In this document: positions 1 to 64,000 of the stretch, one piece after another | How the letters are laid out: each line of letters begins with the position of its first letter | Position numbering within the stretch: position 1 is the stretch's first letter | Assembly (NCBI GenBank): GCA_033648345.1 | Contig: GCA_033648345.1_4121.1 | Length of the DNA stretch: 64,000 nucleotides | Strand: one strand, 5' to 3' | Source: a phage | The notes under the pieces: generated by a model | The model's input: only the letters and a program-made list of their open reading frames with translations | Told to the model about the DNA's origin: nothing | Database searches by the model: none | Program-made: the position numbers and the translations under genes

Positions 1-240
1 CAAAACAGGCAACATTCGGTGGCTTGTGTAAATATGAGGACTAAACATATGTTGATTTACCAATGTGATAACATTCGTGTTATGCAGCATCCCTACTTAC
101 AAATCTTTGATGTGCAGCAGTATATGGAAGGTGATGACCCAAGAACCTATGGTCGTAAGTATGATTACTTCACTGTAAAGCAGTGTCATAACATCAAAGA
201 AGTACGACAATTAGTTCAAGAACTTCAAAATAAAGGTTGA
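1..240 (+). CDS. hypothetical protein (5' end outside window)
   Basis: Frame open from position 1; stop 238-240 lies inside hairpin terminator 235-252. Confidence 0.5.
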   Translation, partial: QNRQHSVACVNMRTKHMLIYQCDNIRVMQHPYLQIFDVQQYMEGDDPRTYGRKYDYFTVKQCHNIKEVRQLVQELQNKG

Positions 241-266
241 CTTCGGTCAACCTTTTTTGTTATAAT
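235..266 (+). promoter_or_regulatory. UUCG-tetraloop terminator hairpin with embedded -35 and downstream -10
   Basis: GGTTGAC-TTCG-GTCAACC + T6; TTGACT inside stem; TATAAT 261-266. Confidence 0.7.
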
Positions 267-295
267 TATTTCATCAACTACTGGGGATTTTAATT

Positions 296-736
296 ATGTA
301 CGTATATCGTTTTGAACTTAAATTCAGTTATATTGAACCTAACTTAGATCCAGCAAAAACAGTAGGGCCGTTCGCACGGTACTCTTCACGATACAGTACT
401 AAAAATGGATTTGACCGTTTGTGCATGACCACGCCTTCGCAATTCCAACCAGAACCAACTGAAGATGGAATCTATTCAATCAAACGTGGCTGGGCATTTG
501 GCTGTCAGAGTTTGAATGATTTGTTTAAGTTCTTTACTATGGACTTGGGTAAATTACATCGTGCAGGGTTTGCTGTATCAGTATATGAAGTTCCTGATAA
601 TCATGTTGACATTGGTCGTAGTCAGGTTCAGTACTATTGTGGTAGTGCCAATCTGGTTCGTATTATGTCAGTGAGAGAAGCAAAGGATGAGTACCGCCAA
701 AGTAAAAGAGTAATACATGAGGCTGTATATGGATAA
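296..736 (+). CDS. hypothetical protein
   Basis: 146-aa ORF, GGGGA 8 nt upstream of ATG, downstream of promoter module. Confidence 0.7.
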   Translation: MYVYRFELKFSYIEPNLDPAKTVGPFARYSSRYSTKNGFDRLCMTTPSQFQPEPTEDGIYSIKRGWAFGCQSLNDLFKFFTMDLGKLHRAGFAVSVYEVPDNHVDIGRSQVQYYCGSANLVRIMSVREAKDEYRQSKRVIHEAVYG

Positions 737-1073
737 GACTCAAATAGAATTAAAAAAATTTGTATCGTTTTATCTACCCAATGACCCACGTTGTACACAA
801 TATGATGTTGCATATTACAATGCATTGACTACACAGTTAATGAAGAAATTCAAACAGTGTTTGACTGTATTCAATGATGATGGTAGACGTAGATATAGAA
901 TCATTCCAATGAATGATGAAAACGATAACTACTTTGACTTTGATGTTGTTTTTCGAGCATACAATGATGATAGAATAAAATTAAATTATGAGCAAATAAT
1001 GCTTGACCTGAGTGTTATCTGTGTTATAATTACTCACATAGCCGAACTTGATGGTTTAAAAGAATGGTATTGA
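729..1073 (+). CDS. hypothetical protein
   Basis: ATG 729 overlaps upstream stop; track start 717 is a non-ATG extension. Confidence 0.6.
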   Translation: MDKTQIELKKFVSFYLPNDPRCTQYDVAYYNALTTQLMKKFKQCLTVFNDDGRRRYRIIPMNDENDNYFDFDVVFRAYNDDRIKLNYEQIMLDLSVICVIITHIAELDGLKEWY

Positions 1074-1087
1074 CTTAGAGGATAATC

Positions 1088-1354
1088 ATGAAGCTTAAAT
1101 TACAATACAATGGTTTTACTTTGCGTAACGACACTGAGTTTGTCAATCGTTCACCAGGTGCTGAGTTGTTTTTGCGAGAGATGAACATTCCTTTCGTCAT
1201 CACTACTGTTGGTGACCGTGAAGTTCTACAATACGCAGAGCATCCAGTTATTGATGTTCCGTGGTATTCTGAGCATATGTATATGGATATGGCCCGTCGC
1301 TACGACTGTAAGTTCGTAGTTGAAGGTGATAAAATTACAGTCCAATTCAAATAA
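1088..1354 (+). CDS. hypothetical protein
   Basis: 88-aa ORF, AGAGGA RBS upstream. Confidence 0.7.
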   Translation: MKLKLQYNGFTLRNDTEFVNRSPGAELFLREMNIPFVITTVGDREVLQYAEHPVIDVPWYSEHMYMDMARRYDCKFVVEGDKITVQFK

Positions 1355-1365
1355 GGTAACTTAAA

Positions 1366-1659
1366 ATGATCAGTACTTCAGTAAATGCAAGCATCGTGGC
1401 AGACGTAGAAATGGTTAAAGAATGTACAGACGAAACCCTTCGCAACATGTACATCAACGATTTGATTTCAGAGTACGGAAGTCGTGGTGTTCATGAGTTT
1501 GTTCGCCTGAGCGGTGAATTGATGAAGAATCGCATTCGTATGAAGCTTAATGTGCATCCAAAAGCATGGGCGTTTACAATGAAGTACGCTGAAGATATTG
1601 TTGAGTTGCGTCGCAATGATGTGTATAATCGTTTACACAATGGTACATTAAAGGACTAA
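1366..1659 (+). CDS. hypothetical protein
   Basis: 97-aa ORF, AAGG RBS, followed by hairpin terminator. Confidence 0.7.
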   Translation: MISTSVNASIVADVEMVKECTDETLRNMYINDLISEYGSRGVHEFVRLSGELMKNRIRMKLNVHPKAWAFTMKYAEDIVELRRNDVYNRLHNGTLKD

Positions 1660-1664
1660 ATTAT

Positions 1665-1696
1665 AGGAATCCGTAAAAGGATTCCTGTTCTTGTTT
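1665..1696 (+). terminator. intrinsic terminator
   Basis: AGGAATCC-loop-GGATTCCT followed by T-rich run. Confidence 0.6.
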
Positions 1697-1709
1697 ATAA
1701 GGTAATAAA

Positions 1710-1934
1710 ATGAAATATCTAGTACTAGTACTGCTATTCTTGAGTACTGTTGTATGTGCTAAACCAAAGTATCATGTAGTGTGTGTCAACGAGATGGAAG
1801 GATATACTGAAACATATAAGAACCATATTGTTGAAGTTGTAGCCCAAGGTTCCTATGGGACCATCATCTTCCTTAAGAACAATGTGATTGTTCAGTACAA
1901 AAAAGATTCAAATTGTAAAGTGACTAAAAAATGA
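1710..1934 (+). CDS. small secreted protein (signal peptide)
   Basis: N-term MKYLVLVLLFLSTVVCA hydrophobic leader; AAGG RBS. Confidence 0.7.
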   Translation: MKYLVLVLLFLSTVVCAKPKYHVVCVNEMEGYTETYKNHIVEVVAQGSYGTIIFLKNNVIVQYKKDSNCKVTKK

Positions 1935-2004
1935 TCTAGATCAATTTTTCAGATATTCTCTGTAAATAATAGCAGTACAGAACATTATTTTACGGAGGTG
2001 TAAT

Positions 2005-2241
2005 ATGGAAACTATAATCATCATATGTGCGTTGTTTGCATTTTTGGTAATGTGGTCACCAACATTCATTGCATATAAAATGAAAAATAAAAATGCAGAA
2101 GCAATTATGTACGTAAACTTATGTTGCATACTAACTTATGGAATACTTTTATTCTTTACTGAATTTACATTAATCCCAGTAGTAGTTTGTTCATCAATGT
2201 TTATTTGGTTGTTTCTGCTTTATGAATCTATTAAAAAATAA
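2005..2241 (+). CDS. small membrane protein
   Basis: 78 aa, two to three hydrophobic helices; GGAGG RBS. Confidence 0.7.
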   Translation: METIIIICALFAFLVMWSPTFIAYKMKNKNAEAIMYVNLCCILTYGILLFFTEFTLIPVVVCSSMFIWLFLLYESIKK

Positions 2242-2249
2242 AAGATATA

Positions 2250-2274
2250 GGGTTGGTATTATACCAACCCTTTT
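2250..2274 (+). terminator. intrinsic terminator
   Basis: GGGTTGGTA..TACCAACCC + TTTT. Confidence 0.65.
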
Positions 2275-2295
2275 ACTTTATGTGGGGTTTAATTA

Positions 2296-2868
2296 ATGAA
2301 TAGAAAAGGTAAGTTTAAAGTATCAAAGAAGAACAAAAGTTCTAGATTTAGACCTATAACTTTAACTTTTAAGGCTAAAGAAGAATTAACTGCACTTAGT
2401 AAAAAGATAATTTCATCTAAGATTAAAGTATCATACGTAAATTCGGTAAAATTTCAAAAGGTTAAACCACAAGACAAACTCATTTCACTTATATTTAAAC
2501 GTAATGATTTTGAGATATTAGTAGATGATTATAGAGCCTATAATGCTGGATTCATTCATGTCACTTGTAATACCGAACTAACTGAGTTGGAACATTTGAC
2601 ATGTATCATAAGTGTAGATAACGGTGTGGTGAAGTACAATTTTTTACATTTTACCAATATCAATAATGGAATGGGTGTACAATCCAGACCTATAGTACCT
2701 ACATGTGATGTGACTAATTTAGCAAAGCTCAATGAAGAAGAATATTTTCAAGAAAGCATTGTAACTGAGCATTTAGATGCTATAATAGCAACTTACAAAG
2801 AATGCATATGGGTTTTGAATGCGATAAAGCCCAAATTGTGTTTAATGAATGTCGTTCGTGATTTATAA
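2296..2868 (+). CDS. hypothetical protein, basic N-terminus (weakly related to 17071 and 36579 products)
   Basis: 190-aa ORF; Lys-rich N-term; C-terminal L-x-x-L-x-E-E-E-Y/F segment resembles the two 216-219 aa proteins. Confidence 0.65.
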   Translation: MNRKGKFKVSKKNKSSRFRPITLTFKAKEELTALSKKIISSKIKVSYVNSVKFQKVKPQDKLISLIFKRNDFEILVDDYRAYNAGFIHVTCNTELTELEHLTCIISVDNGVVKYNFLHFTNINNGMGVQSRPIVPTCDVTNLAKLNEEEYFQESIVTEHLDAIIATYKECIWVLNAIKPKLCLMNVVRDL

Positions 2869-2881
2869 CTGGAGATGTAGT

Positions 2882-3325
2882 ATGGGTTGGATTAACGTTA
2901 ATAGCATTGAACTAAATGAGCAAGACATATTTGCCTTTGTTAATTTGGTAGAGAACATTGCTATTAAAGGTCGTCTGTTTAGTTCATCGGACGGTAAAAA
3001 ATGGATCTCTCTTATGAACGACAATGGCGAGATTTATGACGTTATGCAACTACCTCATTGGGCTTATAAGAATACATCTGATGATGTGATGGCTGCTGTT
3101 ATGCGTGAGTTTGAAAAGCTACCTGGTGGTGATATTAAGAACATCGTATTCAATGCAGAACGCATGAACTACACACCGGAGCAGCTTCAACAGTTGGCAA
3201 TTGCTGCCTATCAAGCTGCCATTAAGAAACCTGAATGTGTGATATTAAAGTACACACCGGACTTGAAGTTAACACTAGAAGATATGGATTCCTTTATCTT
3301 CAGTTCAGAACTTAAACAGTACTGA
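2882..3325 (+). CDS. hypothetical protein
   Basis: ATG 2882 preceded by GGAG; track start 2849 is an upstream extension. Confidence 0.65.
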   Translation: MGWINVNSIELNEQDIFAFVNLVENIAIKGRLFSSSDGKKWISLMNDNGEIYDVMQLPHWAYKNTSDDVMAAVMREFEKLPGGDIKNIVFNAERMNYTPEQLQQLAIAAYQAAIKKPECVILKYTPDLKLTLEDMDSFIFSSELKQY

Positions 3326-3436
3326 TTTGACTTTGGGACAACCATTTCATACGTGATATAATCTTAAGTGTCTGTAGAAATAAACAGCACATGAAGTATA
3401 AATATTAAAGTAATTTATCTCTTTAAGGAGTATGAA

Positions 3437-3820
3437 ATGGTTGATAAATGGAATAAGAAAGAACCATCGCATGATGTGGATATTTCTGGAATTGATAATG
3501 CACATAAGCATAAGTATCTTGATTCACTAGGTCTACTAAAGCCTGACCAAAGTCTTGCACATGAACGCCCATCCCGCGAAAAAGCTTTCAGTCTAGAATC
3601 TCTAGGTCATGAATTGAATCGTGTGTTTGAAGATCATCCAATTTATGTACGTGATATCATTGAGAAACTTAAAGTAACTCCTAAAGAGCACTTCAAGGCA
3701 ACAGTTCACGCAGCATTCCGTGCACTACATGAAGCACTAAAGAAAACTCATAACCTTCGTAAGATTCATGATGATATCGTGAACTCCATTGAAGGCGAAA
3801 AACATAAGTTTAAAAAATAA
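3437..3820 (+). CDS. hypothetical protein, related to N-part of 5060-6553 product
   Basis: AAGGAG RBS; shares KYLDSLGLLKP / VNSLGLLNA and IEKLKVTPKE / VKALQAVPKE segments with the next large ORF. Confidence 0.7.
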   Translation: MVDKWNKKEPSHDVDISGIDNAHKHKYLDSLGLLKPDQSLAHERPSREKAFSLESLGHELNRVFEDHPIYVRDIIEKLKVTPKEHFKATVHAAFRALHEALKKTHNLRKIHDDIVNSIEGEKHKFKK

Positions 3821-3826
3821 TTAAAA

Positions 3827-3860
3827 GGGGTTGACTTCGGTCAGCCCTTTGTCGTATAAT
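3827..3860 (+). promoter_or_regulatory. UUCG hairpin terminator with embedded -35 and downstream -10
   Basis: GGGGTTGAC-TTCG-GTCAGCCC; TATAAT 3855-3860. Confidence 0.7.
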
Positions 3861-3906
3861 ATTTTCATTGCTAGAACATAAACCAACTGAGGTAATCATA
3901 TCAAAC

Positions 3907-4164
3907 ATGGCAGAAACATTATCACTATATGCATTAGTACTGTTATTTGTCGGATTTCTTCCCGCACTTATTACAGCCATTCGTGTTGTTAAACATGAAG
4001 CTGCGTTGATTGTATGTAGTATTGGGGCGAACATTCTATTGTATTTCTTTTTAACAAATACTATTGTACTGTTTGCTTTCTTTATCATGATTCTGTGGGT
4101 ACTTGTAATTCTCGGATTCTTCATTTGGTCATTGGTTGATCCTAAGAAAAAACAGGAGAAGTGA
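3907..4164 (+). CDS. small membrane protein
   Basis: ATG 3907 after GAGG; three hydrophobic helices. Confidence 0.65.
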   Translation: MAETLSLYALVLLFVGFLPALITAIRVVKHEAALIVCSIGANILLYFFLTNTIVLFAFFIMILWVLVILGFFIWSLVDPKKKQEK

Positions 4165-4165
4165 A

Positions 4166-4462
4166 ATGAAATTAATTATTGTAATGATGATGTGTTTGGT
4201 TTTCCCAGTACTGGCTACTCCTAATCTGGACTGCACACTGATGCGTTCAGATGGTGACACACTTGAAATCAACACATATGAACTCTTTGGTCCAAGTGTA
4301 GTGGAGAATGAAACCACCTACAATTTCAAAGCTATTGACTTTGAAGGTAATGTTCCAGTACTAACTACAATGACTATTGACAAAACTACTTTACTCGGAC
4401 GAATCACCACACAACGCGGAGAAAGTAAAACATTCACAGCGAAAGCTGACTGTAACTACTAA
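4166..4462 (+). CDS. small secreted protein (signal peptide, Cys near both ends)
   Basis: MKLIIVMMMCLVFPVLA leader; AGGAGA RBS; track start 4136 is an extension. Confidence 0.7.
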   Translation: MKLIIVMMMCLVFPVLATPNLDCTLMRSDGDTLEINTYELFGPSVVENETTYNFKAIDFEGNVPVLTTMTIDKTTLLGRITTQRGESKTFTAKADCNY

Positions 4463-4483
4463 TGGTATAGTACAGTGAAAATA

Positions 4484-4514
4484 GGGTTGACTTCGGTCAA
4501 CCTTTATATATAAT
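4484..4514 (+). promoter_or_regulatory. UUCG hairpin terminator with embedded -35 and downstream -10
   Basis: GGGTTGAC-TTCG-GTCAACC; TATAAT 4509-4514. Confidence 0.65.
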
Positions 4515-4527
4515 GGAAGAAATAAAC

Positions 4528-5055
4528 ATGGAACGTTGGAAATTAATTCCTGATTATGACTATTCAATTTCTGATCATGGAAGAGTAAGAAACGAACAAA
4601 CTGGATATATAAGTTGTGGATTTAAAAATAAAGATGGGTATGTGAAGGTCGATTTGTATCGCAATTCTGTGAAAAATAGAAAGGCGATTCATCGACTAGT
4701 AGCTGAAGCATTTTTACCACCACCCACACAGAAACAGTTACAGTGGGCGAGTAGAACAAAGAAAAAAGTTGTTCACATAAACCATAAAGATTGTAATAGA
4801 AGTAACAATCACTATTTGAATTTGGAATGGAGCACAGCATCTGAAAACGTACTATATTCTTATTCACATGGTAACGCAACAACTAATCGTGGTGCTGCTG
4901 TGTTGACATGGGAAATTGTAAGAGAAATAAGAAAAGATTATAATGATAATTATAATGATGTGATAGAATATGCACGAGAAAATTGTAATAAATACCGTGT
5001 ATGTAAAAAAACAATACGTCGTATTTTATACAATCAAACATGGATAGAGGATTAA
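4528..5055 (+). CDS. HNH homing endonuclease with NUMOD4-like N-terminus
   Basis: MERWKLIPDYDYSISDHGRVRN (NUMOD4-like); HRLVAEAF...HINHKDCNRSNNHYLNLEW..ASEN (HNH core). Start 4528 preferred over 4513, which overlaps the -10. Confidence 0.85.
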   Translation: MERWKLIPDYDYSISDHGRVRNEQTGYISCGFKNKDGYVKVDLYRNSVKNRKAIHRLVAEAFLPPPTQKQLQWASRTKKKVVHINHKDCNRSNNHYLNLEWSTASENVLYSYSHGNATTNRGAAVLTWEIVREIRKDYNDNYNDVIEYARENCNKYRVCKKTIRRILYNQTWIED

Positions 5056-5059
5056 AAAT

Positions 5060-6553
5060 ATGCCACAAGATAATGGGGATATGAAACATCGTAATGGTGG
5101 ACTAGTACAACACTCGGATAAATGGGCCGACCGAAATCGTCGCAAAAATAGTTATCAAGCAGGACAAGGTTCACGTGGTTCCAGAAACCAAGGAACGGGA
5201 CTTGCTGGTAAGGCAAACGCAGAAGCAGGTGAAGTTAAGAGTACTGAGAACATGACTGAGCTAGAAAAGCTACGTTATGTTAACTCATTAGGTCTTCTTA
5301 ACGCAACACAGAAACAACGCCTTGCTGATATGGAACGTGCTGAGAAAGAACAAGCAGTTCCTAAAGAAGAACCAAAACCAGAAGCTCCTAAAGCAGCTAA
5401 CCCTGTTAAAGAGTTATCTGATAACTTAGGTAAGATCTTTGCTAACAAACCACAGTTGATTCAGGGTATTGTCAAAGCACTACAGGCAGTTCCTAAAGAA
5501 GAACTCAAAGGTAAAGCACAAGCTGTACTTGATGCAATGAAAGGTAATAAGAGCACTGAACCCACTGAAGTATTCAGTACTATCATGCGTGCACTTGAAG
5601 GTACACACAAAGAAGATTCCAAAGAACCTGAACAGGGTGAAGCAAGTCTTGATGGTATTCTTAAAACTTTTGATAGTATTGGTAAAGCAGACCGTGCTAA
5701 TGCCCAGCAAGTCAAGAATGTACTGGCTAAACTTGAAAACCGTTTAGAAGGTAAAGATGATAAGGTTAAGCTCGTATCAGATGCAGTTAACAGTGCACTT
5801 AAATCTTATGTACAAGGTGAGAAAAGTCGCTTCGTAACAGCTATGGATGCTGCATTCAACACTATGAAAAAGTATGAAGCAGAACATGGTGAGAAAGTGA
5901 CACCTGATGGATATCTACTACGTAAAGATGAAGAAGGTGCAGTTGAACAGAAAGATGTTGAGCCTGAGCAAGAAGATCTACCTGATACCGTTGATATGGA
6001 TGGATACATTCATCGTCCTGAGATGGAAGAGTTTGGGTCAGATAAAGAAGGTTTTGAACATGCAATGGCAGTATATAAAGCATTAGTTAAAAATCCAGAT
6101 TATGCTAACCGTTTTGTTGACGAGTTTGATAGTGCATGGAATAACTACAAAGAGAAAGGTTATGATTTCCCTGCTGAAGCTGCATTCTTTGAACTTGGTA
6201 AACTATTAGCTAAACATGGAATTGACGTTGGTTCATCTGATTCCGAAGGTATGGAAGAAGAACATCTTGAAATGACCGATAAATCAATTCATGAACTTCA
6301 AAAGCTAATGATGTGGATATCCGAGATTGGTAAAAAAGCAGGTGCTGATAGTAAAAGTATCAACAAAAACATTAGTTGGATTAAAGATAATGTTGGTAAC
6401 AATGCTCGTAAACTACAAAAGGCGTGGGCTGATTTAGTAAATGGTGCAGATGATGTTGACATTGAATCACCAGAAGCATATGAGTATGCACTAACTACGC
6501 TCGATAACTCATTCAAAGAGTACGACCGTGGTGTTGGAAAAGATAAAAAATAA
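5060..6553 (+). CDS. large acidic Lys/Glu-rich protein, unknown function
   Basis: 497-aa ORF, GAGGA RBS; all overlapping antisense ORFs in the track look spurious. Confidence 0.8.
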   Translation: MPQDNGDMKHRNGGLVQHSDKWADRNRRKNSYQAGQGSRGSRNQGTGLAGKANAEAGEVKSTENMTELEKLRYVNSLGLLNATQKQRLADMERAEKEQAVPKEEPKPEAPKAANPVKELSDNLGKIFANKPQLIQGIVKALQAVPKEELKGKAQAVLDAMKGNKSTEPTEVFSTIMRALEGTHKEDSKEPEQGEASLDGILKTFDSIGKADRANAQQVKNVLAKLENRLEGKDDKVKLVSDAVNSALKSYVQGEKSRFVTAMDAAFNTMKKYEAEHGEKVTPDGYLLRKDEEGAVEQKDVEPEQEDLPDTVDMDGYIHRPEMEEFGSDKEGFEHAMAVYKALVKNPDYANRFVDEFDSAWNNYKEKGYDFPAEAAFFELGKLLAKHGIDVGSSDSEGMEEEHLEMTDKSIHELQKLMMWISEIGKKAGADSKSINKNISWIKDNVGNNARKLQKAWADLVNGADDVDIESPEAYEYALTTLDNSFKEYDRGVGKDKK

Positions 6554-6563
6554 ACATTTAAAA

Positions 6564-6595
6564 GGTTGACTTCGGTCAACCTTTTTTTGTAAATA
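6564..6595 (+). promoter_or_regulatory. UUCG hairpin terminator with embedded -35
   Basis: GGTTGAC-TTCG-GTCAACC + T7; weak -10 TAAATA. Confidence 0.6.
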
Positions 6596-6624
6596 TTGTA
6601 GAGGGTTTTATAAGAGGTAATGCA

Positions 6625-6876
6625 ATGTTTAAATATGTTTTATTTTCACTTGTATTGTTTACTGATATAGTTTATAGTACTGAATACCAGTGCTCCATTG
6701 CTAGACAGGAGTTTAGAAACGGTGAGTTCTATACCAAGTCTTACACTAGAGGATTGGTACATGACAATAATAAAACTATAGGGTTCAATGCATTTGATAA
6801 CAAAGATCGATATACGTCTGGAATACTATCTGAACGTAAGTCGGATATACTAGGTATCGAGCGTGAATTCCGGTGA
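6625..6876 (+). CDS. small secreted protein, or N-terminal part of a split gene
   Basis: Signal-peptide-like MFKYVLFSLVLFTDIVYS; ends where the next ORF opens in the +1 frame. Confidence 0.55.
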   Translation: MFKYVLFSLVLFTDIVYSTEYQCSIARQEFRNGEFYTKSYTRGLVHDNNKTIGFNAFDNKDRYTSGILSERKSDILGIEREFR

Positions 6877-7237
6877 CACGGTTGCAATGTGTAATGATAT
6901 TGAGAGTACTAAGAAAGTATATACTAATGGTGAAAATACTTTTAGATTCCACAATCTTACTACCAATGAAAGTTTATACTTCTACAACTGTAAAGAGTTC
7001 ATTAAACCTGTGGATAACTCATGTGATATGCCGGAGCCAAAAGCTGCTGTATGTGAGGAACCACAATCCAAAGCTGACAAAGATTCAAAAGATAAGAAAG
7101 ACAAAGCTGACAAATCGGATAAAAAAGAAAACAAAAAGAAAGCTAAAGATGATAAAGATAAAAAGTCCCCTAAGCCAAATCCATTTGAAAAGCCAAAGAA
7201 TGAAAAGCCAAAACCAGACATGACATGTAAAATATAA
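6863..7237 (+). CDS. Lys/Asp-rich tail protein, or C-terminal part of a split gene
   Basis: GTG 6863 or ATG 6887; no clear RBS; KDKKDK low-complexity tail. Confidence 0.45.
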   Translation: MNSGDTVAMCNDIESTKKVYTNGENTFRFHNLTTNESLYFYNCKEFIKPVDNSCDMPEPKAAVCEEPQSKADKDSKDKKDKADKSDKKENKKKAKDDKDKKSPKPNPFEKPKNEKPKPDMTCKI

Positions 7238-7244
7238 AAGAAAA

Positions 7245-7277
7245 GGGTTGACTTCGGTCGGCCCTTTTTGCTATAAT
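7245..7277 (+). promoter_or_regulatory. UUCG hairpin terminator with embedded -35 and downstream -10
   Basis: GGGTTGAC-TTCG-GTCGGCCC; TATAAT 7272-7277; leader CATTTCATCAACTACTGGAGG. Confidence 0.7.
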
Positions 7278-7303
7278 CATTTCATCAACTACTGGAGGTA
7301 AAC

Positions 7304-7717
7304 ATGTTAAAAGTTATTTTCCGTTCTATCAGTTCATTACTTCTTATGATTAGTTCAGTTTGTTATGCAAATGAAGTATCTGATTTATTTGAGAAGAATT
7401 ACCCAACCGCACAAGAGATGGGTGTTTTAAAATGCAAGCTAACTTCGTACAACATCATCGGCAGTAAACTTGTACTGGAACATGAACGTAGTACACCAAT
7501 CCCTCTAGTAGAAGAAGGCAGTACCTTTAGCTTCAAGTACGGGGTGAATGTAACATCTGGTGTAATGAACAATGTTGATGCAGAGACTGGTTCAACATGG
7601 AGTACTAGCGGTAAAGATGTGTTTCATCGTATGCGTGAAAATGGTAAACTGAAGTACGTATATGAAAGTTCATTCATGAAACGTGTATTCATTATAAAAA
7701 ATTGTGTACCAGCATAA
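7304..7717 (+). CDS. secreted protein (signal peptide)
   Basis: MLKVIFRSISSLLLMISSVCYA leader; GGAGG RBS. Confidence 0.75.
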   Translation: MLKVIFRSISSLLLMISSVCYANEVSDLFEKNYPTAQEMGVLKCKLTSYNIIGSKLVLEHERSTPIPLVEEGSTFSFKYGVNVTSGVMNNVDAETGSTWSTSGKDVFHRMRENGKLKYVYESSFMKRVFIIKNCVPA

Positions 7718-7728
7718 GGAACAACATC

Positions 7729-8004
7729 ATGCGTTCATTTGAAAACTTAATCGGTAAACTTCGCTTACAAGAAATTGAAGATGATGTGAAGGAATTATCT
7801 GAAACTAAGAGTTACATTCATTTAGATGAACTGTTTATTAAGTACGGTGAGATTGGTTTTAAGTCATTATTTGTTTTTGTCATGAAGGTGCATAGTTTAA
7901 AGTACTTTGATTTGAGTTCAAAAGACGGACAACCAAATCTGTATTACATGTATTATCTTAAGAACATAGACGAAGCTAATACATTATTCTTAGAATATAT
8001 GTAG
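7729..8004 (+). CDS. hypothetical protein
   Basis: ATG 7729 after AAGGA; track start 7702 is an extension. Confidence 0.6.
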   Translation: MRSFENLIGKLRLQEIEDDVKELSETKSYIHLDELFIKYGEIGFKSLFVFVMKVHSLKYFDLSSKDGQPNLYYMYYLKNIDEANTLFLEYM

Positions 8005-8014
8005 GGGTAAAAAA

Positions 8015-8353
8015 ATGGAACAACATTTTGAATTAATTAATAAGGTATCATTTTATGTAGTATCGTTAATTTGGGTGTATTACATGTTTTGTTACATTAT
8101 TGCATTCTTCCGATACACAACCTTGTATCAACGCATATACTACGATGCACCCATTTCATTTATGATGTTCTGTGCATGTACGTGGGGGATAATTGAAGCA
8201 CTGGTATGTGGATATAGTACTGACGAATTAAATCTCGTATCGGTGTTGACATTACTAACAATTGCTACTATGATAGCTACTGTTCCGATATTTTTGCTCT
8301 TTAAACTGCTTCATCGCATCGATGAGTGGCGTAATAAAATCCCTGAAAAGTAA
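8015..8353 (+). CDS. small multi-pass membrane protein, paralogue family member 1
   Basis: 3-4 TM helices; FFRYTTLYQRIY motif; C-term WRNKIPEK. Confidence 0.75.
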   Translation: MEQHFELINKVSFYVVSLIWVYYMFCYIIAFFRYTTLYQRIYYDAPISFMMFCACTWGIIEALVCGYSTDELNLVSVLTLLTIATMIATVPIFLLFKLLHRIDEWRNKIPEK

Positions 8354-8362
8354 GGATTGATA

Positions 8363-8704
8363 ATGATTTTTTACACTAATGCGTTTGCTTATGCCGTTGC
8401 ATCAATCTACATTGTGTACTTCTTATTTGGTGGAGTACTGTACTTCTTTAAGTACAAAACATTGTTTAACCGAATGTATCCAAATCATCCAATTGTAGTA
8501 GTACTTTTGATTATTTCTGTTGCTCACATCATTGTAGAAACAATAATGGGTATCAGTGCAGTACATTACAGTCTAGGTACTATTGTAATTATTACTATGA
8601 TCATCGCATACATTTTAGTAATGGGTTTTGGTTTATTTGGAAATGTAGCAATGAAATTGTATAATCGAATCAAAACATTACGTGATAATCTACCGGAGCG
8701 TTGA
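8363..8704 (+). CDS. small multi-pass membrane protein, family member 2
   Basis: ATG 8363 after AAGGA; YFFKYKTLFNRMYP; C-term LRDNLPER. Confidence 0.75.
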   Translation: MIFYTNAFAYAVASIYIVYFLFGGVLYFFKYKTLFNRMYPNHPIVVVLLIISVAHIIVETIMGISAVHYSLGTIVIITMIIAYILVMGFGLFGNVAMKLYNRIKTLRDNLPER

Positions 8705-8705
8705 G

Positions 8706-17753: not shown

Positions 17754-18890
17754 TTAAACTGGTGGAGAATTATATGGCTCAAATTTATAAGTTGTCGTAG
17801 CAGTACCAGCAATGGCGTTGTTAGCTAGTATGTACATAGTCCTGTAGTCGATTACCACTACAGTAATACTACCACCAAAAGCATAGTCTGTTATGTTATT
17901 AGTGTTGAATGGTAAATTAGATGAACTGGTCCATGTATTAGCTGTTGTGCTATTTGTACCATTGGAATAACCTACACTAGATGCACCAGTTGTCCATAAG
18001 TTTCCATCATTGAACAAGGAGACATGGTTAGTTGTATATGATTTATTAGGTATAGAACTATCAATTGGTGTATTCCAAACTTTAGTAACCCATGTTGTAA
18101 CTGCTGTATTATTAGTAACGCCATTACCTAATGAACCATTTATTGGTATACCTCTTATATAAGAAGTGTTAGTACTAGGGTCAACATATCCAAATGTATA
18201 TGTATCAAATGCAAATTGAAAACAATCAGAACTCGGTAATGTGTACAGTAATGTATATGAAGACGTGTTTATTGATGAATTTGTACCGTTCACGCCTTGG
18301 TATAAAATACCACTAGCCAATATTTGATTATTATTTTTTGTTATAGTGTTCATTGATGGATATGTTTTCACATCACGCACATCATTAGTCACATATGTTT
18401 GTGTTGATAATGCAACGTTACTACCATTACCTATAACCCCTGTATTTGCACCACTCCCATAAAGTGAACCATCATTCAAAAGAACCATTGTAACATTACC
18501 ATTTCCCGTAATTGTTTTAATATTACTAACATCCACCGCAGCAAATACAGTTGATGTTAAATCAGTGAAACGTGTATAATGTGATGTTGTGCCATTGATT
18601 GGTGTCGCAAAACCAGAATACAATATTCTATTTTCTTTGGTAATAAGGAATGTTCCAGTAACACCATTTGAATGGATATCAACAATATTATCTCCCATTA
18701 ATACCCAATCACTTACGAATGTTGTTGTACCAGTACCTAACCCATGTGTAGTGTTGTAACCACGTCCATACACTCTACCATCACTGAGTAATGTTACCAC
18801 ACATTGACCACCACCACCAAGGATAACTTTTTGGATAGTACTCTTTACTTTTATATTCCCGTACTTAACCATTCTTGCAAAAGGTAACAT
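17754..18890 (-). CDS. RCC1-like beta-propeller repeat protein, MLPF family 2
   Basis: Starts MLPFARMVKYGN; HGLGTGTT, GVIGNGSN, GSLGNGVT repeats. Confidence 0.8.
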   Translation of the reverse strand: MLPFARMVKYGNIKVKSTIQKVILGGGGQCVVTLLSDGRVYGRGYNTTHGLGTGTTTFVSDWVLMGDNIVDIHSNGVTGTFLITKENRILYSGFATPINGTTSHYTRFTDLTSTVFAAVDVSNIKTITGNGNVTMVLLNDGSLYGSGANTGVIGNGSNVALSTQTYVTNDVRDVKTYPSMNTITKNNNQILASGILYQGVNGTNSSINTSSYTLLYTLPSSDCFQFAFDTYTFGYVDPSTNTSYIRGIPINGSLGNGVTNNTAVTTWVTKVWNTPIDSSIPNKSYTTNHVSLFNDGNLWTTGASSVGYSNGTNSTTANTWTSSSNLPFNTNNITDYAFGGSITVVVIDYRTMYILANNAIAGTATTTYKFEPYNSPPV

Positions 18891-18935
18891 AATTCCCTCC
18901 TTTATTCATTATACTATATTTAACCAAAAAGAAAA
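18891..18935 (-). promoter_or_regulatory. conserved -10-only promoter / SD cassette of the MLPF genes
   Basis: Minus strand reads TTAAATATAGTATAATGAATAAAGGAGGGAATTATG. Confidence 0.6.
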
Positions 18936-18954
18936 GCCAGTACTCTGTACTGGC
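18936..18954 (-). terminator. hairpin terminator
   Basis: GCCAGTAC-NNN-GTACTGGC then T-rich tract on minus strand. Confidence 0.65.
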
Positions 18955-18960
18955 ACTATA

Positions 18961-20310
18961 TTACAACAAATGTATTTCTGTGAGTGTTTGATATGTTACA
19001 CCGTTGTACACACCTCTCCAATATACCTTACCTTCAGTACTAACCACTAATAATCCATATGTTGTAAACCCAAGAGTACCACCAACATACATAGCATCTT
19101 TGATTTTAATACCAATGTCTTCATATGTAAATGAAGCGACTGCTCCCGCTTGCCATGAAGGACTAGCATAGTAATCACTATAAACACCATGTGCTTTATA
19201 TATTGATGTTGTTCCGGGTTCAAAAATTACAGTTCCACAGTAGTTCATTCGTATTTTGGTACTGGATGAAGTTGGTACATTTATACCTACATCATCTTTA
19301 ATCCCTGTAGTTAGGACGTTAAAACCACCCGCTACACGGTTGACGTCATTCGCACCGATTAGAAACATACCAACGTTGTAGCCCATATAATACACACTAC
19401 TTGTACCATTCCAGAAAGAAAAACCACCACCATTACCACAGCGATATAGTTGTGAATTTGAGCAGTACATCATGCCTTCGTTTGATGCATCAAAATCATC
19501 TGCTGTTCCGATTACAGCCACGGTAGTCCACGTTTTAATCACTTGGTTTGTACTAGCTGGTTTTTGTATACCATATCGTATATTATATCCCTTACCTACG
19601 ATTGTACCATCTTCTAATTTGGCATAAAGTACAGGTCTATTACCAACAAAATACACATTATTATGTGACATGTCTATTGTGCATCTTAATGAAACTGCTT
19701 TTTGTGTCAATTGATTATCTTTAGTAAAAGAAGTAAAGTAGTAATCTGATGTGGAGTTGTTTATTAAACCTTGAATCGACAAACCCATATACCAGATTTC
19801 ACCATTAGTGTTCAATGCTGCCAAAATACAACTATATTTTGAAGTGTATGCTGGGGTTAATGATGTTGCTGGACCTTTATCATATCCACCACAGAATACC
19901 ATTTCCACAACTTCACCTACGTTAGAAAAATAAGAAGATACATTTATAAAACCATTTGTTATAAAAGGTGCTGTAGTTATACTTGAATGTGTGAATATTC
20001 CATTTGCATATACACCACAAAAATGATATGAACCATCATTATCTTTAACTATTATTCCATTTGATAGTAGCCAAAAATTGTTTACATTTTTTCGTACTAA
20101 TTCAATTCCTGTACCATTGGTTGGTGTTATACCAAAAGAAACATATTTTGTTTGACCAATACCATATAAATTTCCATTTGATGCTAATATTGCACCAAAC
20201 CAATTACCACCACCATTCCTATCATGACCCATACCAATGGAGTCGAATTTCTTTACAGTTGGAACCTCTACTGTATTCCCATAATCAAATAATCTAACAA
20301 AAGGTAACAT
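18961..20310 (-). CDS. RCC1-like repeat protein, MLPF family 3 (longest, 449 aa)
   Basis: Starts MLPFVRLFDYGN; GGAGG RBS directly after upstream stop, no terminator between. Confidence 0.75.
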   Translation of the reverse strand: MLPFVRLFDYGNTVEVPTVKKFDSIGMGHDRNGGGNWFGAILASNGNLYGIGQTKYVSFGITPTNGTGIELVRKNVNNFWLLSNGIIVKDNDGSYHFCGVYANGIFTHSSITTAPFITNGFINVSSYFSNVGEVVEMVFCGGYDKGPATSLTPAYTSKYSCILAALNTNGEIWYMGLSIQGLINNSTSDYYFTSFTKDNQLTQKAVSLRCTIDMSHNNVYFVGNRPVLYAKLEDGTIVGKGYNIRYGIQKPASTNQVIKTWTTVAVIGTADDFDASNEGMMYCSNSQLYRCGNGGGFSFWNGTSSVYYMGYNVGMFLIGANDVNRVAGGFNVLTTGIKDDVGINVPTSSSTKIRMNYCGTVIFEPGTTSIYKAHGVYSDYYASPSWQAGAVASFTYEDIGIKIKDAMYVGGTLGFTTYGLLVVSTEGKVYWRGVYNGVTYQTLTEIHLL

Positions 20311-20320
20311 ATATTCCTCC

Positions 20321-21500
20321 TTAAACTTGTGGTAGTGGGTATTCTGTTAACGTCCATGTACCAACAACTGTTCCAATTGGTGACCTACCCGTGTAATATA
20401 ATTTATTATCCGCATACACAAATAATGCACCATCATTGGCAGCAACCAATGAGGTATCTGGATCAAATACCAAAGAGCTTGGAAATTGTGTTTGAACGAA
20501 AATCGAAGCATTGTTAGTTGAGTTGATGCCGAGTTGCCCCTGGTTATTATACCCAGTACCAAAAATACGTTTCCCATTTCTATACAATATACCCCTTGAA
20601 CTTTGTGAATGTAGTGGTATAAATTCAAAATCGGAAACATCAGTTAATTGTAAATAAGTACTTTGTGGAGTTAATGATGTCTTATTAGTATTGGTTGTAA
20701 TTCCATTACCTAATTGTCCGCACTACTTGTGCTCCTACGCCATATAGCGGATAAGTACCATCTGAATAAAGAACTATACCCAACATATTAGTATGTGAAA
20801 AAATATCAATGGGATATTTCCCAGGACCAAAATCATACTTTGTCCAACTCGTTAATGTAGCCGAAGCAGCACCAGTTAACAACGTACCAGAAGTAGTTTT
20901 ACCACATCGCCACGCAGTATTATCATTCTTAATTATCCAAGTTGGACTATTAAAAAATGAACTAACCTTTTTGACATTAATATTAACCTGAGTTAATGAT
21001 GTAAGCATTTCTGAAGTAGTACCCAACTCATATGTAGAATTGTCACCTATAGCATAAAGAACCCCACTATTTGTTAGTACAAACATATTACGAGCATTAG
21101 GATATATCTCTTTAATATTATCTATATCAATACTAGAAAAATAAGAAGTACATTCAACAAATGTAGTACTTTGTACTGAATTTGATGTACCTGTCCAAAT
21201 ATCCCAACCTGCATAATAAAATTTATTATCATTTGTCTGTACTAAACTAAATGAAGCATTCCTGGTGCACCAGAAATTTTTCACATTTTTCATTAAGAGA
21301 ACCCAGTTGTTCTGTGTGGTAGTATTTCCAAGTCCGAAAATACCAGCGTTGTTTCCTCCTATACCCCACAAATCACCATTCTTATACAGAAGCATTAATG
21401 TATTGTTGATAAACGCCGATGGTGCTTGCATCTTAATTACATTAGATTCATAAACAGGTTTAACATTCCCGTACTTAACCATTCTTGCAAAAGGTAACAT
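20321..21500 (-). pseudogene. RCC1-like MLPF family 4, interrupted by a frameshift near 20715-20725
   Basis: MLPFARMVKYGN frame stops at 20706; an offset frame continues CGQLGNGITTN... without stops to 20321, restoring the family length of about 390 aa. Confidence 0.6.
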
Positions 21501-21545
21501 ATTTCCTCCTTTTATTTGTTATACTATATTTAATAAAAAAGAAAA
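21501..21545 (-). promoter_or_regulatory. conserved -10-only promoter / SD cassette
   Basis: TTAAATATAGTATAACAAATAAAAGGAGGAAATATG on minus strand. Confidence 0.55.
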
Positions 21546-21579
21546 GCCAGTACAGAGTACATGCATTGTATTTCACATT

Positions 21580-22755
21580 TTATTCTGGTAAAATCATTTT
21601 CTTCATTTTAACTTGTTGTGTACCTGGACTCTGTTCCTGAAACATAGACCCGTTACCACACCAGTACACCTCATTAGTCCCCACTAACGCGTATAACACA
21701 CCAGAACCACCTTGAACTGAAAATGCATTAACATCTGGTGCAACATCCATATCCTCATATTGTACCTGGTGGTAATAAGATCTTTCTGATGCAGTAGTAA
21801 CAGGCCAACCAAGAGGAACACCACTACCACATGTATAAAGTTTACCATTCTGTGTCATTGCCATTATAAAATAATTCAAACTGTGATTGTTCATCGACCC
21901 AGCATCTGGTATAATACCACTAATTGCGGGAGTGGCACTAAATGGACTCATGATAATAGTAGTGTCGCCATACCCTATTCCTAAACAATAATCAGTGTTT
22001 TTTCCAGCCGTATATACATTAATATTATTTCTATTAGATGTAAGTACTGAAGTCGTTAATGTAGTACATGAAATACCAATAACTGTTCCCGATATATCAG
22101 TACTTACCGTAAATGTCGAAAGGTTAGAAGAACCTGATCCTAAGTTGTAACTTGCGTTATTCCCACATCTGTAGTATTGATTATTTTTAACATAATGGAA
22201 AGCATCCCCAGCCGTTGTTCCCGCAATTATAGTAACCCCAGTAGCAATCTGAATTGGCGTTGTTTTTCTACCAGTAACACCCAATGCACCTCCTGTATTA
22301 CGCCCAATCCCATATAAGTCCCCATTACTTAACAAAATCAATAACGCACCATTTGATGCAGTAGTTTCAGTAGCAGCTATATCTACTACTGTAGTAAGTG
22401 CTGGTATTGTAGACAATAAAGATGTGATATTAGTCCATCCAGGAACTGGTGATGCAGATACACCGACATAACCCATTTGACCAGCTAAGTAAAATTCTCC
22501 GTCAGTCGTAAGTATAATTGTTGCTGCAAAGAAGCACCAAACATTAGAAACTTTATATGGACACTGTACCCACCCATTTTGCACATACGCAGTGCTATTA
22601 TTTCCTAGCATATAGTGTGCACCATTTCCACGTAGATATAAGTTACCACTATCAAATAACATACCCATATGTGATGGAGATGTACTTATCTTCATAACAC
22701 CTGAAGGTGCTGGAACTCTGTTTCCGTACTTAACCATTCTTGCAAAAGGTAACAT
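21580..22755 (-). CDS. RCC1-like beta-propeller repeat protein, MLPF family 5
   Basis: True start MLPFARMVKYGN at 22755; the track's upstream extension translates the promoter/SD cassette (..MNKGGN). Confidence 0.8.
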   Translation of the reverse strand: MLPFARMVKYGNRVPAPSGVMKISTSPSHMGMLFDSGNLYLRGNGAHYMLGNNSTAYVQNGWVQCPYKVSNVWCFFAATIILTTDGEFYLAGQMGYVGVSASPVPGWTNITSLLSTIPALTTVVDIAATETTASNGALLILLSNGDLYGIGRNTGGALGVTGRKTTPIQIATGVTIIAGTTAGDAFHYVKNNQYYRCGNNASYNLGSGSSNLSTFTVSTDISGTVIGISCTTLTTSVLTSNRNNINVYTAGKNTDYCLGIGYGDTTIIMSPFSATPAISGIIPDAGSMNNHSLNYFIMAMTQNGKLYTCGSGVPLGWPVTTASERSYYHQVQYEDMDVAPDVNAFSVQGGSGVLYALVGTNEVYWCGNGSMFQEQSPGTQQVKMKKMILPE

Positions 22756-22800
22756 ATTTCCTCCTTTATTCATTATACTATATTTAATACAAAAAGAAAT
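22756..22800 (-). promoter_or_regulatory. conserved -10-only promoter / SD cassette
   Basis: TTAAATATAGTATAATGAATAAAGGAGGAAATATG. Confidence 0.6.
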
Positions 22801-22821
22801 GCCAGTATCAAGTACTGGCAT
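22801..22821 (-). terminator. hairpin terminator (slightly degenerate)
   Basis: TGCCAGTA-tcaa-TACTGGCA. Confidence 0.5.
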
Positions 22822-22826
22822 TGTGT

Positions 22827-24006
22827 TTATCTAAAAGGAACGCACTTTTTGAATTTATATATATATCCAGTCTCACCTTGTTCAGTAAAATACCCAGGGT
22901 TTCCAGTCCAGTATAAATCCTCACCTATACTAACTACCGATACTGAACCATTACCAATCGTACCAAACCACTCAACATGTGATAAGTCAACACTATCATC
23001 AAAGAATTCTATTGGTAATATTGAACCATAATTCCCAGAGACTGCGTTGCGGCCTAAACCAGCACCATTAGAATTATATCCCTTACCATTCGTATTAATA
23101 ATGTTAGTACTGGATTTTATTGCATTAACATAGGATACTGGTGAAAGTTTATCGAATGAATTTGCTGTTATATCGGTATAGGGATTGGTAGTAAATGATG
23201 ACCTTATTATACCAGTATTTTCAGAACCACCTATAGTCAACTGTGTGTTCCAACCAGCCGCCATTAAAGACAAAGCAGATGTACTACTTTGAACAATCAA
23301 ACGTGTTACCCATCGTGTAGCTTGTACTGCAATTACATGAGAACTACCAAGATTCAATGCAGTAAAACTAGTAATAGGCTTATTATCACCGGTTCCTAAT
23401 TGATAAAAAGTATTCTCACCACAACGATAATATATACCATCTTTTATATAGTGAAAGTTTCTGCTCATTTCACTAGATGCAATTGCAGATACACTAGTGT
23501 CAATTAAGAGTGGAGATGTAATTGGTGCAGTTGCTGTACCCAATTCACTTGCACCATTCATGCCTATACCATATAACTGCCCGTCACTTGTTAGTATTAA
23601 CATGGAATTGTTAGTTCCGGTTGATGATGTTATTTTTATATCTTTTATTGAACTCGGAGAAATAAATCCAAAATATGATTCACAACGAGTCCATGTTGAA
23701 ACCGAAGATGATATACCAAAAACTGAGTTAGTCCCACTATAGTACAATTCCCCTTGTTTTGTTCTAATTATAGTACAATATAGAGAACTCCAGAAATCAT
23801 CAACACTATAAGGACATAAAACCCATCTATCCAAAAAAGATGAACCAGTAACTCCCATTTTTGCTGATTGGTTTCCGTCCACGCATATATAATGACCCAT
23901 CACTGTATAATACGCTTATTGAATTTTCATCACTATTAATTTTAACAACAGTATCTTTGACAGGGGCAATATTCCCATAATCAAATAATCTAACAAAAGG
24001 TAACAT
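22827..24006 (-). pseudogene. RCC1-like MLPF family 6, interrupted by a +1 frameshift near 23877-23883
   Basis: MLPFVRLFDYGNIAPVKD...SLYMRG frame from 24006 runs into a stop at 23827-23829; main ORF frame (..DGNQSAKMGVTGSS..) is offset by one nt. Confidence 0.6.
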
Positions 24007-24051
24007 ATATTCCTCCTTTATTCATTATACTATATTTAATAAAAAAGAAAA
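24007..24051 (-). promoter_or_regulatory. conserved -10-only promoter / SD cassette
   Basis: TTAAATATAGTATAATGAATAAAGGAGGAATATATG. Confidence 0.6.
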
Positions 24052-24070
24052 GCCAGTACTGAGTACTGGC
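24052..24070 (-). terminator. hairpin terminator
   Basis: GCCAGTACT-c-AGTACTGGC + TTTTCTTTTTT on minus strand. Confidence 0.7.
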
Positions 24071-24076
24071 ATTATG

Positions 24077-25186
24077 TTATTTTGGTAAATCAATTTTAGT
24101 AAAGACTGCAACATCTGCACTTGCACCTGGAATGGCGTAATACGATCCAGTACTATATACATTCCCGTCTTTGGTTAATAATGATGTTAATCCGTCACTA
24201 AAAGCAACATCACTAATCTCACTAACTTCTACAGGTAATTGTAAATTAGCAGCACTATAGATAGCACCCGTTTGAGAATTGTTTAATCCCAAACCACGGT
24301 TTCCCCCAATACCTTTCTGATATGCACTAGTTAATATAATTTGCGTAGCCGTGCTTGTTGCCTCTGAATTTGTCATAAACAAAGGTGAATTATTAGGTAA
24401 AGTACTTACAGGAACTGCTTTGAATGTAGTTGAATCTGAACTAAGAAAGTTTGGAGTTGTACCACATGTGAAATATGATGTACCATTATAGTAATTGAGT
24501 GTATGTCCACCAATAGCTGCATCTATTACACCAGAACTACGCAGTCCCCAAATGTTAACTTGTGTTCTGTTCCCTGTGCCATGTAATCCACGGTCATTCC
24601 ACCCTGAACTATATAACTTATTATCTATGCTAATATACATACTATCATTAGGAGTAGACATAACTTTACGCACATTAGAAGCACATAGTGTTAATGTATA
24701 TATTGATGAAGAACCAATCCCCAATACACCACGGTATCCATTAGCTCCAGCACCATAGAGTACTGAACTTGAACTGAGTACAAATATTACACCACCATTG
24801 CATACAATATTAGCAATTTGATTCACAGGAATTGTATTTGTAAACCACTCCGTTCTATCAACTAATGTAGTACTGTAAGAAGTTGTTGTTGATGATGTGA
24901 ACCAATATGTTTCACCTGATGTCCATATCGTATTGTCATTTTTAATAATAACAAGTGTTCGTCCTCCAGTGAAAAAATTAGAAACATCTGCACTTACTAA
25001 TGTCCAAGAAGATACCGTGTTTTTATTACCATTTCCAGATTCACCACCTTGATTTCTGCCTATGTAATACAATTCATGTGAATCAGTCAATACGAATTGA
25101 CCTTGAGTAGAAGCACCAACTTTAATTATATTTTTAGGACCAGAGGTAATATTCCCATAATCAAATAGTCTTACAAAAGGTAACAT
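24077..25186 (-). CDS. RCC1-like beta-propeller repeat protein, MLPF family 7
   Basis: True start MLPFVRLFDYGN at 25186; AGGAGG RBS lies inside the end of the upstream gene. Confidence 0.8.
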   Translation of the reverse strand: MLPFVRLFDYGNITSGPKNIIKVGASTQGQFVLTDSHELYYIGRNQGGESGNGNKNTVSSWTLVSADVSNFFTGGRTLVIIKNDNTIWTSGETYWFTSSTTTSYSTTLVDRTEWFTNTIPVNQIANIVCNGGVIFVLSSSSVLYGAGANGYRGVLGIGSSSIYTLTLCASNVRKVMSTPNDSMYISIDNKLYSSGWNDRGLHGTGNRTQVNIWGLRSSGVIDAAIGGHTLNYYNGTSYFTCGTTPNFLSSDSTTFKAVPVSTLPNNSPLFMTNSEATSTATQIILTSAYQKGIGGNRGLGLNNSQTGAIYSAANLQLPVEVSEISDVAFSDGLTSLLTKDGNVYSTGSYYAIPGASADVAVFTKIDLPK

Positions 25187-25194
25187 AATTCCTC

Positions 25195-26397
25195 CTATTG
25201 TTGCCATAACTGCGTTGGCATTAATGTTAGTGTAGTAATACTATAAGTGCCATCAGGCAATCTACCACCATTACCATTCCAGCCACCACATGCATATAAT
25301 TTATAATCTTTAGTAATTATTATGGTTCTGCTCCAATCTTTAGATGCCATAAGAACATTGTCATAACCACCACTTATTGCATTAAGATTAAAAATATTCC
25401 AAGTCCTAACTAATGTATTAGTTCCATTACCTTCTTGACCGTATCCGTTAGCACCACTACTTCTAACATATGGTGCGTATTGTGCCATAGGTGCACCAAT
25501 TGATGCATTTCCCATATTACTTGGACAAATAAAAGTACTGTACTTACTTACATCAACCGTGACCGATGTGTTCCTAATTGGTGTTAGCTGATTTACCGAT
25601 GTAGTCGTACCATTACCAGCTTGTCCAGTACTGTTAGCCCCGCTATAATATACAGGCCCACCAGTAGTAAACCACCAAGTAACATCGTATGTAGTACTAA
25701 TATGTTCGACATCACTCATCACATATTTGTTCAAATATATCATAGAACTAGCACCACAACCACTTTCACCGAAGTTATCCTTACCACAAAACCATGCCTT
25801 TTTATTTGATTTAATATAGTGCGTTCCTTGTAATGAACATGCCATATGTGTAACTTCACCCATATTAGTCATAACTGTTAGTGTAGGTATGGAATTTTGA
25901 TTACCAGACCCACATTCACCATTGGTATTTCTTCCACACGCAATTACTCTACCATCGGTTAATAATATTCTAGTACTTTCACCTATATATACACTCTTGA
26001 TCATATTAGCCATAACACCAATTTTATTAAATGAAGCAGTAACATCAGTCCATGTTCTCAAATAACCATTAACAGGTGTTGCATCTCCATAATCAGAAAA
26101 TGCACCAACCGACCCAGTGTAGTATATTTTATTATCCAAATCAATCATCAATGAACCTTGAACACCAAGCCAAAAGGCTGCACATCGCGTTGCAAGTACT
26201 GTAAATGACGCAACTGCTGCTGAATTCCCAAGACCAAATTGATAAAAGTTATTACTACCATAACCATATAAAGTATTAGTTGGGCTATGTAGATACATAC
26301 AGTTTGTATAATGTTGTTGTAAAACATTTGAGAACTCTATTGGTTCTGGCCCTGGTGCAATATTCCCGAACTTAACCATCCTCGCAAAAGGTAACAT
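25195..26397 (-). CDS. RCC1-like beta-propeller repeat protein, MLPF family 8 (close paralogue of 28805-29998)
   Basis: Starts MLPFARMVKFGN; long identical runs with family 11; ends LMPTQLWQQ. Confidence 0.8.
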   Translation of the reverse strand: MLPFARMVKFGNIAPGPEPIEFSNVLQQHYTNCMYLHSPTNTLYGYGSNNFYQFGLGNSAAVASFTVLATRCAAFWLGVQGSLMIDLDNKIYYTGSVGAFSDYGDATPVNGYLRTWTDVTASFNKIGVMANMIKSVYIGESTRILLTDGRVIACGRNTNGECGSGNQNSIPTLTVMTNMGEVTHMACSLQGTHYIKSNKKAWFCGKDNFGESGCGASSMIYLNKYVMSDVEHISTTYDVTWWFTTGGPVYYSGANSTGQAGNGTTTSVNQLTPIRNTSVTVDVSKYSTFICPSNMGNASIGAPMAQYAPYVRSSGANGYGQEGNGTNTLVRTWNIFNLNAISGGYDNVLMASKDWSRTIIITKDYKLYACGGWNGNGGRLPDGTYSITTLTLMPTQLWQQ

Positions 26398-26407
26398 ATT
26401 TCTCTCC

Positions 26408-27538
26408 TTAATTTAATAATGCCCCTGGCAAATCCACTTTGACGAATTGTGCATATGCTGAGGAATTTTGATCAAAGTTTGGTCCCAATCCATAAAATGA
26501 GCTAATGCCGTCTTCATTTGTGTATATGATATAAACGTTCTTTACATCATTTCCGCATATAAATCGAATGTCTTTCGTTTGTGTTCCCGCTGGAACATTA
26601 CGAAGGCTCACAACGCCATTACTTGCATTGTTATCAGCCGACGCAATTGGTAATTGATTTTGACCATATTGACCACGCATATTTTTTGCATCTAAACCAA
26701 ACACAGTATTTGATACCGCACCAACTTTCAAAAATGAACCAAAACTATCATTGAATGACTTTGGAAATGTACCACTATAAACACTTCTCCCATCTGATAA
26801 TACCGCTGAACTGAATTTCCCGCTATTCGATATGGCAAATTCATTGTAAGGAAGTGTACCCATTTTGGTATATACAGAATATGAATTAGTGGAAGTATTA
26901 TCAATAATCTTATTACCATTATATCCAATACCATACTGGTATCCGTCTGCATCTTGAACTATACACAAAGGACCACTTGGGGTTTGTGTCAACGAAACAA
27001 CACGTTCAACTTGTATATCACCAAATGTATTTCTTCGCCATGTTCTATCTATTATAGTACTAGTATTACCCAAAGATAATGCCACACTATATAATAGATT
27101 GTTTTCAGTAAAAATGGCAACATAATATGCGTGGTTAATAACTTGCTTCATCCCAGCATCAATAACTTCCTGTGGAATATGATCAGTAACATCCAACCAA
27201 TCAAGGTTAGATGATGCAATATCTGGAGTACTGAATTTGTCAAATCTAGTTGAGCCACAAACTAGCACTCTATCATCATTTGTCAAAGCCACTGTGCTAG
27301 TCTGCATATTAGAACTGAATGATTTAACATTACTAATGTTAGACTTGTACCAACCCTTATCAGCAGCACCCACCGTGAATCCGGTTCCCATTGATCCACT
27401 TGTACTTGTACCATAAGCCCACATCTCACCACTATATGTTAGTGCCATACAGTGGCTTCCATTTGCTTGGAAATCCTTTATACCAGTGGGAGCAACCACT
27501 GTATTCCCATAATCAAACATTCTAACAAAAGGTAACAT
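26408..27538 (-). CDS. RCC1-like repeat protein, MLPF family 9
   Basis: True start MLPFVRMFDYGN at 27538. Confidence 0.75.
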   Translation of the reverse strand: MLPFVRMFDYGNTVVAPTGIKDFQANGSHCMALTYSGEMWAYGTSTSGSMGTGFTVGAADKGWYKSNISNVKSFSSNMQTSTVALTNDDRVLVCGSTRFDKFSTPDIASSNLDWLDVTDHIPQEVIDAGMKQVINHAYYVAIFTENNLLYSVALSLGNTSTIIDRTWRRNTFGDIQVERVVSLTQTPSGPLCIVQDADGYQYGIGYNGNKIIDNTSTNSYSVYTKMGTLPYNEFAISNSGKFSSAVLSDGRSVYSGTFPKSFNDSFGSFLKVGAVSNTVFGLDAKNMRGQYGQNQLPIASADNNASNGVVSLRNVPAGTQTKDIRFICGNDVKNVYIIYTNEDGISSFYGLGPNFDQNSSAYAQFVKVDLPGALLN

Positions 27539-27583
27539 AACTAAAATCTCCATATAATAATTATAATGTATTTACAAAAAAAA

Positions 27584-27609
27584 TACCAGTACGTATTTCA
27601 GTACTGGTA
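27584..27609 (-). terminator. hairpin terminator
   Basis: TACCAGTAC-8 nt-GTACTGGTA + T8 on minus strand. Confidence 0.65.
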
Positions 27610-27613
27610 TCAT

Positions 27614-28795
27614 TTATGGTAAAATGATAGATTGTAACGAACTCATACCCAATGCTGGAACACTAGCCTGTGGTGCTGGAGAATTCAATTTTGGTGATGA
27701 AACCGCATATGACATTCCTGAACCCAAATCTGGATCAAAAACTACAGCACAATAATTCCCACTATATATAAGTCCATTCTTGTATCCTTGTGCACTTTGA
27801 ATGCATTTCGTGAACGTACCAATATCTGTAGTGGCATTTATTAAGTTCCTCCCACGATAACCGCAGGTGTATATGAAATTATCATCGCCTATGTACATAC
27901 TAGAATCCCCAGAAGAACTACATAGATACGACATATAAGCACGCATGTTTTTAGGAGCAACTGACAATGTACCTGCATAGAATTTATTATTCGAACCCGT
28001 AATATCACCATCACCCAATGCACCAAAACTTCCCCAGCCAGTACCGTAATATCTCTTATCACTCAAAAATATAATACAGTTGTTATTACACATCTTGATT
28101 TGATATATCAATGAAGGATCAACCCCAGGGAATGATTCAGTGAATGTTAGAACAGCCGGATTAGTACTAGCATTACATTGATGATATGTATTAGTACCAG
28201 AGGACAAGATTGTTCCATTAGCTAACAGAATTCTCGCAGTACCAGTACCAGCAGTACAAGCAACTGCACTTCCTGCACTTCCGGTGTATATTTGTCTGAA
28301 AGTAAAGAAACCAACAGTCTTACTCCCTTGTCCACTCCAACCAGTATTATCAACACCACACGCCCATACTGAACCATCTTCCATGATCATCATTACACCA
28401 AAGCGTTCTATTGAAATATAAACAATCTTTTTAGTATCAACTGCACGAAATCTAGAAGTTATATCCGTCCAAACCTTTACACTTACCGAAGTCGCACTGG
28501 AAGTAGGATCTTCACCTGCTATCATTATCCTACCATTGTTAGTCAGATACATTGTCTGACTATAACCAGTACTACAAAACTTAACACTATCAGTCTCTGG
28601 AACTTTTAACCACTCGTTGTAACGTGTTACGTTAGTGTTATTACCTAACTGATAATAGTTATTCATCCCAGATACATATAACACACCATCCTTTATTAAA
28701 CTATAAGTCGCACTATAGTCACTACAGGTATAACGTGTACCCACAGGTCGCTCAACGACGTTCCCATAATCAAACATTCTAACAAAAGGTAACAT
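27614..28795 (-). CDS. RCC1-like beta-propeller repeat protein, MLPF family 10
   Basis: Starts MLPFVRMFDYGN; YYQLGNNTN, FGALGDGD repeats. Confidence 0.8.
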   Translation of the reverse strand: MLPFVRMFDYGNVVERPVGTRYTCSDYSATYSLIKDGVLYVSGMNNYYQLGNNTNVTRYNEWLKVPETDSVKFCSTGYSQTMYLTNNGRIMIAGEDPTSSATSVSVKVWTDITSRFRAVDTKKIVYISIERFGVMMIMEDGSVWACGVDNTGWSGQGSKTVGFFTFRQIYTGSAGSAVACTAGTGTARILLANGTILSSGTNTYHQCNASTNPAVLTFTESFPGVDPSLIYQIKMCNNNCIIFLSDKRYYGTGWGSFGALGDGDITGSNNKFYAGTLSVAPKNMRAYMSYLCSSSGDSSMYIGDDNFIYTCGYRGRNLINATTDIGTFTKCIQSAQGYKNGLIYSGNYCAVVFDPDLGSGMSYAVSSPKLNSPAPQASVPALGMSSLQSIILP

Positions 28796-28804
28796 GATTT
28801 TCTC

Positions 28805-29998
28805 CTATGATTGCCATAACTGCGTTGGCATTAATGTTAATGTTTTAATTAAGTAAGTACCATCCGGTAATTTACTACCTGAACCGTTAAAGCCCCCACA
28901 TGCATATAATTTATAATCTTTAGTTATAATTATTGTTCTGGACCAGTCTTTGGATGCCATAAGAACATTGTCATATCCACCCTGTATCGCACTTAAAGAA
29001 AACGCCCCCCACGAAGTAATTATTGTTGTATTTCCCGTCCCTTCTTGACCATATGTATTGATGCCTGCACTCCTGACATATGATGGGTATTGAGCCATAG
29101 GTGCACCAATTGTTGAGTTACCCATATTACTAGGACACAGGAAACCATCACTAATATTCACTATAACCTGTGAATTCTGAACTGTAGTTAATTGGTTTGT
29201 AGTTGAAGTAGTACCATTCCCAGCTTGTCCAGAATTGTTTCTACCACTCCAGTACACCCTACCGGCAGTAAACCACCAGGTAACATCATAAGTAGTACTT
29301 ATATAATCGACGTTGGTTCGTATTAATTTATTAGTAAAAACGTATGAGCTAGTCCCACCACCACTTTCACCAAAGTTATCCTTACCACAAAACCATGCTT
29401 CTTTATTTGTTTTGAGATAGTGCGTACCCTGTAATGAACACGCCAATTGAGAAACTTCACCCATACCAGTAACAACTGTTAGTACTGGAATGGGATTTTG
29501 GTTACCTGTTCCACATTCGGCATTTGCATTTTTACCACAAACAACGACTCTTCCATCGTGTAGTAATATTCTAGTACTTTCACCTATATGTACACTCTTG
29601 ATTAAATTAGCGTGTACATTTATTTTGTTAAATGCGGCAGTAACATCAGTCCATGTTCTAAAATAACCATTAACTGGAGTTGCATCTCCATAATCGGGGA
29701 ATGCTACTGTATTCCCTGTGAAATATATTCTATTATCCAAGTCAATCATCAATGATCCATGAACGCCTAACCAAAAGGCTGCACAGTGCGTTGCCAGTAC
29801 TGTAAAAGTTGAAACTGCCGATCGATTCCCTAGACCTAATTGGCTCAAGTTATTACCACCATAACCGTATAGTGTATTCGTGGGCTTATGTAGATACATA
29901 GCATTAGTATAATGTTGCTGTAAAACATCAGTGAACTCAACTGGATCAGGAATAGGCAGTTTATTCCCGTACTTAACCATTCTAGCAAAAGGTAACAT
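28805..29998 (-). CDS. RCC1-like beta-propeller repeat protein, MLPF family 11 (close paralogue of 25195-26397)
   Basis: Starts MLPFARMVKYGN; ends LMPTQLWQS. Confidence 0.8.
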   Translation of the reverse strand: MLPFARMVKYGNKLPIPDPVEFTDVLQQHYTNAMYLHKPTNTLYGYGGNNLSQLGLGNRSAVSTFTVLATHCAAFWLGVHGSLMIDLDNRIYFTGNTVAFPDYGDATPVNGYFRTWTDVTAAFNKINVHANLIKSVHIGESTRILLHDGRVVVCGKNANAECGTGNQNPIPVLTVVTGMGEVSQLACSLQGTHYLKTNKEAWFCGKDNFGESGGGTSSYVFTNKLIRTNVDYISTTYDVTWWFTAGRVYWSGRNNSGQAGNGTTSTTNQLTTVQNSQVIVNISDGFLCPSNMGNSTIGAPMAQYPSYVRSAGINTYGQEGTGNTTIITSWGAFSLSAIQGGYDNVLMASKDWSRTIIITKDYKLYACGGFNGSGSKLPDGTYLIKTLTLMPTQLWQS

Positions 29999-30045
29999 AA
30001 TTCCCTCCTTTATTCATTATACTATATTTAATCAAAAAGAAAAGC
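29999..30045 (-). promoter_or_regulatory. conserved -10-only promoter / SD cassette
   Basis: TTAAATATAGTATAATGAATAAAGGAGGGAATTATG. Confidence 0.6.
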
Positions 30046-30061
30046 CAGTACTCATTTAATT

Positions 30062-31207
30062 TTAACGAGGTATAACTATTTTTTTGAATAATCCAGTATT
30101 TCCTGCATTTTCTTCTTCATATGGAATTGTACCCATACCAGCAGTTCTGCCACCATTCCCTGAACCATACAGTTCTCCATTCTTAATCATGAATGTTATC
30201 ATATAACCATGTGTCATTTTATCATATGGAACTGGTTCAGTTATATTATTACATGCTCGCCATGTACTAATAACACTAGAGTTCGTTATACCATCACCTG
30301 ATGCGTTTCCTCGACCAGCGAAATACCATATCCCACCTGCTCTAACGTGTGCTTCATAATTAGAACCACCTATGTAATCAATCGCAGTACTAGGAATACT
30401 AGAAGCTGGTATCTTTGTGATTGTTCTAAGACTGTTAATAGTGCCATTAGTGCCATCACCCAACTGTCCATATATTTGTGAACCGAATACATATAGCCCA
30501 TCACTCTTTAATACGTAATTAGCACTATATGCATTTTCTGAATTTATCTGTAATACTCCAGTAGTAACAGTAGTCAATGTGGTAGTTGTACCAGTCGAAC
30601 CAATACTAGATTTTTTCCCACTGTACTTTAATGTTCCATCATTGTATAATACAAATGAAGCATTATCAGCGGTTACACCAATATCTTTAACATCAACTTC
30701 TGGTGTCAATGTCAGTACTGATACTCTTTGGTCAACAGCCCCAGTAAAAACTTCACCGTTGTTATTGTAACCCATCTTATATAATTTATTATCTATTGTT
30801 AATAATAATGTAACGCCGTTTCCTATAACTATTTTACTATATGTGTCATTCACATCATCAAAAATACCAAGTATTTCTGTCCATACACGATAAGTAGTAT
30901 TAACACCACGATAGATTTGAGCACCAGTACTCCACCATGTGCCATCATTTTTACGTACTAATATTCCGTGTGTATCACCAGTAGTCCAAAATTCCTTTAC
31001 ATCAGTTAAACATAAAACCCACTCTTCAACTATAGTAGGAGAACTACTACCAGTACCTAATTGATAGTAAAAATTATGCCCTCTGCCATATAATCTTCCG
31101 TCTTCTAATAAAATAAACACATTATTCTGTAAAACTTTTACCATCTTTATACCAACTGGCACAGGTGCTTCATTCCCACAATCGAACATTCTAACAAAAG
31201 GTAACAT
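30062..31207 (-). CDS. RCC1-like beta-propeller repeat protein, MLPF family 12
   Basis: True start MLPFVRMFDCGN at 31207; YGQLGDGTNG, YYQLGTGSS repeats. Confidence 0.8.
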   Translation of the reverse strand: MLPFVRMFDCGNEAPVPVGIKMVKVLQNNVFILLEDGRLYGRGHNFYYQLGTGSSSPTIVEEWVLCLTDVKEFWTTGDTHGILVRKNDGTWWSTGAQIYRGVNTTYRVWTEILGIFDDVNDTYSKIVIGNGVTLLLTIDNKLYKMGYNNNGEVFTGAVDQRVSVLTLTPEVDVKDIGVTADNASFVLYNDGTLKYSGKKSSIGSTGTTTTLTTVTTGVLQINSENAYSANYVLKSDGLYVFGSQIYGQLGDGTNGTINSLRTITKIPASSIPSTAIDYIGGSNYEAHVRAGGIWYFAGRGNASGDGITNSSVISTWRACNNITEPVPYDKMTHGYMITFMIKNGELYGSGNGGRTAGMGTIPYEEENAGNTGLFKKIVIPR

Positions 31208-31251
31208 ATTCCCTCCTTTATTCATTATACTATATTTAATCAAAAATAAAA
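31208..31251 (-). promoter_or_regulatory. conserved -10-only promoter / SD cassette
   Basis: TTAAATATAGTATAATGAATAAAGGAGGGAATATG. Confidence 0.6.
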
Positions 31252-31270
31252 GCCAGTACAGAGTACTGGC
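31252..31270 (-). terminator. hairpin terminator
   Basis: GCCAGTAC-tct-GTACTGGC + T-rich tract (minus strand). Confidence 0.7.
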
Positions 31271-31277
31271 ATAGTAT

Positions 31278-32405
31278 TCAAAAAGGTAAATCAATTTGCT
31301 TAGTAATAATAGTATCTAACGGTATTGAACACAATGAGAAATTCTTTCCACCCGTATTTTTAGGATTATATCCATTCATCCATACATTATTACCTTCGTA
31401 AAATGTATTCCAGTATAAAGACCCACTATATCGTGTATTCGAATTGAACGATGTAAAATTGAATTCTTGAAATGCTGTAAAATATGGAAGGGAACTTGAA
31501 CTACTTCCCGTAAATGGGGTATGCCCAGTTGCTATTAGTTTGTTTGTATCTGCATTAATTAAAAATACAACACTAGTCGAATAGTCCAACGAATCAGGAT
31601 GATATATATTACTCATATCACCTATAGTAAAACCAACATCAAAAACTTTAATATGTGCACCACTACCAGCAAAAGTAGTTCCAGTTGCATATATTTTATT
31701 ATCAGATGTTATCATTACAAAACCAACACCAGAAACAAAACAGCATTTTATATCATAAGATATATCATCAAACAACGGAACAAATGTGGTTGCATCACCC
31801 GATGTTGCTTTAACTTGAAAGCTGTTATTTGAACCTGAACCATATACAGTTCCATCGTTTTTAATCTTAAACACTGTATCACCAAGGTAACCGCCAAATA
31901 TATTATCCACATTAGTGTCAAGTACAGTCCACGCTGAAACATAATTTTTATGTCCTAAACCTAATGCACCACTTCGATTCCATCCTCTTCCATAAAGTGT
32001 TCCGTCTTTCATTAATATAAATGCTGTATAACCACATAACATTTTTTTAATTTGGGTAACATCTATACCAGTGAAATACACAGCCCAGTCAGTATATCCT
32101 TGTTGGAAAGTATTAGAATTCGTGAATGCATATGTTGAACCTGAACCATATATTTTATCACCTTTAATAACAACGGAAAACGATCCTAACCATAAGTCAT
32201 CAACTTCAGTTGTGATTTGTTGAACTGCTCCTAACGATACAAACTGTGTACTTAAACCCGCATTATAGTTTGAATCTTCACCGTGTGCATATACAGTGCC
32301 ATCTTGCATTAGAAACATTTCAAGAGTGTAACTAACAACACTTTTCTTTATATTATTAACTTCGATTATATTCCCATAATCAAACATTCTAACAAAAGGT
32401 AACAT
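31278..32405 (-). CDS. RCC1-like repeat protein, MLPF family 13
   Basis: Starts MLPFVRMFDYGN; SGALGLGHKN repeat. Confidence 0.75.
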   Translation of the reverse strand: MLPFVRMFDYGNIIEVNNIKKSVVSYTLEMFLMQDGTVYAHGEDSNYNAGLSTQFVSLGAVQQITTEVDDLWLGSFSVVIKGDKIYGSGSTYAFTNSNTFQQGYTDWAVYFTGIDVTQIKKMLCGYTAFILMKDGTLYGRGWNRSGALGLGHKNYVSAWTVLDTNVDNIFGGYLGDTVFKIKNDGTVYGSGSNNSFQVKATSGDATTFVPLFDDISYDIKCCFVSGVGFVMITSDNKIYATGTTFAGSGAHIKVFDVGFTIGDMSNIYHPDSLDYSTSVVFLINADTNKLIATGHTPFTGSSSSSLPYFTAFQEFNFTSFNSNTRYSGSLYWNTFYEGNNVWMNGYNPKNTGGKNFSLCSIPLDTIITKQIDLPF

Positions 32406-32449
32406 AATTCCCTCCTTTATTCATTATACTTTATTTAATACAAATAAGA
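32406..32449 (-). promoter_or_regulatory. conserved -10-only promoter / SD cassette
   Basis: TTAAATAAAGTATAATGAATAAAGGAGGGAATTATG. Confidence 0.6.
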
Positions 32450-32477
32450 ATTCCTGTATCGAGTACTGGCATTCAAT

Positions 32478-33626
32478 TTATTGTAAAAAGGACATATCTA
32501 CTTCTGTATAACTAAGAATGTTTTGACCAGCAATTCCACCCATTACTACTATTGCATACCCACAATAATATAATTTCCCAGTGTCCGTAAGTATAAGTGA
32601 ACCAGAAGGTGTTCTTACCAAATTACACGAACTATTAAAAGAAGTATACGAAGGAGTATAGGAGTACTGATTAATATTATTACCAACACCTAATTGACCA
32701 CCCCTATTCGAACCAGATGCATAAAGTACTTCATCTGCTTTGACAATATGTGATGCCATGTTAGCAACACATGCATATACACCATATACCCCTGTACTCA
32801 ATAATGTAGGAGTCTTGTATTGAATATCAGTACTAGTAGATGTTCCACCTGTGCCAAATTCATTACCATATTGTGCTCCGTACTGCTTCCCACATGCGTA
32901 CAAATTATTATCCGATTTGATAAAAAATGTACTCTGATAACTTACATCAAAATCTATAACATCCGAAGAAATCATCGTTACCCCAGTAATCGAAGTTTGA
33001 TTACCAGTACCCAACTGGTAGTAATAGTTAAAACCACAACCCCATAAAGTATTATCTTCTCGCAAATAAATGTTACCAACAGCCTTTTTAACAGATGTTA
33101 TAGTACTGACCTTCTTGAATGTATTAAATGAATCAATGTTAGTACCATCTCCAAAGGAGGATATGTTCGATGCGTTATTAGCACCACAACAATATAATGT
33201 CCCATCCTTCAGTACTAAATTTACCTTCATATCATTAAAACTGCTCATGTACTCAATATCAGATACACTAATACCACCTGATGTTATCCACGTAGTACAG
33301 TCCGTCCATAACGTCTTCCTATCAGTTACCCCAGTAAATGCCTTCGTGTTACCAGTGATAAACACTTTACCAGTACCCTTTTCTTCATACAATTGACAAT
33401 CACTACTGTTATCTTCCAATAAAACCCTCTGTACATTCTCTGCACAAAGAATAAATTTACTCGATGCTACACCTGTTCCAGTACCCCAATTCGTCGCAGA
33501 AGATGCATACAACTTATGTGTTAGTGTATCATGCAAATACATAGAACCACTAGAATATATTTTAAAACGCCCTTCTTTCTCAGGTATAATATTCCCATAA
33601 TCAAACATTCTAACAAAAGGTAACAT
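32478..33626 (-). CDS. RCC1-like beta-propeller repeat protein, MLPF family 14
   Basis: True start MLPFVRMFDYGN at 33626 (the track's MNKGGN prefix is the SD); YYQLGTGNQ, GGQLGVGNN repeats. Confidence 0.8.
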   Translation of the reverse strand: MLPFVRMFDYGNIIPEKEGRFKIYSSGSMYLHDTLTHKLYASSATNWGTGTGVASSKFILCAENVQRVLLEDNSSDCQLYEEKGTGKVFITGNTKAFTGVTDRKTLWTDCTTWITSGGISVSDIEYMSSFNDMKVNLVLKDGTLYCCGANNASNISSFGDGTNIDSFNTFKKVSTITSVKKAVGNIYLREDNTLWGCGFNYYYQLGTGNQTSITGVTMISSDVIDFDVSYQSTFFIKSDNNLYACGKQYGAQYGNEFGTGGTSTSTDIQYKTPTLLSTGVYGVYACVANMASHIVKADEVLYASGSNRGGQLGVGNNINQYSYTPSYTSFNSSCNLVRTPSGSLILTDTGKLYYCGYAIVVMGGIAGQNILSYTEVDMSFLQ

Positions 33627-33671
33627 ATTCCCTCCCTTATTCATTATACTATATTTAATACAAATAAGAAA
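33627..33671 (-). promoter_or_regulatory. conserved -10-only promoter / SD cassette
   Basis: TTAAATATAGTATAATGAATAAGGGAGGGAATATG. Confidence 0.6.
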
Positions 33672-33690
33672 GCCAGTACAGAGTACTGGC
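33672..33690 (-). terminator. hairpin terminator
   Basis: GCCAGTAC-tct-GTACTGGC (minus strand). Confidence 0.7.
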
Positions 33691-33697
33691 CTATCAA

Positions 33698-34864
33698 TTA
33701 CGAAAAACGTGGATCATCAAGAACAAACACTGTACTACTTGGACCACCTTGTGTGGTGACAGCACTAGTACTGTAAAGAAAGTTACCATCCGTCATATAA
33801 GTTCTACGATTCGTACAAATAACTCTTACTTTATTCATATCGATATCAGGATTAGGTAATGGACATGAAGTATACACTGATACATCAGTACTTGTTCCTA
33901 TCCCCAGCGTACCTTCATTTGTGGTTGAACCGCTATTCAACCCACTAGCATATATACCACTGCTTGTAATAACAAAAGTGGCGTAGAATGGAGAACCTTC
34001 ACCTATATTTAATTTAGTTCCAGGTGGTTGTCTTGCCGCAGCAACCGCACCATATGCTTTCCCACCAGATGTGGCAAGATTACCAAGAGCACCATACTGT
34101 TGTTGTCCACCATTATACACTGTGTTAGTGCCATCACTGTTAGTGTGGATACCAATAGAATTATAGTTACTGTTGCTATATACTAACGCGGTATTCGAAG
34201 TAACTGTATTTCGTGTATATACTTTATATTGTTGGGTAAAATTACCACTAGTGGACGTACCCTGTACAGTTCCAGTGTAGTATATATATCCGTCTGTACC
34301 AATGAATGAGTGCATAACACTACCTGCAAAAATTTTTTCGGGAGTAACACCTGACGGTATTGTTGATTGTACAAATCTACCCACTACATTTGTTGTTGTA
34401 TTATTTCCCAATTGACCGGAGTCACCATAACCACTTGACCATATGGTATTGTTCTCAAGAAGAACACTAATTGATAATCTTGATAAAGCTATTTCTTTAA
34501 CATCACTTTCTAATGTATCAAAAAATGAAGTACAATTTGTCCAAGTGTTCACTACGCTAGAACTAACACCAATTTGTTTATTATCACCAGAACTATAATA
34601 ATTCCCATCATATGTTTGTATAAGTATAACAGAACTACCAACCCATACTTTATCAACTGAACCAAACGTTCTTGTCCATGTGGTAACTATATCCCCGCTA
34701 TTATTACCCAATCCAAAGCAACCACTACTATCTACACCTCGTACATATAAATCTCCTGAAGTCATCAGAACTGCACAGAATGATTGTGCACCTTTAACAT
34801 CTTTAATTGGCTCTGGTTCAGGTGCAACATTCCCATAATCAAACATTCTAACAAAAGGTAACAT
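33698..34864 (-). CDS. RCC1-like beta-propeller repeat protein, MLPF family 15
   Basis: True start MLPFVRMFDYGN at 34864; SGQLGNNTTTN, YGALGNLATSG repeats. Confidence 0.8.
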   Translation of the reverse strand: MLPFVRMFDYGNVAPEPEPIKDVKGAQSFCAVLMTSGDLYVRGVDSSGCFGLGNNSGDIVTTWTRTFGSVDKVWVGSSVILIQTYDGNYYSSGDNKQIGVSSSVVNTWTNCTSFFDTLESDVKEIALSRLSISVLLENNTIWSSGYGDSGQLGNNTTTNVVGRFVQSTIPSGVTPEKIFAGSVMHSFIGTDGYIYYTGTVQGTSTSGNFTQQYKVYTRNTVTSNTALVYSNSNYNSIGIHTNSDGTNTVYNGGQQQYGALGNLATSGGKAYGAVAAARQPPGTKLNIGEGSPFYATFVITSSGIYASGLNSGSTTNEGTLGIGTSTDVSVYTSCPLPNPDIDMNKVRVICTNRRTYMTDGNFLYSTSAVTTQGGPSSTVFVLDDPRFS

Positions 34865-34966
34865 ATTTCCTCCTTTATTCATTATATCATATTTACCCCA
34901 TAAACAAAACCCTTGACAACCTTCCAGTACTGATGTACTATAGAAGGAATATAAGGAGAACTACAC
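34865..34966. promoter_or_regulatory. divergent control region between the RCC1 array and the small-protein array
   Basis: Minus: TATAATGAATAAAGGAGG cassette; plus: TTGACA(34913)-N17-TACTAT(34936), AAGGAG RBS. Confidence 0.6.
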
Positions 34967-35194
34967 ATGACAAATACTCTTAAGTACTACCTCAATACTC
35001 TAAATGAACTAGAGTACGCGAAGTTTCTCGCGGATAGTTCGTGGCTAATTGAGCTAAAAACACATAACAGTACTGGATGTAACCTTATGCTGAACAATGC
35101 ACTTGATACCCTTGTAGTGAGTATTTTACACAGCACCATCTGCGGGGATAGCAATAAACAATTATCAAAAATCTTAGTACTGGTAGCTCTATGA
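34967..35194 (+). CDS. small Tyr-rich protein, tandem family (divergent member)
   Basis: 75 aa; first gene of array, AAGGAG RBS. Confidence 0.6.
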   Translation: MTNTLKYYLNTLNELEYAKFLADSSWLIELKTHNSTGCNLMLNNALDTLVVSILHSTICGDSNKQLSKILVLVAL

Positions 35195-35403
35195 ACACTA
35201 TGAACATTGAACAGTACTACATTGATGCACTACCAACAAAAGGTCTACGAGAAAGCCTACTGTATACACAAAATAATTATATAAACCTCAAACATTGTCC
35301 TAAACTCTTGAACTCGTACAGGAATAATAAAATAAGAAATGCTGTACAAGGGGTAGAAAGTATGCAATACTATTACATCCTAACCCTTTTAATCGAGCAC
35401 TAA
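35191..35403 (+). CDS. small Tyr-rich protein, tandem family
   Basis: MNTMNIEQYYIDALP...YYYILTLLIEH; near-duplicate architecture of 35602. Confidence 0.65.
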   Translation: MNTMNIEQYYIDALPTKGLRESLLYTQNNYINLKHCPKLLNSYRNNKIRNAVQGVESMQYYYILTLLIEH

Positions 35404-35404
35404 T

Positions 35405-35590
35405 ATGTATAAAGAATTCTACTGTAGTAAGCTGCACAAACAATACAGAGATTCATTTCCCAATGAACCTATGGATATGAATAGTCCCTTTTATAAATTT
35501 GACTTCAGACTGGAGACACGTTATGCAATAGAACATCAATTTCCTGAAACTAAGTACTTATCTATCATGAACCTCATCTTTAAGTTCTAA
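35405..35590 (+). CDS. small Tyr-rich protein, tandem family
   Basis: MYKEFY...LIFKF; 61 aa. Confidence 0.65.
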   Translation: MYKEFYCSKLHKQYRDSFPNEPMDMNSPFYKFDFRLETRYAIEHQFPETKYLSIMNLIFKF

Positions 35591-35601
35591 AAGAGTACTA
35601 T

Positions 35602-35814
35602 ATGAAAACTATGAACATACACCAGTACTACTTAGATATTCTCCCTAAAGATGTACAGTTCATCCTTAAACAAGAATACAGTACTTTAAAAAACCTTAAA
35701 AGAACCGCACCGAATGTATTAATCCTGCACCAAGAAAATGTAGTTGATAATATTCTACAAGGTGTACCAGGGACCGAGTACTTTAACATAATAAGGCTAA
35801 TTACATTACCATGA
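35602..35814 (+). CDS. small Tyr-rich protein, tandem family
   Basis: MKTMNIHQYYLDILP...; 70 aa. Confidence 0.65.
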   Translation: MKTMNIHQYYLDILPKDVQFILKQEYSTLKNLKRTAPNVLILHQENVVDNILQGVPGTEYFNIIRLITLP

Positions 35815-35996
35815 ATCATATATTATACTATTACCAAAATCTATCCGACAGGGACAAGTACACCCACAACTCCAATGTATGGTACTACAAACGCGGTAGT
35901 ATAAGAGACAAACAACATTACTTCTGTATTGCTATAAAAGAAGCACTAACAACTAAGTACACGTACAGAGCAGTACTGAAACTTATTGATATGTAA
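35811..35996 (+). CDS. small Tyr-rich protein, tandem family
   Basis: MNHILYYYQNLSDRDKY...VLKLIDM; ATGA overlap. Confidence 0.6.
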   Translation: MNHILYYYQNLSDRDKYTHNSNVWYYKRGSIRDKQHYFCIAIKEALTTKYTYRAVLKLIDM

Positions 35997-36006
35997 AGAG
36001 AATACT

Positions 36007-36192
36007 ATGAATACATTTGAGTACTATACAAATAAACTATCTATGCCAGAAAGATCTCATCTCTATGTGTGGAGAAATGCGTATAAAAGCGGCAATAAAC
36101 TTATACAAAGAAATTCCCTTACAGTGTGTACAAATTTAATTAAAGCAGAGTACCGCACATATATTGAAGTACTCAAACTGATAGCAATATAA
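36007..36192 (+). CDS. small Tyr-rich protein, tandem family
   Basis: MNTFEYYTNKL...VLKLIAI; track start 35986 is an extension. Confidence 0.6.
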   Translation: MNTFEYYTNKLSMPERSHLYVWRNAYKSGNKLIQRNSLTVCTNLIKAEYRTYIEVLKLIAI

Positions 36193-36200
36193 GGTACTCT

Positions 36201-36380
36201 ATGCAAGAATTCTATATCTATAACCTCCAGCACAAAGATAGATACAACTATAATAAATTCCAAAGGTACTACACAGTCGGAAACAAAAGAGATAAAAAAC
36301 GATACTTTCTATCATGTACAGTAGAAGCACAAAACGAAAAGTACAGGTACAGAGAAGTACTTAAACTAATCTCTATGTAA
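36201..36380 (+). CDS. small Tyr-rich protein, tandem family (59 aa, not in ORF track)
   Basis: MQEFYIYNLQHKDRY...EVLKLISM; fits the family; the track lists only antisense ORFs here. Confidence 0.55.
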   Translation: MQEFYIYNLQHKDRYNYNKFQRYYTVGNKRDKKRYFLSCTVEAQNEKYRYREVLKLISM

Positions 36381-36388
36381 GGAATAAT

Positions 36389-36568
36389 ATGCAAGAATAC
36401 TATATAGAACACATAAACATTAAAGACCGTTTCATGTACGACACCTTCGTGAAGTACTACAACCTGGCAACTAACAGTACTAAAAATATTAATCTCAATA
36501 GCTGCATTCATCACGCACTAACAAAAGATAATCCCTTCAGGGAAATCCTCGCACTCGCATCTGTATAA
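36389..36568 (+). CDS. small Tyr-rich protein, tandem family (59 aa, not in ORF track)
   Basis: MQEYYIEHINIKDRF...EILALASV. Confidence 0.55.
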   Translation: MQEYYIEHINIKDRFMYDTFVKYYNLATNSTKNINLNSCIHHALTKDNPFREILALASV

Positions 36569-36578
36569 AGGAAACCAA

Positions 36579-37238
36579 ATGAAACTTAATGCACACAGCA
36601 AACAATACCTTAAGCACTTTAAGTACCTCAACAGTATTCAAGCAGAATCTTTTACACCAGCATATACGTATCACCCAAATGTACTAAAGAAACGAAATAA
36701 AAAGAAAAAATCCAGAAATGTTCTCGTATCTAAGAACCTCAAATCGTACTTGAAGAAAAATAATATAGCTCTTGCTTTTATTAATATCTATCATACTGAT
36801 TTAAAAGTATTGAGTACTAATACCAGCACAAAAGCACTAAAGAATGCATCTATCTATATACACATGGATAATATCCCGTGCACTATAATTCTATCTTTCG
36901 GGAATGTATACTTCTTCGGGAATTGTAATAGCACCCATGATATCAGTACTGCACAATTCCAAATCGGAGATATGTACTGCATGGGTTCAGAAAAAATACA
37001 CGATAACATGCACTTCTTCCAAAAGCAACGTACTAACGAAACTGATACAGTACTGCAATTCCTCAAAGAACTACAAAACAAAGAATTAACACCAGAAGAA
37101 GAATTCATGTACAGTACTGTAATCGATAATCCAGAACTCTATAAAAACGCGTACAAACTAACAAAACATGTACAGGAACTTATCAGTACTGATAAGAAAT
37201 TTCATAACCTCATTACGTATATTACAAACTATGTATAA
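36579..37238 (+). CDS. hypothetical protein, paralogue of 17071-17721 product
   Basis: 219 aa, basic N-term, shared C-terminal segment; embedded in the small-protein array. Confidence 0.7.
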   Translation: MKLNAHSKQYLKHFKYLNSIQAESFTPAYTYHPNVLKKRNKKKKSRNVLVSKNLKSYLKKNNIALAFINIYHTDLKVLSTNTSTKALKNASIYIHMDNIPCTIILSFGNVYFFGNCNSTHDISTAQFQIGDMYCMGSEKIHDNMHFFQKQRTNETDTVLQFLKELQNKELTPEEEFMYSTVIDNPELYKNAYKLTKHVQELISTDKKFHNLITYITNYV

Positions 37239-37413
37239 AGAATACTACAAAGATAAAATCCCAATGCATCTACAACACCATATACCAAACGTTGCATTGG
37301 GTATCAAAGATCACGCAAAGATAATGTTCCAACAATGTACTAAGTACACGCTCATATACGATGATAATCCATATATGCTGTACTACGTAGTAATGCTAAC
37401 ATTCAGGTACTAA
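37231..37413 (+). CDS. small Tyr-rich protein, KEYY family
   Basis: MYKEYYKDKIP...VVMLTFRY; ATG overlaps upstream stop. Confidence 0.65.
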   Translation: MYKEYYKDKIPMHLQHHIPNVALGIKDHAKIMFQQCTKYTLIYDDNPYMLYYVVMLTFRY

Positions 37414-37415
37414 TA

Positions 37416-37613
37416 ATGAATATAAAAGAATACTACGTAAGTAAACTTGCAATTAATTACCAAATGCTTATTCCCCGCAATCCTGTAGATTTCAAAGATA
37501 AGAGCAAAACAATATACTACCGCCAGCATATAATGCATACAATAGAAGAAGATGATTATGATGATGATATGTATAACCTGTACAAAGTACTAACACTTAT
37601 ATTCAGGTACTAA
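37416..37613 (+). CDS. small Tyr-rich protein, KEYY family
   Basis: MNIKEYYVSKL...LTLIFRY. Confidence 0.7.
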   Translation: MNIKEYYVSKLAINYQMLIPRNPVDFKDKSKTIYYRQHIMHTIEEDDYDDDMYNLYKVLTLIFRY

Positions 37614-37614
37614 T

Positions 37615-37800
37615 ATGTATAAAGAATACTACATAGAGAAACTCCCAATGTATCTCCAACACCTTGTACCAACAGAACCATTGGGTATAGAAAAAGACTA
37701 CGAAAAAGACTACTTCGTTAAGTGCACTAAATCCTCAATAGATATTGAGGACTATAATCGAGTACTGTATCACATCCTTTTACTAATATATAAGTACTAA
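37615..37800 (+). CDS. small Tyr-rich protein, KEYY family
   Basis: MYKEYYIEKLP...LLLIYKY; junction GGTACTAATATG. Confidence 0.7.
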   Translation: MYKEYYIEKLPMYLQHLVPTEPLGIEKDYEKDYFVKCTKSSIDIEDYNRVLYHILLLIYKY

Positions 37801-37801
37801 T

Positions 37802-37990
37802 ATGAATAACCACAAAGAATACTACACACAATTTCTCCCCAGCATTTTTGAACACTACGCCAGATATAAAGTCCCCCTGGATAACGATTTGGCAGTACTG
37901 GGATTCAATAACTGCATAGAACGAAGTATAGAAAATAGTAGTACTTATGACCAATTATATAACATCATACTACTCATATACAGGTACTAA
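37802..37990 (+). CDS. small Tyr-rich protein, KEYY family
   Basis: MNNHKEYYTQFLP...IILLIYRY. Confidence 0.7.
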   Translation: MNNHKEYYTQFLPSIFEHYARYKVPLDNDLAVLGFNNCIERSIENSSTYDQLYNIILLIYRY

Positions 37991-37991
37991 T

Positions 37992-38180
37992 ATGCATAAA
38001 GAATACTACACAAAATATTTCCCAATGTACCTCAGTACTAATCTATTAGATAAACCTCGCGGTATCAATGCTCAAAACGATAAAGTGTACTTTACTATGT
38101 GCACTAAAGCATGTATACTAGATTTTGATAGCTATCATCGAGTACTGTATCATACCCTGTACCTAGCTTTCGTGTACTAA
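37992..38180 (+). CDS. small Tyr-rich protein, KEYY family
   Basis: MHKEYYTKYFP...; track start 37947 is an extension. Confidence 0.65.
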   Translation: MHKEYYTKYFPMYLSTNLLDKPRGINAQNDKVYFTMCTKACILDFDSYHRVLYHTLYLAFVY

Positions 38181-38190
38181 AGAGGCCAAT

Positions 38191-38397
38191 ATGAACGAAC
38201 AGAAAGAATTCTACACCAAATACCTCAGTGCATCAGAACAAATGTTTCTAAGGAGTGTATCACCTTTACGTTTAGATACACCACACGCCAGAGATTGTTT
38301 TAATAATTGTATACGTATTACTCTAGAAGCTTTAGAAAACAATAACAAAAATATTCAGTACTCAGGCGTAATGGGACTAATATTCTTCTATGAATAA
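38191..38397 (+). CDS. small Tyr-rich protein, KEYY family (subtype ending FYE)
   Basis: MNEQKEFYTKYLSASEQMFLR...NNCIRITLEAL...LIFFYE. Confidence 0.7.
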   Translation: MNEQKEFYTKYLSASEQMFLRSVSPLRLDTPHARDCFNNCIRITLEALENNNKNIQYSGVMGLIFFYE

Positions 38398-38578
38398 CAA
38401 AGAATTCTACATAAACCATCTGGAACTAAACTCCCAAATGCTTATACCACTAAACCCAATAGATATCAAGGATAAGAAAAATACCAAACAATTCCACTAC
38501 CACACACTATGTGCTATCAACCCTGATTATAATACATATAAACTGTACTACATTCTCGCCCTAATATATAGGTACTGA
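38390..38578 (+). CDS. small Tyr-rich protein, KEYY family
   Basis: MNNKEFYINHL...LALIYRY. Confidence 0.7.
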   Translation: MNNKEFYINHLELNSQMLIPLNPIDIKDKKNTKQFHYHTLCAINPDYNTYKLYYILALIYRY

Positions 38579-38579
38579 T

Positions 38580-38765
38580 ATGCATAGAGAATACTATATA
38601 CAATTTGTTAAAGGGAACTACAAACACGCCGTCCCCGTAAACCCCTTAAATTCTAATGACCCAAGTACTATATTCTTGTTCCATGACGCAATACGTACAG
38701 TACTCAATACTAAAGATGAACAGGTGCAGTACGTATTCTTACTATTACTTATATACAGACACTAA
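38580..38765 (+). CDS. small Tyr-rich protein, KEYY family
   Basis: MHREYYIQFV...LLLLIYRH. Confidence 0.7.
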   Translation: MHREYYIQFVKGNYKHAVPVNPLNSNDPSTIFLFHDAIRTVLNTKDEQVQYVFLLLLIYRH

Positions 38766-38782
38766 AGCACTAAGGTACTAAC

Positions 38783-38986
38783 ATGTATAAAGACTTCTAC
38801 ATAAATCATCTTAGTCCCGCAAAACAATCATTCTATAAAGCAAAACCAATGAAAATGAAATTACAAAATAATTTCACAAAAATATGCTATAATAACTGTA
38901 TACGTAGTACTATACAAGCACTGCAAGAAAATGACAACAATAAACTATACTCCAACATAATGGCACTCCTATATATCTATGAATAA
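38783..38986 (+). CDS. small Tyr-rich protein, KEYY family (subtype ending YE)
   Basis: MYKDFYINHLSP...NNCIRSTIQAL...LLYIYE. Confidence 0.7.
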   Translation: MYKDFYINHLSPAKQSFYKAKPMKMKLQNNFTKICYNNCIRSTIQALQENDNNKLYSNIMALLYIYE

Positions 38987-39188
38987 TGAACATAAAGAAT
39001 TCTACTCCAAACACCTCAGCCCCTCAGAACAAATGTTTCTAAGGACTACAGCACCTTTAAATACTGATACATATTTCGGCAGATTATGCTACAATAATTG
39101 TATTCAAATGACTTTAAACGCAAACGACAATAATAACAGTACTAACATGTACTCAGGCATCATAGGTATACTATTCCTATATGAATAA
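38979..39188 (+). CDS. small Tyr-rich protein, KEYY family (subtype ending YE)
   Basis: MNNEHKEFYSKHLSPSEQMFLR...NNCIQMTL...LFLYE. Confidence 0.7.
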   Translation: MNNEHKEFYSKHLSPSEQMFLRTTAPLNTDTYFGRLCYNNCIQMTLNANDNNNSTNMYSGIIGILFLYE

Positions 39189-39369
39189 TTACAAAGACTT
39201 CTATTTGAATACACTACCTACTGTACTTTCTCTAAGTGCTCAATGTAAAATCCCGCTGGATAATCCTTACGCCAGATATAACTATTCCATAACTGTTAAT
39301 CGATGTATAGAGAATCATTGCAGTACTAACCAGTACTATAACATAATCCTACTTATATTCAGGTACTAA
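39181..39369 (+). CDS. small Tyr-rich protein, KEYY family
   Basis: MNNYKDFYLNTLP...IILLIFRY. Confidence 0.7.
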   Translation: MNNYKDFYLNTLPTVLSLSAQCKIPLDNPYARYNYSITVNRCIENHCSTNQYYNIILLIFRY

Positions 39370-39370
39370 T

Positions 39371-39550
39371 ATGAACGAACACAAAGACTTCTATATAAGA
39401 AAACTAACATTCGTCCCCGTAAAAATATATAAAGAATGCGACCCAAGATTATACCTATGGCACTTCAATGAGTGCATAAAAGATTCTATATACCCTAAGA
39501 ACTATAAAGAACAATTGTGCTCAGTACTAACACTAGTACTATCATATTAA
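39371..39550 (+). CDS. small Tyr-rich protein, KEYY family (59 aa, not in ORF track)
   Basis: MNEHKDFYIRKL...NECIKDSI...LTLVLSY. Confidence 0.55.
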   Translation: MNEHKDFYIRKLTFVPVKIYKECDPRLYLWHFNECIKDSIYPKNYKEQLCSVLTLVLSY

Positions 39551-39563
39551 TAGAGATAATACT

Positions 39564-39755
39564 ATGCATAAAGACTATAAAGAGTACTATATAAGTAAAC
39601 TCAAAGAGAATGAACAAGCATGGGTTAACAATTTAATCCCCCTGGCAATGACTCAATACGAATTTAATATGTGTACAAAGATTGTTTTAACTAGTAATGA
39701 TATCTCTAATACGTACTACTTCCTATTAAGAGTACTATATGGTACTTTGAAATAA
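39564..39755 (+). CDS. small Tyr-rich protein, KEYY family
   Basis: MHKDYKEYYISKLKENEQAW... Confidence 0.65.
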   Translation: MHKDYKEYYISKLKENEQAWVNNLIPLAMTQYEFNMCTKIVLTSNDISNTYYFLLRVLYGTLK

Positions 39756-39766
39756 TAAGGTATACT

Positions 39767-39973
39767 ATGCAGAACATAAAAAACTATAAAGAGTACTATA
39801 TAAGTAAACTACCACCGACTGACCAAGCATGGATTAGATCTATAATAGTACTGGCATTTAATAGATATGCATTTAACAGATGTACCGAGATTGCTATAGA
39901 CCCTTATAATATTAAAGAGAATGTACAGCATAATCAGTACTACTATATGTTAATGCTTATATATAGGAAGTAA
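39767..39973 (+). CDS. small Tyr-rich protein, KEYY family
   Basis: MQNIKNYKEYYISKLPPTDQAW...MLMLIYRK; last member. Confidence 0.65.
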   Translation: MQNIKNYKEYYISKLPPTDQAWIRSIIVLAFNRYAFNRCTEIAIDPYNIKENVQHNQYYYMLMLIYRK

Positions 39974-40036
39974 TTCAACATATAGACAGGGGAAGCTCCG
40001 CAGGGAAAGCATTGGACAGGCTTTAACATATGTTAT

Positions 40037-40096
40037 ATATGTTAAAATTCAGCCTGCTCGACGTCTGAATTGTTAAAATTCAGCCTGGACAAATGC
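40037..40096 (+). repeat. direct repeat GTTAAAATTCAGCCTG x2 with small palindromes
   Basis: atgttaaaattcagcctgctcgacgtctgaattgttaaaattcagcctggac. Confidence 0.8.
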
Positions 40097-40127
40097 GATC
40101 ACTAGGATTCTCCCCAGGCTAAACCCC

Positions 40128-40198
40128 GTAATCATATGTAGTCATAAGTAATCATATATAAACATTTATGTAATCATTTATAATCATTGTAGTGATTA
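40128..40198 (+). repeat. iteron-like GTAATCA repeats (4 direct + 1 inverted)
   Basis: GTAATCA at 40128, 40148, 40170; TAATCA 40181; inverted TGATTA 40193. Confidence 0.75.
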
Positions 40199-40210
40199 GT
40201 ATTGAGTACT

Positions 40211-40236
40211 AGAGTGTAATAGAGTGTAATAGAGTA
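40211..40236 (+). repeat. tandem 10-mer AGAGTGTAAT x2.5
   Basis: agagtgtaatagagtgtaatagagta. Confidence 0.8.
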
Positions 40237-40387
40237 CAGGAATGTGCACGTTTAATCAAGAACGTAGCAGTACTGCCCCAAAAGTATTCAGTACTGAAGG
40301 TGTCGATATCCCACTAAGTAGGCAGAGGAAGTCTGCCGTACTTTTTAGTTTCCAAGCTCCTTTTCCATTTTGCAAATTACATCAAAT

Positions 40388-40415
40388 GTAATCAAAAGTA
40401 ATCACGCAATGATTA
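40388..40415 (+). repeat. second GTAATCA iteron cluster
   Basis: GTAATCA at 40388 and 40398; inverted TGATTA at 40410. Confidence 0.7.
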
Positions 40416-40681
40416 GTACTGAATTATTACTTTCACCTTAATTTCAATTACCCCTTTACCCTTCGGGGTAAAATTCCATTACCCCTTGAGGCTCCAGCAA
40501 AAAGTTGGTTAGTACTCCATCCTAAATCTCGATCCTAAAAATTTTGGAGTACCTATGAAATAAAAGTTGGATCTTCGAAAGTTGAAATTTACGTTGGGAC
40601 GTTTGTGATTTGTGGGATATAATGATGTTTGTAGTCGGGTAGTTCTCAAGAATATCAGTACTGAATGGTGAAAGAAAGTTA

Positions 40682-40709
40682 TTGACATTATGATTCAGTA
40701 CTGTATAAT
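40682..40709 (+). promoter_or_regulatory. orphan sigma70-like promoter (no ORF of 60 aa or more downstream before 42082)
   Basis: TTGACA-N16-TATAAT with CAGTACTG abutting the -10, then GTTTTACATAGAGAG as in gene cassettes. Confidence 0.55.
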
Positions 40710-40892
40710 GTTTTACATAGAGAGATGAGTTGCCGCAAACAATTCATTCACTCTACTTCCTGTCGTGAGACAGTACAGAAAGATAGTTCCTCCTATGGGT
40801 GGTACATCTTTTAGAACCTCTTTTTTCGTAATATGAACAGTACTGATATTAACAGAATGGTGTCAATACTGATTTTAATCTAAAGCATTATG

Positions 40893-40912
40893 CCACCAGC
40901 TTGTGCTGGTGG
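40893..40912. other. inverted pair of Chi octamers forming a hairpin
   Basis: CCACCAGC-ttgt-GCTGGTGG. Confidence 0.85.
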
Positions 40913-41125
40913 ATTCCCTCTAACAGTATTCAGTACTACATGATAGTCTTCATCCTCCTAGGGTAACATAGTGAGGGCTATGATGGCAGTACTGAATACT
41001 CCTTTCACAAGATAGATCTATGGTATAGTACTGACGTATTTTGGGCGTAGTTACCCTGGATGGATTTTGGACGTAGATATGTCTAGCCCTCCAGAAGTCT
41101 GGAAGTAAATATGGCTATCCATCTA

Positions 41126-41208
41126 GACGGCTAAACGGCTAGATTTCTGGATGGCTGGGTGGCTGGGTGGCTGGGTGGCTAGACGTTTGGACGGCTAAAC
41201 GGCTAGAT
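41126..41208 (+). repeat. tandem GGCTGGGT x3.5 (41153-41180) flanked by 19-bp direct repeats
   Basis: GACGGCTAAACGGCTAGAT at 41126-41144 and 41190-41208. Confidence 0.85.
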
Positions 41209-41412
41209 GGTTACACGTCTGGAAGTATAGACGGCTAAATCAAAATTTTATTTTGTTTTTTCCAATAGTTCCCCTACCGCGTGGGGATAGTTTCCCCGCA
41301 GTATCTGGAGTTAGATTTTTCTGAATCTGGAATCATTATCTTATAAACTGGGGGCAATGTCAACAGCCTGGACGGATATTTTTAAAAATTTTTTCAGTAC
41401 TGAATTTTGGGC

Positions 41413-41433
41413 GTAACTATGCACCCGGTGGGC
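41413..41433 (-). repeat. conserved core element copy I (candidate small RNA)
   Basis: Minus strand: TATAAT(41466-41461)..ATCAAGTCGAGAAAGACTCAA-GCCCACCGGGTGCATAGTTAC. Confidence 0.7.
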
Positions 41434-41580
41434 TTGAGTCTTTCTCGACTTGATGGAACTATTATACAGTACTGGAAAAATAAAGCAATACCCTGGAAGC
41501 AAAAAAGTTTTAATTAATTTGCTTGCTATCCTGGGCCGGACTATGGTACTATATTTCAGTACTGAGAAAGTGCGTTTACC

Positions 41581-41603
41581 TGCTAGGGTGCGGGAGTGTA
41601 TCC
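41581..41603 (+). repeat. conserved core element copy J+ (partial)
   Basis: TGCTAGGGTGCGGGAGTGTATCC + T7; preceded by ACT-GAGAA-AGT mini hairpin. Confidence 0.6.
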
Positions 41604-41628
41604 TTTTTTTATATCTTGAATTTTGGGC

Positions 41629-41649
41629 GTAATTCCGCACCCTCTGGGG
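41629..41649 (-). repeat. conserved core element copy J-
   Basis: Minus: TTGACT(41704-41699)-N16-TATAAT..ATAGACGCGAGAAAGCGGAAA-CCCCAGAGGGTGCGGAATTAC. Confidence 0.65.
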
Positions 41650-41859
41650 TTTCCGCTTTCTCGCGTCTATGTAGTAATTATACGCTTTTTCAGGATCAAG
41701 TCAATACCTAAAAACAAAATAATTGAAAATAATTTAACGCGTTTAAACGGCCAGTAAAGCCCTGGAATGATTGGAATGGTGCAAATGTATAGCTTAGGTG
41801 TATTAATGCGTTAGAATGCGTCTGAGGCCGTTTTATGGGGTATAGGGATGATTTGGTGG

Positions 41860-41990
41860 ATTGATTCAGTACTGAATAATAGTACTACTATATAGAAAGA
41901 TAGTTCCCCTGGATGGTTGCAGTACTGAATGATAGTACTGAATAATAGTTCCCCTATATAGAAAGAAAACTATTTTAAAAAGTATTTGTA
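41860..41990 (+). repeat. direct repeats of about 45 bp built from CAGTACTGAATAATAGT and CTATATAGAAAGA
   Basis: cagtactgaataatagtactactatatagaaagatagttcccct / tagtactgaataatagttcccctatatagaaagaaaac. Confidence 0.75.
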
Positions 41991-42081
41991 GAAAGTACTT
42001 GCAAACTAAGTTTAACGGCGTATAATGTTTTACATCGAGAGCGGGAACACTTCCCGCTACATATTACGAGAGATTAAAACG
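41985..42081 (+). promoter_or_regulatory. promoter + 5' stem-loop cassette (PeSL-like, class AGTACTTGCA)
   Basis: AGTACTTGCAA..TATAATGTTTTACATC; hairpin GCGGGAA-cac-TTCCCGC. Confidence 0.7.
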
Positions 42082-42444
42082 ATGGCGACTCAAATCACTA
42101 AAATTATTGCTAACCTGGTTAACTTCCGCGACGAGATGAAAGGTCTTCCGGCTGAAACGGTAAAAATTCACATCGCAGCTTATCGGGAACTTATTGCAAT
42201 GTTGCCGCTTAAGCGTGAACAATACGCCGCGACCGTGATGCTTGATGCGATGATCCATAAGATGATCGCCAGTGATTTGACGATGGCGTATCAGTATATG
42301 GGTGAATTGTTCGCGGTGTATAGTAAACCAGTACCAGGAATGGAAAGTACAGAAGTATTACACGGTTTAAATTTAAAACAAGATGCATGGGATAATATGC
42401 CTCGTTTCCTGGTATGGGCTGACAGTGGCAAGATTTACGAATAA
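42082..42444 (+). CDS. hypothetical protein
   Basis: ATG 42082 (MATQITK); track start 42025 begins in the TATAATG of the -10. Confidence 0.7.
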   Translation: MATQITKIIANLVNFRDEMKGLPAETVKIHIAAYRELIAMLPLKREQYAATVMLDAMIHKMIASDLTMAYQYMGELFAVYSKPVPGMESTEVLHGLNLKQDAWDNMPRFLVWADSGKIYE

Positions 42445-42536
42445 GTTTTAGAAAGTACTTGCAAACTAAGTTTAAAAGCGTATAATGTTTTACATCAGGT
42501 GGGGAATAGTTCCCCACTATATAAGAGGATTAAAAA
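42445..42536 (+). promoter_or_regulatory. promoter + 5' stem-loop cassette
   Basis: AGTACTTGCAA..TATAAT; hairpin GTGGGGAA-tag-TTCCCCAC; GAGGA RBS. Confidence 0.7.
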
Positions 42537-42776
42537 ATGGCTAAATCAAAAATGTTCTTAGGTCACAAAAACAAAACTCATTGGAATGTAAGCCTTTGGA
42601 TTAATAACGATGAGTCATTGTACCGGTTGGCCCTGGACTTTATTGCCGCCAATACTAATCGCAATGATGCGGCCCGTCATATGATGTTATTTTTAGAACA
42701 GACTGGACAAGATAAAACACCGGACGGATTCAAATATAGCACTACTGCGATCCGTGCGGCGATGGTTGGAATGTAA
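42537..42776 (+). CDS. hypothetical protein, paralogue of 44576
   Basis: GHKNKTHWNVSLWINN.ESLYRLA...TPDGFKYSTTAIRAAMVGM shared. Confidence 0.75.
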   Translation: MAKSKMFLGHKNKTHWNVSLWINNDESLYRLALDFIAANTNRNDAARHMMLFLEQTGQDKTPDGFKYSTTAIRAAMVGM

Positions 42777-42861
42777 TAGAATTTATTTAAAGTACTATCG
42801 CAAAAAATGATAGTACTTTATAATAGTGTTTTATTCATACACCAACGATAAGGGCAACAGC
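42777..42861 (+). promoter_or_regulatory. promoter (AGTACT-flanked, TTATAAT type), no 5' hairpin
   Basis: AAGTACTATCGCAAAAAATGATAGTACTTTATAAT; same type at 55790. Confidence 0.5.
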
Positions 42862-43128
42862 ATGAATATTAAGTATTTTGCGACGCGTGAACAAGCTCGG
42901 ATCGCCGCACGCCAGGACGGGGCAACGTTTAAAGATATGGGCGTACAATCGGAACGTGGTAAACGTTGGGCCATTATAAAGCGTAGTACCGCCAGATCAT
43001 TACAGTACTGGTTAGCGGCGTTAAAAAGTCCCGATAGTGTATCGCGTCGAGTGGTAGAAATAAAGCTCGACCGAAAGGGCAACCGCGTGACCGTGTACCG
43101 TACTAAAAAGATTGCAGTACTTGAATAA
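42862..43128 (+). CDS. hypothetical protein, paralogue of 55885
   Basis: KYFATREQARIAARQDGATFKDMG...RKGNRVTVYR shared. Confidence 0.7.
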   Translation: MNIKYFATREQARIAARQDGATFKDMGVQSERGKRWAIIKRSTARSLQYWLAALKSPDSVSRRVVEIKLDRKGNRVTVYRTKKIAVLE

Positions 43129-43215
43129 AAAGTACTTGCAAACTATGTTTAATGGCGTATAATGTTTTACATCGAGAGCGGGAACACTTCCCGCCTATAA
43201 CCTGGAGTAATAAAA
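43129..43215 (+). promoter_or_regulatory. promoter + 5' stem-loop cassette
   Basis: Near-identical to the 41985 cassette; hairpin GCGGGAA-cac-TTCCCGC. Confidence 0.7.
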
Positions 43216-43446
43216 ATGACTAATATGTATATGACTGAAGTTAAAACCGTAAAAGATACTACCACGAATAAAACTACTTACTTACAGCGGATCTGCGGTG
43301 TATGGCAACGTATCAGCAAATCAAAGTACTTTAAATTAACATCATATGCAAACCGTTCGGATTCATTCAGTACTGAAATAAAAGGTAATAAAGTACACCA
43401 ATACGGCACTTATTATTATTATAGCCTGGACGCGATTGCAGTATAA
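43216..43446 (+). CDS. hypothetical protein
   Basis: 76-aa ORF, GGAG RBS. Confidence 0.7.
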   Translation: MTNMYMTEVKTVKDTTTNKTTYLQRICGVWQRISKSKYFKLTSYANRSDSFSTEIKGNKVHQYGTYYYYSLDAIAV

Positions 43447-43527
43447 GCAGTTTACAAATCTTTACAATTGCCGGTATTGACTTATTTTGTCAGTACTGGC
43501 ATAATGTATTCATTGGCAGATAAGCCG

Positions 43528-43553
43528 TAGCCCATAGGGTGCGGGAGTGTATC
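43528..43553 (+). repeat. conserved core element copy F (candidate small RNA)
   Basis: TTGACT(43477)-N17-CATAAT(43500); GGC-agataa-GCC hairpin; TAGCCCATAGGGTGCGGGAGTGTATC. Confidence 0.75.
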
Positions 43554-43576
43554 TATAGAAAAAGTAGTTTATTACA

Positions 43577-43602
43577 GTTACAATTGTGCACCCGGTGGGT
43601 TA
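43577..43602 (-). repeat. conserved core element copy G, convergent with F
   Basis: Minus: TTGACA(43649-43644)-N17-CATAAT(43626-43621)..TAACCCACCGGGTGCACAATTGTAAC. Confidence 0.75.
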
Positions 43603-43693
43603 GCTGTTGTCATGGGGTATATTATGCCAGTACTTGATAATGCTGTCAATACTTTTTTTTACTATTCAGTACTGAAAACTATTTTTAAAAAGT

Positions 43694-43728
43694 ACTTGCA
43701 AACTATGTTTAAAGGCGTATAATGTTTT
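43694..43728 (+). promoter_or_regulatory. class AGTACTTGCA promoter driving the 75-nt structured element
   Basis: AGTACTTGCAA..GGCGTATAAT(43718-43723)GTTTTAC. Confidence 0.65.
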
Positions 43729-43806
43729 ACATCAGGACGGGGAACGAAATAAGTAACTCCCCGTTAAGTAGCCCAGGAGTAAGGCACACGAAAAACTCCC
43801 CTGATA
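43729..43806 (+). ncRNA. candidate structured leader / small RNA, copy 1
   Basis: ATCAGG..CCTGAT closing stem; ACGGGGA..TCCCCGT hairpin; GGAG-TAAGGCACACGAAAAA-CTCC hairpin. Confidence 0.45.
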
Positions 43807-43873
43807 AAATAGTTTGACAAATGTTTTTAAAAGCGTATAATACTTACATCAACTACTGAATGAGGGTTACAAA
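43807..43873 (+). promoter_or_regulatory. second (proximal) promoter, leader CATCAACTACTGA
   Basis: TTGACA(43814)-N16-TATAAT(43836); GAGGG RBS. Confidence 0.6.
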
Positions 43874-44485
43874 ATGAAAACTATCACTACTACTACTTTC
43901 GTTATGGATTTTTCTGAATTGAACGCAGAACAAAAAACGTCAGCTATCGAACTGGTTCGGGAACGTGAAAAAAACTCAAACGACAATTATTTTTCTGAAA
44001 GTGAAATTGAATACTATAAAGAAACAGTACTACCGGAATATGGCATTAATGACGCTGAAATACAATTCAGTGGTTTTTGGTCCCAGGGTGACGGTGCATC
44101 AATCAGTACTGACCACGTTGACGGTGTGAAGTTTTTACGCAAGGTAAGAGCATTAACTAAGTATCGCTCAATCCGTCACTTGCTGAATGAAGATGATTTG
44201 GCGATGAGTGTAAAGCGTTCTCATTCTTTGTACTTGCATGAGAATACTGTAAGCGGGTACATTGAATCGGCTTACACTGATTTAACCGCAAAACAAGAAA
44301 CGTTAGTTAATGAGCTTGAGGAACTACTCACTGAAACTATTCGTGAATTATCCCGCAAGTTGTACCGTGATTTAGAGAATGCATATGAGGATCAATTCAC
44401 TACTGAAAACATCGTATCACTGATTGAGGGTAACGAATATCAATTCAATGTTATTGATGGCGTAGTAGAATCAATCGAATATTAA
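43874..44485 (+). CDS. hypothetical protein
   Basis: 203-aa ORF; FSGFWSQGDGA motif, function not recognised. Confidence 0.8.
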   Translation: MKTITTTTFVMDFSELNAEQKTSAIELVREREKNSNDNYFSESEIEYYKETVLPEYGINDAEIQFSGFWSQGDGASISTDHVDGVKFLRKVRALTKYRSIRHLLNEDDLAMSVKRSHSLYLHENTVSGYIESAYTDLTAKQETLVNELEELLTETIRELSRKLYRDLENAYEDQFTTENIVSLIEGNEYQFNVIDGVVESIEY

Positions 44486-44575
44486 TTCAAAAAGTACTTG
44501 CAAACTAAGTTTAAAAGCGTATAATACTTTATATCGAGGCGGGGAGTGGTTCCCCGCTCAAACGAGGATTTAAAA
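44486..44575 (+). promoter_or_regulatory. promoter + 5' stem-loop cassette
   Basis: AGTACTTGCAA..TATAAT; hairpin GCGGGGA-gtggt-TCCCCGC. Confidence 0.7.
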
Positions 44576-44815
44576 ATGGCTAGTACTAAAACTTATAACG
44601 GACACAAAAACAAAACTCAATGGAATGTAAGCCTTTGGATTAATAACGGTGAGTCATTGTATCGGCTTGCACAAAGTTGTATCGCACAAAGTAGAACTAA
44701 AGATATTGCAGCGGAATGCATGTACCGCAGATTAAAAGCCAACGGTACTACTACAACGCCGGACGGCTTTAAGTATAGCACTACTGCGATCCGTGCTGCA
44801 ATGGTTGGAATGTAA
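44576..44815 (+). CDS. hypothetical protein, paralogue of 42537
   Basis: ATG 44576 (MASTKTYNGHKNKTQWNVSLWINN). Confidence 0.75.
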   Translation: MASTKTYNGHKNKTQWNVSLWINNGESLYRLAQSCIAQSRTKDIAAECMYRRLKANGTTTTPDGFKYSTTAIRAAMVGM

Positions 44816-44873
44816 TATTCAGTACTGTAACAATGGCGGGGAATGGTTCCCGCCTTTATTGAGGGTTTATCTA
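44816..44873 (+). promoter_or_regulatory. stem-loop (terminator or 5' hairpin) upstream of 44874
   Basis: CAGTACTGTAACAAT then GGCGGGGAA-tgg-TTCCCGCC + TTTATT. Confidence 0.5.
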
Positions 44874-45134
44874 ATGAGTAAAGTAATTAACTATACAGTA
44901 CTAAGCAAGTCATTGTCTATCAGTGAATGCACCGATGGTTTTTGGCTTTATGATGAAACGCGTGGAATGAATTTAGCTATGCGTGTAAAAACTGCTGAGG
45001 CGGCGTATCTTGAGGCACTGGAATACTACCAGGAACGTTTAACGGAAGTAGAAGAAGATTATAAAAGCCTCAAAGCGAAAGTAGATCATTTCGTCGGTCA
45101 ATTCATCGAGGAAGACGACGATAAACAATACTGA
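44874..45134 (+). CDS. hypothetical protein
   Basis: ATG 44874 (MSKVINY) after GAGGG; track start 44793 overlaps the upstream gene. Confidence 0.65.
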   Translation: MSKVINYTVLSKSLSISECTDGFWLYDETRGMNLAMRVKTAEAAYLEALEYYQERLTEVEEDYKSLKAKVDHFVGQFIEEDDDKQY

Positions 45135-45222
45135 AAAAAAGTACTTGCAATTAGTTTTCAGTACTGTATAATAGTTTACATCAAGTGGAGAAATGGTTCT
45201 CCCTGGTAATGAGGAAAATAAA
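45135..45222 (+). promoter_or_regulatory. promoter + 5' stem-loop cassette
   Basis: AGTACTTGCAA..CAGTACTGTATAAT; hairpin GGAGAA-atgg-TTCTCC. Confidence 0.7.
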
Positions 45223-45444
45223 ATGGCTAATATCACTACTCTTTCCCAACTGGAAGCACTGGTTAAATCTATGCGGGAACATGCCGACAAAATCGGCGTA
45301 CAAGATCCAGCCGTTTGCTTCTGCGACGAATTGAATGATGATACCCTTGTAATAGCAGAAGTCCAGGACGTTTCTAACTATTCCTCGCGTTACACTGGCG
45401 GCGTAGCAAATAAAGGCGACTTCTGTTTATACCTTACAAAATAA
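45223..45444 (+). CDS. hypothetical protein
   Basis: ATG 45223 (MANITTL) after GAGGA. Confidence 0.7.
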   Translation: MANITTLSQLEALVKSMREHADKIGVQDPAVCFCDELNDDTLVIAEVQDVSNYSSRYTGGVANKGDFCLYLTK

Positions 45445-45449
45445 CAACG

Positions 45450-45479
45450 CGGGGAGATAATAACTCCCCGTTACTTTTT
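45450..45479. terminator. hairpin terminator
   Basis: CGGGGAG-ataataa-CTCCCCG + TTACTTTTT. Confidence 0.65.
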
Positions 45480-45502
45480 CAGTACTGAATCATTTAATAG
45501 AC

Positions 45503-45525
45503 GGATCTATGCACCCGGTGGGTTA
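45503..45525 (-). repeat. conserved core element copy H (candidate small RNA)
   Basis: Minus: TTGACA(45579-45574)-N17-CATAAT(45556-45551)..GAC-gaaaca-GTC..TAACCCACCGGGTGCATAGATCC. Confidence 0.75.
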
Positions 45526-45599
45526 GTGACTGTTTCGTCTTGATGTAGTAATTATGCCAGTACTGGATGCAGTTGTCAACAACTATTTTTCAAATACTT

Positions 45600-45687
45600 T
45601 TTATTAAAATACTTGCAATTAGTTTTTAAACGCGTATAATGTTTTGCATAGGGGGAGCGGTTCCCCTGGTAACTAAGGAATAATAAA
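45600..45687 (+). promoter_or_regulatory. promoter + 5' stem-loop cassette
   Basis: ATACTTGCAA..TATAAT; hairpin AGGGG-gagcggtt-CCCCT. Confidence 0.65.
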
Positions 45688-45924
45688 ATGCTTGAACAAA
45701 TCAAATCAACGTCTGCGAATGTAACGGGAACGGTAGCACACTTTACTAGTGATGAATCGCGGGGCGTTCCCTATTGTGCTGTACATGTAAACACTGATGG
45801 CAACTACTGGTTTACGGTTTACGGATCATATTCATTTGGACGGCCTGGGCATCAAAAAATTCTGGATAAAGTACAACCAACGGGTAAAAATATCACTGCC
45901 GAAATGTTTTATAAAAAATCATAA
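45688..45924 (+). CDS. hypothetical protein
   Basis: 78-aa ORF, AAGGA RBS. Confidence 0.7.
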   Translation: MLEQIKSTSANVTGTVAHFTSDESRGVPYCAVHVNTDGNYWFTVYGSYSFGRPGHQKILDKVQPTGKNITAEMFYKKS

Positions 45925-46008
45925 AGTACTTGATAATAGTTTTTAGTACTGTATAATATTTTACATCGCAAGGGGGAGCGGTTCCCCCTAGTAACTAAGG
46001 ATAATCAA
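45925..46008 (+). promoter_or_regulatory. promoter + 5' stem-loop cassette
   Basis: AGTACTTGATAA..AGTACTGTATAAT; hairpin GGGGGA-gcggt-TCCCCC. Confidence 0.65.
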
Positions 46009-46308
46009 ATGAAAATTGCAATCATCGCCCTGGCTTTATCTGTTTCCTCTTTCGCTGTTAATGCGTCATTAGATGTAAGTAGTGAAAAATTCATTCAGTG
46101 CACTGTTGCAATGACCGATGAAAGAACTGGCGAGATTGTATTAAAGGATTTAGAGATCCAGCCGGAAGCATTTAAAAACGGCCCGTTCCATGAAGAAGAC
46201 GAAAACGGTAGCACAACAATTTATTATGATGCCAGTACTAAACGCGGTTCGGTCACTGTAATGGATACTGAGAAAGTAACTCATACTGGCGTTATTAATT
46301 GCCGTTGA
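46009..46308 (+). CDS. small secreted protein (signal peptide)
   Basis: MKIAIIALALSVSSFAVNA leader; Cys near both ends. Confidence 0.75.
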   Translation: MKIAIIALALSVSSFAVNASLDVSSEKFIQCTVAMTDERTGEIVLKDLEIQPEAFKNGPFHEEDENGSTTIYYDASTKRGSVTVMDTEKVTHTGVINCR

Positions 46309-46329
46309 TAGATACTACGGGGTAACATC

Positions 46330-46560
46330 ATGACTAAGCGAATTGTTTTACTTAACGAAAGCAGTACTACACAACTACTTAACGCCGTGCATTATGATAT
46401 TGAAACGAGCGTTAATCTTATCAGTACTGTAGTACTGTTGGACACTGGAAAGGTCGCCAATGATAAAGCGATTGCAGGTATATTAACGGATCTTGAGCCT
46501 GGTAGCAGTGCACCAATAACGTTAAATGGTAAAGTGTTTAATATTTTACTCACTGATTAA
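46330..46560 (+). CDS. hypothetical protein
   Basis: 76-aa ORF followed by strong terminator. Confidence 0.65.
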   Translation: MTKRIVLLNESSTTQLLNAVHYDIETSVNLISTVVLLDTGKVANDKAIAGILTDLEPGSSAPITLNGKVFNILLTD

Positions 46561-46566
46561 GTACAT

Positions 46567-46590
46567 AGCCCACCTGGTGGGCTTTTTTGT
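46567..46590 (+). terminator. intrinsic terminator
   Basis: AGCCCAC-ctg-GTGGGCT + T6. Confidence 0.8.
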
Positions 46591-46642
46591 TTTTGTAGTA
46601 TCGTAGTACTGAGATACTTTGAAAATAGTTTTAAAAAAGTAG

Positions 46643-46670
46643 TTGACATTACCGCAGAAAAGCGTAGAAT
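46643..46670 (+). promoter_or_regulatory. sigma70-like promoter
   Basis: TTGACA-N16-TAGAAT. Confidence 0.6.
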
Positions 46671-46675
46671 GTATT

Positions 46676-46750
46676 ACATCAAGACGGGGAGCACTAAGTA
46701 GACCGCCAGTAAGTCGAACGAAAAACTGGACACGTCGAGAAAACTTTGAT
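46676..46750 (+). ncRNA. candidate structured leader, copy 3 (diverged, covarying)
   Basis: ATCAA..TTGAT closing stem; GACG..CGTC; CCAG-TAAGTCGAACGAAAAA-CTGG. Confidence 0.45.
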
Positions 46751-46793
46751 ACACTAATAAACGTAAACTAAACTTTAATTGAGGATTTATAAA

Positions 46794-47276
46794 ATGGCTA
46801 ATGTAAAATCATTCATCAAAGCACTGGTAGCAAATGAAACTAACGTCGCGGCAGAGATCCTGGCTGAACTGGATAACGATACCATGAAAGCGGTACGCAA
46901 TAATTTTAACATCGCGTACAGTACTGCGAAAGAACTACAAGCAAATAAAGCAGCAGAGATCGAGGCAGCAAAGGCGGCCCGTGAAGCAGAACTACAAGCA
47001 ACAATTGAAAGTATTCAGGCGGCAGTAGTTGGATTGGATCTGGAAGTAGTTACAGAGATGGCACAAAAAGCCCTGGCGAAAAAGTACGGGGAAGACAAGC
47101 CAGAAGTAAAAGCCAAAAAATGGATTCAAGAACGTGTAGCGGTAGTACTTGATAATGGGGAAGAATATCTGATTCCGGTGCGTGGTAACTGCATTGCTGT
47201 AGTACTGGATGCGATTAACTCCAGCGGTATGACTCGCGAGGAATGGATCGAAGCTCATCGCAAAGTGGAAGCATAA
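46794..47276 (+). CDS. hypothetical coiled-coil-like protein
   Basis: ATG 46794 (MANVKSF) after GAGGA; Ala/Glu/Lys-rich centre. Confidence 0.75.
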   Translation: MANVKSFIKALVANETNVAAEILAELDNDTMKAVRNNFNIAYSTAKELQANKAAEIEAAKAAREAELQATIESIQAAVVGLDLEVVTEMAQKALAKKYGEDKPEVKAKKWIQERVAVVLDNGEEYLIPVRGNCIAVVLDAINSSGMTREEWIEAHRKVEA

Positions 47277-47297
47277 CAATTAAAGTACTGAATCACT

Positions 47298-47324
47298 AGC
47301 CCACTGTATAAGTGGGCTTTTTTG
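47298..47324 (+). terminator. intrinsic terminator
   Basis: AGCCCAC-tgtataa-GTGGGCT + T6. Confidence 0.8.
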
Positions 47325-47342
47325 TGTTTATCGTTTACCAGG

Positions 47343-47412
47343 CCACCAGCACCGCCTAGAATCGATTCTAACGCATTAAACTGATTATCTGATGCATCGC
47401 CCTAGCTGGTGG
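47343..47412. other. inverted Chi pair bracketing a 54-nt segment with a 14-bp perfect palindrome
   Basis: CCACCAGC (47343-47350) ... TAGAATCGATTCTA (47357-47370) ... GCTGGTGG (47405-47412). Confidence 0.85.
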
Positions 47413-47460
47413 AGTTAAGGCCGTTAGAATGCGATTTAGAGCGTTTAAAGTATTTTGCAA

Positions 47461-47550
47461 AAAGTAATAAAAAGTACTTGCACGATTCAGAGATTAGCGT
47501 ATAATGTTTTACATCAAGGCGAAACACCTTAACTAACTGAGGATATAAAG
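47461..47550 (+). promoter_or_regulatory. class AGTACTTGCA promoter
   Basis: AGTACTTGCAC..GCGTATAATGTTTTACATC; GAGGA RBS. Confidence 0.65.
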
Positions 47551-47703
47551 ATGAATACTTATGAACTGGATTGTTTCACTATGCAAGTAATGTTAGTATG
47601 CAGTAAAAAAGAATGGTCATCAAAGGAATTTAAAGCAGTTATTGCGTGTGCAAAACACGGCAAGACTATCAATGAAACGGCATCAATCATTGATAAACTT
47701 TAA
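47551..47703 (+). CDS. hypothetical small protein (50 aa, not in track), paralogue of 51734
   Basis: C-term CAKHGKTINETASIIDKL vs CQQNGKSVKDTVKIIRKM. Confidence 0.6.
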   Translation: MNTYELDCFTMQVMLVCSKKEWSSKEFKAVIACAKHGKTINETASIIDKL

Positions 47704-47773
47704 AAAATAGTTTGACAATAGTTTTAAGTACTGACATAATACATACATCAACTACTGAATAGGAATCAAAACA
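47704..47773 (+). promoter_or_regulatory. promoter with CATCAACTACTGA leader
   Basis: TAGTTTGACAA..AGTACTGACATAAT..ACATCAACTACTGAATAGGAA. Confidence 0.6.
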
Positions 47774-48001
47774 ATGGCTATCGTAATCACTCGCGTATCT
47801 GGTACTACTGGCAATTCTTCTACTGTTGCTGTAATTACTAATAAGAAAGGTGCGGAATTACATTTTGCAATGAATACCTGGGCGGTGAATGAGTTCGGTC
47901 AGTGGGCTAGTGTAGAATACATTGAAACCTATCAAGTGCCAACCATTAGCTTAACGGATCTCGGCGTAGATCGTATCTTATGCCTGGATGAATTAAATTA
48001 A
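47774..48001 (+). CDS. hypothetical protein
   Basis: 75-aa ORF. Confidence 0.7.
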   Translation: MAIVITRVSGTTGNSSTVAVITNKKGAELHFAMNTWAVNEFGQWASVEYIETYQVPTISLTDLGVDRILCLDELN

Positions 48002-48086
48002 AAAAGTACTTGCAAAGTAAATCAAATAAAGTATAATACATTACATCAAGGGGAGAAATGGTTCTCCCCACTACAAGGAAACTAAA
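48002..48086 (+). promoter_or_regulatory. promoter + 5' stem-loop cassette
   Basis: AGTACTTGCAA..TATAAT; hairpin GGGGAGAA-atgg-TTCTCCCC. Confidence 0.7.
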
Positions 48087-48230
48087 ATGAAAACTTGTCA
48101 ATGTGGTCAGAAATCTATTACGGGTTTAAAGCGGGGCGTTGCTCTTTGCCAGTACCATTATAATTTACAAGTATGGGGTAAAGAATGGGCCGACCAGGTG
48201 GAAGCAGCAAAGAAAGCAAAAAGTAAGTAA
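48087..48230 (+). CDS. small Cys-rich protein (47 aa, not in track)
   Basis: MKTCQCGQKS...CQYHYN; AAGGAA RBS. Confidence 0.6.
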   Translation: MKTCQCGQKSITGLKRGVALCQYHYNLQVWGKEWADQVEAAKKAKSK

Positions 48231-48311
48231 AAATATTATCACAGTACTATTGACATAGTTTGATAGTACTGGCATAATAGATTTTATCAAGACAACTAAG
48301 AGGAAACAATA
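48231..48311 (+). promoter_or_regulatory. promoter class AGTACTATTGACA..AGTACTGGCATAAT (copy 1 of exact repeat)
   Basis: By eye identical over about 85 bp to 48525-48605. Confidence 0.7.
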
Positions 48312-48524
48312 ATGGCTATCATCACAAAAATCAAAGTAAACAAATCACTGGTTAAGCTGGAAGAAGTGAAAGAAGGTTATAAAGTATCGTGGTGCGGCAT
48401 GTATCGGATTTTTACAGATGTTGACGATGCAATCAATTACTACACTGACACGGTAAAAAACTTTGTTCGTGCTGATGTGGTTATGGCAGTGGCAACACAC
48501 AAAGCATCGAAAGAAAGTAAGTAA
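48312..48524 (+). CDS. hypothetical protein
   Basis: 70-aa ORF, GAGGAA RBS. Confidence 0.7.
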   Translation: MAIITKIKVNKSLVKLEEVKEGYKVSWCGMYRIFTDVDDAINYYTDTVKNFVRADVVMAVATHKASKESK

Positions 48525-48605
48525 AAATATTATCACAGTACTATTGACATAGTTTGATAGTACTGGCATAATAGATTTTATCAAGACAACTAAGAGGAAA
48601 TTAAA
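48525..48605 (+). promoter_or_regulatory. promoter class AGTACTATTGACA..AGTACTGGCATAAT (copy 2 of exact repeat)
   Basis: The repeat includes the last codons AGTAAGTAA of the upstream gene. Confidence 0.7.
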
Positions 48606-48950
48606 ATGGCTAACATCAACACTATCGCAGCACAAAATATCAACCTGTCTTCTGTTGAAGTTGTACATATTGCCGCTCGGCGTTGGTTCCAGGCTTCATA
48701 TGGTAACACTTATTTCTCTTTAAGTGTAGACGTAGAAATTGATGGTAATTTTATTGAAGTAGTAAACGTGCCGTTCCAATATGGATACGGGGATCATTTT
48801 GACACTGTAGCAATGGAAGAATTTAGCAAGGTTATTAATATGGAAGGTAAAGAGTTTTTACGCGGTTCTTATCTTTCACGTTTTTGCCGTGATAATAATA
48901 TCACTGTTTACAGTTCGGTAACTGATGTTAAACGCAAAAAAGATCTTTAA
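48606..48950 (+). CDS. hypothetical protein, paralogue of 55466
   Basis: RW..S.GNTY.S..V...YGYG...DVKRKKD(L/M) shared. Confidence 0.75.
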   Translation: MANINTIAAQNINLSSVEVVHIAARRWFQASYGNTYFSLSVDVEIDGNFIEVVNVPFQYGYGDHFDTVAMEEFSKVINMEGKEFLRGSYLSRFCRDNNITVYSSVTDVKRKKDL

Positions 48951-49030
48951 TTAGCTTTACTTTATGCAGATACTTTGATATAGTGTCTGCATAGGGGAAA
49001 GAAATTAAATTAACTTAAGAGGATAGTATA

Positions 49031-49300
49031 ATGAAAAATATCAGTACTTTAATTGATGCAGGTACACATGTTCGGCGGTCTATGGTTGCAACCAGTACTA
49101 CAAAACAAGTAGCAAGCGGTTATCTTGTATTTGTGCACGATGGAAAACTCCTGGAACGTTCAATCAATTTTGATGTTAAAAACAATTGCCGTTTTATTAT
49201 TTTTAAGCGTGAACAATATAAAATTGATTTACCAGCGAAGCCCATTAGCGGGGCGTATAACGTCTATTCATTGTTTGAGCGTCAACCATACACCTATTAA
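49031..49300 (+). CDS. hypothetical protein
   Basis: 89-aa ORF, GAGGA RBS. Confidence 0.7.
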   Translation: MKNISTLIDAGTHVRRSMVATSTTKQVASGYLVFVHDGKLLERSINFDVKNNCRFIIFKREQYKIDLPAKPISGAYNVYSLFERQPYTY

Positions 49301-49351
49301 TCAAAACATCGTTAGCGGTCGATTTAGGCCGCTTATATTGGGGATTATACC

Positions 49352-49624
49352 ATGAACGTTAATCAAGTACTGAATGAGATCGAAAGCATCATTAAACCAA
49401 TGAAACGCATTGATGCTATGTTAACACCGGAAGAATGCCGCCTTTATGAGCGTTACAGCGTCGAACAAGTCCAGGCAATGGCTATGGCTACCCCAGCCGT
49501 TAAACAGCCTGAGAACGCGTTACAGGACGTTACAGGGGATTATATCATCAATCCAGTACTAGGGAAGATGGCGGCAATCACCGAAGATCAACAAGACTAC
49601 TTAAGCCAGTACTTAAAAGGTTAA
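49352..49624 (+). CDS. hypothetical protein
   Basis: 90-aa ORF, GGGGA RBS. Confidence 0.7.
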   Translation: MNVNQVLNEIESIIKPMKRIDAMLTPEECRLYERYSVEQVQAMAMATPAVKQPENALQDVTGDYIINPVLGKMAAITEDQQDYLSQYLKG

Positions 49625-49629
49625 TTAAT

Positions 49630-49839
49630 ATGCTTACTGTACAGGATAAGATCGACATCTTAAAGGTTAATATGTATGTGATTGATGCCGTACCTGGTAA
49701 AGTATTTGCATACGATGACACTACTGTAAGCGATTTCTACTATAGCCAGGCCGTGGGGGATCTTTCTGTACAGTCGGTTATTGAAAACGTAGTTAATGCA
49801 GCGTATGAGCATTTACTTTCAAATAGTACTTGCAATTAG
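49630..49839 (+). CDS. hypothetical protein
   Basis: 69-aa ORF; its last codons contain the -35 of the next cassette. Confidence 0.65.
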   Translation: MLTVQDKIDILKVNMYVIDAVPGKVFAYDDTTVSDFYYSQAVGDLSVQSVIENVVNAAYEHLLSNSTCN

Positions 49840-49908
49840 TTTTTAAACGCGTATAATGTTTTACATGAAGGGGAGAAATGATTCTCCCCACTAATTAAGG
49901 AATATGAA
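49825..49908 (+). promoter_or_regulatory. promoter + 5' stem-loop cassette
   Basis: AGTACTTGCAATTAG..TATAAT; hairpin GGGGAGAA-atga-TTCTCCCC. Confidence 0.7.
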
Positions 49909-50055
49909 ATGAAAGCATCAAAAAAGAGTAATACTAAGAAAGCACGTTCACCTTTCGCTGGGGTATTCCCTTTACGTTTCGTTGATGAAGTGGTTTCCTA
50001 CCCGCCGGGCCTTACTCCTGAGATGGTAGAAAGTTTGCGTAAATCTAAAAAATAG
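49909..50055 (+). CDS. hypothetical small basic protein (48 aa, not in track)
   Basis: MKASKKSNTKKARS...; AAGGAA RBS. Confidence 0.55.
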   Translation: MKASKKSNTKKARSPFAGVFPLRFVDEVVSYPPGLTPEMVESLRKSKK

Positions 50056-50136
50056 TACTTGCAATTAGTTTTTAAACGCGTATAATGTTTTACATAGAGG
50101 GGAGAAATGGTTCTCCCCAATAACAGGAGAATCAAA
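50056..50136 (+). promoter_or_regulatory. promoter + 5' stem-loop cassette
   Basis: Near-duplicate of the 49825 cassette; hairpin GGGGAGAA-atgg-TTCTCCCC. Confidence 0.7.
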
Positions 50137-50289
50137 ATGAAACAATACAATGCTCGGTTTGATGTTACTATCGGCAACGGCAAAGGTCAATTTTCTTTCA
50201 GTACTCGCCGCAGTTATACAGAAAACTTCCTGCGTAATTGTGCACTGACCGCCGCACAAATTAAACATTACTTCCAGGCTAAAAAATGA
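50137..50289 (+). CDS. hypothetical small protein (50 aa)
   Basis: ATG 50137 (MKQYNARF) after AGGAGA. Confidence 0.6.
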   Translation: MKQYNARFDVTIGNGKGQFSFSTRRSYTENFLRNCALTAAQIKHYFQAKK

Positions 50290-50375
50290 AATCATTAGCT
50301 TATTACAGTTCAGCGGTGATCGGTGCATTGATCGCGGCATTGTTAGTAACCTATCTATTCTTTATGGTGATTTAA
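50286..50375 (+). CDS. possible 29-aa single-TM peptide
   Basis: MKSLAYYSSAVIGALIAALLVTYLFFMVI; ATGA overlap with upstream stop. Confidence 0.4.
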   Translation: MKSLAYYSSAVIGALIAALLVTYLFFMVI

Positions 50376-50510
50376 ATGAATCCTAACGGTTTAATTTACA
50401 GTACTCCTAAAACGAAAGCAGATAAAGCGAAAGCACGTAAAGCGAAAGTAAAGGAGTACATTAAGCAAGGCATGACGCGAAAGGCGGCAGTACTGAAAGC
50501 TAAAAAATAA
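50376..50510 (+). CDS. possible 44-aa Lys-rich peptide
   Basis: MNPNGLIYSTPKTKADKAKARKAKVKEY...; TAAATG junction. Confidence 0.4.
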   Translation: MNPNGLIYSTPKTKADKAKARKAKVKEYIKQGMTRKAAVLKAKK

Positions 50511-50520
50511 ATGAAAAAAG

Positions 50521-50552
50521 TGGTTGACTTCGGTCAGCCATTTTGCTATTAT
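50521..50552 (+). promoter_or_regulatory. UUCG hairpin terminator with embedded -35 and downstream -10
   Basis: TGGTTGAC-TTCG-GTCAGCCA; TATTAT 50547-50552. Confidence 0.7.
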
Positions 50553-50575
50553 ATATTCATTGAGAGATAGCTCAC

Positions 50576-50601
50576 TAGCCCACCGGGTGCATAAGTGTAT
50601 C
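50576..50601 (+). repeat. conserved core element copy A (candidate small RNA)
   Basis: GAG-agatag-CTC hairpin then TAGCCCACCGGGTGCATAAGTGTATC. Confidence 0.75.
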
Positions 50602-50629
50602 TATTATATAAGTATTGAGTACTGAAAAC

Positions 50630-50724
50630 TATTTTTAAAAAGTACTTGCAAACTATCTCAATAAGCGTATAATGTTTTACATCGAAAGGGGAAACGGTTT
50701 CCCCTGGTAATAAGGAAACAAATC
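50630..50724 (+). promoter_or_regulatory. promoter + 5' stem-loop cassette
   Basis: AGTACTTGCAA..TATAAT; hairpin AGGGGAAAC-gg-TTTCCCCT. Confidence 0.7.
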
Positions 50725-51066
50725 ATGACTATTGCAATTGCTCAATCTAACTTTGAAAATGAAATCATCGCCCAGGCACTGCGTTTAAATGATGGTCGGG
50801 CCGAAATTAATTACGGTTTCAATTCAGGCGGTTGTGAAAAATATCAGTACTTTGTAACTGCTGATGGCGGTGTCCTGGGCATCAATACCGTTATTGTAAA
50901 CATTCAGAAAATTAATTTCAATGATCCAGACGATAGCCAGTTTTACATTGTAGGCGTAGACGTGAACTATGAGGATGACTCACTAACTGATGATCACACT
51001 GGCGAGCGGTTAGAAAGTGCATACGGTGAAGATGATTATCAGTCCGGTCCAGAAGATTTCGAATAA
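50725..51066 (+). CDS. hypothetical acidic protein
   Basis: 113-aa ORF, AAGGAA RBS. Confidence 0.75.
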   Translation: MTIAIAQSNFENEIIAQALRLNDGRAEINYGFNSGGCEKYQYFVTADGGVLGINTVIVNIQKINFNDPDDSQFYIVGVDVNYEDDSLTDDHTGERLESAYGEDDYQSGPEDFE

Positions 51067-51157
51067 TATAAAAAATAGTTTGACAATAGATTATAGTACT
51101 GTATAATTAATTACATCAAGGGGAGAATAGTTCTCCCCAACTAAGAGGAAAAAGAAA
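51067..51157 (+). promoter_or_regulatory. promoter + 5' stem-loop cassette (TTGACA class)
   Basis: TAGTTTGACAATAGATTATAGTACTGTATAAT; hairpin GGGGAGAA-tag-TTCTCCCC. Confidence 0.7.
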
Positions 51158-51340
51158 ATGGCTGAATTAATCGCTCGGAATACAATTGCAGGCGTTGAAG
51201 ATGTAACATTATCATATGATTCAGATAAACAAGTTTACGTCGTTCGTTATGGTCTGATTGGTGTTAACGTTGATTATATTGATGAAGCCTTTGAAAAATA
51301 CTTTGAATTTATTAATATGGCTTATAATGATTATCGTTAA
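51158..51340 (+). CDS. hypothetical protein
   Basis: 60-aa ORF. Confidence 0.65.
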   Translation: MAELIARNTIAGVEDVTLSYDSDKQVYVVRYGLIGVNVDYIDEAFEKYFEFINMAYNDYR

Positions 51341-51430
51341 AAAATAGTTTGACAATAGATTATAGTACTGTATAATAGTTTACATCAAGGGGAGAAAAAC
51401 TTCTCCCCACTAACAGAGAGAGAAAACAAA
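51341..51430 (+). promoter_or_regulatory. promoter + 5' stem-loop cassette (TTGACA class)
   Basis: Same promoter as 51067; hairpin GGGGAGAA-aaac-TTCTCCCC. Confidence 0.7.
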
Positions 51431-51643
51431 ATGGCTAATATCTGCACTGTACTGAAAAATGCAAAACAAGTTTTATTTTCTGATCACGATCATTTAAACA
51501 AGGATATTACGGGCGTTCGGAATATCAAAGATGTAAAAAGTGTTATGGGTATCTATTGCAATATGAAACGTGTCGGCACGTTCGGCGATAAAGTACTATA
51601 CCAGGCAGGGGATTATAACTTCACATTAACCATCATCAATTAA
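51431..51643 (+). CDS. hypothetical protein
   Basis: 70-aa ORF. Confidence 0.7.
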   Translation: MANICTVLKNAKQVLFSDHDHLNKDITGVRNIKDVKSVMGIYCNMKRVGTFGDKVLYQAGDYNFTLTIIN

Positions 51644-51733
51644 AATATATTACCAGTACTATTGACAACGTTTGATAGTACTGTATAATAAGTTTTATAA
51701 ACAGTAGTTAACTTAACCTAAGAGAGAAACAAA
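51644..51733 (+). promoter_or_regulatory. promoter class AGTACTATTGACA..AGTACTGTATAAT
   Basis: CCAGTACTATTGACAACGTTTGATAGTACTGTATAAT. Confidence 0.65.
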
Positions 51734-51877
51734 ATGATCGCACTGGATTCATTCATCGACGCAGTACTGGCAAAAACTGGCGAGGATCTGACCGCAGAAC
51801 AATACGCGATGATCGAGCAATGTCAGCAAAACGGTAAATCGGTGAAAGATACTGTTAAGATTATCCGCAAGATGTAA
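51734..51877 (+). CDS. hypothetical small protein (47 aa, not in track), paralogue of 47551
   Basis: MIALDSFIDAVLAKTGEDL...; GAGAGA RBS. Confidence 0.6.
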   Translation: MIALDSFIDAVLAKTGEDLTAEQYAMIEQCQQNGKSVKDTVKIIRKM

Positions 51878-51883
51878 TATTAT

Positions 51884-51912
51884 AGCCCACTGGTTAACGC
51901 TGGTGGGCTTTA
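51884..51912 (+). terminator. hairpin terminator containing a Chi octamer
   Basis: AGCCCAC-tggttaacgctg-GTGGGCT; GCTGGTGG at 51899-51906. Confidence 0.6.
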
Positions 51913-51982
51913 ATCATTTACCCTATACAATGCCAGTACTCAACCGTTTATCTCGTTAGAATGCGTTACAGGACGTTTGACA

Positions 51983-52180
51983 ATGATTAGCATGAAATCA
52001 GTACAAAAACAAATAGAAACATTATCAAAAATTAAACGTAAACAATACTCCTTAGAATATACAATCAATGGTAACTATCATCTAATGAAAGAAAATAATT
52101 TTATAGTCATTGATGAATCATTGCAAATTATTAGTATAGTACTGAAAGCATTAATCAATGACAGAAAAAAATTAAAATAA
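51983..52180 (+). CDS. hypothetical protein (start uncertain)
   Basis: AT-rich ORF; ATG 51983 or 51992; no clear RBS. Confidence 0.4.
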   Translation: MISMKSVQKQIETLSKIKRKQYSLEYTINGNYHLMKENNFIVIDESLQIISIVLKALINDRKKLK

Positions 52181-52183
52181 TTG

Positions 52184-52212
52184 TTGACATACAATGCCAG
52201 TACTGGCATAAT
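52184..52212 (+). promoter_or_regulatory. promoter of core element copy E
   Basis: TTGACA-N17-CATAAT with CCAGTACTGG in the spacer. Confidence 0.65.
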
Positions 52213-52237
52213 ACTTACATCAAGACGAGAACGTCAC

Positions 52238-52263
52238 TAACCCATAGGGTGCACAAATGTAAC
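52238..52263 (+). repeat. conserved core element copy E (candidate small RNA)
   Basis: GAC-gagaac-GTC hairpin then TAACCCATAGGGTGCACAAATGTAAC. Confidence 0.75.
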
Positions 52264-52274
52264 TATATAATATC

Positions 52275-52347
52275 GATCAATAAATGATCAAAAAAGTACT
52301 GGATCAATTTAGCATAAGGAGTATAATTCTGATCAATTCTTGATCAA
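52275..52347 (+). repeat. cluster of five GATCAA motifs
   Basis: GATCAA at 52275, 52286, 52302, 52331, 52342. Confidence 0.8.
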
Positions 52348-52407
52348 AGGCAATATACGCAGTTGAATTTATATAGACAGTACAAAGGCGTTACTATCCG
52401 TGGTAAT

Positions 52408-52415
52408 GCTGGTGG
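52408..52415 (+). other. Chi octamer
   Basis: GCTGGTGG. Confidence 0.9.
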
Positions 52416-52508
52416 ATATGTAGTATCATATGGTTTGAATAAGATTAGCACTAGTAGTATTATTGTAGCATTACAGTACTATAGTATTTTTATAATGAGG
52501 TTAAAATA

Positions 52509-52766
52509 ATGGCTGTTGGATTCGCGAAGGACGGGGCCGAGCAAGACGAGATTAACGCAGTGATTCAGGCCGCTGTAAACCACGCTAGAAAGCAAATTAA
52601 CGCACAAAGAGAATCACTGGTACATTGCCTCGACTGCGGCGATAAAATCCCTGAGAATCGACGCCAGGCCGTTATAGGGTGCATGTATTGTATTACTTGC
52701 CAGGAGGATCATGATAGTACTTTTAAAAGAGATCCGCGTAATTGTTGGCATAGATCTATGAGATAA
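52509..52766 (+). CDS. TraR/DksA-family C4 zinc-finger protein
   Basis: CLDCGDKIPENRRQAVIGCMYCITCQ matches the TraR/DksA C-x2-C-x17-C-x2-C pattern. Confidence 0.8.
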   Translation: MAVGFAKDGAEQDEINAVIQAAVNHARKQINAQRESLVHCLDCGDKIPENRRQAVIGCMYCITCQEDHDSTFKRDPRNCWHRSMR

Positions 52767-52830
52767 AAAGTAATTGACAGTACTGAAAGATAGTGTATAA
52801 TGTTTTATATCTTAACTGAGGATTGAAATC
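52767..52830 (+). promoter_or_regulatory. sigma70-like promoter
   Basis: TTGACAGTACTGAAAGATAGTGTATAAT; GAGGA RBS. Confidence 0.65.
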
Positions 52831-53187
52831 ATGGGTATTCAACACATCACGCGTACTACTGACAATGGCGAGATCACTGGTTATCAGGTACAGGGCAAAG
52901 TAGCACAATTGCAGTACTGGTTTGTTAAACGTGGAATCATTGCACCGGATCTTGATTATGACCGTGTAGCGTTTATTGATTCTCTTTATGTTGATCCTGA
53001 TAGTCGGGGCAATGGTGAAGGTAACGAATTAATGAATGCCTTTATTGATGCCGCCGATGATTCAGATTGTATCATCTTAGAATGCGATACGGGAGAAGAT
53101 AACGCCTTTAATCTTAAAGAATGGTACGAAGGCTTCGGATTCGAGGTATTGATAGATAGTGAATATCCTATCATGATTTTATCATAG
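52831..53187 (+). CDS. GNAT-family N-acetyltransferase (small)
   Basis: LYVDPDSRGNGEGNELMNAF (acetyl-CoA motif A-like R-G-x-G-x-G) and C-terminal YEGFGFE. Confidence 0.7.
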   Translation: MGIQHITRTTDNGEITGYQVQGKVAQLQYWFVKRGIIAPDLDYDRVAFIDSLYVDPDSRGNGEGNELMNAFIDAADDSDCIILECDTGEDNAFNLKEWYEGFGFEVLIDSEYPIMILS

Positions 53188-53266
53188 TACTTGCATTTAG
53201 TTTTCAGTACTGTTATAGTACTTGCATCAAGGGGAAACATCTTCCCCTACTAAGAGGAAATAAAAA
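53188..53266 (+). promoter_or_regulatory. promoter + 5' stem-loop cassette
   Basis: AGTACTTGCATTTAG..; hairpin AGGGGAA-acatc-TTCCCCT. Confidence 0.6.
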
Positions 53267-53455
53267 ATGGAAAACTTATCAAGTATTTTAGTACAAGATG
53301 ATTTCGGTAATCCTGGAAGTGCTATCATTGTTCGGGGCAATAAAGCAACGTTTGTTATTGCTGGTGGACCCGTACAGCGTAGCATTAAAAATAATGCTGT
53401 TACCATTAATAATGTACGCTATCGCTTAGATAAAGAATTAATTCATAAACTGTAA
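53267..53455 (+). CDS. hypothetical protein
   Basis: 62-aa ORF; contains Chi at 53360. Confidence 0.7.
   Translation: MENLSSILVQDDFGNPGSAIIVRGNKATFVIAGGPVQRSIKNNAVTINNVRYRLDKELIHKL
53360..53367 (+). other. Chi octamer (in coding sequence)
   Basis: GCTGGTGG. Confidence 0.9.
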
Positions 53456-53482
53456 TATTAATTTAATAGAGGATAACAATAA

Positions 53483-53806
53483 ATGTACATTCATACTACT
53501 ATCACAAAGGAAGTCCGTTGCCAGTTCGAAAGTATTCCGGGCGTATGTTTCATCACTGGTACGTTTTCCCCTGGTGATCGTGATAATCCAGTACTGTTAC
53601 AATTACGCCATCCATCATGGGATAAAGCATTTGATCTACCGTTGAATGAATTCGCAACTACTGCTGAAAAGTACATTAAAAATATTCGCGAGAATGATCG
53701 ACTATTCATTAATGCTTTTAGTGATTCCGCGTTAAGCGAGATCCACGGCGTATTGGTTGCAATCATGGAATCAATGCAGAAAACTAAATTCAAACAAGGT
53801 GAATAA
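53483..53806 (+). CDS. hypothetical protein
   Basis: 107-aa ORF, GAGGA RBS; the antisense 136-aa ORF in the track looks spurious. Confidence 0.7.
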   Translation: MYIHTTITKEVRCQFESIPGVCFITGTFSPGDRDNPVLLQLRHPSWDKAFDLPLNEFATTAEKYIKNIRENDRLFINAFSDSALSEIHGVLVAIMESMQKTKFKQGE

Positions 53807-53889
53807 AAACTATTGACAATGCAATCCAGTACTGTATAATAGTTTACATGAAGGGGAGAAATGATTCTCCCCACTAAGAGGAAAGAAAA
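53807..53889 (+). promoter_or_regulatory. promoter + 5' stem-loop cassette (TTGACA class)
   Basis: TTGACAATGCAATCCAGTACTGTATAAT; hairpin GGGGAGAA-atga-TTCTCCCC. Confidence 0.7.
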
Positions 53890-54102
53890 ATGCAAGGTCA
53901 ACTAATCGTTCGTAAATGGTCTGATACTAACGAAAAACCGTGGGATGTACAATACATCGCCCCAAATGGTGAATCCAGATATCAACCAGGTGTAACGCAT
54001 AGTACTGAGCAATTCGCCGCCGCTCATCGCGAACGTCTGTTACAATCAATGCAGCAAGGTTCCGGTGAAAAATTCATTCAGGATCATTGGCTGAAAGATT
54101 AA
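53890..54102 (+). CDS. hypothetical protein
   Basis: 70-aa ORF. Confidence 0.7.
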   Translation: MQGQLIVRKWSDTNEKPWDVQYIAPNGESRYQPGVTHSTEQFAAAHRERLLQSMQQGSGEKFIQDHWLKD

Positions 54103-54188
54103 AAAGTACTTGCACTGTACTGAATAAAGTGTATAATGTTTTATATCGGAAGGGGAATAGTTCCCCTCCGAACAAAGAGGAAAGTATA
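54103..54188 (+). promoter_or_regulatory. promoter + 5' stem-loop cassette
   Basis: AGTACTTGCAC..TATAAT; hairpin GGAAGGGGAA-tag-TTCCCCTCC. Confidence 0.7.
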
Positions 54189-54362
54189 ATGGTCCAGGTA
54201 GAATTAACAGTACTGAAAGATCTGTTTTATCGGATTGGTACTACTGGCGAATATCCGAAGGGTGATAATGCAAAACTTTACGTATCACTCGACTTATGGC
54301 AACGCGAACAATTAGCAACGGCCTGGCGTAAAGGCAAAGCAGATCGAGAGGTGAAAGCATGA
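54189..54362 (+). CDS. hypothetical small protein (57 aa)
   Basis: ATG 54189 (MVQVELTVL) after GAGGAA. Confidence 0.6.
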   Translation: MVQVELTVLKDLFYRIGTTGEYPKGDNAKLYVSLDLWQREQLATAWRKGKADREVKA

Positions 54363-54508
54363 AAGAATTCTTATTTGAAGTAGTGTTTCAAGGTGTCGGC
54401 AATAACCAACTGATTCGATCAAGTGGTTATAATGTTAACCAGGCATGGAATAACATTAAACAAATGTACCCGAACGCTATCACATATCGCAACCCGAAAG
54501 AAGTTTAA
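54359..54508 (+). CDS. hypothetical small protein (49 aa, not in track)
   Basis: ATGA overlap; MKEFLFEVVFQGVGNNQ... Confidence 0.5.
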   Translation: MKEFLFEVVFQGVGNNQLIRSSGYNVNQAWNNIKQMYPNAITYRNPKEV

Positions 54509-54522
54509 AAATAATTGAAAAA

Positions 54523-54555
54523 GGGATTGACTCCGGTCAGTCCCTTTGCTATTAT
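54523..54555 (+). promoter_or_regulatory. UCCG hairpin terminator with embedded -35 and downstream -10
   Basis: GGGATTGAC-TCCG-GTCAGTCCC; TATTAT 54550-54555. Confidence 0.7.
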
Positions 54556-54573
54556 ATACGCATAGAAACAAAT

Positions 54574-54599
54574 TAGCCCACCGGGTGCATAAATGTATC
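54574..54599 (+). repeat. conserved core element copy B
   Basis: TAGCCCACCGGGTGCATAAATGTATC followed by Chi GCTGGTGG at 54608. Confidence 0.75.
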
Positions 54600-54607
54600 T
54601 ATTGTTT

Positions 54608-54615
54608 GCTGGTGG
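54608..54615 (+). other. Chi octamer (intergenic)
   Basis: GCTGGTGG 9 nt after core element B. Confidence 0.9.
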
Positions 54616-54688
54616 CTAGTACTATCAAGTACTGAAAACTATTTTTAAAAAGTACTTGCAAAGTATCACGATAAGCGTATAATGTTTT

Positions 54689-54763
54689 ACATCAGGACGG
54701 GGAACGAAACAAGTAACCCCGTTAAGTAGTCCAGGAGTAAGACATACGAAAAACTCCCCTGAT
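54689..54763 (+). ncRNA. candidate structured leader / small RNA, copy 2
   Basis: Near-identical to copy 1 with a few substitutions and a 1-nt deletion that keeps ACGGGG..CCCCGT paired. Confidence 0.45.
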
Positions 54764-54832
54764 AAAATAGTTTGACAATAGAAAGTAAACGAGTATAATA
54801 CTTACATCAACCACTGATAAGGAAACATTAAA
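54764..54832 (+). promoter_or_regulatory. proximal promoter, leader CATCAACCACTGA
   Basis: TAGTTTGACAATAG..GAGTATAATACTTACATCAACCACTGATAAGGAAA. Confidence 0.6.
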
Positions 54833-55108
54833 ATGCGGATTCTACTGACAGCTAACGAAATCGAACAAGTACTGACTACTAACCTGGAAGACTGGAAACG
54901 TGAAGCAGATATCCAGGCGGTTCAATGGCTTAACGATAAGTTAACGCCGGATGACTTAAGCAAGATTGTAGATCCTCAATTCTACGAAGATATTCACGAC
55001 ACCGCGTTAAGCGTCGAGGATGTACTTGATAAGCACTACATTGATACTGATTTACATGTTTACGGTCGTAAAAACTTTATCACTATTCACGACATTTACA
55101 ATACTTAA
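54833..55108 (+). CDS. hypothetical protein
   Basis: 91-aa ORF. Confidence 0.75.
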   Translation: MRILLTANEIEQVLTTNLEDWKREADIQAVQWLNDKLTPDDLSKIVDPQFYEDIHDTALSVEDVLDKHYIDTDLHVYGRKNFITIHDIYNT

Positions 55109-55196
55109 GTATTGACAAAGTATCTTAGTACTGTATAATAGTTTACATCAAGTGAGGGGAAACGGTTCCCCTCCTAACAAAGAGAGAGAAATAAAA
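55109..55196 (+). promoter_or_regulatory. promoter + 5' stem-loop cassette (copy 1 of near-exact repeat)
   Basis: TTGACAAAGTATCTTAGTACTGTATAAT; hairpin GAGGGGAA-acgg-TTCCCCTC. Confidence 0.75.
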
Positions 55197-55379
55197 ATGG
55201 CTAAGTGCACTATCTGCAAGAAAGAAATAGTATTAGTTCCAAGTGCCCGTGAACGTGCCGCTCGGTTTGGTGGCAAAGCGTCAGACTATACAAAAATGTT
55301 TACTGCCCATACAGCTTGCCAGGTAGCAAAACGTTCACAAGAAAGCGTAGAATTAATGCGTAAACTTTCCAAAAAATAA
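55197..55379 (+). CDS. small zinc-ribbon-like protein
   Basis: MAKCTICKKE...HTACQ; ATG 55197. Confidence 0.65.
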   Translation: MAKCTICKKEIVLVPSARERAARFGGKASDYTKMFTAHTACQVAKRSQESVELMRKLSKK

Positions 55380-55465
55380 GTATTGACAAAGTATCTTAGT
55401 ACTGTATAATAGTTTACATCAAGTGAGGGGAAACGGTTCCCCTCCTAACAGAGAGAGAAATAAAA
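55380..55465 (+). promoter_or_regulatory. promoter + 5' stem-loop cassette (copy 2 of near-exact repeat)
   Basis: Differs from 55109-55196 by about one base by eye. Confidence 0.75.
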
Positions 55466-55789
55466 ATGGCTATGATCCTTACCCAGAAAGTGGAATTGAA
55501 AATTGTAACCTCCTTTGACATTAAAGTTAATCGGTGGACTGATTCACACGGCAATACTTACCACTCTTGCTACGTGTCTGCGTTAATTGGCGACCGCTGG
55601 GAAGACCTGGGACACGAAACCTTTACATACGGTTACGGTACGCAAGGCGAATACACTGGTTTGGAGATCATTAAAGAAACCGTTATAGGTTTCAACCCGA
55701 AAGAAAAAGTTATTCACCGCATCGAAAAAGAGATTAACAAAGAAATAACAGTTCGCTACTACGATGTAAAACGTAAGAAAGACATGTAA
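55466..55789 (+). CDS. hypothetical protein, paralogue of 48606
   Basis: NRWTDSHGNTYHSCYV..YGYG..YYDVKRKKDM. Confidence 0.75.
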   Translation: MAMILTQKVELKIVTSFDIKVNRWTDSHGNTYHSCYVSALIGDRWEDLGHETFTYGYGTQGEYTGLEIIKETVIGFNPKEKVIHRIEKEINKEITVRYYDVKRKKDM

Positions 55790-55884
55790 TAGAATCCATT
55801 TAAAGTACTATTTGACATTGCCCAGATAGTACTTTATAATAGACTCTAACTTGTAGTACTAACTCAACTAATAGGATGTATACC
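55790..55884 (+). promoter_or_regulatory. promoter (AGTACT-flanked, TTATAAT type)
   Basis: AAGTACTATTTGACATTGCCCAGATAGTACTTTATAAT. Confidence 0.55.
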
Positions 55885-56280
55885 ATGATTACTAAATTCT
55901 ACGCTACCCGTGAAGCTGCCCGTATTGTTGCACGCGAGGAAGGAGCAGCATTTAAAGACATGGGAACGACAGCACCGAAAGGTCAACGCTGGGCCGTACA
56001 GTTCAAAGAAATCTCTGATATTGTGAATTCACCTGAGCCAGTACTGACAGCAGCAGAACTAAAACGAGCGGATATGCTGGCGGCAATACTTGACGCACAA
56101 GATGAGTTTATCGCTGATTCTGATATCAAAGTACAGGTAAACCACACCGCATGGACTCACGCGGATCACCTGGCAAACCTTAAGCGTCCAAGTGAACTGA
56201 TTCGCAACCAGAAAGAGATCCGACATGATCGTAAGGGTAATCGTGTAACAGTATACAGTAAACGCCGCCAGGTTATCTAA
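55885..56280 (+). CDS. hypothetical protein, paralogue of 42862
   Basis: ATG 55885 (MITKFYATREAARIVAREEGAAFKDMG). Confidence 0.7.
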   Translation: MITKFYATREAARIVAREEGAAFKDMGTTAPKGQRWAVQFKEISDIVNSPEPVLTAAELKRADMLAAILDAQDEFIADSDIKVQVNHTAWTHADHLANLKRPSELIRNQKEIRHDRKGNRVTVYSKRRQVI

Positions 56281-56302
56281 TAACTTGCAGTACTAACAAC
56301 AC

Positions 56303-56327
56303 GGCGGGATCAGTTCCCGCCTTTTTT
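56303..56327 (+). terminator. intrinsic terminator
   Basis: GGCGGGA-tcagt-TCCCGCC + T6. Confidence 0.8.
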
Positions 56328-56341
56328 ATAGGACAAACAAA

Positions 56342-56596
56342 ATGATTAAGGTTCAACTATATAAAGATAACATCTTACGGGTACACTATAAAGCACCGAA
56401 GAGAATCATCACAAAGGCCGTACAGCTTGCTAATGAGTTTATTAATGGTAACCTATTACCGAGGAAGTTAAGCAACGGGAAACTGCGTGTAATCGACGTG
56501 GACACTAACAACAGGATAGTAATCGAGAACACAGGAAAGATAAACCTTTATGAGCATCAACAATACAATAAGAAAATAAAACTAATATCACGTTGA
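56342..56596 (+). CDS. hypothetical protein
   Basis: 84-aa ORF. Confidence 0.65.
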   Translation: MIKVQLYKDNILRVHYKAPKRIITKAVQLANEFINGNLLPRKLSNGKLRVIDVDTNNRIVIENTGKINLYEHQQYNKKIKLISR

Positions 56597-56649
56597 CAGT
56601 ACTCAATTGTTTTAGTATTATGTACACATACCAACACGGGAGAAACAAA
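56590..56649 (+). promoter_or_regulatory. promoter TTGACAGTACTCAA..TATTAT (duplicated at 56869)
   Basis: TTGACAGTACTCAATTGTTTTAGTATTATGTACACATACCAACACGGGAGAAACAAAATG. Confidence 0.6.
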
Positions 56650-56868
56650 ATGAAATTATCTAAAATCGAAAAGAAAACTATTGATGAAGCAGTTAAGCAC
56701 GGTTATACCTTTCGTAATGATTCACATTTTACCAATTATCAACAAGGGTATCGTACTATTAAAAAACTTATTGACAAAGGTTTATTAGTTGAAGTCAATA
56801 ACGGCAATGGCATTGAGTATCAACCAACACAGGACGCATTTTATTTTAAGAAATATAATATTATCTAA
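56650..56868 (+). CDS. hypothetical protein
   Basis: ATG 56650 (MKLSKIEKK) after GGGAGA. Confidence 0.65.
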   Translation: MKLSKIEKKTIDEAVKHGYTFRNDSHFTNYQQGYRTIKKLIDKGLLVEVNNGNGIEYQPTQDAFYFKKYNII

Positions 56869-56926
56869 TTGACAGTACTCAAATGTTTTAGTACTATATG
56901 TACATACCAACACGGGGGAAAACAAA
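56869..56926 (+). promoter_or_regulatory. promoter TTGACAGTACTCAA..TACTAT (duplicate of 56590)
   Basis: TTGACAGTACTCAAATGTTTTAGTACTATATGTACATACCAACACGGGGGAAAACAAAATG. Confidence 0.6.
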
Positions 56927-57169
56927 ATGATTACTTTAGAAAAACGTATCAAAGAAACTACATCGCTGGTGGAATTGTTAACAGTACTCAAATGTAAAAC
57001 AACACCATTCAGCACGCCGGACTTTATTAATATGGTTGATGTTAACGGTCGTTATCGCATTGCAGTAGAACATGGAACAGCGAAAGTATTCAGTACTAAA
57101 AACACTAAGGAAGTGATTCACGCGGTTAGTGTGAAAAAAGTGGTTGCCATTGATAGTAAAGTACTGTAA
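56927..57169 (+). CDS. hypothetical protein
   Basis: 80-aa ORF. Confidence 0.65.
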   Translation: MITLEKRIKETTSLVELLTVLKCKTTPFSTPDFINMVDVNGRYRIAVEHGTAKVFSTKNTKEVIHAVSVKKVVAIDSKVL

Positions 57170-57200
57170 TATAGTTTCATTAACTCAAGGAGTAAATGCA

Positions 57201-57785
57201 ATGCGTAATTATACTAAATTCATCCGTACACTGTCAGAAATGGAAACCAACAAAGAGATCCTTTCAGCTTGTCGGTTAGCTGGCCTGGAGATCATCGGTG
57301 CTGGTTCTTCCCGTATAGTATTCGCTTTAAATGATCGGTTAGTGATTAAGGTCGCGAATTGTGATGCGGGTGTAGAACAAAATGAAACTGAATGTAAGGT
57401 ATGGAATTTTTTAGACTATGACCGCCCTCAGTTGAAACAGTACTTTGCAAAGGTGCATATGCATTTATGCGATCCTGATAATATGTTTATCGTTATGGAT
57501 CGGTTGAGTACTGCAAGCAAAGGCAGTGTGAAGCACGTTAACGCGTGCAATGAATTAAAGTACAATATTAAACGTAATGCAATCGAACGCCAGCACCGCT
57601 TTGCTGATGCACTACAACACGTTGATGATACATTATCAACACTAACGATAAGAGATATCAGAAAACAGAATATCGGCCAGGATCGTAATGGCCTTATTAA
57701 AGTACTTGATTACGGTTTAACCAGCAATATCTGGAATCAGTACTATAAAAAGCGTGATGTGGCAGCAAGTAAAGTAACACGATAA
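57201..57785 (+). CDS. minimal protein-kinase-like protein
   Basis: IGAGSSRIVF (Gly loop), VIKVA (beta3 Lys), RDIRKQNIG (catalytic loop), KVLDYG (DFG-like); AAGGAG RBS; 194 aa. Confidence 0.6.
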   Translation: MRNYTKFIRTLSEMETNKEILSACRLAGLEIIGAGSSRIVFALNDRLVIKVANCDAGVEQNETECKVWNFLDYDRPQLKQYFAKVHMHLCDPDNMFIVMDRLSTASKGSVKHVNACNELKYNIKRNAIERQHRFADALQHVDDTLSTLTIRDIRKQNIGQDRNGLIKVLDYGLTSNIWNQYYKKRDVAASKVTR

Positions 57786-57800
57786 AAAAAGATTAAAAAA

Positions 57801-57833
57801 GGGATTGACTCCGGTCAGTCCCTTTGCTATTAT
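57801..57833 (+). promoter_or_regulatory. UCCG hairpin terminator with embedded -35 and downstream -10
   Basis: GGGATTGAC-TCCG-GTCAGTCCC; TATTAT 57828-57833. Confidence 0.7.
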
Positions 57834-57856
57834 ATATTCATTGAGAGATAACTCAC

Positions 57857-57882
57857 TGACCCATAGGGTGCGGAAGTGTATC
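57857..57882 (+). repeat. conserved core element copy C
   Basis: GAG-agataa-CTC hairpin then TGACCCATAGGGTGCGGAAGTGTATC. Confidence 0.75.
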
Positions 57883-57914
57883 TATTATATAAGCATTCAG
57901 TACTGAAAACTATT

Positions 57915-58008
57915 TTAAAAAAGTACTTGCATTGTACTTAGAATCAAGTATAATGTTTTATATCGAGAGGGGGAAATGGTTCTCCCTGGTACATTAAGGA
58001 ATAAAATC
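57915..58008 (+). promoter_or_regulatory. promoter + 5' stem-loop cassette
   Basis: AGTACTTGCATTG..TATAAT; hairpin AGGGGGAA-atgg-TTCTCCCT. Confidence 0.7.
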
Positions 58009-58416
58009 ATGACTACTACTAATCAAGCTCGGTCCATCGCCAACGATAAAAATCATGCTGCAATGGTCGCTGGTTACATTGAAGCTATGCAATTCAGTAC
58101 TGTACACAATGAGAACGGCGAATACCTGGAAGATTATGAATTATCAGAGCAAGCCCATCAAGCGGCAGTGATTGCATGTTCACGTTTCCTTGCTGTACAT
58201 GGTGAAGATATGGAAACAGTACAAAAACACCATAATCCTGATTATACTTATAGTCATGCAGGTCATGATCTCTTTCTTACTCGCGAAGGTCACGGCACTG
58301 GTTTTTGGGATCGTGATATCGGTCACTATGATGATATATTCACTAAGTACTGCGAAGAAATCAACGTTTGCGATCCCTATGTAGGCGATGATAATCTAAT
58401 CTATATGGGCGAATAA
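58009..58416 (+). CDS. hypothetical protein
   Basis: ATG 58009 (MTTTNQ); AGHDLFLTREGHGTGFWDRD motif, function not recognised. Confidence 0.75.
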   Translation: MTTTNQARSIANDKNHAAMVAGYIEAMQFSTVHNENGEYLEDYELSEQAHQAAVIACSRFLAVHGEDMETVQKHHNPDYTYSHAGHDLFLTREGHGTGFWDRDIGHYDDIFTKYCEEINVCDPYVGDDNLIYMGE

Positions 58417-58504
58417 AAGTATTTGACAAAGTATATCAGTACTGTATAATAGTTTACATCAAGGGGAGAATAGTTCTCCCCCACCAATAAAAGGAAACAA
58501 AATT
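58417..58504 (+). promoter_or_regulatory. promoter + 5' stem-loop cassette (TTGACA class)
   Basis: TTTGACAAAGTATATCAGTACTGTATAAT; hairpin GGGGAGAA-tag-TTCTCCCC. Confidence 0.7.
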
Positions 58505-58777
58505 ATGTCCAGCTACTCCGCTACTATGATCATTAAAGATATGAACGGTAATCCTACTTCTGCTGGTGGATCATTTGGAAACATTAATTTAGATGGTCGG
58601 TTATCCATGCAATCAGCCATCGATGCAGCGAAAGAAGTTTTTAAGAATGAATGTACTGTAAGTAAGCTGGATTATATGGGATTCGCTATCGAAAAAACTA
58701 ATCGTTTTGTGAACTACAAAAATCCACTGATGATCGATACTAACCTGAAAGCAAACGAAGTGGGGTACTTATTATGA
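58505..58777 (+). CDS. hypothetical protein
   Basis: 90-aa ORF; Chi at 58562. Confidence 0.7.
   Translation: MSSYSATMIIKDMNGNPTSAGGSFGNINLDGRLSMQSAIDAAKEVFKNECTVSKLDYMGFAIEKTNRFVNYKNPLMIDTNLKANEVGYLL
58562..58569 (+). other. Chi octamer (in coding sequence)
   Basis: GCTGGTGG. Confidence 0.9.
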
Positions 58778-58965
58778 CAGTTGAAGAAGTTAAAAAAGTA
58801 CTGGCAGTACTACGCTATCATAATCATTGCAAGGTGAAGAATGATCCTGATTATCTCGATTCATCCCTGGAAGAGGATACACTACAAGCAATAAGCCATA
58901 TGCAAAAAATGCTTAAGCGTATGACCGAAAAGAATAGGCCGGACTATATCGGAAATAAAATTTAA
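58774..58965 (+). CDS. hypothetical protein
   Basis: 63-aa ORF, ATGA overlap. Confidence 0.65.
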   Translation: MTVEEVKKVLAVLRYHNHCKVKNDPDYLDSSLEEDTLQAISHMQKMLKRMTEKNRPDYIGNKI

Positions 58966-59052
58966 AAAGTACTTGCATTGTAGTTAGATTAACGTATAAT
59001 GTTTTATATCGAGAGGGGGAAATGGTTTCCCCTCAAGTCCAGGAGATACACC
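58966..59052 (+). promoter_or_regulatory. promoter + 5' stem-loop cassette
   Basis: AGTACTTGCATTG..TATAAT; hairpin GAGGGGGAAA-tgg-TTTCCCCTC. Confidence 0.7.
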
Positions 59053-59316
59053 ATGAACACTATCGAAATCACTATCAATGCACACGTATACGACAACGTA
59101 GTACTGCAAACTACTATGACCGCTAATGATACCAGTACTTTGCGGAATACTGTTATTAGTGCCGTATGTGCTGCAATCGGTGATGTATCCCTGGAAAATG
59201 CAGAACATATCAACAACGGTTTCACTATGTGCAAGCGTGATAACGCAAAACATATCATCGTGGAAGGTTACGGCGGTGTAGAATTTAATGTTTATATGAA
59301 AAAAGTACTTGCATAA
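59053..59316 (+). CDS. hypothetical protein
   Basis: ATG 59053 (MNTIEITINA) after AGGAGA. Confidence 0.7.
   Translation: MNTIEITINAHVYDNVVLQTTMTANDTSTLRNTVISAVCAAIGDVSLENAEHINNGFTMCKRDNAKHIIVEGYGGVEFNVYMKKVLA

Positions 59317-64000: not shown

Follow-up and report, generated by a model that had tools for sequence, protein, structure and literature searches.

An array of RCC1-like genes in an Asteriusvirus jumbo phage

The 64,000-nucleotide stretch of phage DNA analysed here (the window) comes from an Asteriusvirus jumbo coliphage of the 121Q/PBECO4/phAPEC6/G17 group. A megablast of positions 17000-24000 matched nothing but jumbo phages of this group from Escherichia and Salmonella, with WPEC3 as the top match (99.3% identity, in patches that cover 67% of the query). 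The window harbors an array of 15 paralogs that is broken up by one plus-strand gene (Table 1). All 15 genes share the N terminus MLPF[VA][RL][ML][FV][DK][YFC]GN, while past residue 15 the median identity between paralogs is 23%, with a single pair at 72%. The array proteins match PHROG 4219 ("regulator of chromosome condensation") and, under its cut-off, Pfam PF25390. An AlphaFold2 model of an array protein, for which 14 window paralogs served as input, displays a beta-propeller (pTM 0.83), and a Foldseek search with this model suggests similarity to UVR8, the HERC2 RLD and RCC1 at TM ~0.75. Residues 1-12 fall outside the predicted propeller fold, with a pLDDT below 50. Closure of the propeller was considered as the cause of the N-terminal conservation and set aside, the low pLDDT of these 12 residues being weak and non-decisive evidence against it. 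RCC1-like proteins have been detected by mass spectrometry in phAPEC6 virions (PMC7247149), and one array member is marked as LC-MS/MS-identified in the Kae01 record.

A composite cassette lies in the intergenic gaps of the array

On the minus strand, the gap at 18891-18960 displays a hairpin, a T tract, the hexamers TAAATA and TATAAT and a Shine-Dalgarno sequence (SD), which are followed by 36 conserved coding nucleotides (Table 1). The hairpin constitutes a terminator-like end of the upstream paralog (18961..20310). The original prediction described this unit as uniform in nine gaps. All nine are real, while the variant copies at 27539 and 16994 had been overlooked; the alignment used throughout this work thus comprises eleven copies, the nine listed gaps plus these two. 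As for uniformity, the block formed by promoter, SD and 5' coding sequence is found in nine of the nine gaps, with an AGGAGG-type SD 5-6 nt from the ATG in each, but alignment and folding revealed an intact hairpin in only five. Four array genes, with ATG at 20310, 25186, 26397 and 28795, lack a cassette and show SD coupling to the upstream gene.

From the hairpin to codon 12 the unit spans ~105-110 nt and is near-identical between genes that are otherwise ~23% identical. DNA identity among the paralogs is 99-100% over coding nucleotides 1-12, 75-82% over nucleotides 13-36 and ~35% beyond. The 23-mer TATAGTATAATGAATAAAGGAGG occurs eight times on the minus strand of the window with at most two mismatches, when compared to zero expected occurrences (100 shuffles).

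Table 1. Position of the array, of the elements of the cassette at 18891-18960 and of the other cassette copies in the window.
Feature	Position	Strand	Basis
Array of 15 RCC1-like beta-propeller paralogs	15869..34864	-	ORFs, profiles, alignment, model
TTAAATAAAGTATAAC, promoter variant before the last array gene, no hairpin	16994..17070	-	read, alignment
MLPFARMVKYGN, the first 36 coding nt; belongs to the recombining block	18855..18890	-	DNA conservation among paralogs
Shine-Dalgarno AGGAGG, 5 nt before ATG 18890-18888	18896..18901	-	read directly; conserved in alignment
TATAAT, 3 nt downstream of TAAATA	18908..18913	-	TATA invariant; bases 5 and 6 vary (AT, AC, AA, TT)
TAAATA, proposed promoter element	18917..18922	-	11/11 window copies; representative copies of three genus-level groups
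T tract TTTTCTTTTTGG after the hairpin	18935-18924	-	read directly
Intrinsic terminator hairpin GCCAGTAC-AGA-GTACTGGC	18936..18954	-	fold -12.4 kcal/mol, z -3.7; terminator scan
Weak-hairpin cassette (GCATGTAC..GTACTGGC) with TAAATATAGTATAAC	21501..21579	-	read, alignment, fold
Full cassette	22756..22826	-	23-mer match; fold -13.0 kcal/mol
Full cassette	24007..24076	-	23-mer match; fold
Variant cassette	27539..27613	-	read, alignment; fold -15.0 kcal/mol
Cassette with intact promoter and SD, 3' arm of the hairpin only	29999..30061	-	read, alignment; no stable fold
Full cassette	31208..31277	-	23-mer match; fold
Cassette with degenerate hairpin and TAAATAAAGTATAAT	32406..32477	-	fold -4.7 kcal/mol, no better than shuffles
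Full cassette	33627..33697	-	23-mer match; fold -14.6 kcal/mol
Array-head promoter region, no hairpin, reads GGGGTAAATATGATATAAT	34865..34966	-	read, scans

Several copies depart from this scheme. The gap at 21501 reads TATAGTATAACAAATAAAAGGAGG and is a TATAAC/AAAAGGAGG variant. The copy at 27539..27613 combines a hairpin (ACCAGTAC-N8-GTACTGGT), T8 and GTAAATACATTATAAT with a different leader and the SD TATGGAG, and the copy at 29999..30061 has its breakpoint within the hairpin. At the array head, the copy at 34865..34966 also carries a TGn extended -10 and is divergent from a plus-strand TTGACA-17-TACTAT promoter; the copy at 16994..17070 likewise sits in a divergent region, which it has in common with the plus-strand gene 17071..17721. 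The gene downstream of cassette 24007..24076 has a frameshift after ~codon 40-59.

Most of the hairpins resemble intrinsic terminators

Strong hairpins are present at 18890, 22755, 24006, 31207 and 33626 (-12.4 to -14.6 kcal/mol, z -3.7 to -5.9), and a weakened one at 21500 (-5.4 kcal/mol). A stable GC stem-loop followed by a U tract, the hallmark used here for an intrinsic terminator, was found in six copies (18890, 22755, 24006, 27538, 31207 and 33626); the copy at 21500 is marginal, while those at 29998, 32405 and the array head (34864) lack it. Scanning the array yielded 23 terminator-like sites when 7.5 are expected. The stem varies in a compensatory manner across copies and genera (GCCA/TGGC, GCTA/TAGC, GACA/TGTC, GTCA/TGAC), and the GenBank records of G17 and Munch already carry terminator annotation at cassette positions. 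Comparison of the window with Rfam at the gathering threshold and a tRNA scan gave no match, and thus no known RNA family accounts for the hairpins.

TAAATA, and not TATAAT alone, is the conserved core of the promoter region

The cassettes had been predicted to have no -35 element, and this was confirmed by a sigma70 two-hexamer scan, which called no cassette through TATAAT and revealed no -35 at 16-18 nt from it; upstream of TATAAT lie the T tract and hairpin of the terminator. A single copy reached a score of 9/12, via CTGGCA-17-TATAGT. The possibility that the 3' arm of the hairpin contains a -35 (CTGGCT, 16-17 nt, TATAGT) was discarded, since the hairpin is 4-5 nt nearer the motif in Munch, Kae01, Hallingskeid and copy 27538, and so was a MotA-box-type middle promoter, since the alignment displays no TGCTT-like box 11-13 nt upstream of the hexamer. 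As previously noticed, the window elsewhere offers a clear contrast, with dozens of TTGACA/TTGCAA-N17-TATAAT promoters that lie in two other types of repeated cassette.

Upstream of the SD, two blocks alone are invariant in the eleven-copy alignment, TAAATA and TATAA. Among the true copies inspected in seven genomes, TAAATA is the sole upstream hexamer that never changes, while the second hexamer ends in T, C or A (TATAAT, TATAAC, TATAAA) or reads TATATT, and the TATAAC and TATAAA variants are kept in orthologs. The -10 element of sigma70 is intolerant of the loss of T-7, whereas an AT-rich melting segment tolerates it. With C or A as the final base, these copies would thus not be accepted as a sigma70 -10. 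When assessed as extended -10 elements of sigma70 (TGn with A-11 and T-7), the internal copies, TAGTATAAT, do not qualify and the head copy, TGATATAAT, alone does.

The same picture emerges from other phages. A 106-nt unit is found in 8-16 copies in nearly all of ~38 matched Asteriusvirus-like records, with 5 copies in two of them, and it can be recognised in jumbo phages of Salmonella, Klebsiella and Erwinia that are more distantly related. Salmonella phage Munch, Klebsiella phage fENko-Kae01 and Erwinia phage Hallingskeid, which have ~29% genome ANI to Asteriusvirus (PMC13070987), display the N-terminal peptide MIPF..., a different leader of 4-12 nt between hexamer and SD, and a hairpin 4-5 nt closer to the motif (the hairpin-to-motif distance ranges from 9 to 14 nt between genera), and all three retain TTAAATA(T/C)-NN-TATA(A/T)T. 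In Munch and Kae01, the last array gene has kept TTAAATAT and lost TATAAT. By sequence comparison, the element conserved over three genus-level groups is TAAATA-N3-TATAW(T), not TATAAT alone. An exact scan of IMG/VR for TTAAATATAGTATAAT was uninformative, with only single chance matches in unrelated AT-rich contigs.

The TATAAT at 18908..18913 could be either the melting and start region of a late promoter, with a predicted start at ~18909-18911, or a sigma70-type -10, with a start at ~18901. It ends 17-18 nt before the ATG, in line with the ~17 nt originally proposed. The accompanying view of a minimal leader does not hold if TAAATA is the equivalent of the -10, for the leader would then be ~20 nt; such a length would be normal, while a transcript that starts 7 nt past TATAAT would have its SD right at the 5' end.

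The cassette carries a putative variant of the T4-type late promoter

A resemblance to T4 late promoters without an exact match had been noticed previously. The resemblance stands, but the T4-like element is TAAATA, three bases upstream of the TATAAT that had been read as the -10. At the late-box position the region of 18917..18922 reads gTTAAATA (with TTAAATA at 18923-18917), which departs from the T4 box TATAAATA at -13/-12 only. The 8-bp T4 box spans about -13 to -6, with transcription starting ~6 nt beyond it, and the invariant TAAATA corresponds to -11 to -6. T4 late promoters lack a -35 box and are recognised through a TA-rich box that precedes the start by about one helical turn and is followed by an AT-rich segment, and variation at -13/-12 is known in the relative Aeh1 (Geiduschek & Kassavetis 2010, PMC2988020); these features have their counterpart in the cassette with its predicted start, which also precedes virion-protein genes in a phage group with a gp55-like sigma. 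There are differences too. The array box is (A/G)(T/G)TAAATA, never TATAAATA nor the ATAAATA of most structural genes, and it is followed by TATAWT at a fixed 3-nt spacing. T4 late promoters depend on gp55, gp33 and gp45. Homologues of gp33 and gp45 were reported to be missing in the related phage CBB (PMC5259590), and the T4 activation mechanism may thus not apply.

A late sigma factor is encoded in the phage group. The gp237c protein of phAPEC6 belongs to the gp55 family (phrog_12791, E 3e-154; phrog_234 "late sigma transcription factor", E 8e-18), and the gene maps outside the window. In the CBB study a gp55-like sigma was noted and three promoter classes were predicted, namely RpoD-like early, TGAAACG/TATA and late ATAAATA (PMC5259590). 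In the literature searched on promoters and transcriptomes of the 121Q/RaK2 group we found only these in silico classes for CBB/GAP32, and no transcript data for any member of the Asteriusvirus group.

In phAPEC6 and in the complete ECO103 4-12-1 genome, structural genes, among them those for the major capsid, scaffold/protease and baseplate, are preceded by (T)ATAAATA at a distance of 16-50 nt, with a median box-to-ATG distance of 34 nt for structural genes versus 26-27 nt for the cassette. The TAAATA of the cassette matches the [A/C]TAAATA motif found before structural genes. The layout of the cassette itself is also shared with such genes. The strict motif TAAATAYNNTATAWT has 14 sites in the ECO103 genome, 13 in the array and one before a virion structural protein gene, and array cassettes account for 13 of the 19 sites of TAAATA-N3-TATAW. 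Five of the six remaining sites lie 23-28 nt upstream of ORFs (virion structural protein, tail fiber, tail tube, head-tail adaptor and, within the structural module, an HNH nuclease); the count of six is at chance level (~4.7 expected), and only the placement before genes is telling. The tail-fiber promoter, ATAAATATAGTATATATTAATCATAAAGGG, almost equals the cassette sequence, and the region upstream of the phAPEC6 baseplate-wedge gene, gcTTTTCTTTTTGAATAAATA, is one base apart from the cassette, gcTTTTCTTTTTGATTAAATA, across that stretch. The array had been suggested to form a distinct temporal class, which is probably not the case, since tail and head genes in this phage group have TAAATA-N3-TATAW upstream as well. 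The array promoter is most likely an ordinary late promoter whose position -12 is unusual (T/G). Elsewhere in ECO103, position -12 of gene-upstream TAAATA is A in 28, C in 13 and T in 5 of 54 cases, while in the array copies it is always T or G, with A or G at -13 (in the T4 box, -13 is T and -12 is A); the array copies are thus atypical late boxes.

Altogether, we propose, with a probability of roughly 60%, that each cassette is an insulated late unit made of an intrinsic terminator, a variant of the T4-type late promoter and a strong SD, which would serve one RCC1-like virion-protein gene or an SD-coupled group of two or three. The GC-cored hairpin and its U tract would stop the transcript of the upstream paralog. 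The -35-less promoter that comes next would have TAAATA as its recognition core, a TATAAATA late box altered at -13/-12 only, with the AT-rich TATAAT as melting and start region, and would be read by the host RNA polymerase core with the phage gp55-like late sigma. The resulting transcript would have a leader of ~20 nt and the consensus AGGAGG SD 5-6 nt before the ATG, and its first 36 coding nucleotides would encode the conserved N-terminal peptide. Our confidence in late timing and in dependence on a gp55-like sigma is moderate; we infer both, as well as the start site and the termination efficiency.

Tandem promoters that give both early and late expression are known for some T4 genes. Two overlapping promoters, a late one at TAAATA and a sigma70 one at TATAAT, could similarly provide low early and high late expression of the array; this is unlikely in our view. 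It would fit the fixed 3-nt spacing of both elements in three genus-level groups and the conservation of the head-copy extended -10 in Asteriusvirus, Munch and Kae01. However, the tail tube, tail fiber and adaptor genes are preceded by this bipartite layout as well, which suggests one late architecture rather than dual timing, and the objections to the use of internal copies by sigma70 apply here as well. These objections concern a further model, which we consider distinctly unlikely, where TATAAT is read by host sigma70 as a -10 without -35 (as an extended -10 at the head), with early or constitutive and probably weak expression and a leader of ~10 nt that starts at the SD. Most copies do have a perfect TATAAT, nearly as conserved as TAAATA and also used by the early cassettes of the window, and a TGn extended -10 occurs in the head copy and one Hallingskeid copy, TGTATATT. 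Yet the internal copies have neither a -35 nor TGn, the equivalent of T-7 is C or A in several copies kept in orthologs, and the predicted start would leave the SD at the very 5' end of the transcript and fall inside the SD in Hallingskeid. Besides, the terminal copy of Munch and Kae01 has TAAATA without the hexamer, and the gene products are virion proteins.

An RpoD-like sigma, a hallmark of this jumbo-phage group, is encoded by these phages (Sharanji WNN14470, CBB_513) and might read the motif as a middle-class promoter in place of the gp55-like sigma. We regard this as improbable: the candidate middle class of CBB/GAP32 has a -35-like TGAAACG and the late-sigma gene of phAPEC6 is preceded by GACAAAC-N-TATAAT, both of which are missing in the cassette, while the cassette motif is common to structural genes with TATAAATA-type boxes. 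Finally, it is highly improbable that the block is no promoter at all, with transcription from the array head, hairpins acting as attenuators, 3'-end stabilisers or processing sites and the block kept by conversion or as a translation enhancer, because, for all the evident gene conversion of the block, the polycistronic expression implied by four SD-coupled genes without cassette and the decay of several hairpins, within-genome conversion fails to explain why TAAATA and TATA are kept across genera while the leader diverges, the motif is also found before non-homologous late genes, and strong hairpins with U tracts would stop read-through.

The cassettes are sites of recombination and gene conversion

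A block that is near-identical amid bodies of ~23% identity offers portable homology to a phage recombination system, and the original prediction that it would favour recombination or gene conversion is supported by breakpoints, swapped 5' units and codon identity. Breakpoints were defined as the internal ends of segments with at least 90% identity to WPEC3, G17 or ECO103. Cassette or 5'-coding blocks contain 16 of the 17 internal segment ends and make up ~9% of the region (7.3% for cassette blocks, 1.4% for SD-coupled junctions); 11 ends fall in cassette blocks, 5 at SD-coupled junctions with conserved 5' coding sequence, and the last lies 1 nt outside a block. The binomial P is ~3e-9, to be read with the caveat that the three comparison genomes are non-independent and that selection for intact genes also favours breaks at gene boundaries. 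When compared to WPEC3, the array consists of gene-sized segments of 94-99.6% identity that end in the cassette or the first ~46 coding nucleotides. Neighbouring WPEC3-matched segments overlap inside the conserved block, and one module is placed differently in the two genomes. Recent tandem duplication was rejected as the source of block identity, because the gene bodies are ~23% identical, bar the one 72% pair.

The order of modules differs between the window, WPEC3, G17 and ECO103. With bodies grouped as orthologs at a body identity of at least 80%, the same body bears a head-type cassette, an internal one or none depending on the genome, and the N-terminal 36-nt blocks also differ. The 382-aa gene heads the array in WPEC3 and ECO103, whereas in the window and G17 it occupies an internal position behind a full cassette. 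A cassette precedes the 393-aa and 400-aa genes in some genomes, while elsewhere they are SD-coupled. Three adjacent G17 genes carry an identical MLPFARMMNYGN-coding block, and two of them have orthologs without it in the compared genomes. Codon usage points in the same direction: identical residues are encoded by the same codon in 82% of cases within codons 1-12 versus 45% elsewhere, with 98% versus 29% for Leu and 100% versus 46% for Pro. Homogenisation is incomplete, as the hairpin-less variant GGGTAAATATGATATAAT still heads the array in the window, G17, ECO103, WPEC3, Munch and Kae01, which indicates that position-specific variants are inherited. These comparisons give us high confidence in the anatomy of the cassette and in its role in recombination. 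Recombination at the block would shuffle gene-sized modules, add or remove cassettes and convert 5' ends locally.

Possible significance and relation to known systems

The T4 internal-protein (IP) locus encodes a variable set of virion-packaged proteins, whose N-terminal capsid-targeting sequence and 5' flanks are conserved while the gene bodies differ between related phages. The array resembles it, by analogy only, in its short conserved N-terminal peptide, its 5' flanks and its variable bodies. In contrast, RCC1-like propellers are unrelated to the IPs, and a role of MLPFxRMxxYGN as a targeting or cleavage signal would be hypothetical. Tentatively, the array might be a dedicated diversification locus for propellers that are carried by the virion and possibly ejected, with the late cassette and the disordered 12-residue tag as a "socket", a reading that we consider possible rather than probable. 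If it were true, any propeller body recombined into the socket would be expressed late and delivered to the particle, the tag would be a packaging signal and not part of the fold, and the locus would represent a late-gene counterpart of PeSL/integron-like shuffling and of the T4 IP locus.

We found no description of the cassette, of its promoter or of its role in array plasticity in the literature searched. In the fEgEco12 paper, related Asteriusvirus genomes were found to differ most in "chromosome condensation regulator" genes, with no explanation offered; recombination at the cassettes would provide a concrete mechanism for this divergence. TAAATA-N3-TATAW could also serve as a testable promoter definition for late-gene annotation in this phage group, and the 12-residue tag and cassette as starting points to engineer or track the virion proteins of the array, which are unexplained.

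The closest architecture is that of the PeSLs of T4-like phages, repeated units of ~70-100 bp which combine a strong sigma70 early promoter with a stem-loop terminator and mediate modular shuffling (Arbiol et al. 2010 PMC2839356; Comeau et al. 2014 PMC4122927). The array cassette is similarly a composite intergenic unit of terminator stem-loop and promoter, repeated in a plastic region, that flanks gene-sized modules. Breakpoints between close relatives do fall in the array cassettes, as expected of portable homology, and copy 29999-30061 breaks inside the hairpin, as reported for RB49 mini-circles. In contrast to a PeSL, which has a -35 and an AT-rich upstream region, the array cassette lacks a -35 and has TAAATA as a late-type core. 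The genes next to PeSLs are unrelated ORFans whereas those next to the array cassettes belong to one paralog family, the conserved block of the array extends 36 nt into the coding sequence, and its host is an Asteriusvirus jumbo phage, not a strict T4-like phage. Sharing the architecture and the shuffling but not the early promoter, the cassette appears to work like a PeSL without being a member of that class, as a late-promoter variant. The idea of a mobile terminator-promoter linker would thereby extend past T4-like phages and early genes to late virion paralogs and to 350-kb jumbo phages.

As a separate observation, the two other cassette types of the window (1-13 kb and 42-61 kb) match the definition of a PeSL far more closely.

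Over-representation of the palindrome AGTACT

The hexamer AGTACT occurs 275 times in the window where 21.6 occurrences are expected from base composition, a massive over-representation, and the longer form CAGTACTG is found 63 times against 0.7 expected. The sites are spread over the whole window, with the highest density at 32-60 kb. In the complete genome of the related phage ECO103, AGTACT is present 919 times as compared with 119 expected, and hexameric palindromes matched to it in composition have 48-215 occurrences each; AGCGCT, GGTACC and CGTACG are all absent from this 352-kb genome. Enrichment of 9-16x was also observed in loci of the more distant phages Munch, fENko-Kae01 and Hallingskeid. 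The density is 4.6 per kb in non-coding DNA versus 2.4 per kb in coding DNA, in which all three frames are used. The palindrome lies within early promoters (AAGTACTTGCAA, cAGTACTGTATAAT) and also within terminator stems (CCAGTAC..GTACTGG). A phage protein could bind or modify the DNA at AGTACT; we found no mention of its over-representation in the literature.

Two further repeated cassettes

Besides the cassette that precedes genes of the RCC1-like array, two others are repeated in the window (Table). The second consists of the hairpin GGTTGACTTCGGTCAACC, T5-6, TATAAT, cATTTCATCAAC and an SD, with its -35 element, TTGAC(T/A), lying inside the hairpin. It has the arrangement that defines the promoter-early stem-loop (PeSL) cassettes of T4-like phages, that is a terminator stem-loop overlapped by a sigma70 promoter. 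At the corresponding positions, the record of phage G17 carries three identical annotated terminators of -17 kcal. At 6560-6595 the hairpin is followed by GTAAATA in place of TATAAT.

The third cassette is ordered as AAAAAGTACTTGCAA (or TTGACA), 17 nt, TATAAT, GTTTTACATC and a 5'-UTR hairpin, GGGGAGAA-N-TTCTCCCC, which stands ahead of each small gene. The counterpart in relatives of the region that it occupies is the long direct terminal repeat (DTR) / early region, and in the fENko-Kae01 record the annotated DTR adjoins the array head.

Table. Coordinates of repeated cassettes and of genes in and near the array
Feature	Window position	Strand	Details
Second repeated cassette	225-12560	+	e.g. 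3826-3860, 4480-4514, 7243-7277, 11606-11640, 12490-12524
Third repeated cassette	40650-61000	+	~35 copies
Frameshifted array gene	22827-24006	-	behind cassette 24007-24076
SD-coupled array pair 1	25195-26397 (upstream gene), 24077-25186 (downstream gene)	-
SD-coupled array pair 2	28805-29998 (upstream gene), 27614-28795 (downstream gene)	-
Paralogous 216/219-aa genes, phrog_34359	17071-17721 and 36579-37238	+
Tandem small ORFs	34967-39973	+	~17 ORFs, 59-77 aa

Organization of the array and its surroundings

Every array protein begins with the conserved 12-residue peptide MLPFxRMxxYGN (e.g. 18855-18890, minus strand), for which Munch-type phages have MIPFxRILxYGN. In an AlphaFold2 model the peptide falls outside the propeller with a pLDDT below 50, and it may serve not as a component of the fold but as a tag, for packaging, cleavage or interaction.

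In the frameshifted gene, frame 0 ends at a stop 59 codons in, and from there the +1 frame (ORF 22827..23903) carries on the RCC1-like sequence. WPEC3 and ECO103 have this break too, so the gene is either an inherited pseudogene or one whose frameshift is tolerated or decoded.

Both SD-coupled pairs share the junction sequence ccaacgcagttatggcaa-N-ataggag. Their upstream genes are 72% identical and both end in ...MPTQLWQ(Q/S); identity between the downstream genes is only ~23%. The ortholog of the downstream gene of pair 2 has its own cassette in WPEC3 and ECO103, instead of being SD-coupled.

Of the two phrog_34359 copies, that at 17071-17721 splits the minus-strand array, and that at 36579-37238 is located past the array head. 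A bidirectional terminator (17729-17747) is common to the former and to array gene 17754..18890. Many of the tandem small ORFs are alike in length and tightly coupled; their region has a strongly positive AT skew and a negative GC skew (-0.18 to -0.2), the latter setting it apart from the rest of the plus-strand regions in the window.

Follow-up and report, generated by a model that had tools for sequence, protein, structure and literature searches.

A probable operon of tandem, tyrosine-rich micro-protein genes in an Asteriusvirus jumbo coliphage, and its possible role against the host

In T4-type phages, Arbiol et al. are said to have described in 2010 hyperplastic regions, where small early ORFs are shuffled by way of conserved cassettes of promoter and stem-loop (PeSLs). 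Bacillus phage SPO1 devotes genes 37-60 to a host-takeover module of small early proteins, most of them unrelated to one another and several with demonstrated targets. T4 itself has internal proteins (IPI-III and the polymorphic IP loci) that go into the head and undergo processing at an L/I-x-E site.

Among jumbo phages, tandem arrays of paralogs have been noted in 121Q and in phage G, with tandem duplication proposed as a route of genome expansion in 121Q (Hua et al. 2017, PMC5646251), and the idea of tandem arrays has been echoed for phAPEC6 (PMC7247149). The DNA considered here (henceforth the window: 64,000 nucleotides of contig GCA_033648345.1_4121.1, assembly GCA_033648345.1) comes from a jumbo coliphage of the 121Q/PBECO4 type (Asteriusvirus), and so do the arrays of Hua et al. 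belong to the same phage group. In 121Q, genes 234-248 (RCC1-like) and 249-265 (the micro-protein array) total 32, and the statement of Hua et al. may or may not cover the micro-protein array. Their account (PMC5646251) comes without coordinates, family definition, selection analysis, structure or expression signals, and the genes described below, unlike those in their wording, are not "very similar" (20-58% identity between paralogs). The genome has a GC content of about 33%.

On the + strand, positions 34967-39973 carry 22 consecutive ORFs of 59-75 aa (m01 to m22 in order), as had been noted, including the 59-aa ORFs at 36201, 36389 and 39371. All 22 begin with ATG, and intercistronic spacing across the array ranges from -8 to +17 nt. 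The first gene, m01 (34967-35194; 75 aa; group A), is followed by two members of subgroup C, m02 (35191-35403; 70 aa; an ATGA overlap with m01) and m04 (35602-35814; 70 aa; E=4e-10 to m02), which flank m03 of the core group (35405-35590; 61 aa). Subgroup B comes next: m05 (35811-35996; 61 aa; an ATGA overlap with m04), m06 (36007-36192; 61 aa), m07 (36201-36380; 59 aa) and m08 (36389-36568; 59 aa). All remaining members belong to the core: m09 (37231-37413; 60 aa), m10 (37416-37613; 65 aa), m11 (37615-37800; 61 aa), m12 (37802-37990; 62 aa), m13 (37992-38180; 62 aa), m14 (38191-38397; 68 aa), m15 (38390-38578; 62 aa), m16 (38580-38765; 61 aa), m17 (38783-38986; 67 aa), m18 (38979-39188; 69 aa; E=8e-29 to m14), m19 (39181-39369; 62 aa), m20 (39371-39550; 59 aa), m21 (39564-39755; 63 aa; patchy in distribution) and m22 (39767-39973; 68 aa), the last gene of the array. 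For three members the ORF listing gave over-long starts, the most plausible being 36007 for m06 (an ATG, favoured over the upstream TTG at 35986; the JP4 ortholog is annotated at equal length), 37231 for m09, and 37992 rather than 37947 for m13.

The array was originally taken to be continuous. Its micro-ORFs do follow one another, but an unmentioned gene of 219 aa (36579-37238, +), a member of phrog_29152 (unknown function), lies inside it and overlaps m09 by 8 nt, an overlap identical in the JP4 annotation. Comparison revealed no relationship between its product and the micro-protein family. It occupies the same position within the array in all relatives examined, carries four CAGTACTG sites (36944-37191), and has a dN/dS of 0.74; its AF2 model was unusable (pLDDT 36).

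The similarity among the micro-ORFs evidently reflects homology and not composition. In an all-against-all BLAST comparison of the 22 ORFs, 48 of 231 pairs gave E<1e-3, against 0-1 for shuffled sequences, and the core family comprises 15 members (m03 and m09-m22), subgroup B four (m05-m08) and subgroup C two (m02 and m04). When profiles were compared, group B matched the core with an hhalign score of 31.8 (E=4.5e-6), where 40 column shuffles gave at most 14.3, and group C did so with 22.9, where 40 column shuffles gave at most 18.1; column-shuffled and reversed profiles failed to reproduce these scores. Twenty-one ORFs can thus be joined into one family with three subfamilies, less firmly in the case of group C. 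The score of m01 against the core (13.2) fell inside the range of shuffles, showing no demonstrable kinship. The proposed local expansion is therefore real, though with 21 demonstrable members rather than 22.

Scanned against PHROG, all 12 of the core members included (m03, m09-m16 and m20-m22) matched phrog_11711, of unknown function, from end to end (profile positions 1-62; E from 2.4e-6 to 8.3e-28, with 2e-15 for m03), and m17-m19, which lay outside that scan, gave E<=1e-21 against the HMM built from the core. The core of the array thus belongs to a phage protein family that was already on record, though unnamed, and whose entry comes without function, structure or any description of an array. 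The seven ORFs of groups A, B and C (m01, m02 and m04-m08) had no PHROG match at E<=0.01-0.1; what is new here is the link, by profile-profile comparison only, of groups B and C to the phrog_11711 core. Beyond this phage, the family was found only in Asteriusvirus, with 31 true matches among 1.84 billion representatives.

In composition the proteins favour Tyr, Asn, Lys, Ile and Leu, and they contain little Gly. An AF2 model of m12 (pLDDT 88.7, pTM 0.72), structure prediction having been suggested, consists of four helices; the fold had no match above threshold among solved structures, nor the family in Pfam-A, and no informative structural match to the four-helix model was found. There was no transmembrane segment or signal peptide (longest hydrophobic run, at most 11 residues), N-termini are polar (MNNHKEYY...), and GRAVY is mostly negative. 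The array proteins are read as cytoplasmic and as folding into four helices. Small membrane proteins of the holin, spanin or superinfection-exclusion type were considered and rejected, as neither transmembrane segment nor signal peptide is present. Across members the pI runs from 5.5 to 9.7.

Selection was assessed with four relatives. Read in frame, the array has a dN/dS of 0.40-0.52; the two alternative frames give 1.0-1.35, and neighbouring genes stand at 0.09-0.26. The array ORFs are coding, each paralog lineage being individually maintained by purifying selection, with non-synonymous change 2-4 times faster than in adjoining genes. A ratio of 0.4 could stem from relaxed constraint and not from an arms race. 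All 22 ORFs are intact, with start, Shine-Dalgarno (SD) and coupling signals kept.

These results dispose of the fear that the ORFs are not genes and that their shared motifs are an artefact of composition, in a sequence rich in AT and skewed towards Tyr, Asn and Lys. Low GC and the amino acid preferences just listed would suit such an artefact, but shuffled sequences and profiles fail to produce the similarity, selection is frame-specific, the family alignment yields a confident AF2 model, and Tyr (11.0%, confirming the Tyr-rich character claimed) is 2.3-fold above its level in the window's other proteins (4.8%). The probability left to an artefact is negligible.

The array and a divergent array of RCC1-like genes have a 102-bp region in common, and within it lies a sigma70-type promoter-like site (34913-34941, +; TTGACA-17-TACTAT) with the palindrome CAGTACTG in its spacer (34925-34932), followed by the SD of m01 (AAGGAG, 34953-34958, +), which is kept in all relatives examined. 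Divergent transcription from a sigma70-type promoter had been predicted, and conservation of the site agrees: in 10 genomes, including that of the divergent phage A4, TTGACA, CAGTACTG, GTACTAT and the SD are invariant while spacer bases vary. The window has nine other TTGACA-N-CAGTACTG sites of the same class, and promoters of this class precede the small ORFs downstream. For a related phage, CBB, the RpoD-like promoters found before short ORFs were taken to mark an early region (PMC5259590). Inside the array no terminator-like site was found and no convincing internal promoter, internal sigma70-like matches numbering 22 in the region against 33 expected by chance.

The junctions are stereotyped, as originally described (AGGTACTAATATG, ATGA overlaps and 8-nt overlaps): 12 of the 20 between micro-proteins overlap or are separated by at most 2 nt, and none exceeds 17 nt. 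The SD or start codon of each gene is embedded in the final codons of its upstream neighbour. An R-Y-stop ending reads AGG TAC TAA T ATG, and a Y-E-stop ending reads T ATG AAT AA, overlapping an M-N-N start (as where m14 overlaps m15 by 8 nt); Arg is AGG at 6 of 7 C-terminal positions but at 8 of 48 elsewhere. Part of the conserved C-terminal motif that was proposed (R-Y-stop, Y-E-stop) is thus dictated by the SD or start codon of the next gene and not by the protein alone. The repeat-like periodicity likewise comes down to a junction motif of 28-43 nt that recurs every ~187-205 nt; TRF detected no ~200-bp tandem repeat in the array. All this suggests a single polycistronic operon with one transcript of about 5 kb, probably expressed early, timing and translation being read from sequence signals and selection. 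Head-to-tail translational coupling, also part of the original description, is compatible with the junction spacing, and downstream translation may depend on translation upstream.

Copy numbers of micro-proteins, compared between strains as had been proposed, range from 16 to 22. Orthologs of m01 occur in 9 of 9 relatives (67-93% identity), and individual paralog lineages are kept at 57-92% identity out to A4. Other members come and go: the m10 cassette is missing from eight close relatives but present in A4 in a 61%-identical version, m19 has orthologs only in JP4, slurp01 and A4 of the nine relatives examined, and m17 has none in those nine. Ends of homology blocks fall within 25 nt of a gene start in 67% of cases, against 23% at random, although the relatives share ancestry and the breakpoints are not independent. 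Strains evidently differ by gain, loss or replacement of whole-gene cassettes whose breakpoints lie at the conserved junctions, and the exchange probably proceeded by recombination within the 28-43-nt junction sequences. The closest pair of paralogs is 73% identical at the DNA level. The paralogs are all old (at most 58% identical as proteins), so this is no recent adaptive amplification. As in T4-type hyperplastic regions, small early genes would be exchanged whole via short conserved boundary sequences. Here, however, it is paralogs of a single family, within one operon, that are shuffled, and the recombining sequence is a coding junction (C-terminal codons, SD, start and N-terminal codons) instead of a promoter and stem-loop.

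What might such proteins do? T4 internal proteins are similarly small and variable, with a conserved N-terminal motif and a copy number that differs between related large myoviruses. The N-termini of the array, however, have no L/I-x-E site, and no member appears among the 62 proteins of the phAPEC6 virion or the 49 of JP4 (literature, gel-based MS). Gel-based MS may miss proteins of 7 kDa; a protein of 4.66 kDa was nonetheless detected in phAPEC6. This absence from the two virion lists speaks against internal head proteins of the T4 type. RCC1-like paralogs are present in both, which bears on the suggestion that the micro-proteins serve the RCC1-like propellers as dedicated partners (chaperones, assembly factors, adaptors or caps), the two families having expanded together as one module. 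The arrays are adjacent and divergent about their common control region, both expansions are limited to the genus (GAP32, a related phage, has just one RCC1-like gene), and copy numbers of RCC1-like genes and micro-proteins rise loosely together from 10/16 in 121Q to 14/22 in the window. Yet TH47, with 7/18, shows that there is no 1:1 ratio, and each RCC1-like gene has its own hairpin and upstream TAAATA..TATAAT..AAAGGAGG motif, without a -35 element, in place of the array's one TTGACA promoter, so that the two sets of genes probably belong to different temporal classes. Partnership would also leave unexplained why the array heads a region of small ORFs with the same promoter class. With copy numbers uncoupled, promoters of different kinds and only the RCC1-like proteins in virions, this part of the original suggestion finds no backing and now seems unlikely.

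Perhaps instead the micro-proteins act on the phage's own processes, as small regulators or DNA-associated proteins tied to AGTACT/CAGTACTG, or as subunits of a hetero-oligomeric intracellular scaffold. AGTACT is 12.8-fold over-represented and densest in the array, CAGTACTG sits in the array promoter, group B is strongly basic (pI 9.4-9.7), and many co-expressed paralogs sharing a conserved core would fit hetero-oligomers. But the motif is enriched in all three reading frames, hence a property of the DNA that does not need the array proteins; many members are acidic (pI 5.5-6.0); the model contains no helix-turn-helix or other DNA-binding fold; and turnover of cassettes between strains would be unusual for conserved parts of an internal machine. 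Such a role is improbable. The same turnover, together with a dN/dS above that of neighbouring genes and the expansion route proposed for 121Q (Hua et al. 2017), might recommend the notion that the array is largely dispensable filler, duplicated and weakly constrained genes kept mainly because a very large capsid, filled by headful packaging, has room for extra DNA. Filler would not be expected, however, to hold dN/dS clearly below 1 in frame only, to retain paralog lineages as far as A4, or to keep an invariant promoter and 22 of 22 ORFs intact with their start, SD and coupling signals at a GC content where stop codons arise easily. We consider it quite doubtful that the array is neutral DNA of this kind.

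The explanation of the whole that we favour, tentatively and at somewhat short of even confidence, is a polycistronic, probably early operon of non-structural, host-directed small binders with turnover of cassettes. SPO1's module offers a parallel: about two dozen small genes with strong host-type promoters and good SDs, suspected of acting on host machinery. The array differs in being one family expanded about 21-fold, with a putative host target. Anti-defence proteins (anti-CRISPR or anti-restriction) bear a circumstantial likeness only, being small, early in position, fast-evolving and patchy. Under the favoured explanation, the host-type sigma70 promoter at 34913-34941 would drive an mRNA of ~5 kb, translated head to tail into 21 anciently diverged, genus-specific paralogs of ~60 aa, together with m01 and the unrelated 219-aa protein. 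The paralogs, whose helical core would be conserved and whose surfaces would vary, might act stoichiometrically on host proteins; binding of host proteins is the most likely function, and a battery of small inhibitors, as originally suggested, our best guess. Made early in infection, small binders would serve to take over the host or to counter its defences, and the turnover of cassettes between strains may adapt the repertoire of binders to different hosts.

The window is part of the genome of a jumbo coliphage that belongs to the 121Q/PBECO4 group (genus Asteriusvirus). Its region 34900-40100 is 97% identical to Escherichia phage BF17 over 90% of its length, and 34 further records of Escherichia or Salmonella jumbo phages match the region; their coverage is very uneven, lying between about 50% and 90% in the 20 records listed. 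Listing ORFs down to 40 aa gives 22 consecutive plus-strand ORFs of 59-75 aa (m01-m22) at 34967-39973, as the original prediction had it, including all three 59-aa ORFs previously found by hand. Each begins with ATG, at -8, -4, +1, +2 or +8 to +17 nt from the preceding gene. For three members the listed start lies too far upstream; starts at 36007, 37231 and 37992 give back the family N-terminus, and the first two agree with the annotation of phage JP4. The ORFs do not form an uninterrupted run: a plus-strand gene of 219 aa at 36579-37238 stands inside the array, belonging to a separate orphan family (phrog_29152) unrelated to the micro-proteins. This gene shares their unusual codon signature, and its dN/dS of 0.74 exceeds every other value measured in the region. 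Since it is restricted to the genus, has no kinship with the micro-proteins and yields an unusable AlphaFold2 model (pLDDT 36), it provides no functional lead.

All-against-all BLASTP among the 22 ORFs connected 48 of 231 pairs at E<1e-3, as against 0-1 pairs in five shuffled sets. Single linkage divided the ORFs into a core of 15 members (m03 and m09-m22), four that form group B (m05-m08), pair C (m02 with m04) and the singleton m01. When the profiles were deepened with orthologs pooled from eight relatives, hhalign scored the core against B at 31.8 (E = 4.5e-6, 57 columns; at most 14.3 in 40 column-shuffled controls) and against C at 22.9 (column-shuffled controls at most 18.1), so 21 of the ORFs constitute one superfamily. 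The claim of a single family of 22 therefore holds except for m01, whose score against the core (13.2) is within the control range and whose resemblance consists solely of the N-terminal YYxxxL motif. All 12 core members scanned match phrog_11711, of unknown function; the seven members of groups A (m01), B and C had no PHROG match, and a Pfam search of the micro-proteins gave only sub-threshold noise.

The ORFs are under selection as proteins. Pooled Nei-Gojobori comparisons of the window with four relatives (12-17 orthologous members in each) gave dN/dS of 0.40-0.52 for the proposed reading frame, against 1.04-1.35 for the other two, and substitutions gather at third codon positions, indicating frame-specific purifying selection. 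Together with the excess of BLASTP pairs over the shuffled sets, this refutes a compositional artefact as the source of the similarity. The selection is weak, neighbouring genes (dN/dS 0.09-0.26) being more strongly constrained.

A word-indexed search of 5.8 billion proteins returned 46 matches to the family, and an exhaustive HMM search of 1.84 billion cluster representatives returned 32, of which 31 are genuine proteins of about 60 aa. The last, P0085 (531 aa, seven matched stretches), was considered as a fused array and rejected: it is a false positive, a repeat protein of low complexity. By tblastn, the family occurs in 34 phage records, every one an Escherichia or Salmonella jumbo phage. 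With matches so confined, the family is a genus-specific invention, internally highly diverse. Its genes are already in GenBank, often unannotated, and the core is an unnamed PHROG: in BF17, 12 annotated features, about half, underlie a 22-member array, and tblastn matches fall on 'none' annotation in more than 10 related records. Hua et al. (PMC5646251) devote one sentence to jumbo-phage paralogs that may or may not mean this array, and the Sharanji and fEgEco12 papers do not discuss it. Small early-gene modules and paralog arrays are a known type in large phages. New here are the definition of the family with its subgroups B and C, the evidence for coding and selection, the structure model, the conserved promoter, the dual-coding junctions and the junction-mediated exchange of cassettes.

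The junctions between members do double duty. A Shine-Dalgarno (SD)-like AAGG, AGGT or AGAG lies at about -10 for 15 of the 22 starts. In members ending R-Y-stop, it coincides with the codon of the C-terminal Arg, which is AGG in 6 of 7 cases, compared with 8 of 48 for Arg codons elsewhere in the array; in those ending Y-E-stop, the last bases, T ATG AAT AA, double as the M-N-N start of the next gene. The conserved C-terminal motif described earlier is therefore real, and in part it reflects a dual-coding constraint, imposed by the SD and start of the following gene, rather than conservation of the protein. The reported periodicity likewise resides in the junctions. The only periodic DNA element is a junction of 28-43 nt, present in 6-8 copies spaced by 187-205 nt or multiples thereof, and TRF found no long-period (about 200-bp) tandem repeat in the DNA of the array.

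The number of members counted by HMM varies among related phages: 16 in 121Q, 17 in A4, 18 in TH47, 20 in slurp01 and fEgEco12, 21 in JP4, EC22.5-2 and ECO103, and 22 in BF17 and the window. The order is constant, A - C - core - (C or core) - B (three to six) - the gene of about 220 aa - core (eight to 14). No ortholog of m17 was found in nine relatives; m10 lacks one in eight close relatives and has a 61%-identical version in A4; m04, m14, m19 and m21 are patchily distributed; and cassettes missing from the window occur in relatives. Of the ends of megablast homology blocks, 67% are 25 nt or less from a gene start, compared with 23% of random positions, and some gaps remove whole genes cleanly: homology stops at m10+20 and restarts at m11+6, or stops at the end of m16 and restarts at the start of m18. 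By these comparisons, the array evolves as whole-gene cassettes are gained, lost and replaced through the conserved junctions. Because paralogs within the array are at most 58% identical, they are old, and recent amplification is excluded as the array's origin.

The 102-bp divergent region ahead of the array contains, at 34913-34941 on the plus strand, the predicted sigma70-type promoter-like site, TTGACA-17 nt-TACTAT, followed by AAGGAG and ATG. Adjacent bases differ between genomes, but in nine close relatives and in A4, a divergent phage, no change is seen in TTGACA, the embedded CAGTACTG, GTACTAT or AAGGAG. Nine additional sites in the window fit TTG(A/C)(C/A)(A/T)-N6-10-CAGTACTG, several with TATAAT or a close variant right after, all on the plus strand and most ahead of small ORFs: one at 9699 and eight in the small-ORF region to the right of the array (40682, 43477, 45145, 52184, 53191, 53813, 58423 and 60399). 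At 40682-40709 the match is perfect, TTGACA-16-TATAAT. CAGTACTG might act as an operator or as an element specific to these promoters; a literature search on it returned nothing relevant. Sigma70-like matches within the array are at chance level or below (22 against 33 expected), and no terminator-like site was found inside it. From these signals, the array is most simply read as a single early operon. RpoD-like promoters ahead of short ORFs were taken as markers of the early region in the related phage CBB (PMC5259590); a literature search on Asteriusvirus transcriptomics returned nothing relevant.

The palindrome CAGTACTG occurs 63 times in the window (about 1 expected), for example at 34925-34932, at 11 sites in 40268-41927 and at four within the 219-aa gene (36944-37191). 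No other 6-mer palindrome comes close to the over-representation of its core, AGTACT (275 against 21.6 expected, 12.8-fold), which has a density of 7.7-9.4 per kb in the array, 9.3 in 39974-42024 and 2.6 in the RCC1 array. Within array genes it falls in all three reading frames (13/9/13) and is therefore a DNA-level signal. Eight of eight relatives show the same enrichment.

Tyr makes up 11.0% of the residues of the array proteins, 2.3 times its share in other proteins of the window, and Gly 1.4% (0.2-fold); pI values lie between 5.5 and 9.7, and no array protein has a hydrophobic run longer than 11 residues. Tyr richness is not a by-product of AGTACT, since just 13 of 95 TAC codons lie inside the motif. 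Unlike other plus-strand genes, those of the array show negative GC skew on their coding strand, because G is scarce at the first two codon positions and because Tyr, Phe and His codons tend to end in C. AlphaFold2, given a 49-sequence alignment, modelled m12 (37802..37990) confidently (pLDDT 88.7, pTM 0.72), with helices at residues 4-9, 14-19, 29-44 and 48-61. This predicted four-helix fold is an orphan: neither Foldseek with the model nor a sequence profile search with the family found a match in PDB, and BFVD returned only a 93%-identical ortholog, so that the fold leads to no functional assignment.

Directly 3' of the array is an ORF-poor stretch of about 2 kb (39974-42024), an unannotated gap also in 121Q, slurp01, fEgEco12 and A4, within which GC skew switches sign. 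It holds direct repeats (GTTAAAATTCAGCCTG twice, TAATAGAGTG twice) and several sigma70-like sites. A search with Rfam brought up no RNA family in any part of the window, this stretch included; the RNA that follows the array is only modestly structured (z = -1.97), and before 40321 it shows no clear intrinsic terminator. Beyond the stretch runs a long series of small plus-strand ORFs. At 62318-64000 there is a second tandem array, unrelated to m01-m22, of at least seven ORFs of 65-85 aa that share the motif (L/V)GTN(Y/F)QE, join by ATGA-type overlaps and continue past the window's end; micro-protein paralog arrays therefore recur in this genome. Three tandem paralogs of about 113 aa lie at 8015-9050 on the plus strand, and genes 224-232 of 121Q form a run of about 112-122 aa each immediately upstream of its RCC1 array.

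What might the micro-proteins do? The original prediction offered them as partners of the propeller family, the 15-16 RCC1-like paralogs of about 380 aa upstream of the array (15869-34882, minus strand). Virions argue against an obligate partnership: mass spectrometry of phAPEC6 found at least eight RCC1-like 'DNA condensation' proteins and zero array members (PMC7247149), and the 49 proteins with sequences in the JP4 virion dataset include RCC1-like proteins and none with the micro-protein motifs (PMC12648861 supplement 2). So do the pairs of RCC1-like and micro-protein counts (14/22, 10/16, 13/20, 14/20, 14/21 and 7/18) and the differing promoter types. Many RCC1-like genes are each preceded by a hairpin of their own (CCAGTAC..GTACTGG), which a T-run follows and then TTAAATATAGTATAATGAATAAAGGAGG, ahead of ATG TTA CCT, with no -35 element; 32478..33644 and 33698..34882 are listed with starts too far upstream, since ATGAATAA within this motif was read as the start. 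Partnership with RCC1-like proteins now seems unlikely. The conserved N-terminus also brought to mind the capsid-targeting sequence of T4 internal proteins, an idea dropped in view of absence from virions and the lack of a cleavage motif. That the micro-proteins are regulators internal to the phage, or a scaffold, is similarly improbable, and the array as dispensable filler slightly more so.

The array is one compact operon whose host-type promoter is conserved and whose 21 paralogs form a genus-specific family, under weak purifying selection, subject to turnover by cassettes and absent from virions. A plausible if tentative reading, falling somewhat short of an even chance, is that the micro-proteins are made early and act in the cytoplasm as small binders of host proteins, serving takeover or counter-defence, and that exchange of cassettes would adapt the repertoire. 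A more specific proposal, which we hold to be possible though rather doubtful, is that each paralog would counter a host factor or defence variant of its own, and that co-infecting Asteriusviruses would trade whole-gene cassettes at the conserved coding junctions, which would serve as built-in recombination sites. Such an array would give phages their own equivalent of cassette-based repertoire variation, different both from recent 'accordion' amplification and from the PeSL shuffling of promoter cassettes.

Jumbo phages give most of their genome to small genes of unknown function. The array offers a clean, bounded test case, with about 21 paralogs, one orphan fold and a single conserved promoter, and the sequenced strains supply natural variation in the presence and absence of paralogs. 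The family HMMs built here would fix missing annotations in phages that are therapeutic candidates. If the micro-proteins are directed at the host, then the array would be a ready panel for finding phage-host targets or anti-defence activities in E. coli, and junction-mediated exchange of cassettes would be a simple mechanism by which the repertoire evolves.

What the first reader, a model, noticed from the sequence alone, without database searches (positions are those of the whole stretch)
39974..42024. Two-kb ORF-free, repeat-dense hub between the late-type and early-type blocks
The genome otherwise has almost no non-coding DNA, yet about 2 kb here has no convincing ORF. It is packed with at least six repeat families: GTTAAAATTCAGCCTG x2, GTAATCA iterons, an AGAGTGTAAT tandem, ATTACCCCTT x2 around a UUCG hairpin (40455-40470), a GGCTGGGT tandem with flanking direct repeats, and ATAGTTCCCCT x4. 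It also has an inverted Chi pair and about 18 AGTACT sites, mostly as TTCAGTACTGAA. Several outward- and inward-facing sigma70-type promoters have no gene behind them. It sits exactly at the switch of transcription polarity and gene class. Candidate roles (inference) are a replication origin, a packaging or terminus region, or a cluster of non-coding RNA genes.
Basis: partly seen in the sequence, partly recalled or inferred. Interest (0 to 1): 0.65.

Follow-up and report, generated by a model that had tools for sequence, protein, structure and literature searches.

The report
Jumbo-phage genome end and non-coding leader
This gene-free 2 kb is where the packaged chromosome of a 121Q/PBECO4-like jumbo coliphage begins: it holds the terminase cut site and a conserved non-coding leader of the 21-kb terminal repeat, carrying sites for host RNA polymerase, for RecBCD (Chi) and, by prediction, for the methionine repressor MetJ.

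Summary
The ORF-free, repeat-dense stretch is real; it runs 39974-42081, because the first gene starts at ATG 42082. The window is an Asteriusvirus.

**Terminus.** Four relatives whose records resolve the terminal repeat begin at the base homologous to window 40317. A fifth record ends at 61734. So 40317-61734 is the ~21.4-kb direct terminal repeat (DTR). The "hub" is 343 bp of junction DNA, then the cut site (GATATCCCACTA|AGT), then a ~1.7-kb non-coding leader.

**Conservation.** The leader is as conserved as the neighbouring genes. No ORF inside it is conserved. Its islands recur in the same order at the genome start in five other Rak2-like groups.

**Contents of the leader:**
- one orphan early-class sigma-70 promoter;
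- three leftward promoters with covarying 5' mini-hairpins;
- the only correctly oriented Chi near the left end, part of a 10-site Chi cluster in the DTR;
- a 13-box, 8-bp-periodic array that scores as a MetJ operator.

Similar arrays occur in T5-like and T7-like phages.

AGTACT is genome-wide and promoter-linked, not specific to this region. The terminus reading is right. An origin or ncRNA role is neither shown nor excluded. MetJ binding is a prediction only.

The parts
39974..40316 (.). Junction DNA just outside the left end of the terminal repeat; in the virion it precedes the right DTR copy. Contents: TGTTAAAATTCAGCCTG x2 (40040, 40071); a conserved block 40080-40169 with the inverted repeat AGCCTGG/CCAGGCT (40082-40088 / 40114-40120); GTAATCA iterons (40128-40190); the AGAGTGTAAT tandem (40206-40235); a hypervariable stretch 40170-40316.
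   Evidence: Conservation profile: 0.95-0.99 for 40080-40169, and 0.5-0.7 with indels for 40170-40316; 76-90% identity with 48-100% coverage.
40305..40319 (+). Predicted terminase cleavage site GATATCCCACTA|AGT. The cut falls between 40316 and 40317, so 40317 is the first base of the packaged genome and of the DTR.
   Evidence: Base 1 of fEgEco12, vB_Ec-M-J and BAU.Micro_ELP-22, and the last base of G17 (reverse orientation), all align to 40317. The motif AGTACTG(N0-9)GATATSCCACTA|AGT is present in every Asteriusvirus locus and in RaK2, at the position of Muenster's PhageTerm end. It is unique in the window.
40317..61734 (.). Direct terminal repeat (21,418 bp): the non-coding leader followed by about 55 small early genes, each with its own sigma-70 promoter. 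The right cut is at 61734|61735.
   Evidence: The last base of fEgEco12 and of BF17 aligns to 61734. The two fEgEco12 DTR copies are identical over 20,993 bp. Published DTR sizes are 20.7-21.5 kb.
40321..40347 (+). Hairpin GGCAGA-GGAAG-TCTGCC followed by a T-run, 4 nt inside the end. It is terminator-like for the upstream small-gene cluster when the DNA is a concatemer. It contains GAAGTC, which lies about 11 nt from the end in every genus examined.
40375..40424 (.). A second set of GTAATCA iterons plus the inverted TGATTAGTACTG, 60-105 nt inside the end. Together with the set at 40128-40190 it brackets the cut. A role as a terminase or end-binding site is inference.
   Evidence: family D7; 0.96 conserved.
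40492..40560 (.). Island A: inverted repeat GTACTCCA (40512-40519) / TGGAGTAC (40545-40552) around two TCCTAAA repeats 13 bp apart.
   Evidence: Conserved at 82-93% in XbC2 (nt 54-120), fENko-Kae01 (nt 86-128) and GAP32. 0.98 conserved within the genus.
40682..40709 (+). Orphan early-class sigma-70 promoter TTGACA-16-TATAAT, with CAGTACTG directly 5' of the -10 and the start region GTTTTACATAGAGAG. No conserved ORF follows. The predicted transcript of about 110 nt (40716-40830) folds only modestly.
   Evidence: 12/12 match. The PWM built from the DTR's own promoters scores it 45.9 against a training median of 53; it is one of three above-threshold hits outside the training block (-10 at 40704, the first-gene promoter at 42021, and a weak 15.6 at 9721) and the only one with no ORF downstream. 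Fold z-score -2.1. ORF check.
40893..40912 (.). Inverted Chi pair CCACCAGC-ttgt-GCTGGTGG. CCACCAGC puts Chi on the - strand. That is the active orientation for RecBCD entering at the left end, 576 bp away.
   Evidence: The hairpin is conserved in fENko-Kae01 at nt 484-503. The orientation rule is taken from PMC12315714.
41109..41236 (.). 8-bp-periodic array, predicted to be a MetJ operator array. It has 6 boxes (41109-41156, 41.2 bits) and 7 boxes (41181-41236, 53.2 bits) in one register. Three weak GGGTGGCT units (41157-41180) interrupt it. Isolated good boxes also sit at 41077 and 41093.
   Evidence: PWM and thresholds of PMC3228920. Shuffles reach at most 19.2 bits. Relatives carry uninterrupted arrays of 12-15 boxes. 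E. coli positive control.
41240..41363 (-). Island D (TTTTCCAATAGTTCCCCTACCGCGTGGGG...) and the leftward promoter TTGACA-17-GATAAT (41363-41335). Its transcript would run into the array.
   Evidence: 11/12 match. Conserved in RaK2, fENko-Kae01, BF, Yen9-04, GAP32 and XbC2. Fold z-score -3.1.
41401..41488 (-). Unit B: leftward promoter TTGCTT-16-TATAAT (-35 at 41488-41483, -10 at 41466-41461). The start region is ...GTC-GAGAAA-GAC...GCCC-ACC-GGGT...TACGCCCAAAATTCA.
   Evidence: Read from the sequence. Paralogue of unit A.
41521..41704 (.). Convergent-promoter inverted-repeat module. It has the leftward promoter TTGACT-16-TATAAT (41704-41677) with unit A: ACATAGAC-[CGC GAGAAA GCG]-GAA-[ACCC CAGA GGGT]-GCGG. 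Facing it is a weaker rightward promoter (TTGCTA 41523-41528 / TACTAT 41547-41552) with a mirrored GAGAAAG...GGGTGCGG. This is the island conserved in the most groups: it was found in all seven leaders compared (94% over 52 nt to fENko-Kae01).
   Evidence: For the mini-hairpins, 98.7% of cells are paired and 4 of 7 pairs show compensatory changes, against 20-42% paired when the partner is slid. Fold z-score -3.1.
41864..41960 (.). Variable AGTACTGAATRATAGT tandem and ATAGTTCCCCT repeats, just upstream of the first gene's promoter.
   Evidence: 0.6-0.8 conserved, with indels.
41999..42081 (+). Promoter of the first DTR gene (AAAGTACTTGCAA-16-TATAAT), the 5'-UTR hairpin at 42041-42057, the RBS GAGAG, and the ATG at 42082.
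   Evidence: PWM score 51.5. CDS annotations of homologues in BF17 and 121Q.

Best explanation
The region is the concatemer junction and left-end module of an Asteriusvirus genome.

**Shown by homology to mapped ends.** Terminase cuts at GATATCCCACTA|AGT (40316|40317). Everything from 40317 to 61734 is the 21.4-kb direct terminal repeat found at both ends of the virion DNA.

**Shown by comparison.** The first ~1.7 kb of that repeat is a non-coding leader. It is kept, with the same order of sequence islands, in all six Rak2-like groups examined.

**Inferred mechanism.**
1. The bracketing GTAATCA iterons, the conserved block 40080-40169 and Island A guide terminase or an end-binding protein.
2. 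The leader is expendable DNA. RecBCD entering at the left end can chew it until it meets Chi in the active orientation after 576 bp. At the right end the first active Chi is 1.37 kb in. RecBCD then loads RecA, and the two repeats recombine into circles or concatemers and prime recombination-dependent replication.
3. Host sigma-70 RNA polymerase fires from one rightward early-class orphan promoter and three leftward promoters. These give short, structured, partly antisense transcripts of unknown role.
4. A 13-15-box array between the converging promoters binds MetJ-SAM. It acts either as a decoy that lifts repression of methionine/SAM synthesis as phage DNA copies accumulate, or as a SAM-sensitive roadblock.

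**My confidence in each step:** terminus and leader 0.9; Chi role 0.6; MetJ binds the array 0.55; decoy as the purpose 0.25.
For: **Terminus**
- Four independently deposited DTR-resolved records end at the base equal to 40317. One ends at 61734.
- DTRs of about 20 kb are also reported for G17 and Sharanji.
- The cut motif is conserved in all Asteriusvirus loci and at the Alcyoneusvirus end, and it is unique in the window.
- Conservation changes sharply at the cut.

**Leader**
- The region matches 42 Asteriusvirus and related records at 87-96% (megablast), and most of the listed records leave it unannotated.
- The leader is 86-96% identical with about 100% coverage, like the adjacent gene.
- No ORF is conserved.
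- Syntenic islands lie in the first 1-1.8 kb of Muenster and fENko-Kae01, both annotated as PhageTerm DTRs. The same islands are found in BF, Yen9-04, XbC2, GAP32 and RaK2.

**Chi**
- There are 10 + strand sites in the DTR against 1 in the other 42.6 kb, with 0.2 expected per orientation.
- Chi is the top GC-rich octamer of the DTR.
- The only - strand sites are at 40893 and 47343.
- Terminal Chi clusters are known in P1 and in LLS-type lambdoid phages.

**Promoters**
-.

**MetJ**
- The published PWM and criteria find only this array, plus one marginal 2-box run, in 64 kb.
- Relatives have 12-15 boxes scoring 89-109 bits. One thousand shuffles reach at most 19.2 bits.
- The same test finds exactly the metJ/metB and metF operators in 6.3 kb of E. 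coli: 4 boxes each at 6.2-7.8 bits per box. The phage arrays score 6.2-9.8 bits per box.
- Such arrays occur in 96 phage records. The host genera listed are Escherichia, Salmonella, Erwinia, Pectobacterium, Cronobacter, Serratia, Providencia, Vibrio and Aeromonas, which fall in orders that possess MetJ; one record is named as a Xanthomonas phage.
- No phage in the collection encodes a MetJ homologue.
Against: - No reads, coverage or end data exist for this particular phage; the terminus is inferred by homology.
- The left and right cut sites share only CTA|AG when each is read inward, so the recognition rules are unclear.
- The Chi role assumes that this phage leaves RecBCD active; the rest of the genome was not examined for inhibitors.
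- The array is not at a met gene promoter. The three central units in this phage are weak (1.1 bits each).
- The array could instead be bound by a phage protein of the ribbon-helix-helix or small-terminase kind.
- The host-range argument rests on few independent phage lineages, in a collection biased towards enterobacterial and Vibrio hosts.
- Alcyoneusvirus and the Munch group lack the array and carry Fur-box-like repeats in its place.
- No terminators define the putative leader RNAs.
- The structures tested by covariation are only 3 and 4 bp long, and I derived them from the same sequences used to test them.
Confidence: 0.75

Rival explanations
1. Replication origin. The iterons, the 8-bp array and the converging promoters form an origin. 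It could be iteron/initiator-type, or a T4 oriF/oriG-like promoter plus unwinding element that forms an R-loop primer. T7 phiOL at its left end is a comparable case.
For: - The cumulative GC skew has its minimum at about 40 kb.
- Strong promoters sit next to A+T-rich and repeated DNA.
- The inverted-repeat module with convergent promoters is conserved in all seven leaders compared.
- T7 keeps a secondary origin promoter in its left leader.
- The relative CBB is reported to encode homologues of the T4 replisome proteins.
Against: - No DnaA box with one mismatch or fewer lies in 39974-42024.
- The skew turn coincides with a switch from an A-rich, C-rich small-gene family to the DTR genes, so it needs no origin.
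- The iteron-like array fits a host operator model unusually well.
- In a linear genome this site sits at the extreme end.
- T4-like phages mostly replicate from recombination intermediates (own knowledge).
Confidence: 0.2
2. A cluster of non-coding RNA genes. The orphan promoters make stable small RNAs (sense/antisense pairs) that act on host or phage targets, and this is the main purpose of the leader.
For: - One consensus early-class promoter and three leftward sigma-70 promoters have no ORF behind them.
- The start regions are 88-94% identical to fENko-Kae01 and XbC2 (94% over 52 nt; 88% over 77 nt).
- Compensatory changes occur in two 5' mini-hairpins.
- Fold z-scores are -2.1 to -3.1.
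- The related jumbo phage PA5oct is reported to have four ncRNAs (abstract of PMC7318152).
Against: - No Rfam family and no tRNA were found.
- There are no convincing intrinsic terminators on the - strand.
- Conservation is uniform across the whole leader, not confined to transcribed parts.
- The apparent long-range helix is a DNA-level inverted repeat of two facing promoter units.
- The helices are only 3-4 bp long.
Confidence: 0.3
3. A DNA-entry brake of the T5 'injection stop signal' kind. Host proteins such as MetJ (and Fur or DnaA in relatives) bind the entering leader and pause genome transfer until early functions act.
For: - The T5 iss is a 1.66-kb conserved non-coding, repeat-dense region inside the terminal repeat.
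- In the T5-like phage PR1 that region carries 9 metboxes, two perfect DnaA boxes and a Chi pair.
- A 27-nt T5 iss motif is 96% identical to a motif in the RaK2 leader.
- The whole DTR here is a block of small early genes, like the T5 first-step-transfer DNA.
Against: - Here the region lies at the outer end of the repeat, before any gene. In T5 it lies at the inner end, after the pre-early genes, so stopping here would expose no genes.
- Which end enters first is unknown.
- No two-step transfer has been reported for these phages in the papers read.
- No DnaA boxes were found here.
Confidence: 0.12
4. The 8-bp array is bound by a phage protein, not by MetJ. Candidates are the small terminase subunit, a ribbon-helix-helix protein or a partition-like protein. 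It would then serve packaging or end recognition, and the resemblance to metboxes would be coincidental.
For: - The arrays lie near genome ends or repeat boundaries in three kinds of DTR phage.
- Arrays of short tandem sites are typical for oligomeric terminase small subunits and ribbon-helix-helix centromere binders (own knowledge).
Against: - T7-like, T5-like and Rak2-like phages are three separate taxonomic families, and a shared array-binding phage protein is not expected (own knowledge; not tested here).
- The unit consensus, the exact 8-bp tandem register and the per-box scores match genuine MetJ operators.
- Alcyoneusvirus and the Munch group keep the same leader and cut site but lack the array.
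Confidence: 0.25
5. Decayed genes or an assembly artefact of collapsed repeats.
For: The window carries one collapsed copy of the DTR with both flanks. A few annotators called small ORFs here.
Against: - The same sequence is found in 42 records at 87-96%.
- The islands are conserved across the groups compared.
- The called ORFs differ between records and are broken in relatives.
Confidence: 0.02

Closest known systems
Left-end leader of coliphage T7 (nt 1-924): terminal repeat, CCTAAAG repeat arrays, leftward E. coli promoter A0, phiOL, and the early promoters A1-A3 ahead of gene 0.3
   Same: Both are non-coding leaders at the left end of a DTR genome. Both hold strong host-polymerase early promoters ahead of the first early gene, at least one promoter pointing towards the end, and short repeats next to the terminus. 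Island A even has two TCCTAAA repeats 13 bp apart, the spacing seen in T7 (a weak resemblance).
   Different: The T7 repeat is 160 bp; here it is 21.4 kb and contains the leader itself. T7 has no metbox run. The T7 leader is known to serve transcription-driven DNA entry (own knowledge); nothing of the kind is known here.
Untranslated repeat regions / injection stop signal (iss) of T5-like phages (Demerecviridae)
   Same: Both are non-coding regions of 1.2-1.7 kb inside a long terminal repeat. [quoted passage not shown] Both are conserved at least as well as nearby genes. Both sit beside a block of small pre-early or early genes. Motif families are shared: metbox arrays and Chi pairs in PR1, Vibrio and Aeromonas T5-likes, and a Fur-box-like 27-mer shared by T5 and RaK2.
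   Different: Here the region is at the outer end of the repeat and includes the terminus. In T5 it is at the inner end, at the 7.9% shear point. T5's paired DnaA boxes are absent here. T5 itself has no metbox array. Two-step transfer is not known for Rak2-like phages.
Terminally clustered Chi sites of phage P1 and of 'no Rec module' lambdoid phages such as LLS (PMC12315714)
   Same: The exact E. coli Chi octamer is strongly enriched near the ends or in the terminal repeat. It has a strong orientation bias that matches RecBCD entry from the nearest end.
   Different: This is a virulent jumbo myovirus with exact DTRs. One Chi is supplied for the left end by an inverted pair in non-coding DNA. 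Dependence on RecBCD has not been tested.
E. coli met operators (tandem 8-bp metboxes, consensus AGACGTCT, bound cooperatively by MetJ-SAM)
   Same: The unit length, the tandem register, the consensus and the per-box information are all the same.
   Different: Here there are 13-15 boxes (up to 28 in Aeromonas phage AhSzq-1) against the 4-box runs found at metJ/metB and metF in E. coli K-12 (2-5 boxes in natural operators is own knowledge). The array is not at a methionine gene; it lies between converging phage promoters.
Published DTRs of Rak2-like jumbo phages (CBB 22,456 bp; fEgEco12 20,993 bp; vB_Ec-M-J 21,525 bp; Sharanji 20,668 bp; G17 about 20 kb)
   Same: It is the same repeat and the same boundaries.
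   Different: In the passages I searched, those papers report the size of the repeat but do not mention a non-coding leader, the cut-site motif, Chi, or the arrays (term searches).

Membership tests
Physical terminus / DTR boundary of an Asteriusvirus genome | Homologous, base for base, to ends determined in relatives | tested here: met
   fEgEco12, vB_Ec-M-J and BAU.Micro_ELP-22 start, and G17 ends, at the base equal to 40317. fEgEco12 and BF17 end at the base equal to 61734.
Physical terminus / DTR boundary of an Asteriusvirus genome | A conserved, unique sequence at the cut | tested here: met
   GATATSCCACTA|AGT is present in all Asteriusvirus loci and in RaK2. It occurs once in 64 kb.
Physical terminus / DTR boundary of an Asteriusvirus genome | Read-start peaks and two-fold coverage in this phage's own sequencing data | not testable with these tools
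   No reads are available.
Chi recombination hotspot (RecBCD) | Exact octamer 5'-GCTGGTGG-3' on the strand whose 3' end is at the entry end | tested here: met
   The - strand Chi at 40893-40900 is 576 bp from the left end. The + strand Chi at 60364 is 1.37 kb from the right end. Orientation rule.
Chi recombination hotspot (RecBCD) | Enrichment beyond composition | tested here: met
   There are 10 sites in 21.4 kb against 0.2 expected per 64 kb. The 168 permutations of the octamer average 0.4 occurrences. Chi is the top GC-rich octamer of the DTR.
Chi recombination hotspot (RecBCD) | RecBCD-dependent stimulation of recombination or protection | not testable with these tools
   Needs genetics.
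MetJ operator (metbox array) | Two or more adjacent 8-bp boxes, each at least a quarter of the consensus score, with a total of at least the consensus score (criteria of Augustus and Spicer) | tested here: met
   6 + 7 boxes scoring 41.2 + 53.2 bits. Relatives have 12-15 boxes scoring 89-109 bits. Shuffles reach at most 19.2 bits.
MetJ operator (metbox array) | Box quality like that of proven operators | tested here: met
   6.9-7.6 bits per box here, against 6.2-7.8 at metJ/metB and metF.
MetJ operator (metbox array) | The host encodes MetJ | tested here: met
   MetJ is found in Enterobacterales, Vibrionales, Aeromonadales, Pasteurellales and Alteromonadales. The listed host genera of array-bearing phages are enterobacterial, Vibrio and Aeromonas, apart from one record named as a Xanthomonas phage.
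MetJ operator (metbox array) | Overlaps the promoter of a methionine/SAM gene | tested here: not met
   The array lies in non-coding phage DNA between converging promoters, about 90-220 nt downstream of the leftward promoter. So it is operator-like DNA, not a member of the met regulon.
MetJ operator (metbox array) | MetJ-SAM binding | not testable with these tools
   Needs EMSA, footprinting or ChIP.
Replication origin | DnaA boxes, or an initiator gene next to iterons | tested here: not met
   No 9-mer within one mismatch of TTATCCACA lies in 39974-42024. No gene lies adjacent.
Replication origin | Copy-number peak or autonomous replication | not testable with these tools
   Needs marker-frequency data.
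Known RNA family (Rfam 15) or tRNA | Covariance-model match | tested here: not met
   No match at E of 1 or below in 39500-42600. No tRNA or tmRNA in the window.
T5-type iss region | Conserved non-coding, repeat-dense region inside the long terminal repeat | tested here: met
T5-type iss region | Position at the inner end of the repeat, downstream of the pre-early genes, with paired DnaA boxes | tested here: not met
   The region is at the outer end and has no DnaA boxes.
Phage early sigma-70 promoter class of this genome | Match to a PWM built from the DTR's own gene promoters | tested here: met
   The promoter with -10 at 40704 scores 45.9 (training median 53). The leftward promoters do not reach a score of 8, so they are generic sigma-70-like rather than this class.

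The most novel reading that the evidence does not exclude
Phages with long terminal repeats that infect gamma-proteobacteria (Rak2-like jumbo phages, T5-like phages and some T7-like phages) carry arrays of operator sites for host metabolic repressors in the non-coding DNA of their terminal repeats. The repressors and sites are MetJ (9-28 tandem metboxes), Fur (T5 iss, Alcyoneusvirus, the Munch group) and DnaA boxes. These arrays capture the host proteins on the incoming or replicating phage DNA. They work either as decoys that reprogramme methionine/SAM and iron regulons without any phage protein, or as the long-sought protein-DNA brake behind T5-type injection stop signals.
Probability: 0.3. 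Interest if true: 0.85.

Novelty: new variant of a known kind. Interest (0 to 1): 0.68.

Why it matters
- **Annotation.** It fixes where these 350-kb genomes start. It gives a cut-site motif that can be used to orient and annotate the dozens of Asteriusvirus and Rak2-like records now deposited with arbitrary starts.
- **Genome-end function.** It shows that the largest non-coding stretch of the window is a conserved cis-acting end module, not junk. It also suggests how a giant virulent phage may use, rather than block, host RecBCD through oriented Chi sites in its terminal repeats.
- **Possible host manipulation by DNA alone.** The predicted MetJ operator array is shared with T5-like and T7-like phages. 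Fur-box-like repeats are shared with the T5 injection stop region. Together they point to a kind of host manipulation or sensing by DNA sites alone that I could not find described in the papers searched.
- **A testable handle on an old question.** This gives concrete, testable candidates for what binds the T5 iss region. According to the preprint read, the only earlier model of first-step transfer dates from 1968.

Tried and rejected
- **Rfam and tRNA.** Rfam at E of 1 or below and ARAGORN found nothing.
- **Coding potential.** All eight mechanical ORFs were rejected.
- **IMG/VR scan.** I scanned with the conserved core CACCCTCTRGGGTNTCCG. Of 16 loci, only two were real (Yen9-04 and Serratia BF, already known); the rest were chance matches. 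IMG/VR therefore adds no diversity.
- **Left against right boundary.** There is no extended similarity. The best hit is a 17/19 match that contains AGTACT (E = 0.07). Only CTA|AG is shared at the two cuts.
- **AGTACT as the mark of the region.** Rejected: it is genome-wide and part of the early promoters.
- **GC-skew minimum as evidence for an origin.** Judged uninformative.
- **LexA box and TrpR operator as readings of CAGTACTG-TATAAT or AGTACT.** Rejected on inspection: no CTGT-N8-ACAG, and the GNACT half-sites overlap instead of being spaced. This rests on own knowledge of the consensus sequences.
- **A long-range RNA helix GAGAAAG/CTTTCTC** seen in the minimum-free-energy fold. It turned out to be a DNA inverted repeat of two facing promoter units.
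- **T7 CCTAAAG arrays as homologues of Island A.** There are only two copies here, and the heptamer is not rare in the window (14 against 7.3 expected). I kept this as a lead only.
- **A phage-encoded MetJ.** None was found in 50,697 phage records.
- **Fur boxes in this window's leader.** None reach 13/19 or better.

Full report
**What the window is.** The 2,051-bp query matches 42 phage records at 87-96% (megablast). These are jumbo coliphages and Salmonella phages of the 121Q/PBECO4 group, genus Asteriusvirus, with genomes of 348-386 kb. In most of the listed records the stretch is left unannotated. No Rfam family reaches E of 1 or below, and no tRNA is found.

**Checking the observation.**
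- The mechanical ORFs in the stretch are 29-99 aa. They are interrupted by stops or frameshifts in A4, 121Q or ph0011. Their variable sites are spread evenly over the codon positions.
- This is the longest stretch of the window without an ORF of 65 aa or more.
- The first downstream gene really starts at ATG 42082, after the RBS GAGAG, as annotated in BF17 and 121Q. The non-coding stretch is therefore 39974-42081.

- AGTACT is not a mark of this region. It occurs 275 times in the window against 21.6 expected, and it is the most over-represented hexamer.
- In the intergenic DNA of the neighbouring gene block, AGTACT sits at two fixed promoter positions: AAAAAGTACTTGCAA at the -35, and CAGTACTG directly 5' of TATAAT.
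- Transcription polarity switches near 36.5 kb, not here. The neighbouring block is about 27% intergenic.

**The key result: the physical genome end lies inside the region.**
- The fEgEco12 paper reports a linear 374,733-bp genome with 20,993-bp direct terminal repeats. These were found by PhageTerm and confirmed by restriction digests (PMC13070987).
- In that record the two repeat copies are identical. Base 1 aligns to window 40317, and the last base aligns to window 61734.
- Three other independently deposited DTR-resolved records end at the same base 40317: vB_Ec-M-J, BAU.Micro_ELP-22 and G17 (in reverse orientation). BF17 ends at 61734.
- G17 and Sharanji are reported to have repeats of about 20 kb and 20,668 bp.
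- So 40317-61734 (21,418 bp) is the terminal repeat, collapsed to one copy in this window.
- The "hub" therefore consists of 343 bp of junction DNA, then the cut, then a ~1.7-kb non-coding leader that opens the repeat.
- The cut lies in GATATCCCACTA|AGT. The motif AGTACTG(N0-9)GATATSCCACTA|AGT is present in every Asteriusvirus locus fetched. It also occurs in RaK2, exactly where the PhageTerm-defined end of the related Muenster maps. It occurs once in the window.
- Conservation changes abruptly at the cut. The 150 bp upstream are the most variable part (0.5-0.7 identity, with indels). The DNA from 40320 onward is 0.9-1.0 conserved.
- The right cut (61734|61735) lies in an ordinary 280-bp intergenic gap. 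It shares only CTA|AG with the left cut when both are read inward.

**The leader is a conserved feature of the Rak2-like groups examined.**
- Within the genus it is 86-96% identical with full coverage. That is like the adjacent gene (87-97%) and better retained than the genes upstream.
- A sensitive search finds pieces of it at the very start of records, or of annotated PhageTerm repeats, in other groups: Muenster and RaK2 (Alcyoneusvirus), fENko-Kae01 and Munch, fHe-Yen9-04 and Serratia BF (Eneladusvirus), and GAP32 and XbC2 (Mimasvirus). All of these have 1-1.8 kb without genes at that place.
- The conserved islands keep their order:
  - Island A (40492-40560);
  - the Chi hairpin;
  - the 8-bp array;
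  - Island D with a leftward promoter (41240-41363);
  - the unit A / unit B promoter modules (41401-41704).

**Promoters and RNAs.**
- A weight matrix built from the repeat's own gene promoters gives three above-threshold hits outside its training block. One is the promoter of the first gene (score 51.5) and one is a weak site at 9721 (15.6).
- The third, and the only one with no ORF behind it, is TTGACA-16-TATAAT at 40682-40709 (score 45.9 against a training median of 53). It lies 390 bp from the end.
- Three leftward sigma-70-like promoters point at the end, with -10 hexamers at 41335-41340, 41461-41466 and 41677-41682.
- The initial transcribed sequence of the last one is 94% identical to fENko-Kae01 over 52 nt and 88% identical to XbC2 over 77 nt, although the DNA around it has diverged.
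- Eleven orthologous and paralogous copies support two tiny hairpins: CGC-GAGAAA-GCG and ACCC-CAGA-GGGT. In these, 98.7% of cells are paired and 4 of 7 pairs show compensatory changes. When the partner is slid, only 20-42% are paired.
- The caveats are that the helices are 3-4 bp long and that I derived them from these same sequences.
- The units come as facing pairs, so the long helix in the single-sequence fold is a DNA inverted repeat flanked by converging promoters.
- Transcripts are therefore likely, but their role is unknown.
- T7 offers a precedent. Its 924-bp left leader carries a leftward E. coli promoter (A0), phiOL and A1-A3.

**Chi.**
- GCTGGTGG occurs 10 times on the + strand within the repeat and once in the other 42.6 kb. 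About 0.2 are expected per orientation in 64 kb.
- It is the most frequent GC-rich octamer of the repeat. Its contexts are unrelated to one another, so the octamer itself is what is kept.
- The + strand sites are active for RecBCD entering at the right end; the nearest is 1.37 kb in.
- Only two sites have the opposite orientation. That hairpin is conserved in fENko-Kae01.
- The orientation rule, and the precedent of terminal Chi clusters in P1 and in lambdoid phages lacking recombination genes, come from PMC12315714.
- The inference is that the leader is expendable DNA ahead of a Chi, and that Chi converts RecBCD into a RecA loader acting on the repeats.

**The 8-bp array.**
- Re-phased, the array reads AGACGGCT AAACGGCT AGATTTCT GGATGGCT ... 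AGACGTTT GGACGGCT AAACGGCT AGATGGTT ACACGTCT. These are tandem units of the MetJ operator type, whose consensus is AGACGTCT.
- I used the published matrix and thresholds (PMC3228920). In the 64-kb window they find only this array, as 6 + 7 boxes scoring 41 + 53 bits in one register, plus one marginal two-box run.
- Other Asteriusvirus genomes have an uninterrupted 12-15 boxes scoring 89-109 bits. This is the only run in 24 kb of fEgEco12 and in 40 kb of BF17. One thousand dinucleotide shuffles reach at most 19 bits.
- As a positive control, the same test on 6.3 kb of E. coli K-12 finds exactly the metJ/metB and metF operators. Each has 4 boxes at 6.2-7.8 bits per box. The phage arrays score 6.2-9.8 bits per box.
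- Similar arrays occur in 96 phage records: Rak2-like phages, T5-like phages of Vibrio, Aeromonas and Providencia, and the T7-like PGT2 and phiKT. Under almost all of the listed matches no gene is annotated, and many lie close to record ends.
- The host genera listed are enterobacterial, Vibrio and Aeromonas, which fall in orders that have MetJ. The one exception is a record named as a Xanthomonas phage.
- No phage in the collection encodes a MetJ homologue.
- Phages are already known to act on this regulon by destroying SAM (PMC7877911).
- Binding by MetJ is a prediction. A decoy role or a SAM-sensitive roadblock role is inference.

**Link to the T5 injection stop region.**
- The T5 iss is a 1.66-kb non-coding region inside the terminal repeat. 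It is full of repeats and palindromes, is better conserved than nearby genes, and has unknown function. A preprint proposes that DnaA binds it (10.1101/866236).
- In the T5-like Providencia phage PR1, the equivalent gene-free DNA lies at the inner end of the 10,461-bp repeat. It holds 9 strong metboxes (88.5 bits), two perfect DnaA boxes and a Chi pair.
- T5 itself has no metbox array. Its repeated iss motif TAAATGAGAATCATTATCATTTGCATT is 96% identical to a motif in the RaK2 leader. It matches the Fur-box consensus at 15-16 of 19 positions (consensus from own knowledge).
- Such Fur-like boxes are enriched in the leaders of Muenster, RaK2 and fENko-Kae01, which lack the metbox array.
- The window's leader differs from the T5 iss in two ways. 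It sits at the outer end of the repeat, and it lacks DnaA boxes.

**Verdict.**
- The kind of feature is known, namely a terminal-repeat boundary with a non-coding leader, as in T7 and T5. The long repeats of these phages are published.
- The anatomy found here was not mentioned in the passages of the papers I searched: the cut-site motif, the Chi layout, the convergent promoter modules, and above all the operator-like arrays shared across three phage families. It suggests experiments that could also bear on the T5 iss question.

Noticed in passing
window 1-64000 (densest 34000-61734; none in 62001-64000): AGTACT (consensus cAGTACTg) occurs 275 times against 21.6 expected and is the most over-represented hexamer. 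In coding DNA far from the repeat it is still about 7-fold enriched, in all three frames (81:33:65). In DTR intergenic DNA it sits at two fixed promoter positions. This suggests a phage- or host-factor site, or a modification target. It remains unexplained.
   Followed up: partly
window 40317-61734: Chi (GCTGGTGG) occurs 10 times, all on the + strand, inside the terminal repeat. It occurs once in the other 42.6 kb. The same layout is seen in fEgEco12 and BF17.
   Followed up: yes
L005 (Muenster) 780-1100; L007 (RaK2) 2630-2945; L006 (fENko-Kae01) 700-800; L041 (T5) 9460-9640: Fur-box-like repeats (GAGAATGATAATGATTCTC, 14-16 of 19 matches to GATAATGATAATCATTATC) replace the metbox array in the Alcyoneusvirus and Munch-group leaders. 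There are 3-5 hits against about 0.1 in shuffles. The same 27-nt motif is the repeated unit of the T5 injection stop region.
   Followed up: partly
L038 (Aeromonas phage AhSzq-1) 1447-1670; L037 (Vibrio phage Pontus) 1499-1618; L040 (Providencia phage PR1) 2497-2568; L036 (PGT2) 38-109: Tandem metbox arrays of 9-28 boxes (56-221 bits) lie in gene-free DNA of T5-like and T7-like phages. In PR1 the array sits next to two perfect DnaA boxes and a Chi pair, at the inner end of the terminal repeat.
   Followed up: partly
window 36579-39973: This is a tandem family of about 17 small + strand ORFs (59-81 aa) that share an N-terminal ...YKEYYISKL motif. Their coding strand is A-rich and C-rich (GC skew -0.15 to -0.25), unlike the + strand genes of the repeat. 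This composition causes the skew turn at 40 kb.
   Followed up: no
window 61735-62315: Directly after the right cut the window carries about 580 bp, including ORF 61866-62231, that fEgEco12 lacks. Homology resumes at 62315. The DNA flanking both cuts is a hot spot for replacement.
   Followed up: no
window 42041-42057, 42500-42517 and most DTR 5' UTRs: Early transcripts start GTTTTACATC(G/A)AG and then run straight into a GGGGA...TCCCC-type hairpin before the RBS. This is a shared 5'-UTR design of unknown purpose (stability or processing).
   Followed up: no
window 41808-41822, 47430-47445, 51965-51980: The motif GTTAGAATGCG recurs in the conserved tail of the leader and in at least two DTR intergenic regions, once next to a Chi site. 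It is unexplained.
   Followed up: no
L006, L009, L011 (record starts of fENko-Kae01, Serratia BF, XbC2): These three records, from three different groups, all begin TATCT..TC.TGAAGTC. In every group GAAGTC lies about 11 nt inside the end; the window has AGTAGGCAGAGGAAGTC. This hints at a conserved end-proximal recognition element.
   Followed up: partly

Follow-up and report, generated by a model that had tools for sequence, protein, structure and literature searches.

The window, meaning the whole 64,000-nucleotide stretch of phage DNA that was analysed, comes from an Asteriusvirus jumbo phage of the PBECO4/121Q group, and the locus considered here lies 3.2 kb inside the ~21.5-kb direct terminal repeat of that phage. 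Genes from 34967 to 64000 are all on the plus strand. No terminator was found by scan after the gene at 43216-43446, and no open reading frame of at least 40 amino acids occurs within 43447-43873. Two copies of a repeated element, F on the plus strand and G on the minus strand, point at each other in this interval, the minus-strand partner having no downstream gene. The ten open reading frames that flank the pair match only PHROGs without known function or DUF7249. An earlier note on this DNA had called the arrangement unusual for a compact lytic phage; "compact" has to be withdrawn, as the genome is that of a ~350-kb E. coli jumbo phage. The locus is made up as follows.

43477-43505, plus strand: copy F promoter, 10/12 match, extended -10 TGgCATAAT, the 17-bp spacer holding CAGTACTG
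43512-43558, plus strand: RNA module F, predicted start A43512, R2 match 47.4 bits, E 2e-11
43528-43553, plus strand: copy F core
43559-43571, no strand: central spacer of the pair, 13 bp, AAAAAGTAGTTTA
43613-43572, minus strand: RNA module G, predicted start A43613, R1 match 50.5 bits, R2 match 28.5 bits
43602-43577, minus strand: copy G core
43662-43621, minus strand: copy G promoter, TGgCATAAT, 11/12 match, with an A8 tract upstream (43662-43655) that is UP-element-like

The positions that the earlier note gave for both promoters and both cores proved correct to the base. Copy F has -35 TTGACT (43477-43482) and -10 CATAAT (43500-43505), and copy G has -35 TTGACA (43649-43644) and -10 CATAAT (43626-43621); in both, the spacer is 17 bp long and the -10 is preceded by TG. 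That these are two opposed near-consensus promoters is borne out by eight Asteriusvirus orthologues of the locus, in which the F hexamers are invariant and those of G are either invariant or nearer consensus (TATAAT). The predicted start sites, on opposite strands, are 101 bp apart. The claim of a 23-bp gap between the cores (43554-43576) lacking a terminator was confirmed by coordinate check and by a terminator scan, which detected no intrinsic terminator (hairpin plus T-run) on either strand at 43553-43577. The central spacer contains AGTAGT at the place where four other pairs of the same 56-nt spacing have the palindrome AGTACT. An imperfect inverted repeat surrounds the -35 of copy F, and none was noted for copy G. 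In the orthologues the 56-nt spacing is kept and the P1/leader alleles between promoter and core are swapped; at 88-100% identity the locus is found in 36 records, either unannotated or with tiny ORF calls only.

The "core element" of the earlier note is indeed a repeated element, its 18-nt core string occurring three times in the window against 0.01 expected, but it does not stand as a bare motif, since it is part of a covarying structured RNA module. On comparative grounds this predicted module is ~50 nt long and consists of two hairpins, P1 and P2, and a purine-rich tail, with a sigma70-type promoter directly upstream. Transcription is predicted to start 1-3 nt before P1, which is followed by P2, GC, and a purine-rich tail of ~16 nt ending in UAUCUAU. 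The P2 hairpin (R-CCC-AYA-GGG-U) and the GC next to it are invariant, whereas the P1 stem is variable and covaries, around a purine-rich loop. In module F, P1 is at 43514-43527 (UGGC-AGAUAA-GCCG), P2 at 43530-43540 (GCCC-AUA-GGGU) and the tail at 43541-43558 (GCGGGAGUGUAUCUAUAG); a second P1 allele at F in 121Q, A4 and TH47 (AUUG-AAACGAA-CAAU) preserves the hairpin. Module G has a leader, AUGACAACAGCUA, without P1, followed by P2 at 43600-43590 (ACCC-ACC-GGGU) and the tail at 43589-43572, and at the same position EJP2 and WPEC3 carry a leader with the canonical P1 GAC-GAGAAA-GUC.

Several measures of covariation point to P1 as an RNA structure. Pairing in the model alignment reached 94.9% of cells versus 74% in shuffles and 26-53% in slid controls, counts that are somewhat inflated because the alignment was fitted to the structure. 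Double-change cells numbered 114 versus 42 in shuffles, with 20-36 double changes at each of the four P1 pairs, and the covariation score of 0.418 (0.14 shuffled) was reached by none of 500 shuffles. Leaders with a stem of at least 4 bp made up 62%, versus 26% in shuffles (maximum 39%), and comprised 32 distinct stems; the conserved purine-rich P1 loops include GAGAAA and GCGAAA. For P2 two C-G to U-A double changes were seen, and RNAalifold recovered the same two helices. Conservation of the module follows a structural, not a codon-like, pattern, and the folding stability of the isolated modules is ordinary (z -1.1 for F, +0.4 for G). A type I toxin-antitoxin or cis-antisense pair, in which an antisense RNA would overlap the frame of a small toxic peptide, was also considered; at a threshold of 40 amino acids, 43447-43873 holds no frame for such a peptide. 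Two further pairings were considered. An outer stem between leader and tail (AGAUA/UAUCU) was rejected as a general feature, because its register is not the same from copy to copy and the stem overlaps P1; perhaps only the class that lacks P1 has it. Pseudoknot pairing of the P1 loop with the tail fits, by eye, only AGAUAA loops and not GAGAAA, GCGAAA or AGAACAA, and it was likewise dropped.

Eleven copies of the family are present in the window. Those other than F and G are listed here, "with" and "against" referring to the direction of the genes.

41405-41500, minus strand: single copy against the genes, P1 AGUC-GAGAAA-GACU, facing the iteron array and the genome end
41523-41610, plus strand: plus member of a second pair, weak promoter (8/12), P1 GUAC-UGAGAAA-GUGC possible; below model thresholds, structure by eye
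41621-41704, minus strand: minus member of the second pair, promoter TTGACT-16-TATAAT (41704-41677), module 41672-41621 with P1 CGC-GAGAAA-GCG
45440-45579, minus strand: complete small-RNA gene against the genes, promoter TTGACA-17-CATAAT (45579-45551), module 45546-45495
50517-50606, plus strand: copy with the genes, promoter embedded in a terminator-like hairpin, no terminator after the module
52184-52268, plus strand: copy with the genes, P1 GACG-AGAA-CGUC
54520-54604, plus strand: copy with the genes, class without P1, promoter inside a terminator-like hairpin
57798-57887, plus strand: copy with the genes, best R2 match (64.1 bits), promoter inside a terminator-like hairpin
60249-60333, plus strand: copy with the genes, class without P1, promoter inside a terminator-like hairpin

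The second convergent couple described in the earlier note is real, its GGGTGC anchors lying at 41586 (plus) and 41642 (minus) with a spacing of 56 nt. Its plus member has a P2-like hairpin (ACCU-GCUA-GGGU) and a tail, and then the T7 run that the note reported (41604-41610), and a weak terminator-like site, 41585-41604 plus T7, is found there. In the gene at 45440-45579 the module is followed by CAGTACTG and then by an intrinsic terminator at 45470-45450, and the copy at 41405-41500 is the only single against the genes without a nearby hairpin or terminator.

A covariance-model search of the window and of Rak2-like jumbo-phage contigs returned 86 matches to the module, of which 78 are distinct. 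The matching contigs include those attributed to 121Q, RaK2, GAP32 and CBB as well as further jumbo phages, and one matching locus is 100% identical to fHe-Yen9-04; the hosts of phages carrying the module are Escherichia, Klebsiella, Cronobacter, Pectobacterium and Yersinia. A sigma70-like promoter that matches at 8/12 or better precedes each of the 88 anchored copies, and for 77 of them the match is at least 10/12, compared with 5.8% of random windows. All copies of the family are inside the terminal repeat, ~10 per repeat and ~20 per packaged genome. The direct terminal repeat of Rak2-like jumbo phages was suspected in the CBB paper to be an early-gene region. Non-coding RNAs of 236-451 nt, highly expressed, have been reported in the long terminal repeat of the related jumbo phage PA5oct (PMC7318152); homology to these was rejected, the best R2 score in the PA5oct repeat being 14 bits.

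No Rfam 15 family matched the window at its gathering threshold, and none up to E 10 overlapped any copy in 41300-45700; no tRNA or tmRNA was found in the window. When 185,579 genomes of bacteria and archaea were scanned by pattern for a host counterpart, only chance matches came up, which scored at most 27 bits with R2 even though preselected for 15 conserved bases, and the whole F/G pair had no match by blastn in 5,426 E. coli genomes. An RNA anti-CRISPR, i.e., a solitary CRISPR repeat unit in a phage, would match a host CRISPR repeat in sequence and hairpin; the I-E and I-F repeats of E. coli are not known to resemble R-CCC-AYA-GGG-UGC. Complements of the tails of at least 10 nt within the window were confined to their own loci and a few scattered sites, and neither this search nor the annotation of flanking open reading frames yielded a binding partner or target for the module. 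A literature search on Asteriusvirus and Rak2-like promoters and RNAs brought up neither the module nor expression data for any Rak2-like enterobacterial phage. The family, a set of putative promoter-driven structured RNA units, appears to be undescribed, and its copies occur only in the direct terminal repeat of these jumbo phages.

Among the related phages examined, 15 close convergent pairs were identified, which represent 10 lineages distinct in sequence; the anchors are spaced by exactly 56 nt (nine pairs), 67 nt (two) or 74 nt (four). There are no close tandem pairs and only one close divergent pair, a distribution with p ~1e-6 under random orientation, and conservation of the face-to-face geometry extends over several phage genera. 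Because the head-on layout recurs at fixed spacings in relatives, it looks designed, not accidental. At the dyad, AGTACT occurs in four of the nine 56-nt pairs, and a perfect Fur-box core, AATGATAATCATT, in four of the six pairs spaced by 67 or 74 nt; the two pairs of the window itself contain no Fur box, no intact central palindrome and no perfect AGTACT. Partner arms are 62% identical versus 65% among all family members, and an origin of the pairs as palindromes of MITE or Correia type was rejected on this ground, the arms being not specially alike. Read-through RNAs of the F/G pair fold into long hairpins (-37.9 and -28.7 kcal/mol; z -4.4 and -4.7), and the idea that the pair itself forms a terminator was rejected, as no U-run follows these hairpins.

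Orientation relative to the genes separates the single copies into two kinds. Of 57 classifiable singles, 37 point with the genes and none of these has a terminator within 130 nt. Among the 20 oriented against them, 14 are followed by a strict terminator at +41 to +46, and five of the remaining six have a hairpin at the same place by eye. Each pair for which gene direction can be called consists of one copy with and one against the genes. A stop rule is read from these positions: copies against the genes are, as predicted from sequence, halted within ~100 nt, either by a terminator ~45 nt downstream or by an opposing copy, one single being the exception. A copy against the genes together with a terminator ~45 nt downstream makes up a compact gene for a predicted RNA of ~100 nt.

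Parts of this organization recall systems known from other phages. In the 186 pR/pL and P2 Pe/Pc regions, promoters stand face to face ~60-100 bp apart and are classic examples of transcriptional interference; each drives an operon, the two forming a lysis-lysogeny switch. The F/G promoters are similarly opposed, with 101 bp between predicted starts and no terminator, and polymerase collision and occlusion would be expected. They differ from the 186 and P2 switches in that G has no downstream gene and the module specified by F and by G is the same, in a phage described as lytic. Structured RNAs directly downstream of early promoters are also found in lambda nut and HK022 put, which include a hairpin with a variable stem and a purine-rich loop. 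Unlike nut and put, the present module shows no boxA by eye, its other hairpin is the invariant one, and a third of copies point against the genes, the singles among them mostly with a terminator. As promoter, module and terminator at constant distance, singles against the genes such as 45579-45440 resemble stand-alone small-RNA genes, from which the family departs in having ~10 paralogues per repeat with one invariant hairpin, in the many copies that lack a terminator and would read into genes, and in pairs of the F/G type, where an opposing gene would replace the terminator.

The PeSL cassettes of T4-type phages, which combine a terminator with a promoter, are also comparable (PMC2839356, PMC4122927). 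Like these, the present units are short cassettes repeated between genes, with early promoters close to the sigma70 consensus, adjoining small open reading frames without known function; alleles are exchanged between close relatives, and a terminator-like stem-loop contains the -35 in four window copies (50517, 54520, 57798 and 60249). Unlike PeSLs as far as described there, the present cassettes have a covarying two-hairpin RNA after the promoter, occur on both strands (about 40% against the genes) and form convergent pairs at fixed spacing; neither a conserved RNA module nor inverted or antisense cassettes are mentioned in the passages of PMC4122927 examined.

Taken together, these findings led to a proposal, held at about even confidence, that F and G are two small-RNA genes without terminators that stop each other, their complementary 3' ends being a by-product. 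Host RNA polymerase would start at ~43512 on the plus strand and ~43613 on the minus strand, finish the ~47-nt module, and then run into a complex that sits at the other promoter or has set out from it, so that the opposing promoter and its polymerases would replace the missing terminator. In relatives, a protein on the dyad palindrome could strengthen the block. Two short RNAs would result, with 3' ends complementary over ~25 nt, or up to ~100 nt if the polymerases pass each other; antisense pairing, and possibly cutting by RNase III, would be a consequence of the design and not its purpose. Transcripts of copies pointing with the genes would run on into the next gene. Points against mutually stopping genes as the main reading are the ordinary stability of the isolated modules, the absence of P1 from G, whose R2 score is only 28.5 bits, and the lack of a perfect AGTACT in the pairs of the window. 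As for function, the invariant P2-GC element most likely binds one conserved host or phage protein, and if so the RNA would serve as a decoy or regulator present in abundance. Copies with the genes, lacking terminators, may act only as 5' leaders, which counts against a purely trans-acting RNA.

Alternatives that place the purpose of the pair elsewhere were weighed against these observations. The earlier note proposed mutually antisense RNAs and/or promoter interference, and complementary transcripts are indeed unavoidable if both promoters fire; a device built for the duplex, e.g., for RNase III-dependent processing or regulation, would also suit the strong z scores of the read-through hairpins and the conserved pair layout. 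It is nonetheless quite improbable as the purpose, as most family members are single and the partner arms (62% vs 65%) show no sign of selection for a better duplex or hairpin: being no more alike than any two members, they leave the hairpin and dsRNA potential as a by-product of homology. The trans duplex of opposite-strand transcripts is perfect by definition and so imposes no constraint testable in sequence. The pair could instead be a transcriptional gate or insulator whose RNAs are waste, with G blocking read-through from the upstream gene and from F into the unit that follows, and the balance possibly set by a dyad protein (e.g., Fur or a factor that binds AGTACT), as happens in switches with convergent promoters. 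The fixed 56-, 67- and 74-nt spacings, the dyad palindrome in many pairs, the absence of a terminator after 43216-43446 and the conservation of both the F and G promoters would fit a gate, which is still considered unlikely: it leaves unexplained both the structural conservation of the transcribed module in the two partners and the stand-alone terminated genes with the same module, and the window's own pairs lack an intact central palindrome.

Other explanations start from the module or from the DNA. A variable-stem P1 with a purine-rich loop recalls boxB, and the module might be a 5' leader that acts in cis on the transcribing polymerase, as nut and put do, and lets early transcripts pass the many intergenic terminators in the repeat; G and all others against the genes would then be side products, or antisense devices for a delayed shut-off. 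This would account for a module that opens the predicted transcript right behind a strong promoter, for the conserved purine-rich loops (GAGAAA, GCGAAA) on variable P1 stems, and for the lack of any terminator behind the 37 of 57 singles oriented with the genes, whose long transcripts would face many terminators and terminator-promoter composites in the repeat. On the other hand, the 20 singles against the genes, with a terminator or hairpin at a constant ~45 nt, would be senseless if the module defeats terminators, the invariant element is P2 and not the P1 loop, no boxA-like sequence was seen by eye, and no N-like or Q-like protein is annotated, the neighbouring open reading frames having no known function; a polymerase-modifying leader is accordingly rated improbable. 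Finally, the element might work as DNA, i.e., as a MITE- or Correia-like palindrome, a PeSL-like recombination cassette, or an R-loop origin primed from both promoters. The position near the genome end and the iteron array would agree, as would the exchange of whole leader alleles at one locus between close relatives, as for shuffling cassettes, and the four copies with a promoter inside a terminator-like hairpin, as in PeSLs (PMC4122927). The strong P1 covariation argues for selection on a single-stranded fold in one promoter-linked orientation, and the arms are not especially alike. A persistent R-loop, for its part, would call for an RNA without structure, and a DNA-level element is regarded as very unlikely.

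A further-reaching version of the favored reading of F and G as small-RNA genes, possible but doubtful, makes the module an abundant immediate-early decoy RNA encoded in many copies, in which P2-GC would capture a conserved host protein (a defence sensor, nuclease or RNA chaperone) upon entry of the genome end. Convergent pairs would then be terminator-free generators of duplex-joined RNA dimers, or polymerase-collision devices gated by a dyad protein (Fur or an AGTACT-binding factor).

Isolation of Rak2-group jumbo phages for use in therapy is under way, yet the annotations examined leave their 20-kb terminal repeats blank, both in the ~50 genes and in the non-coding parts. Here an unannotated 430-bp gap has led to a defined family of structured RNAs, described by a covariance model. 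In addition, the quantised spacing and the stop rule suggest that opposing promoters can stand in for terminators, an unusual way for transcripts to end. Should the RNA be a decoy or a polymerase modifier, it would constitute a new early take-over mechanism, and a decoy in particular a new RNA-based host take-over or anti-defence system in jumbo phages; otherwise, the module would still serve as an early-region marker and as a source of strong, compact promoter-RNA parts. Apart from the copies described, the terminal repeat is rich in terminator-promoter composites and intrinsic terminators, and an iteron array is located near the genome end.

The two facing copies of the small-RNA unit, F on the plus strand and G on the minus strand, lie where the earlier note had placed them, as all of its coordinates were borne out on reading of the sequence from 43200 to 43950:

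43477-43505, plus strand, F promoter (TTGACT at 43477-43482, 17-bp spacer, CATAAT at 43500-43505)
43528-43553, plus strand, F core, TAGCCCATAGGGTGCGGGAGTGTATC
43649-43621, minus strand, G promoter (TTGACA at 43649-43644, CATAAT at 43626-43621)
43602-43577, minus strand, G core, TAACCCACCGGGTGCACAATTGTAAC

A consensus scan gave promoter scores of 10/12 for F and 11/12 for G, with TG preceding the -10 in both, and confirmed that the cores are separated by 23 bp having no terminator-like site. The predicted start sites, A43512 (F) and A43613 (G), are 101 bp apart, and no ORF of at least 40 aa is found between 43446 and 43874. The second couple that had been proposed is also real, with GGGTGC at 41586 (plus) and 41642 (minus) and the plus copy continuing into T7. 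The description "compact lytic phage" was wrong, since about 34 Asteriusvirus jumbo phages (~350 kb; PBECO4, 121Q, G17 and Sharanji among them) match the window at 95-98% identity. The record for one relative, vB_Ec-M-J, annotates a direct terminal repeat at 1-21525, and its base 1 is window position 40317; the terminal repeat therefore occupies approximately 40.3-61.8 kb, with F/G 3.2 kb and the 41586/41642 pair 1.3 kb from the left genome end. From 34967 onward every gene is on the plus strand, and thus G is directed against gene flow. No known function was recovered for the ORFs flanking F/G.

The window has 11 occurrences of GGGTGC within its conserved context:

41586, 43537, 50585, 52247, 54583, 57866 and 60312, plus strand, module copies
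41426, 41642, 43593 and 45516, minus strand, module copies

A pattern scan of IMG/VR, followed by covariance models (R1 and R2), yielded 86 family matches, 78 of them distinct, in the window and in contigs matched to 121Q, RaK2, GAP32 and CBB; one module locus is a 100% match to fHe-Yen9-04, a Yersinia phage, and several module-bearing jumbo contigs have relatives among Salmonella, Klebsiella and Erwinia phages. A sigma70-type promoter precedes every anchored copy (the anchor being the first G of GGGTG), scoring at least 10/12 in 77/88 vs 5.8% of random windows, with 26-28 or 31-36 nt from the end of the -10 to the anchor. A conserved CAT or CAA at the expected start site is followed directly by hairpin P1 (stem of 3-5 bp; purine-rich loop of 6-8 nt, GAGAAA, GCGAAA, AGAUAA or AGAACAA), a 4-5 nt linker, the invariant hairpin P2 (R-CCC-AYA-GGG-U), GC, and a tail of ~16 nt (rrRrnUGUAUCUAU). 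P1 has 32 different stem sequences, and its covariation is strong: 94.9% of P1 cells pair (74% in shuffles), 114 cells are double changes (42 in shuffles), and the covariation score of 0.418, vs 0.14, was reached by none of 500 shuffles, while slid controls gave pairing of only 26-53%. Both helices were independently recovered by RNAalifold, and P2 has two double changes from C-G to U-A. About 15 copies, including G, are missing P1 and have an A-rich leader in its place. Taken alone, the modules are small and of ordinary stability (z of -1.1 for F and +0.4 for G), and support for the predicted fold comes from comparison between copies; no Rfam family matches it.

Fifteen close convergent pairs were found, with anchor-to-anchor spacing of exactly 56 nt (nine pairs, including both in the window), 67 nt (two) or 74 nt (four); next in distance comes a single divergent pair, 160 nt apart, and all others are at least 561 nt apart. 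The pairs represent 10 lineages less than 80% similar to one another, and the convergence of all 10 (p ~1e-6 under random orientation) marks the face-to-face layout as a conserved design. Eight Asteriusvirus genomes compared at the orthologous F/G locus have invariant -35 and -10 hexamers in both promoters and the same spacing, except for CMSTMSU (flagged UNVERIFIED), whose record has small deletions there. F's P1 has two alleles, both of which fold (UGGC-AGAUAA-GCCG and AUUG-AAACGAA-CAAU), and in EJP2 and WPEC3 a leader whose P1 is canonical, GAC-GAGAAA-GUC, stands in place of the P1-less leader of G. This locus is contained in 36 records, with 88-100% identity, and is unannotated or has only tiny ORF calls over it.

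Copies were further classed by the direction of the surrounding ORFs. The 37 single copies running with the genes are never followed by an intrinsic terminator within 130 nt; ahead of them lie a second promoter class (TTGCAA-16-TATAAT) and then the next gene. Among the 20 single copies running against the genes, 14 are followed, at +41 to +46 from the anchor, by a strict terminator, and five of the other six have a hairpin, judged by eye, at the same position. One terminated copy of this kind is in the window:

45579-45440, minus strand, against-gene copy with its terminator

Fourteen of the 15 pairs consist of one copy with and one against the genes, with no terminator between them; for the L040 pair, from a related phage, gene direction could not be called. 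With terminators or hairpins after the single copies, and an opposing copy in the pairs, firing against the genes would thus always be stopped within ~100 nt. In pairs, the opposing promoter and its polymerases are proposed to replace the terminator; with start sites 101 bp apart, each polymerase could complete the ~47-nt module before meeting the complex at the other promoter, a geometry that fits mutual stopping. The anatomy of the F/G family is well established, and this mechanism is held with moderate confidence. Against-gene copies and all pairs are confined to the first ~5.3 kb of the terminal repeat, deeper copies all running with the genes (41426-45516 vs 50585-60312 in the window, 1084-5601 vs 10394-20126 in vB_Ec-M-J, and also the related locus L011); the pairs of fHe-Yen9-04 are 0.3 and 3.3 kb from base 1 of its record. 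An imperfect inverted repeat surrounds F's -35 (43470-43500, minus strand, GCCGGTATTGAC / GTCAGTACTGGC), folds on the G read-through transcript at -19.2 kcal/mol (z -3.5), and could be a secondary stop for G, though a U-run after it is absent.

The interpretation first given to the pair, overlapping antisense transcripts, is partly supported. The transcripts of the two strands are complementary by construction, and read-through would give long hairpins on both F (-37.9 kcal/mol, z -4.4) and G (-28.7 kcal/mol, z -4.7). However, the two arms of a pair are 62% alike, vs 65% for any two family members, a comparison giving no evidence of selection for hairpin or duplex, and the potential to form them is therefore a by-product of homologues placed tail to tail. 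As for the RNA itself, the existence of stand-alone terminated copies argues that it works as a free small RNA, and P2-GC, being invariant where P1 stems and tails vary freely, suggests a site bound by a single conserved protein. The with-gene copies may serve as 5' leaders, either in addition or exclusively; their position suits a nut/put-like role, but the terminators after against-gene copies are at odds with it. No targets complementary to the tails were found within the window, nor a host counterpart of the module, nor a relative in the terminal repeat of PA5oct, from which non-coding RNAs are expressed. The closest known systems include the PeSL terminator-promoter cassettes of T4-type phages (four window copies have a -35 inside a terminator-like hairpin), the convergent-promoter switches of temperate coliphages, and ordinary small-RNA genes, but none of these has a conserved structured RNA together with use of both strands and terminator-less pairs of fixed spacing.

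AGTACT occurs at +24 to +36 from the anchor in 34/58 single copies (mode +27), where the background density is one per 182 nt. Four of the nine 56-nt pairs have one AGTACT placed +25/+26 from either anchor (25 + 6 + 25 = 56), a single site that both modules share; at the window pair centres, F/G has AGTAGT and 41586/41642 nothing recognisable. The 67- and 74-nt pairs, in other phages, have a Fur-box-like palindrome at the centre (e.g., GAGAATGATAATCATTTAC), lying exactly there at the following sites, with similar ones in L008 and L011:

2825-2837 and 8083-8095, locus L002 of a related phage
3123-3135, locus L032, likewise
6094-6106, locus L039, likewise

The fetched loci have six perfect AATGATAATCATT cores in total, of which four are exactly at the centres of 67- or 74-nt pairs, and the window has neither a perfect core nor a Fur-box-like palindrome. 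The motif hints at iron or Fur control of those pairs, and a protein at the dyad could add to or regulate the block, which is a lead and not a result. Across the window AGTACT is found 275 times in 64 kb, vs about 22 expected (e.g., 43491-43498, 43667-43674, 45480-45487), and CAGTACTG 63 times vs about 1, in coding and non-coding DNA alike and most densely in the terminal repeat. Sites are in promoter spacers, just before the -35 of TTGCAA-type promoters, ~27 nt past module anchors, and inside some terminator stems (AGTACTGG...CCAGTACT). AGTACT may be bound by a phage factor or may mark the genome as a whole; a literature search on the palindrome found nothing.

Several other features in and around the terminal repeat were observed:

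39973-42025, ORF-free 2-kb stretch containing the repeat start (genome end ~40317)
40131-40404, repeated GTAATCA motifs
41080-41240, 8-bp iteron array (TGGCTGGG, CGGCTAAA, CGGCTAGA)
41363-41335, further leftward promoter
42020-42041, 43696-43800, 50646-50720 and 54656-54720, second repeated unit
50517-50552, 54520-54555, 57798-57833 and 60249-60284, composite terminator-promoters

Possible roles for the ORF-free iteron region are as an origin, in packaging or in end recognition. The second repeated unit, AAAAAGTAC-TTGCAA-16-TATAAT followed by GTTTTACATC and a GGGGAA...TTCCCC hairpin, is directly upstream of most plus-strand genes in the terminal repeat and is probably the regular gene promoter with a conserved 5' UTR hairpin. 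The composite elements, the same idea as PeSLs, have a 12-bp stem and 4-nt loop (AAAGGGATTGACTCCGGTCAGTCCCTTT), with the -35 in the stem and a T-run leading into the -10 (TATTAT). In vB_Ec-M-J, the genes in 1-21525 stand 60-250 bp apart and every gap has a promoter of its own; immediately past the repeat small genes overlap or abut in operon-like fashion, and no RNA module was found there (21526-50000). One 10-kb part of the window (50400-60500) has eleven perfect 12/12 sigma70 promoters on the plus strand, ten of them TTGACA-16-TATAAT and the other with a spacer of 17 bp, so that ideal host promoters are unusually dense there.
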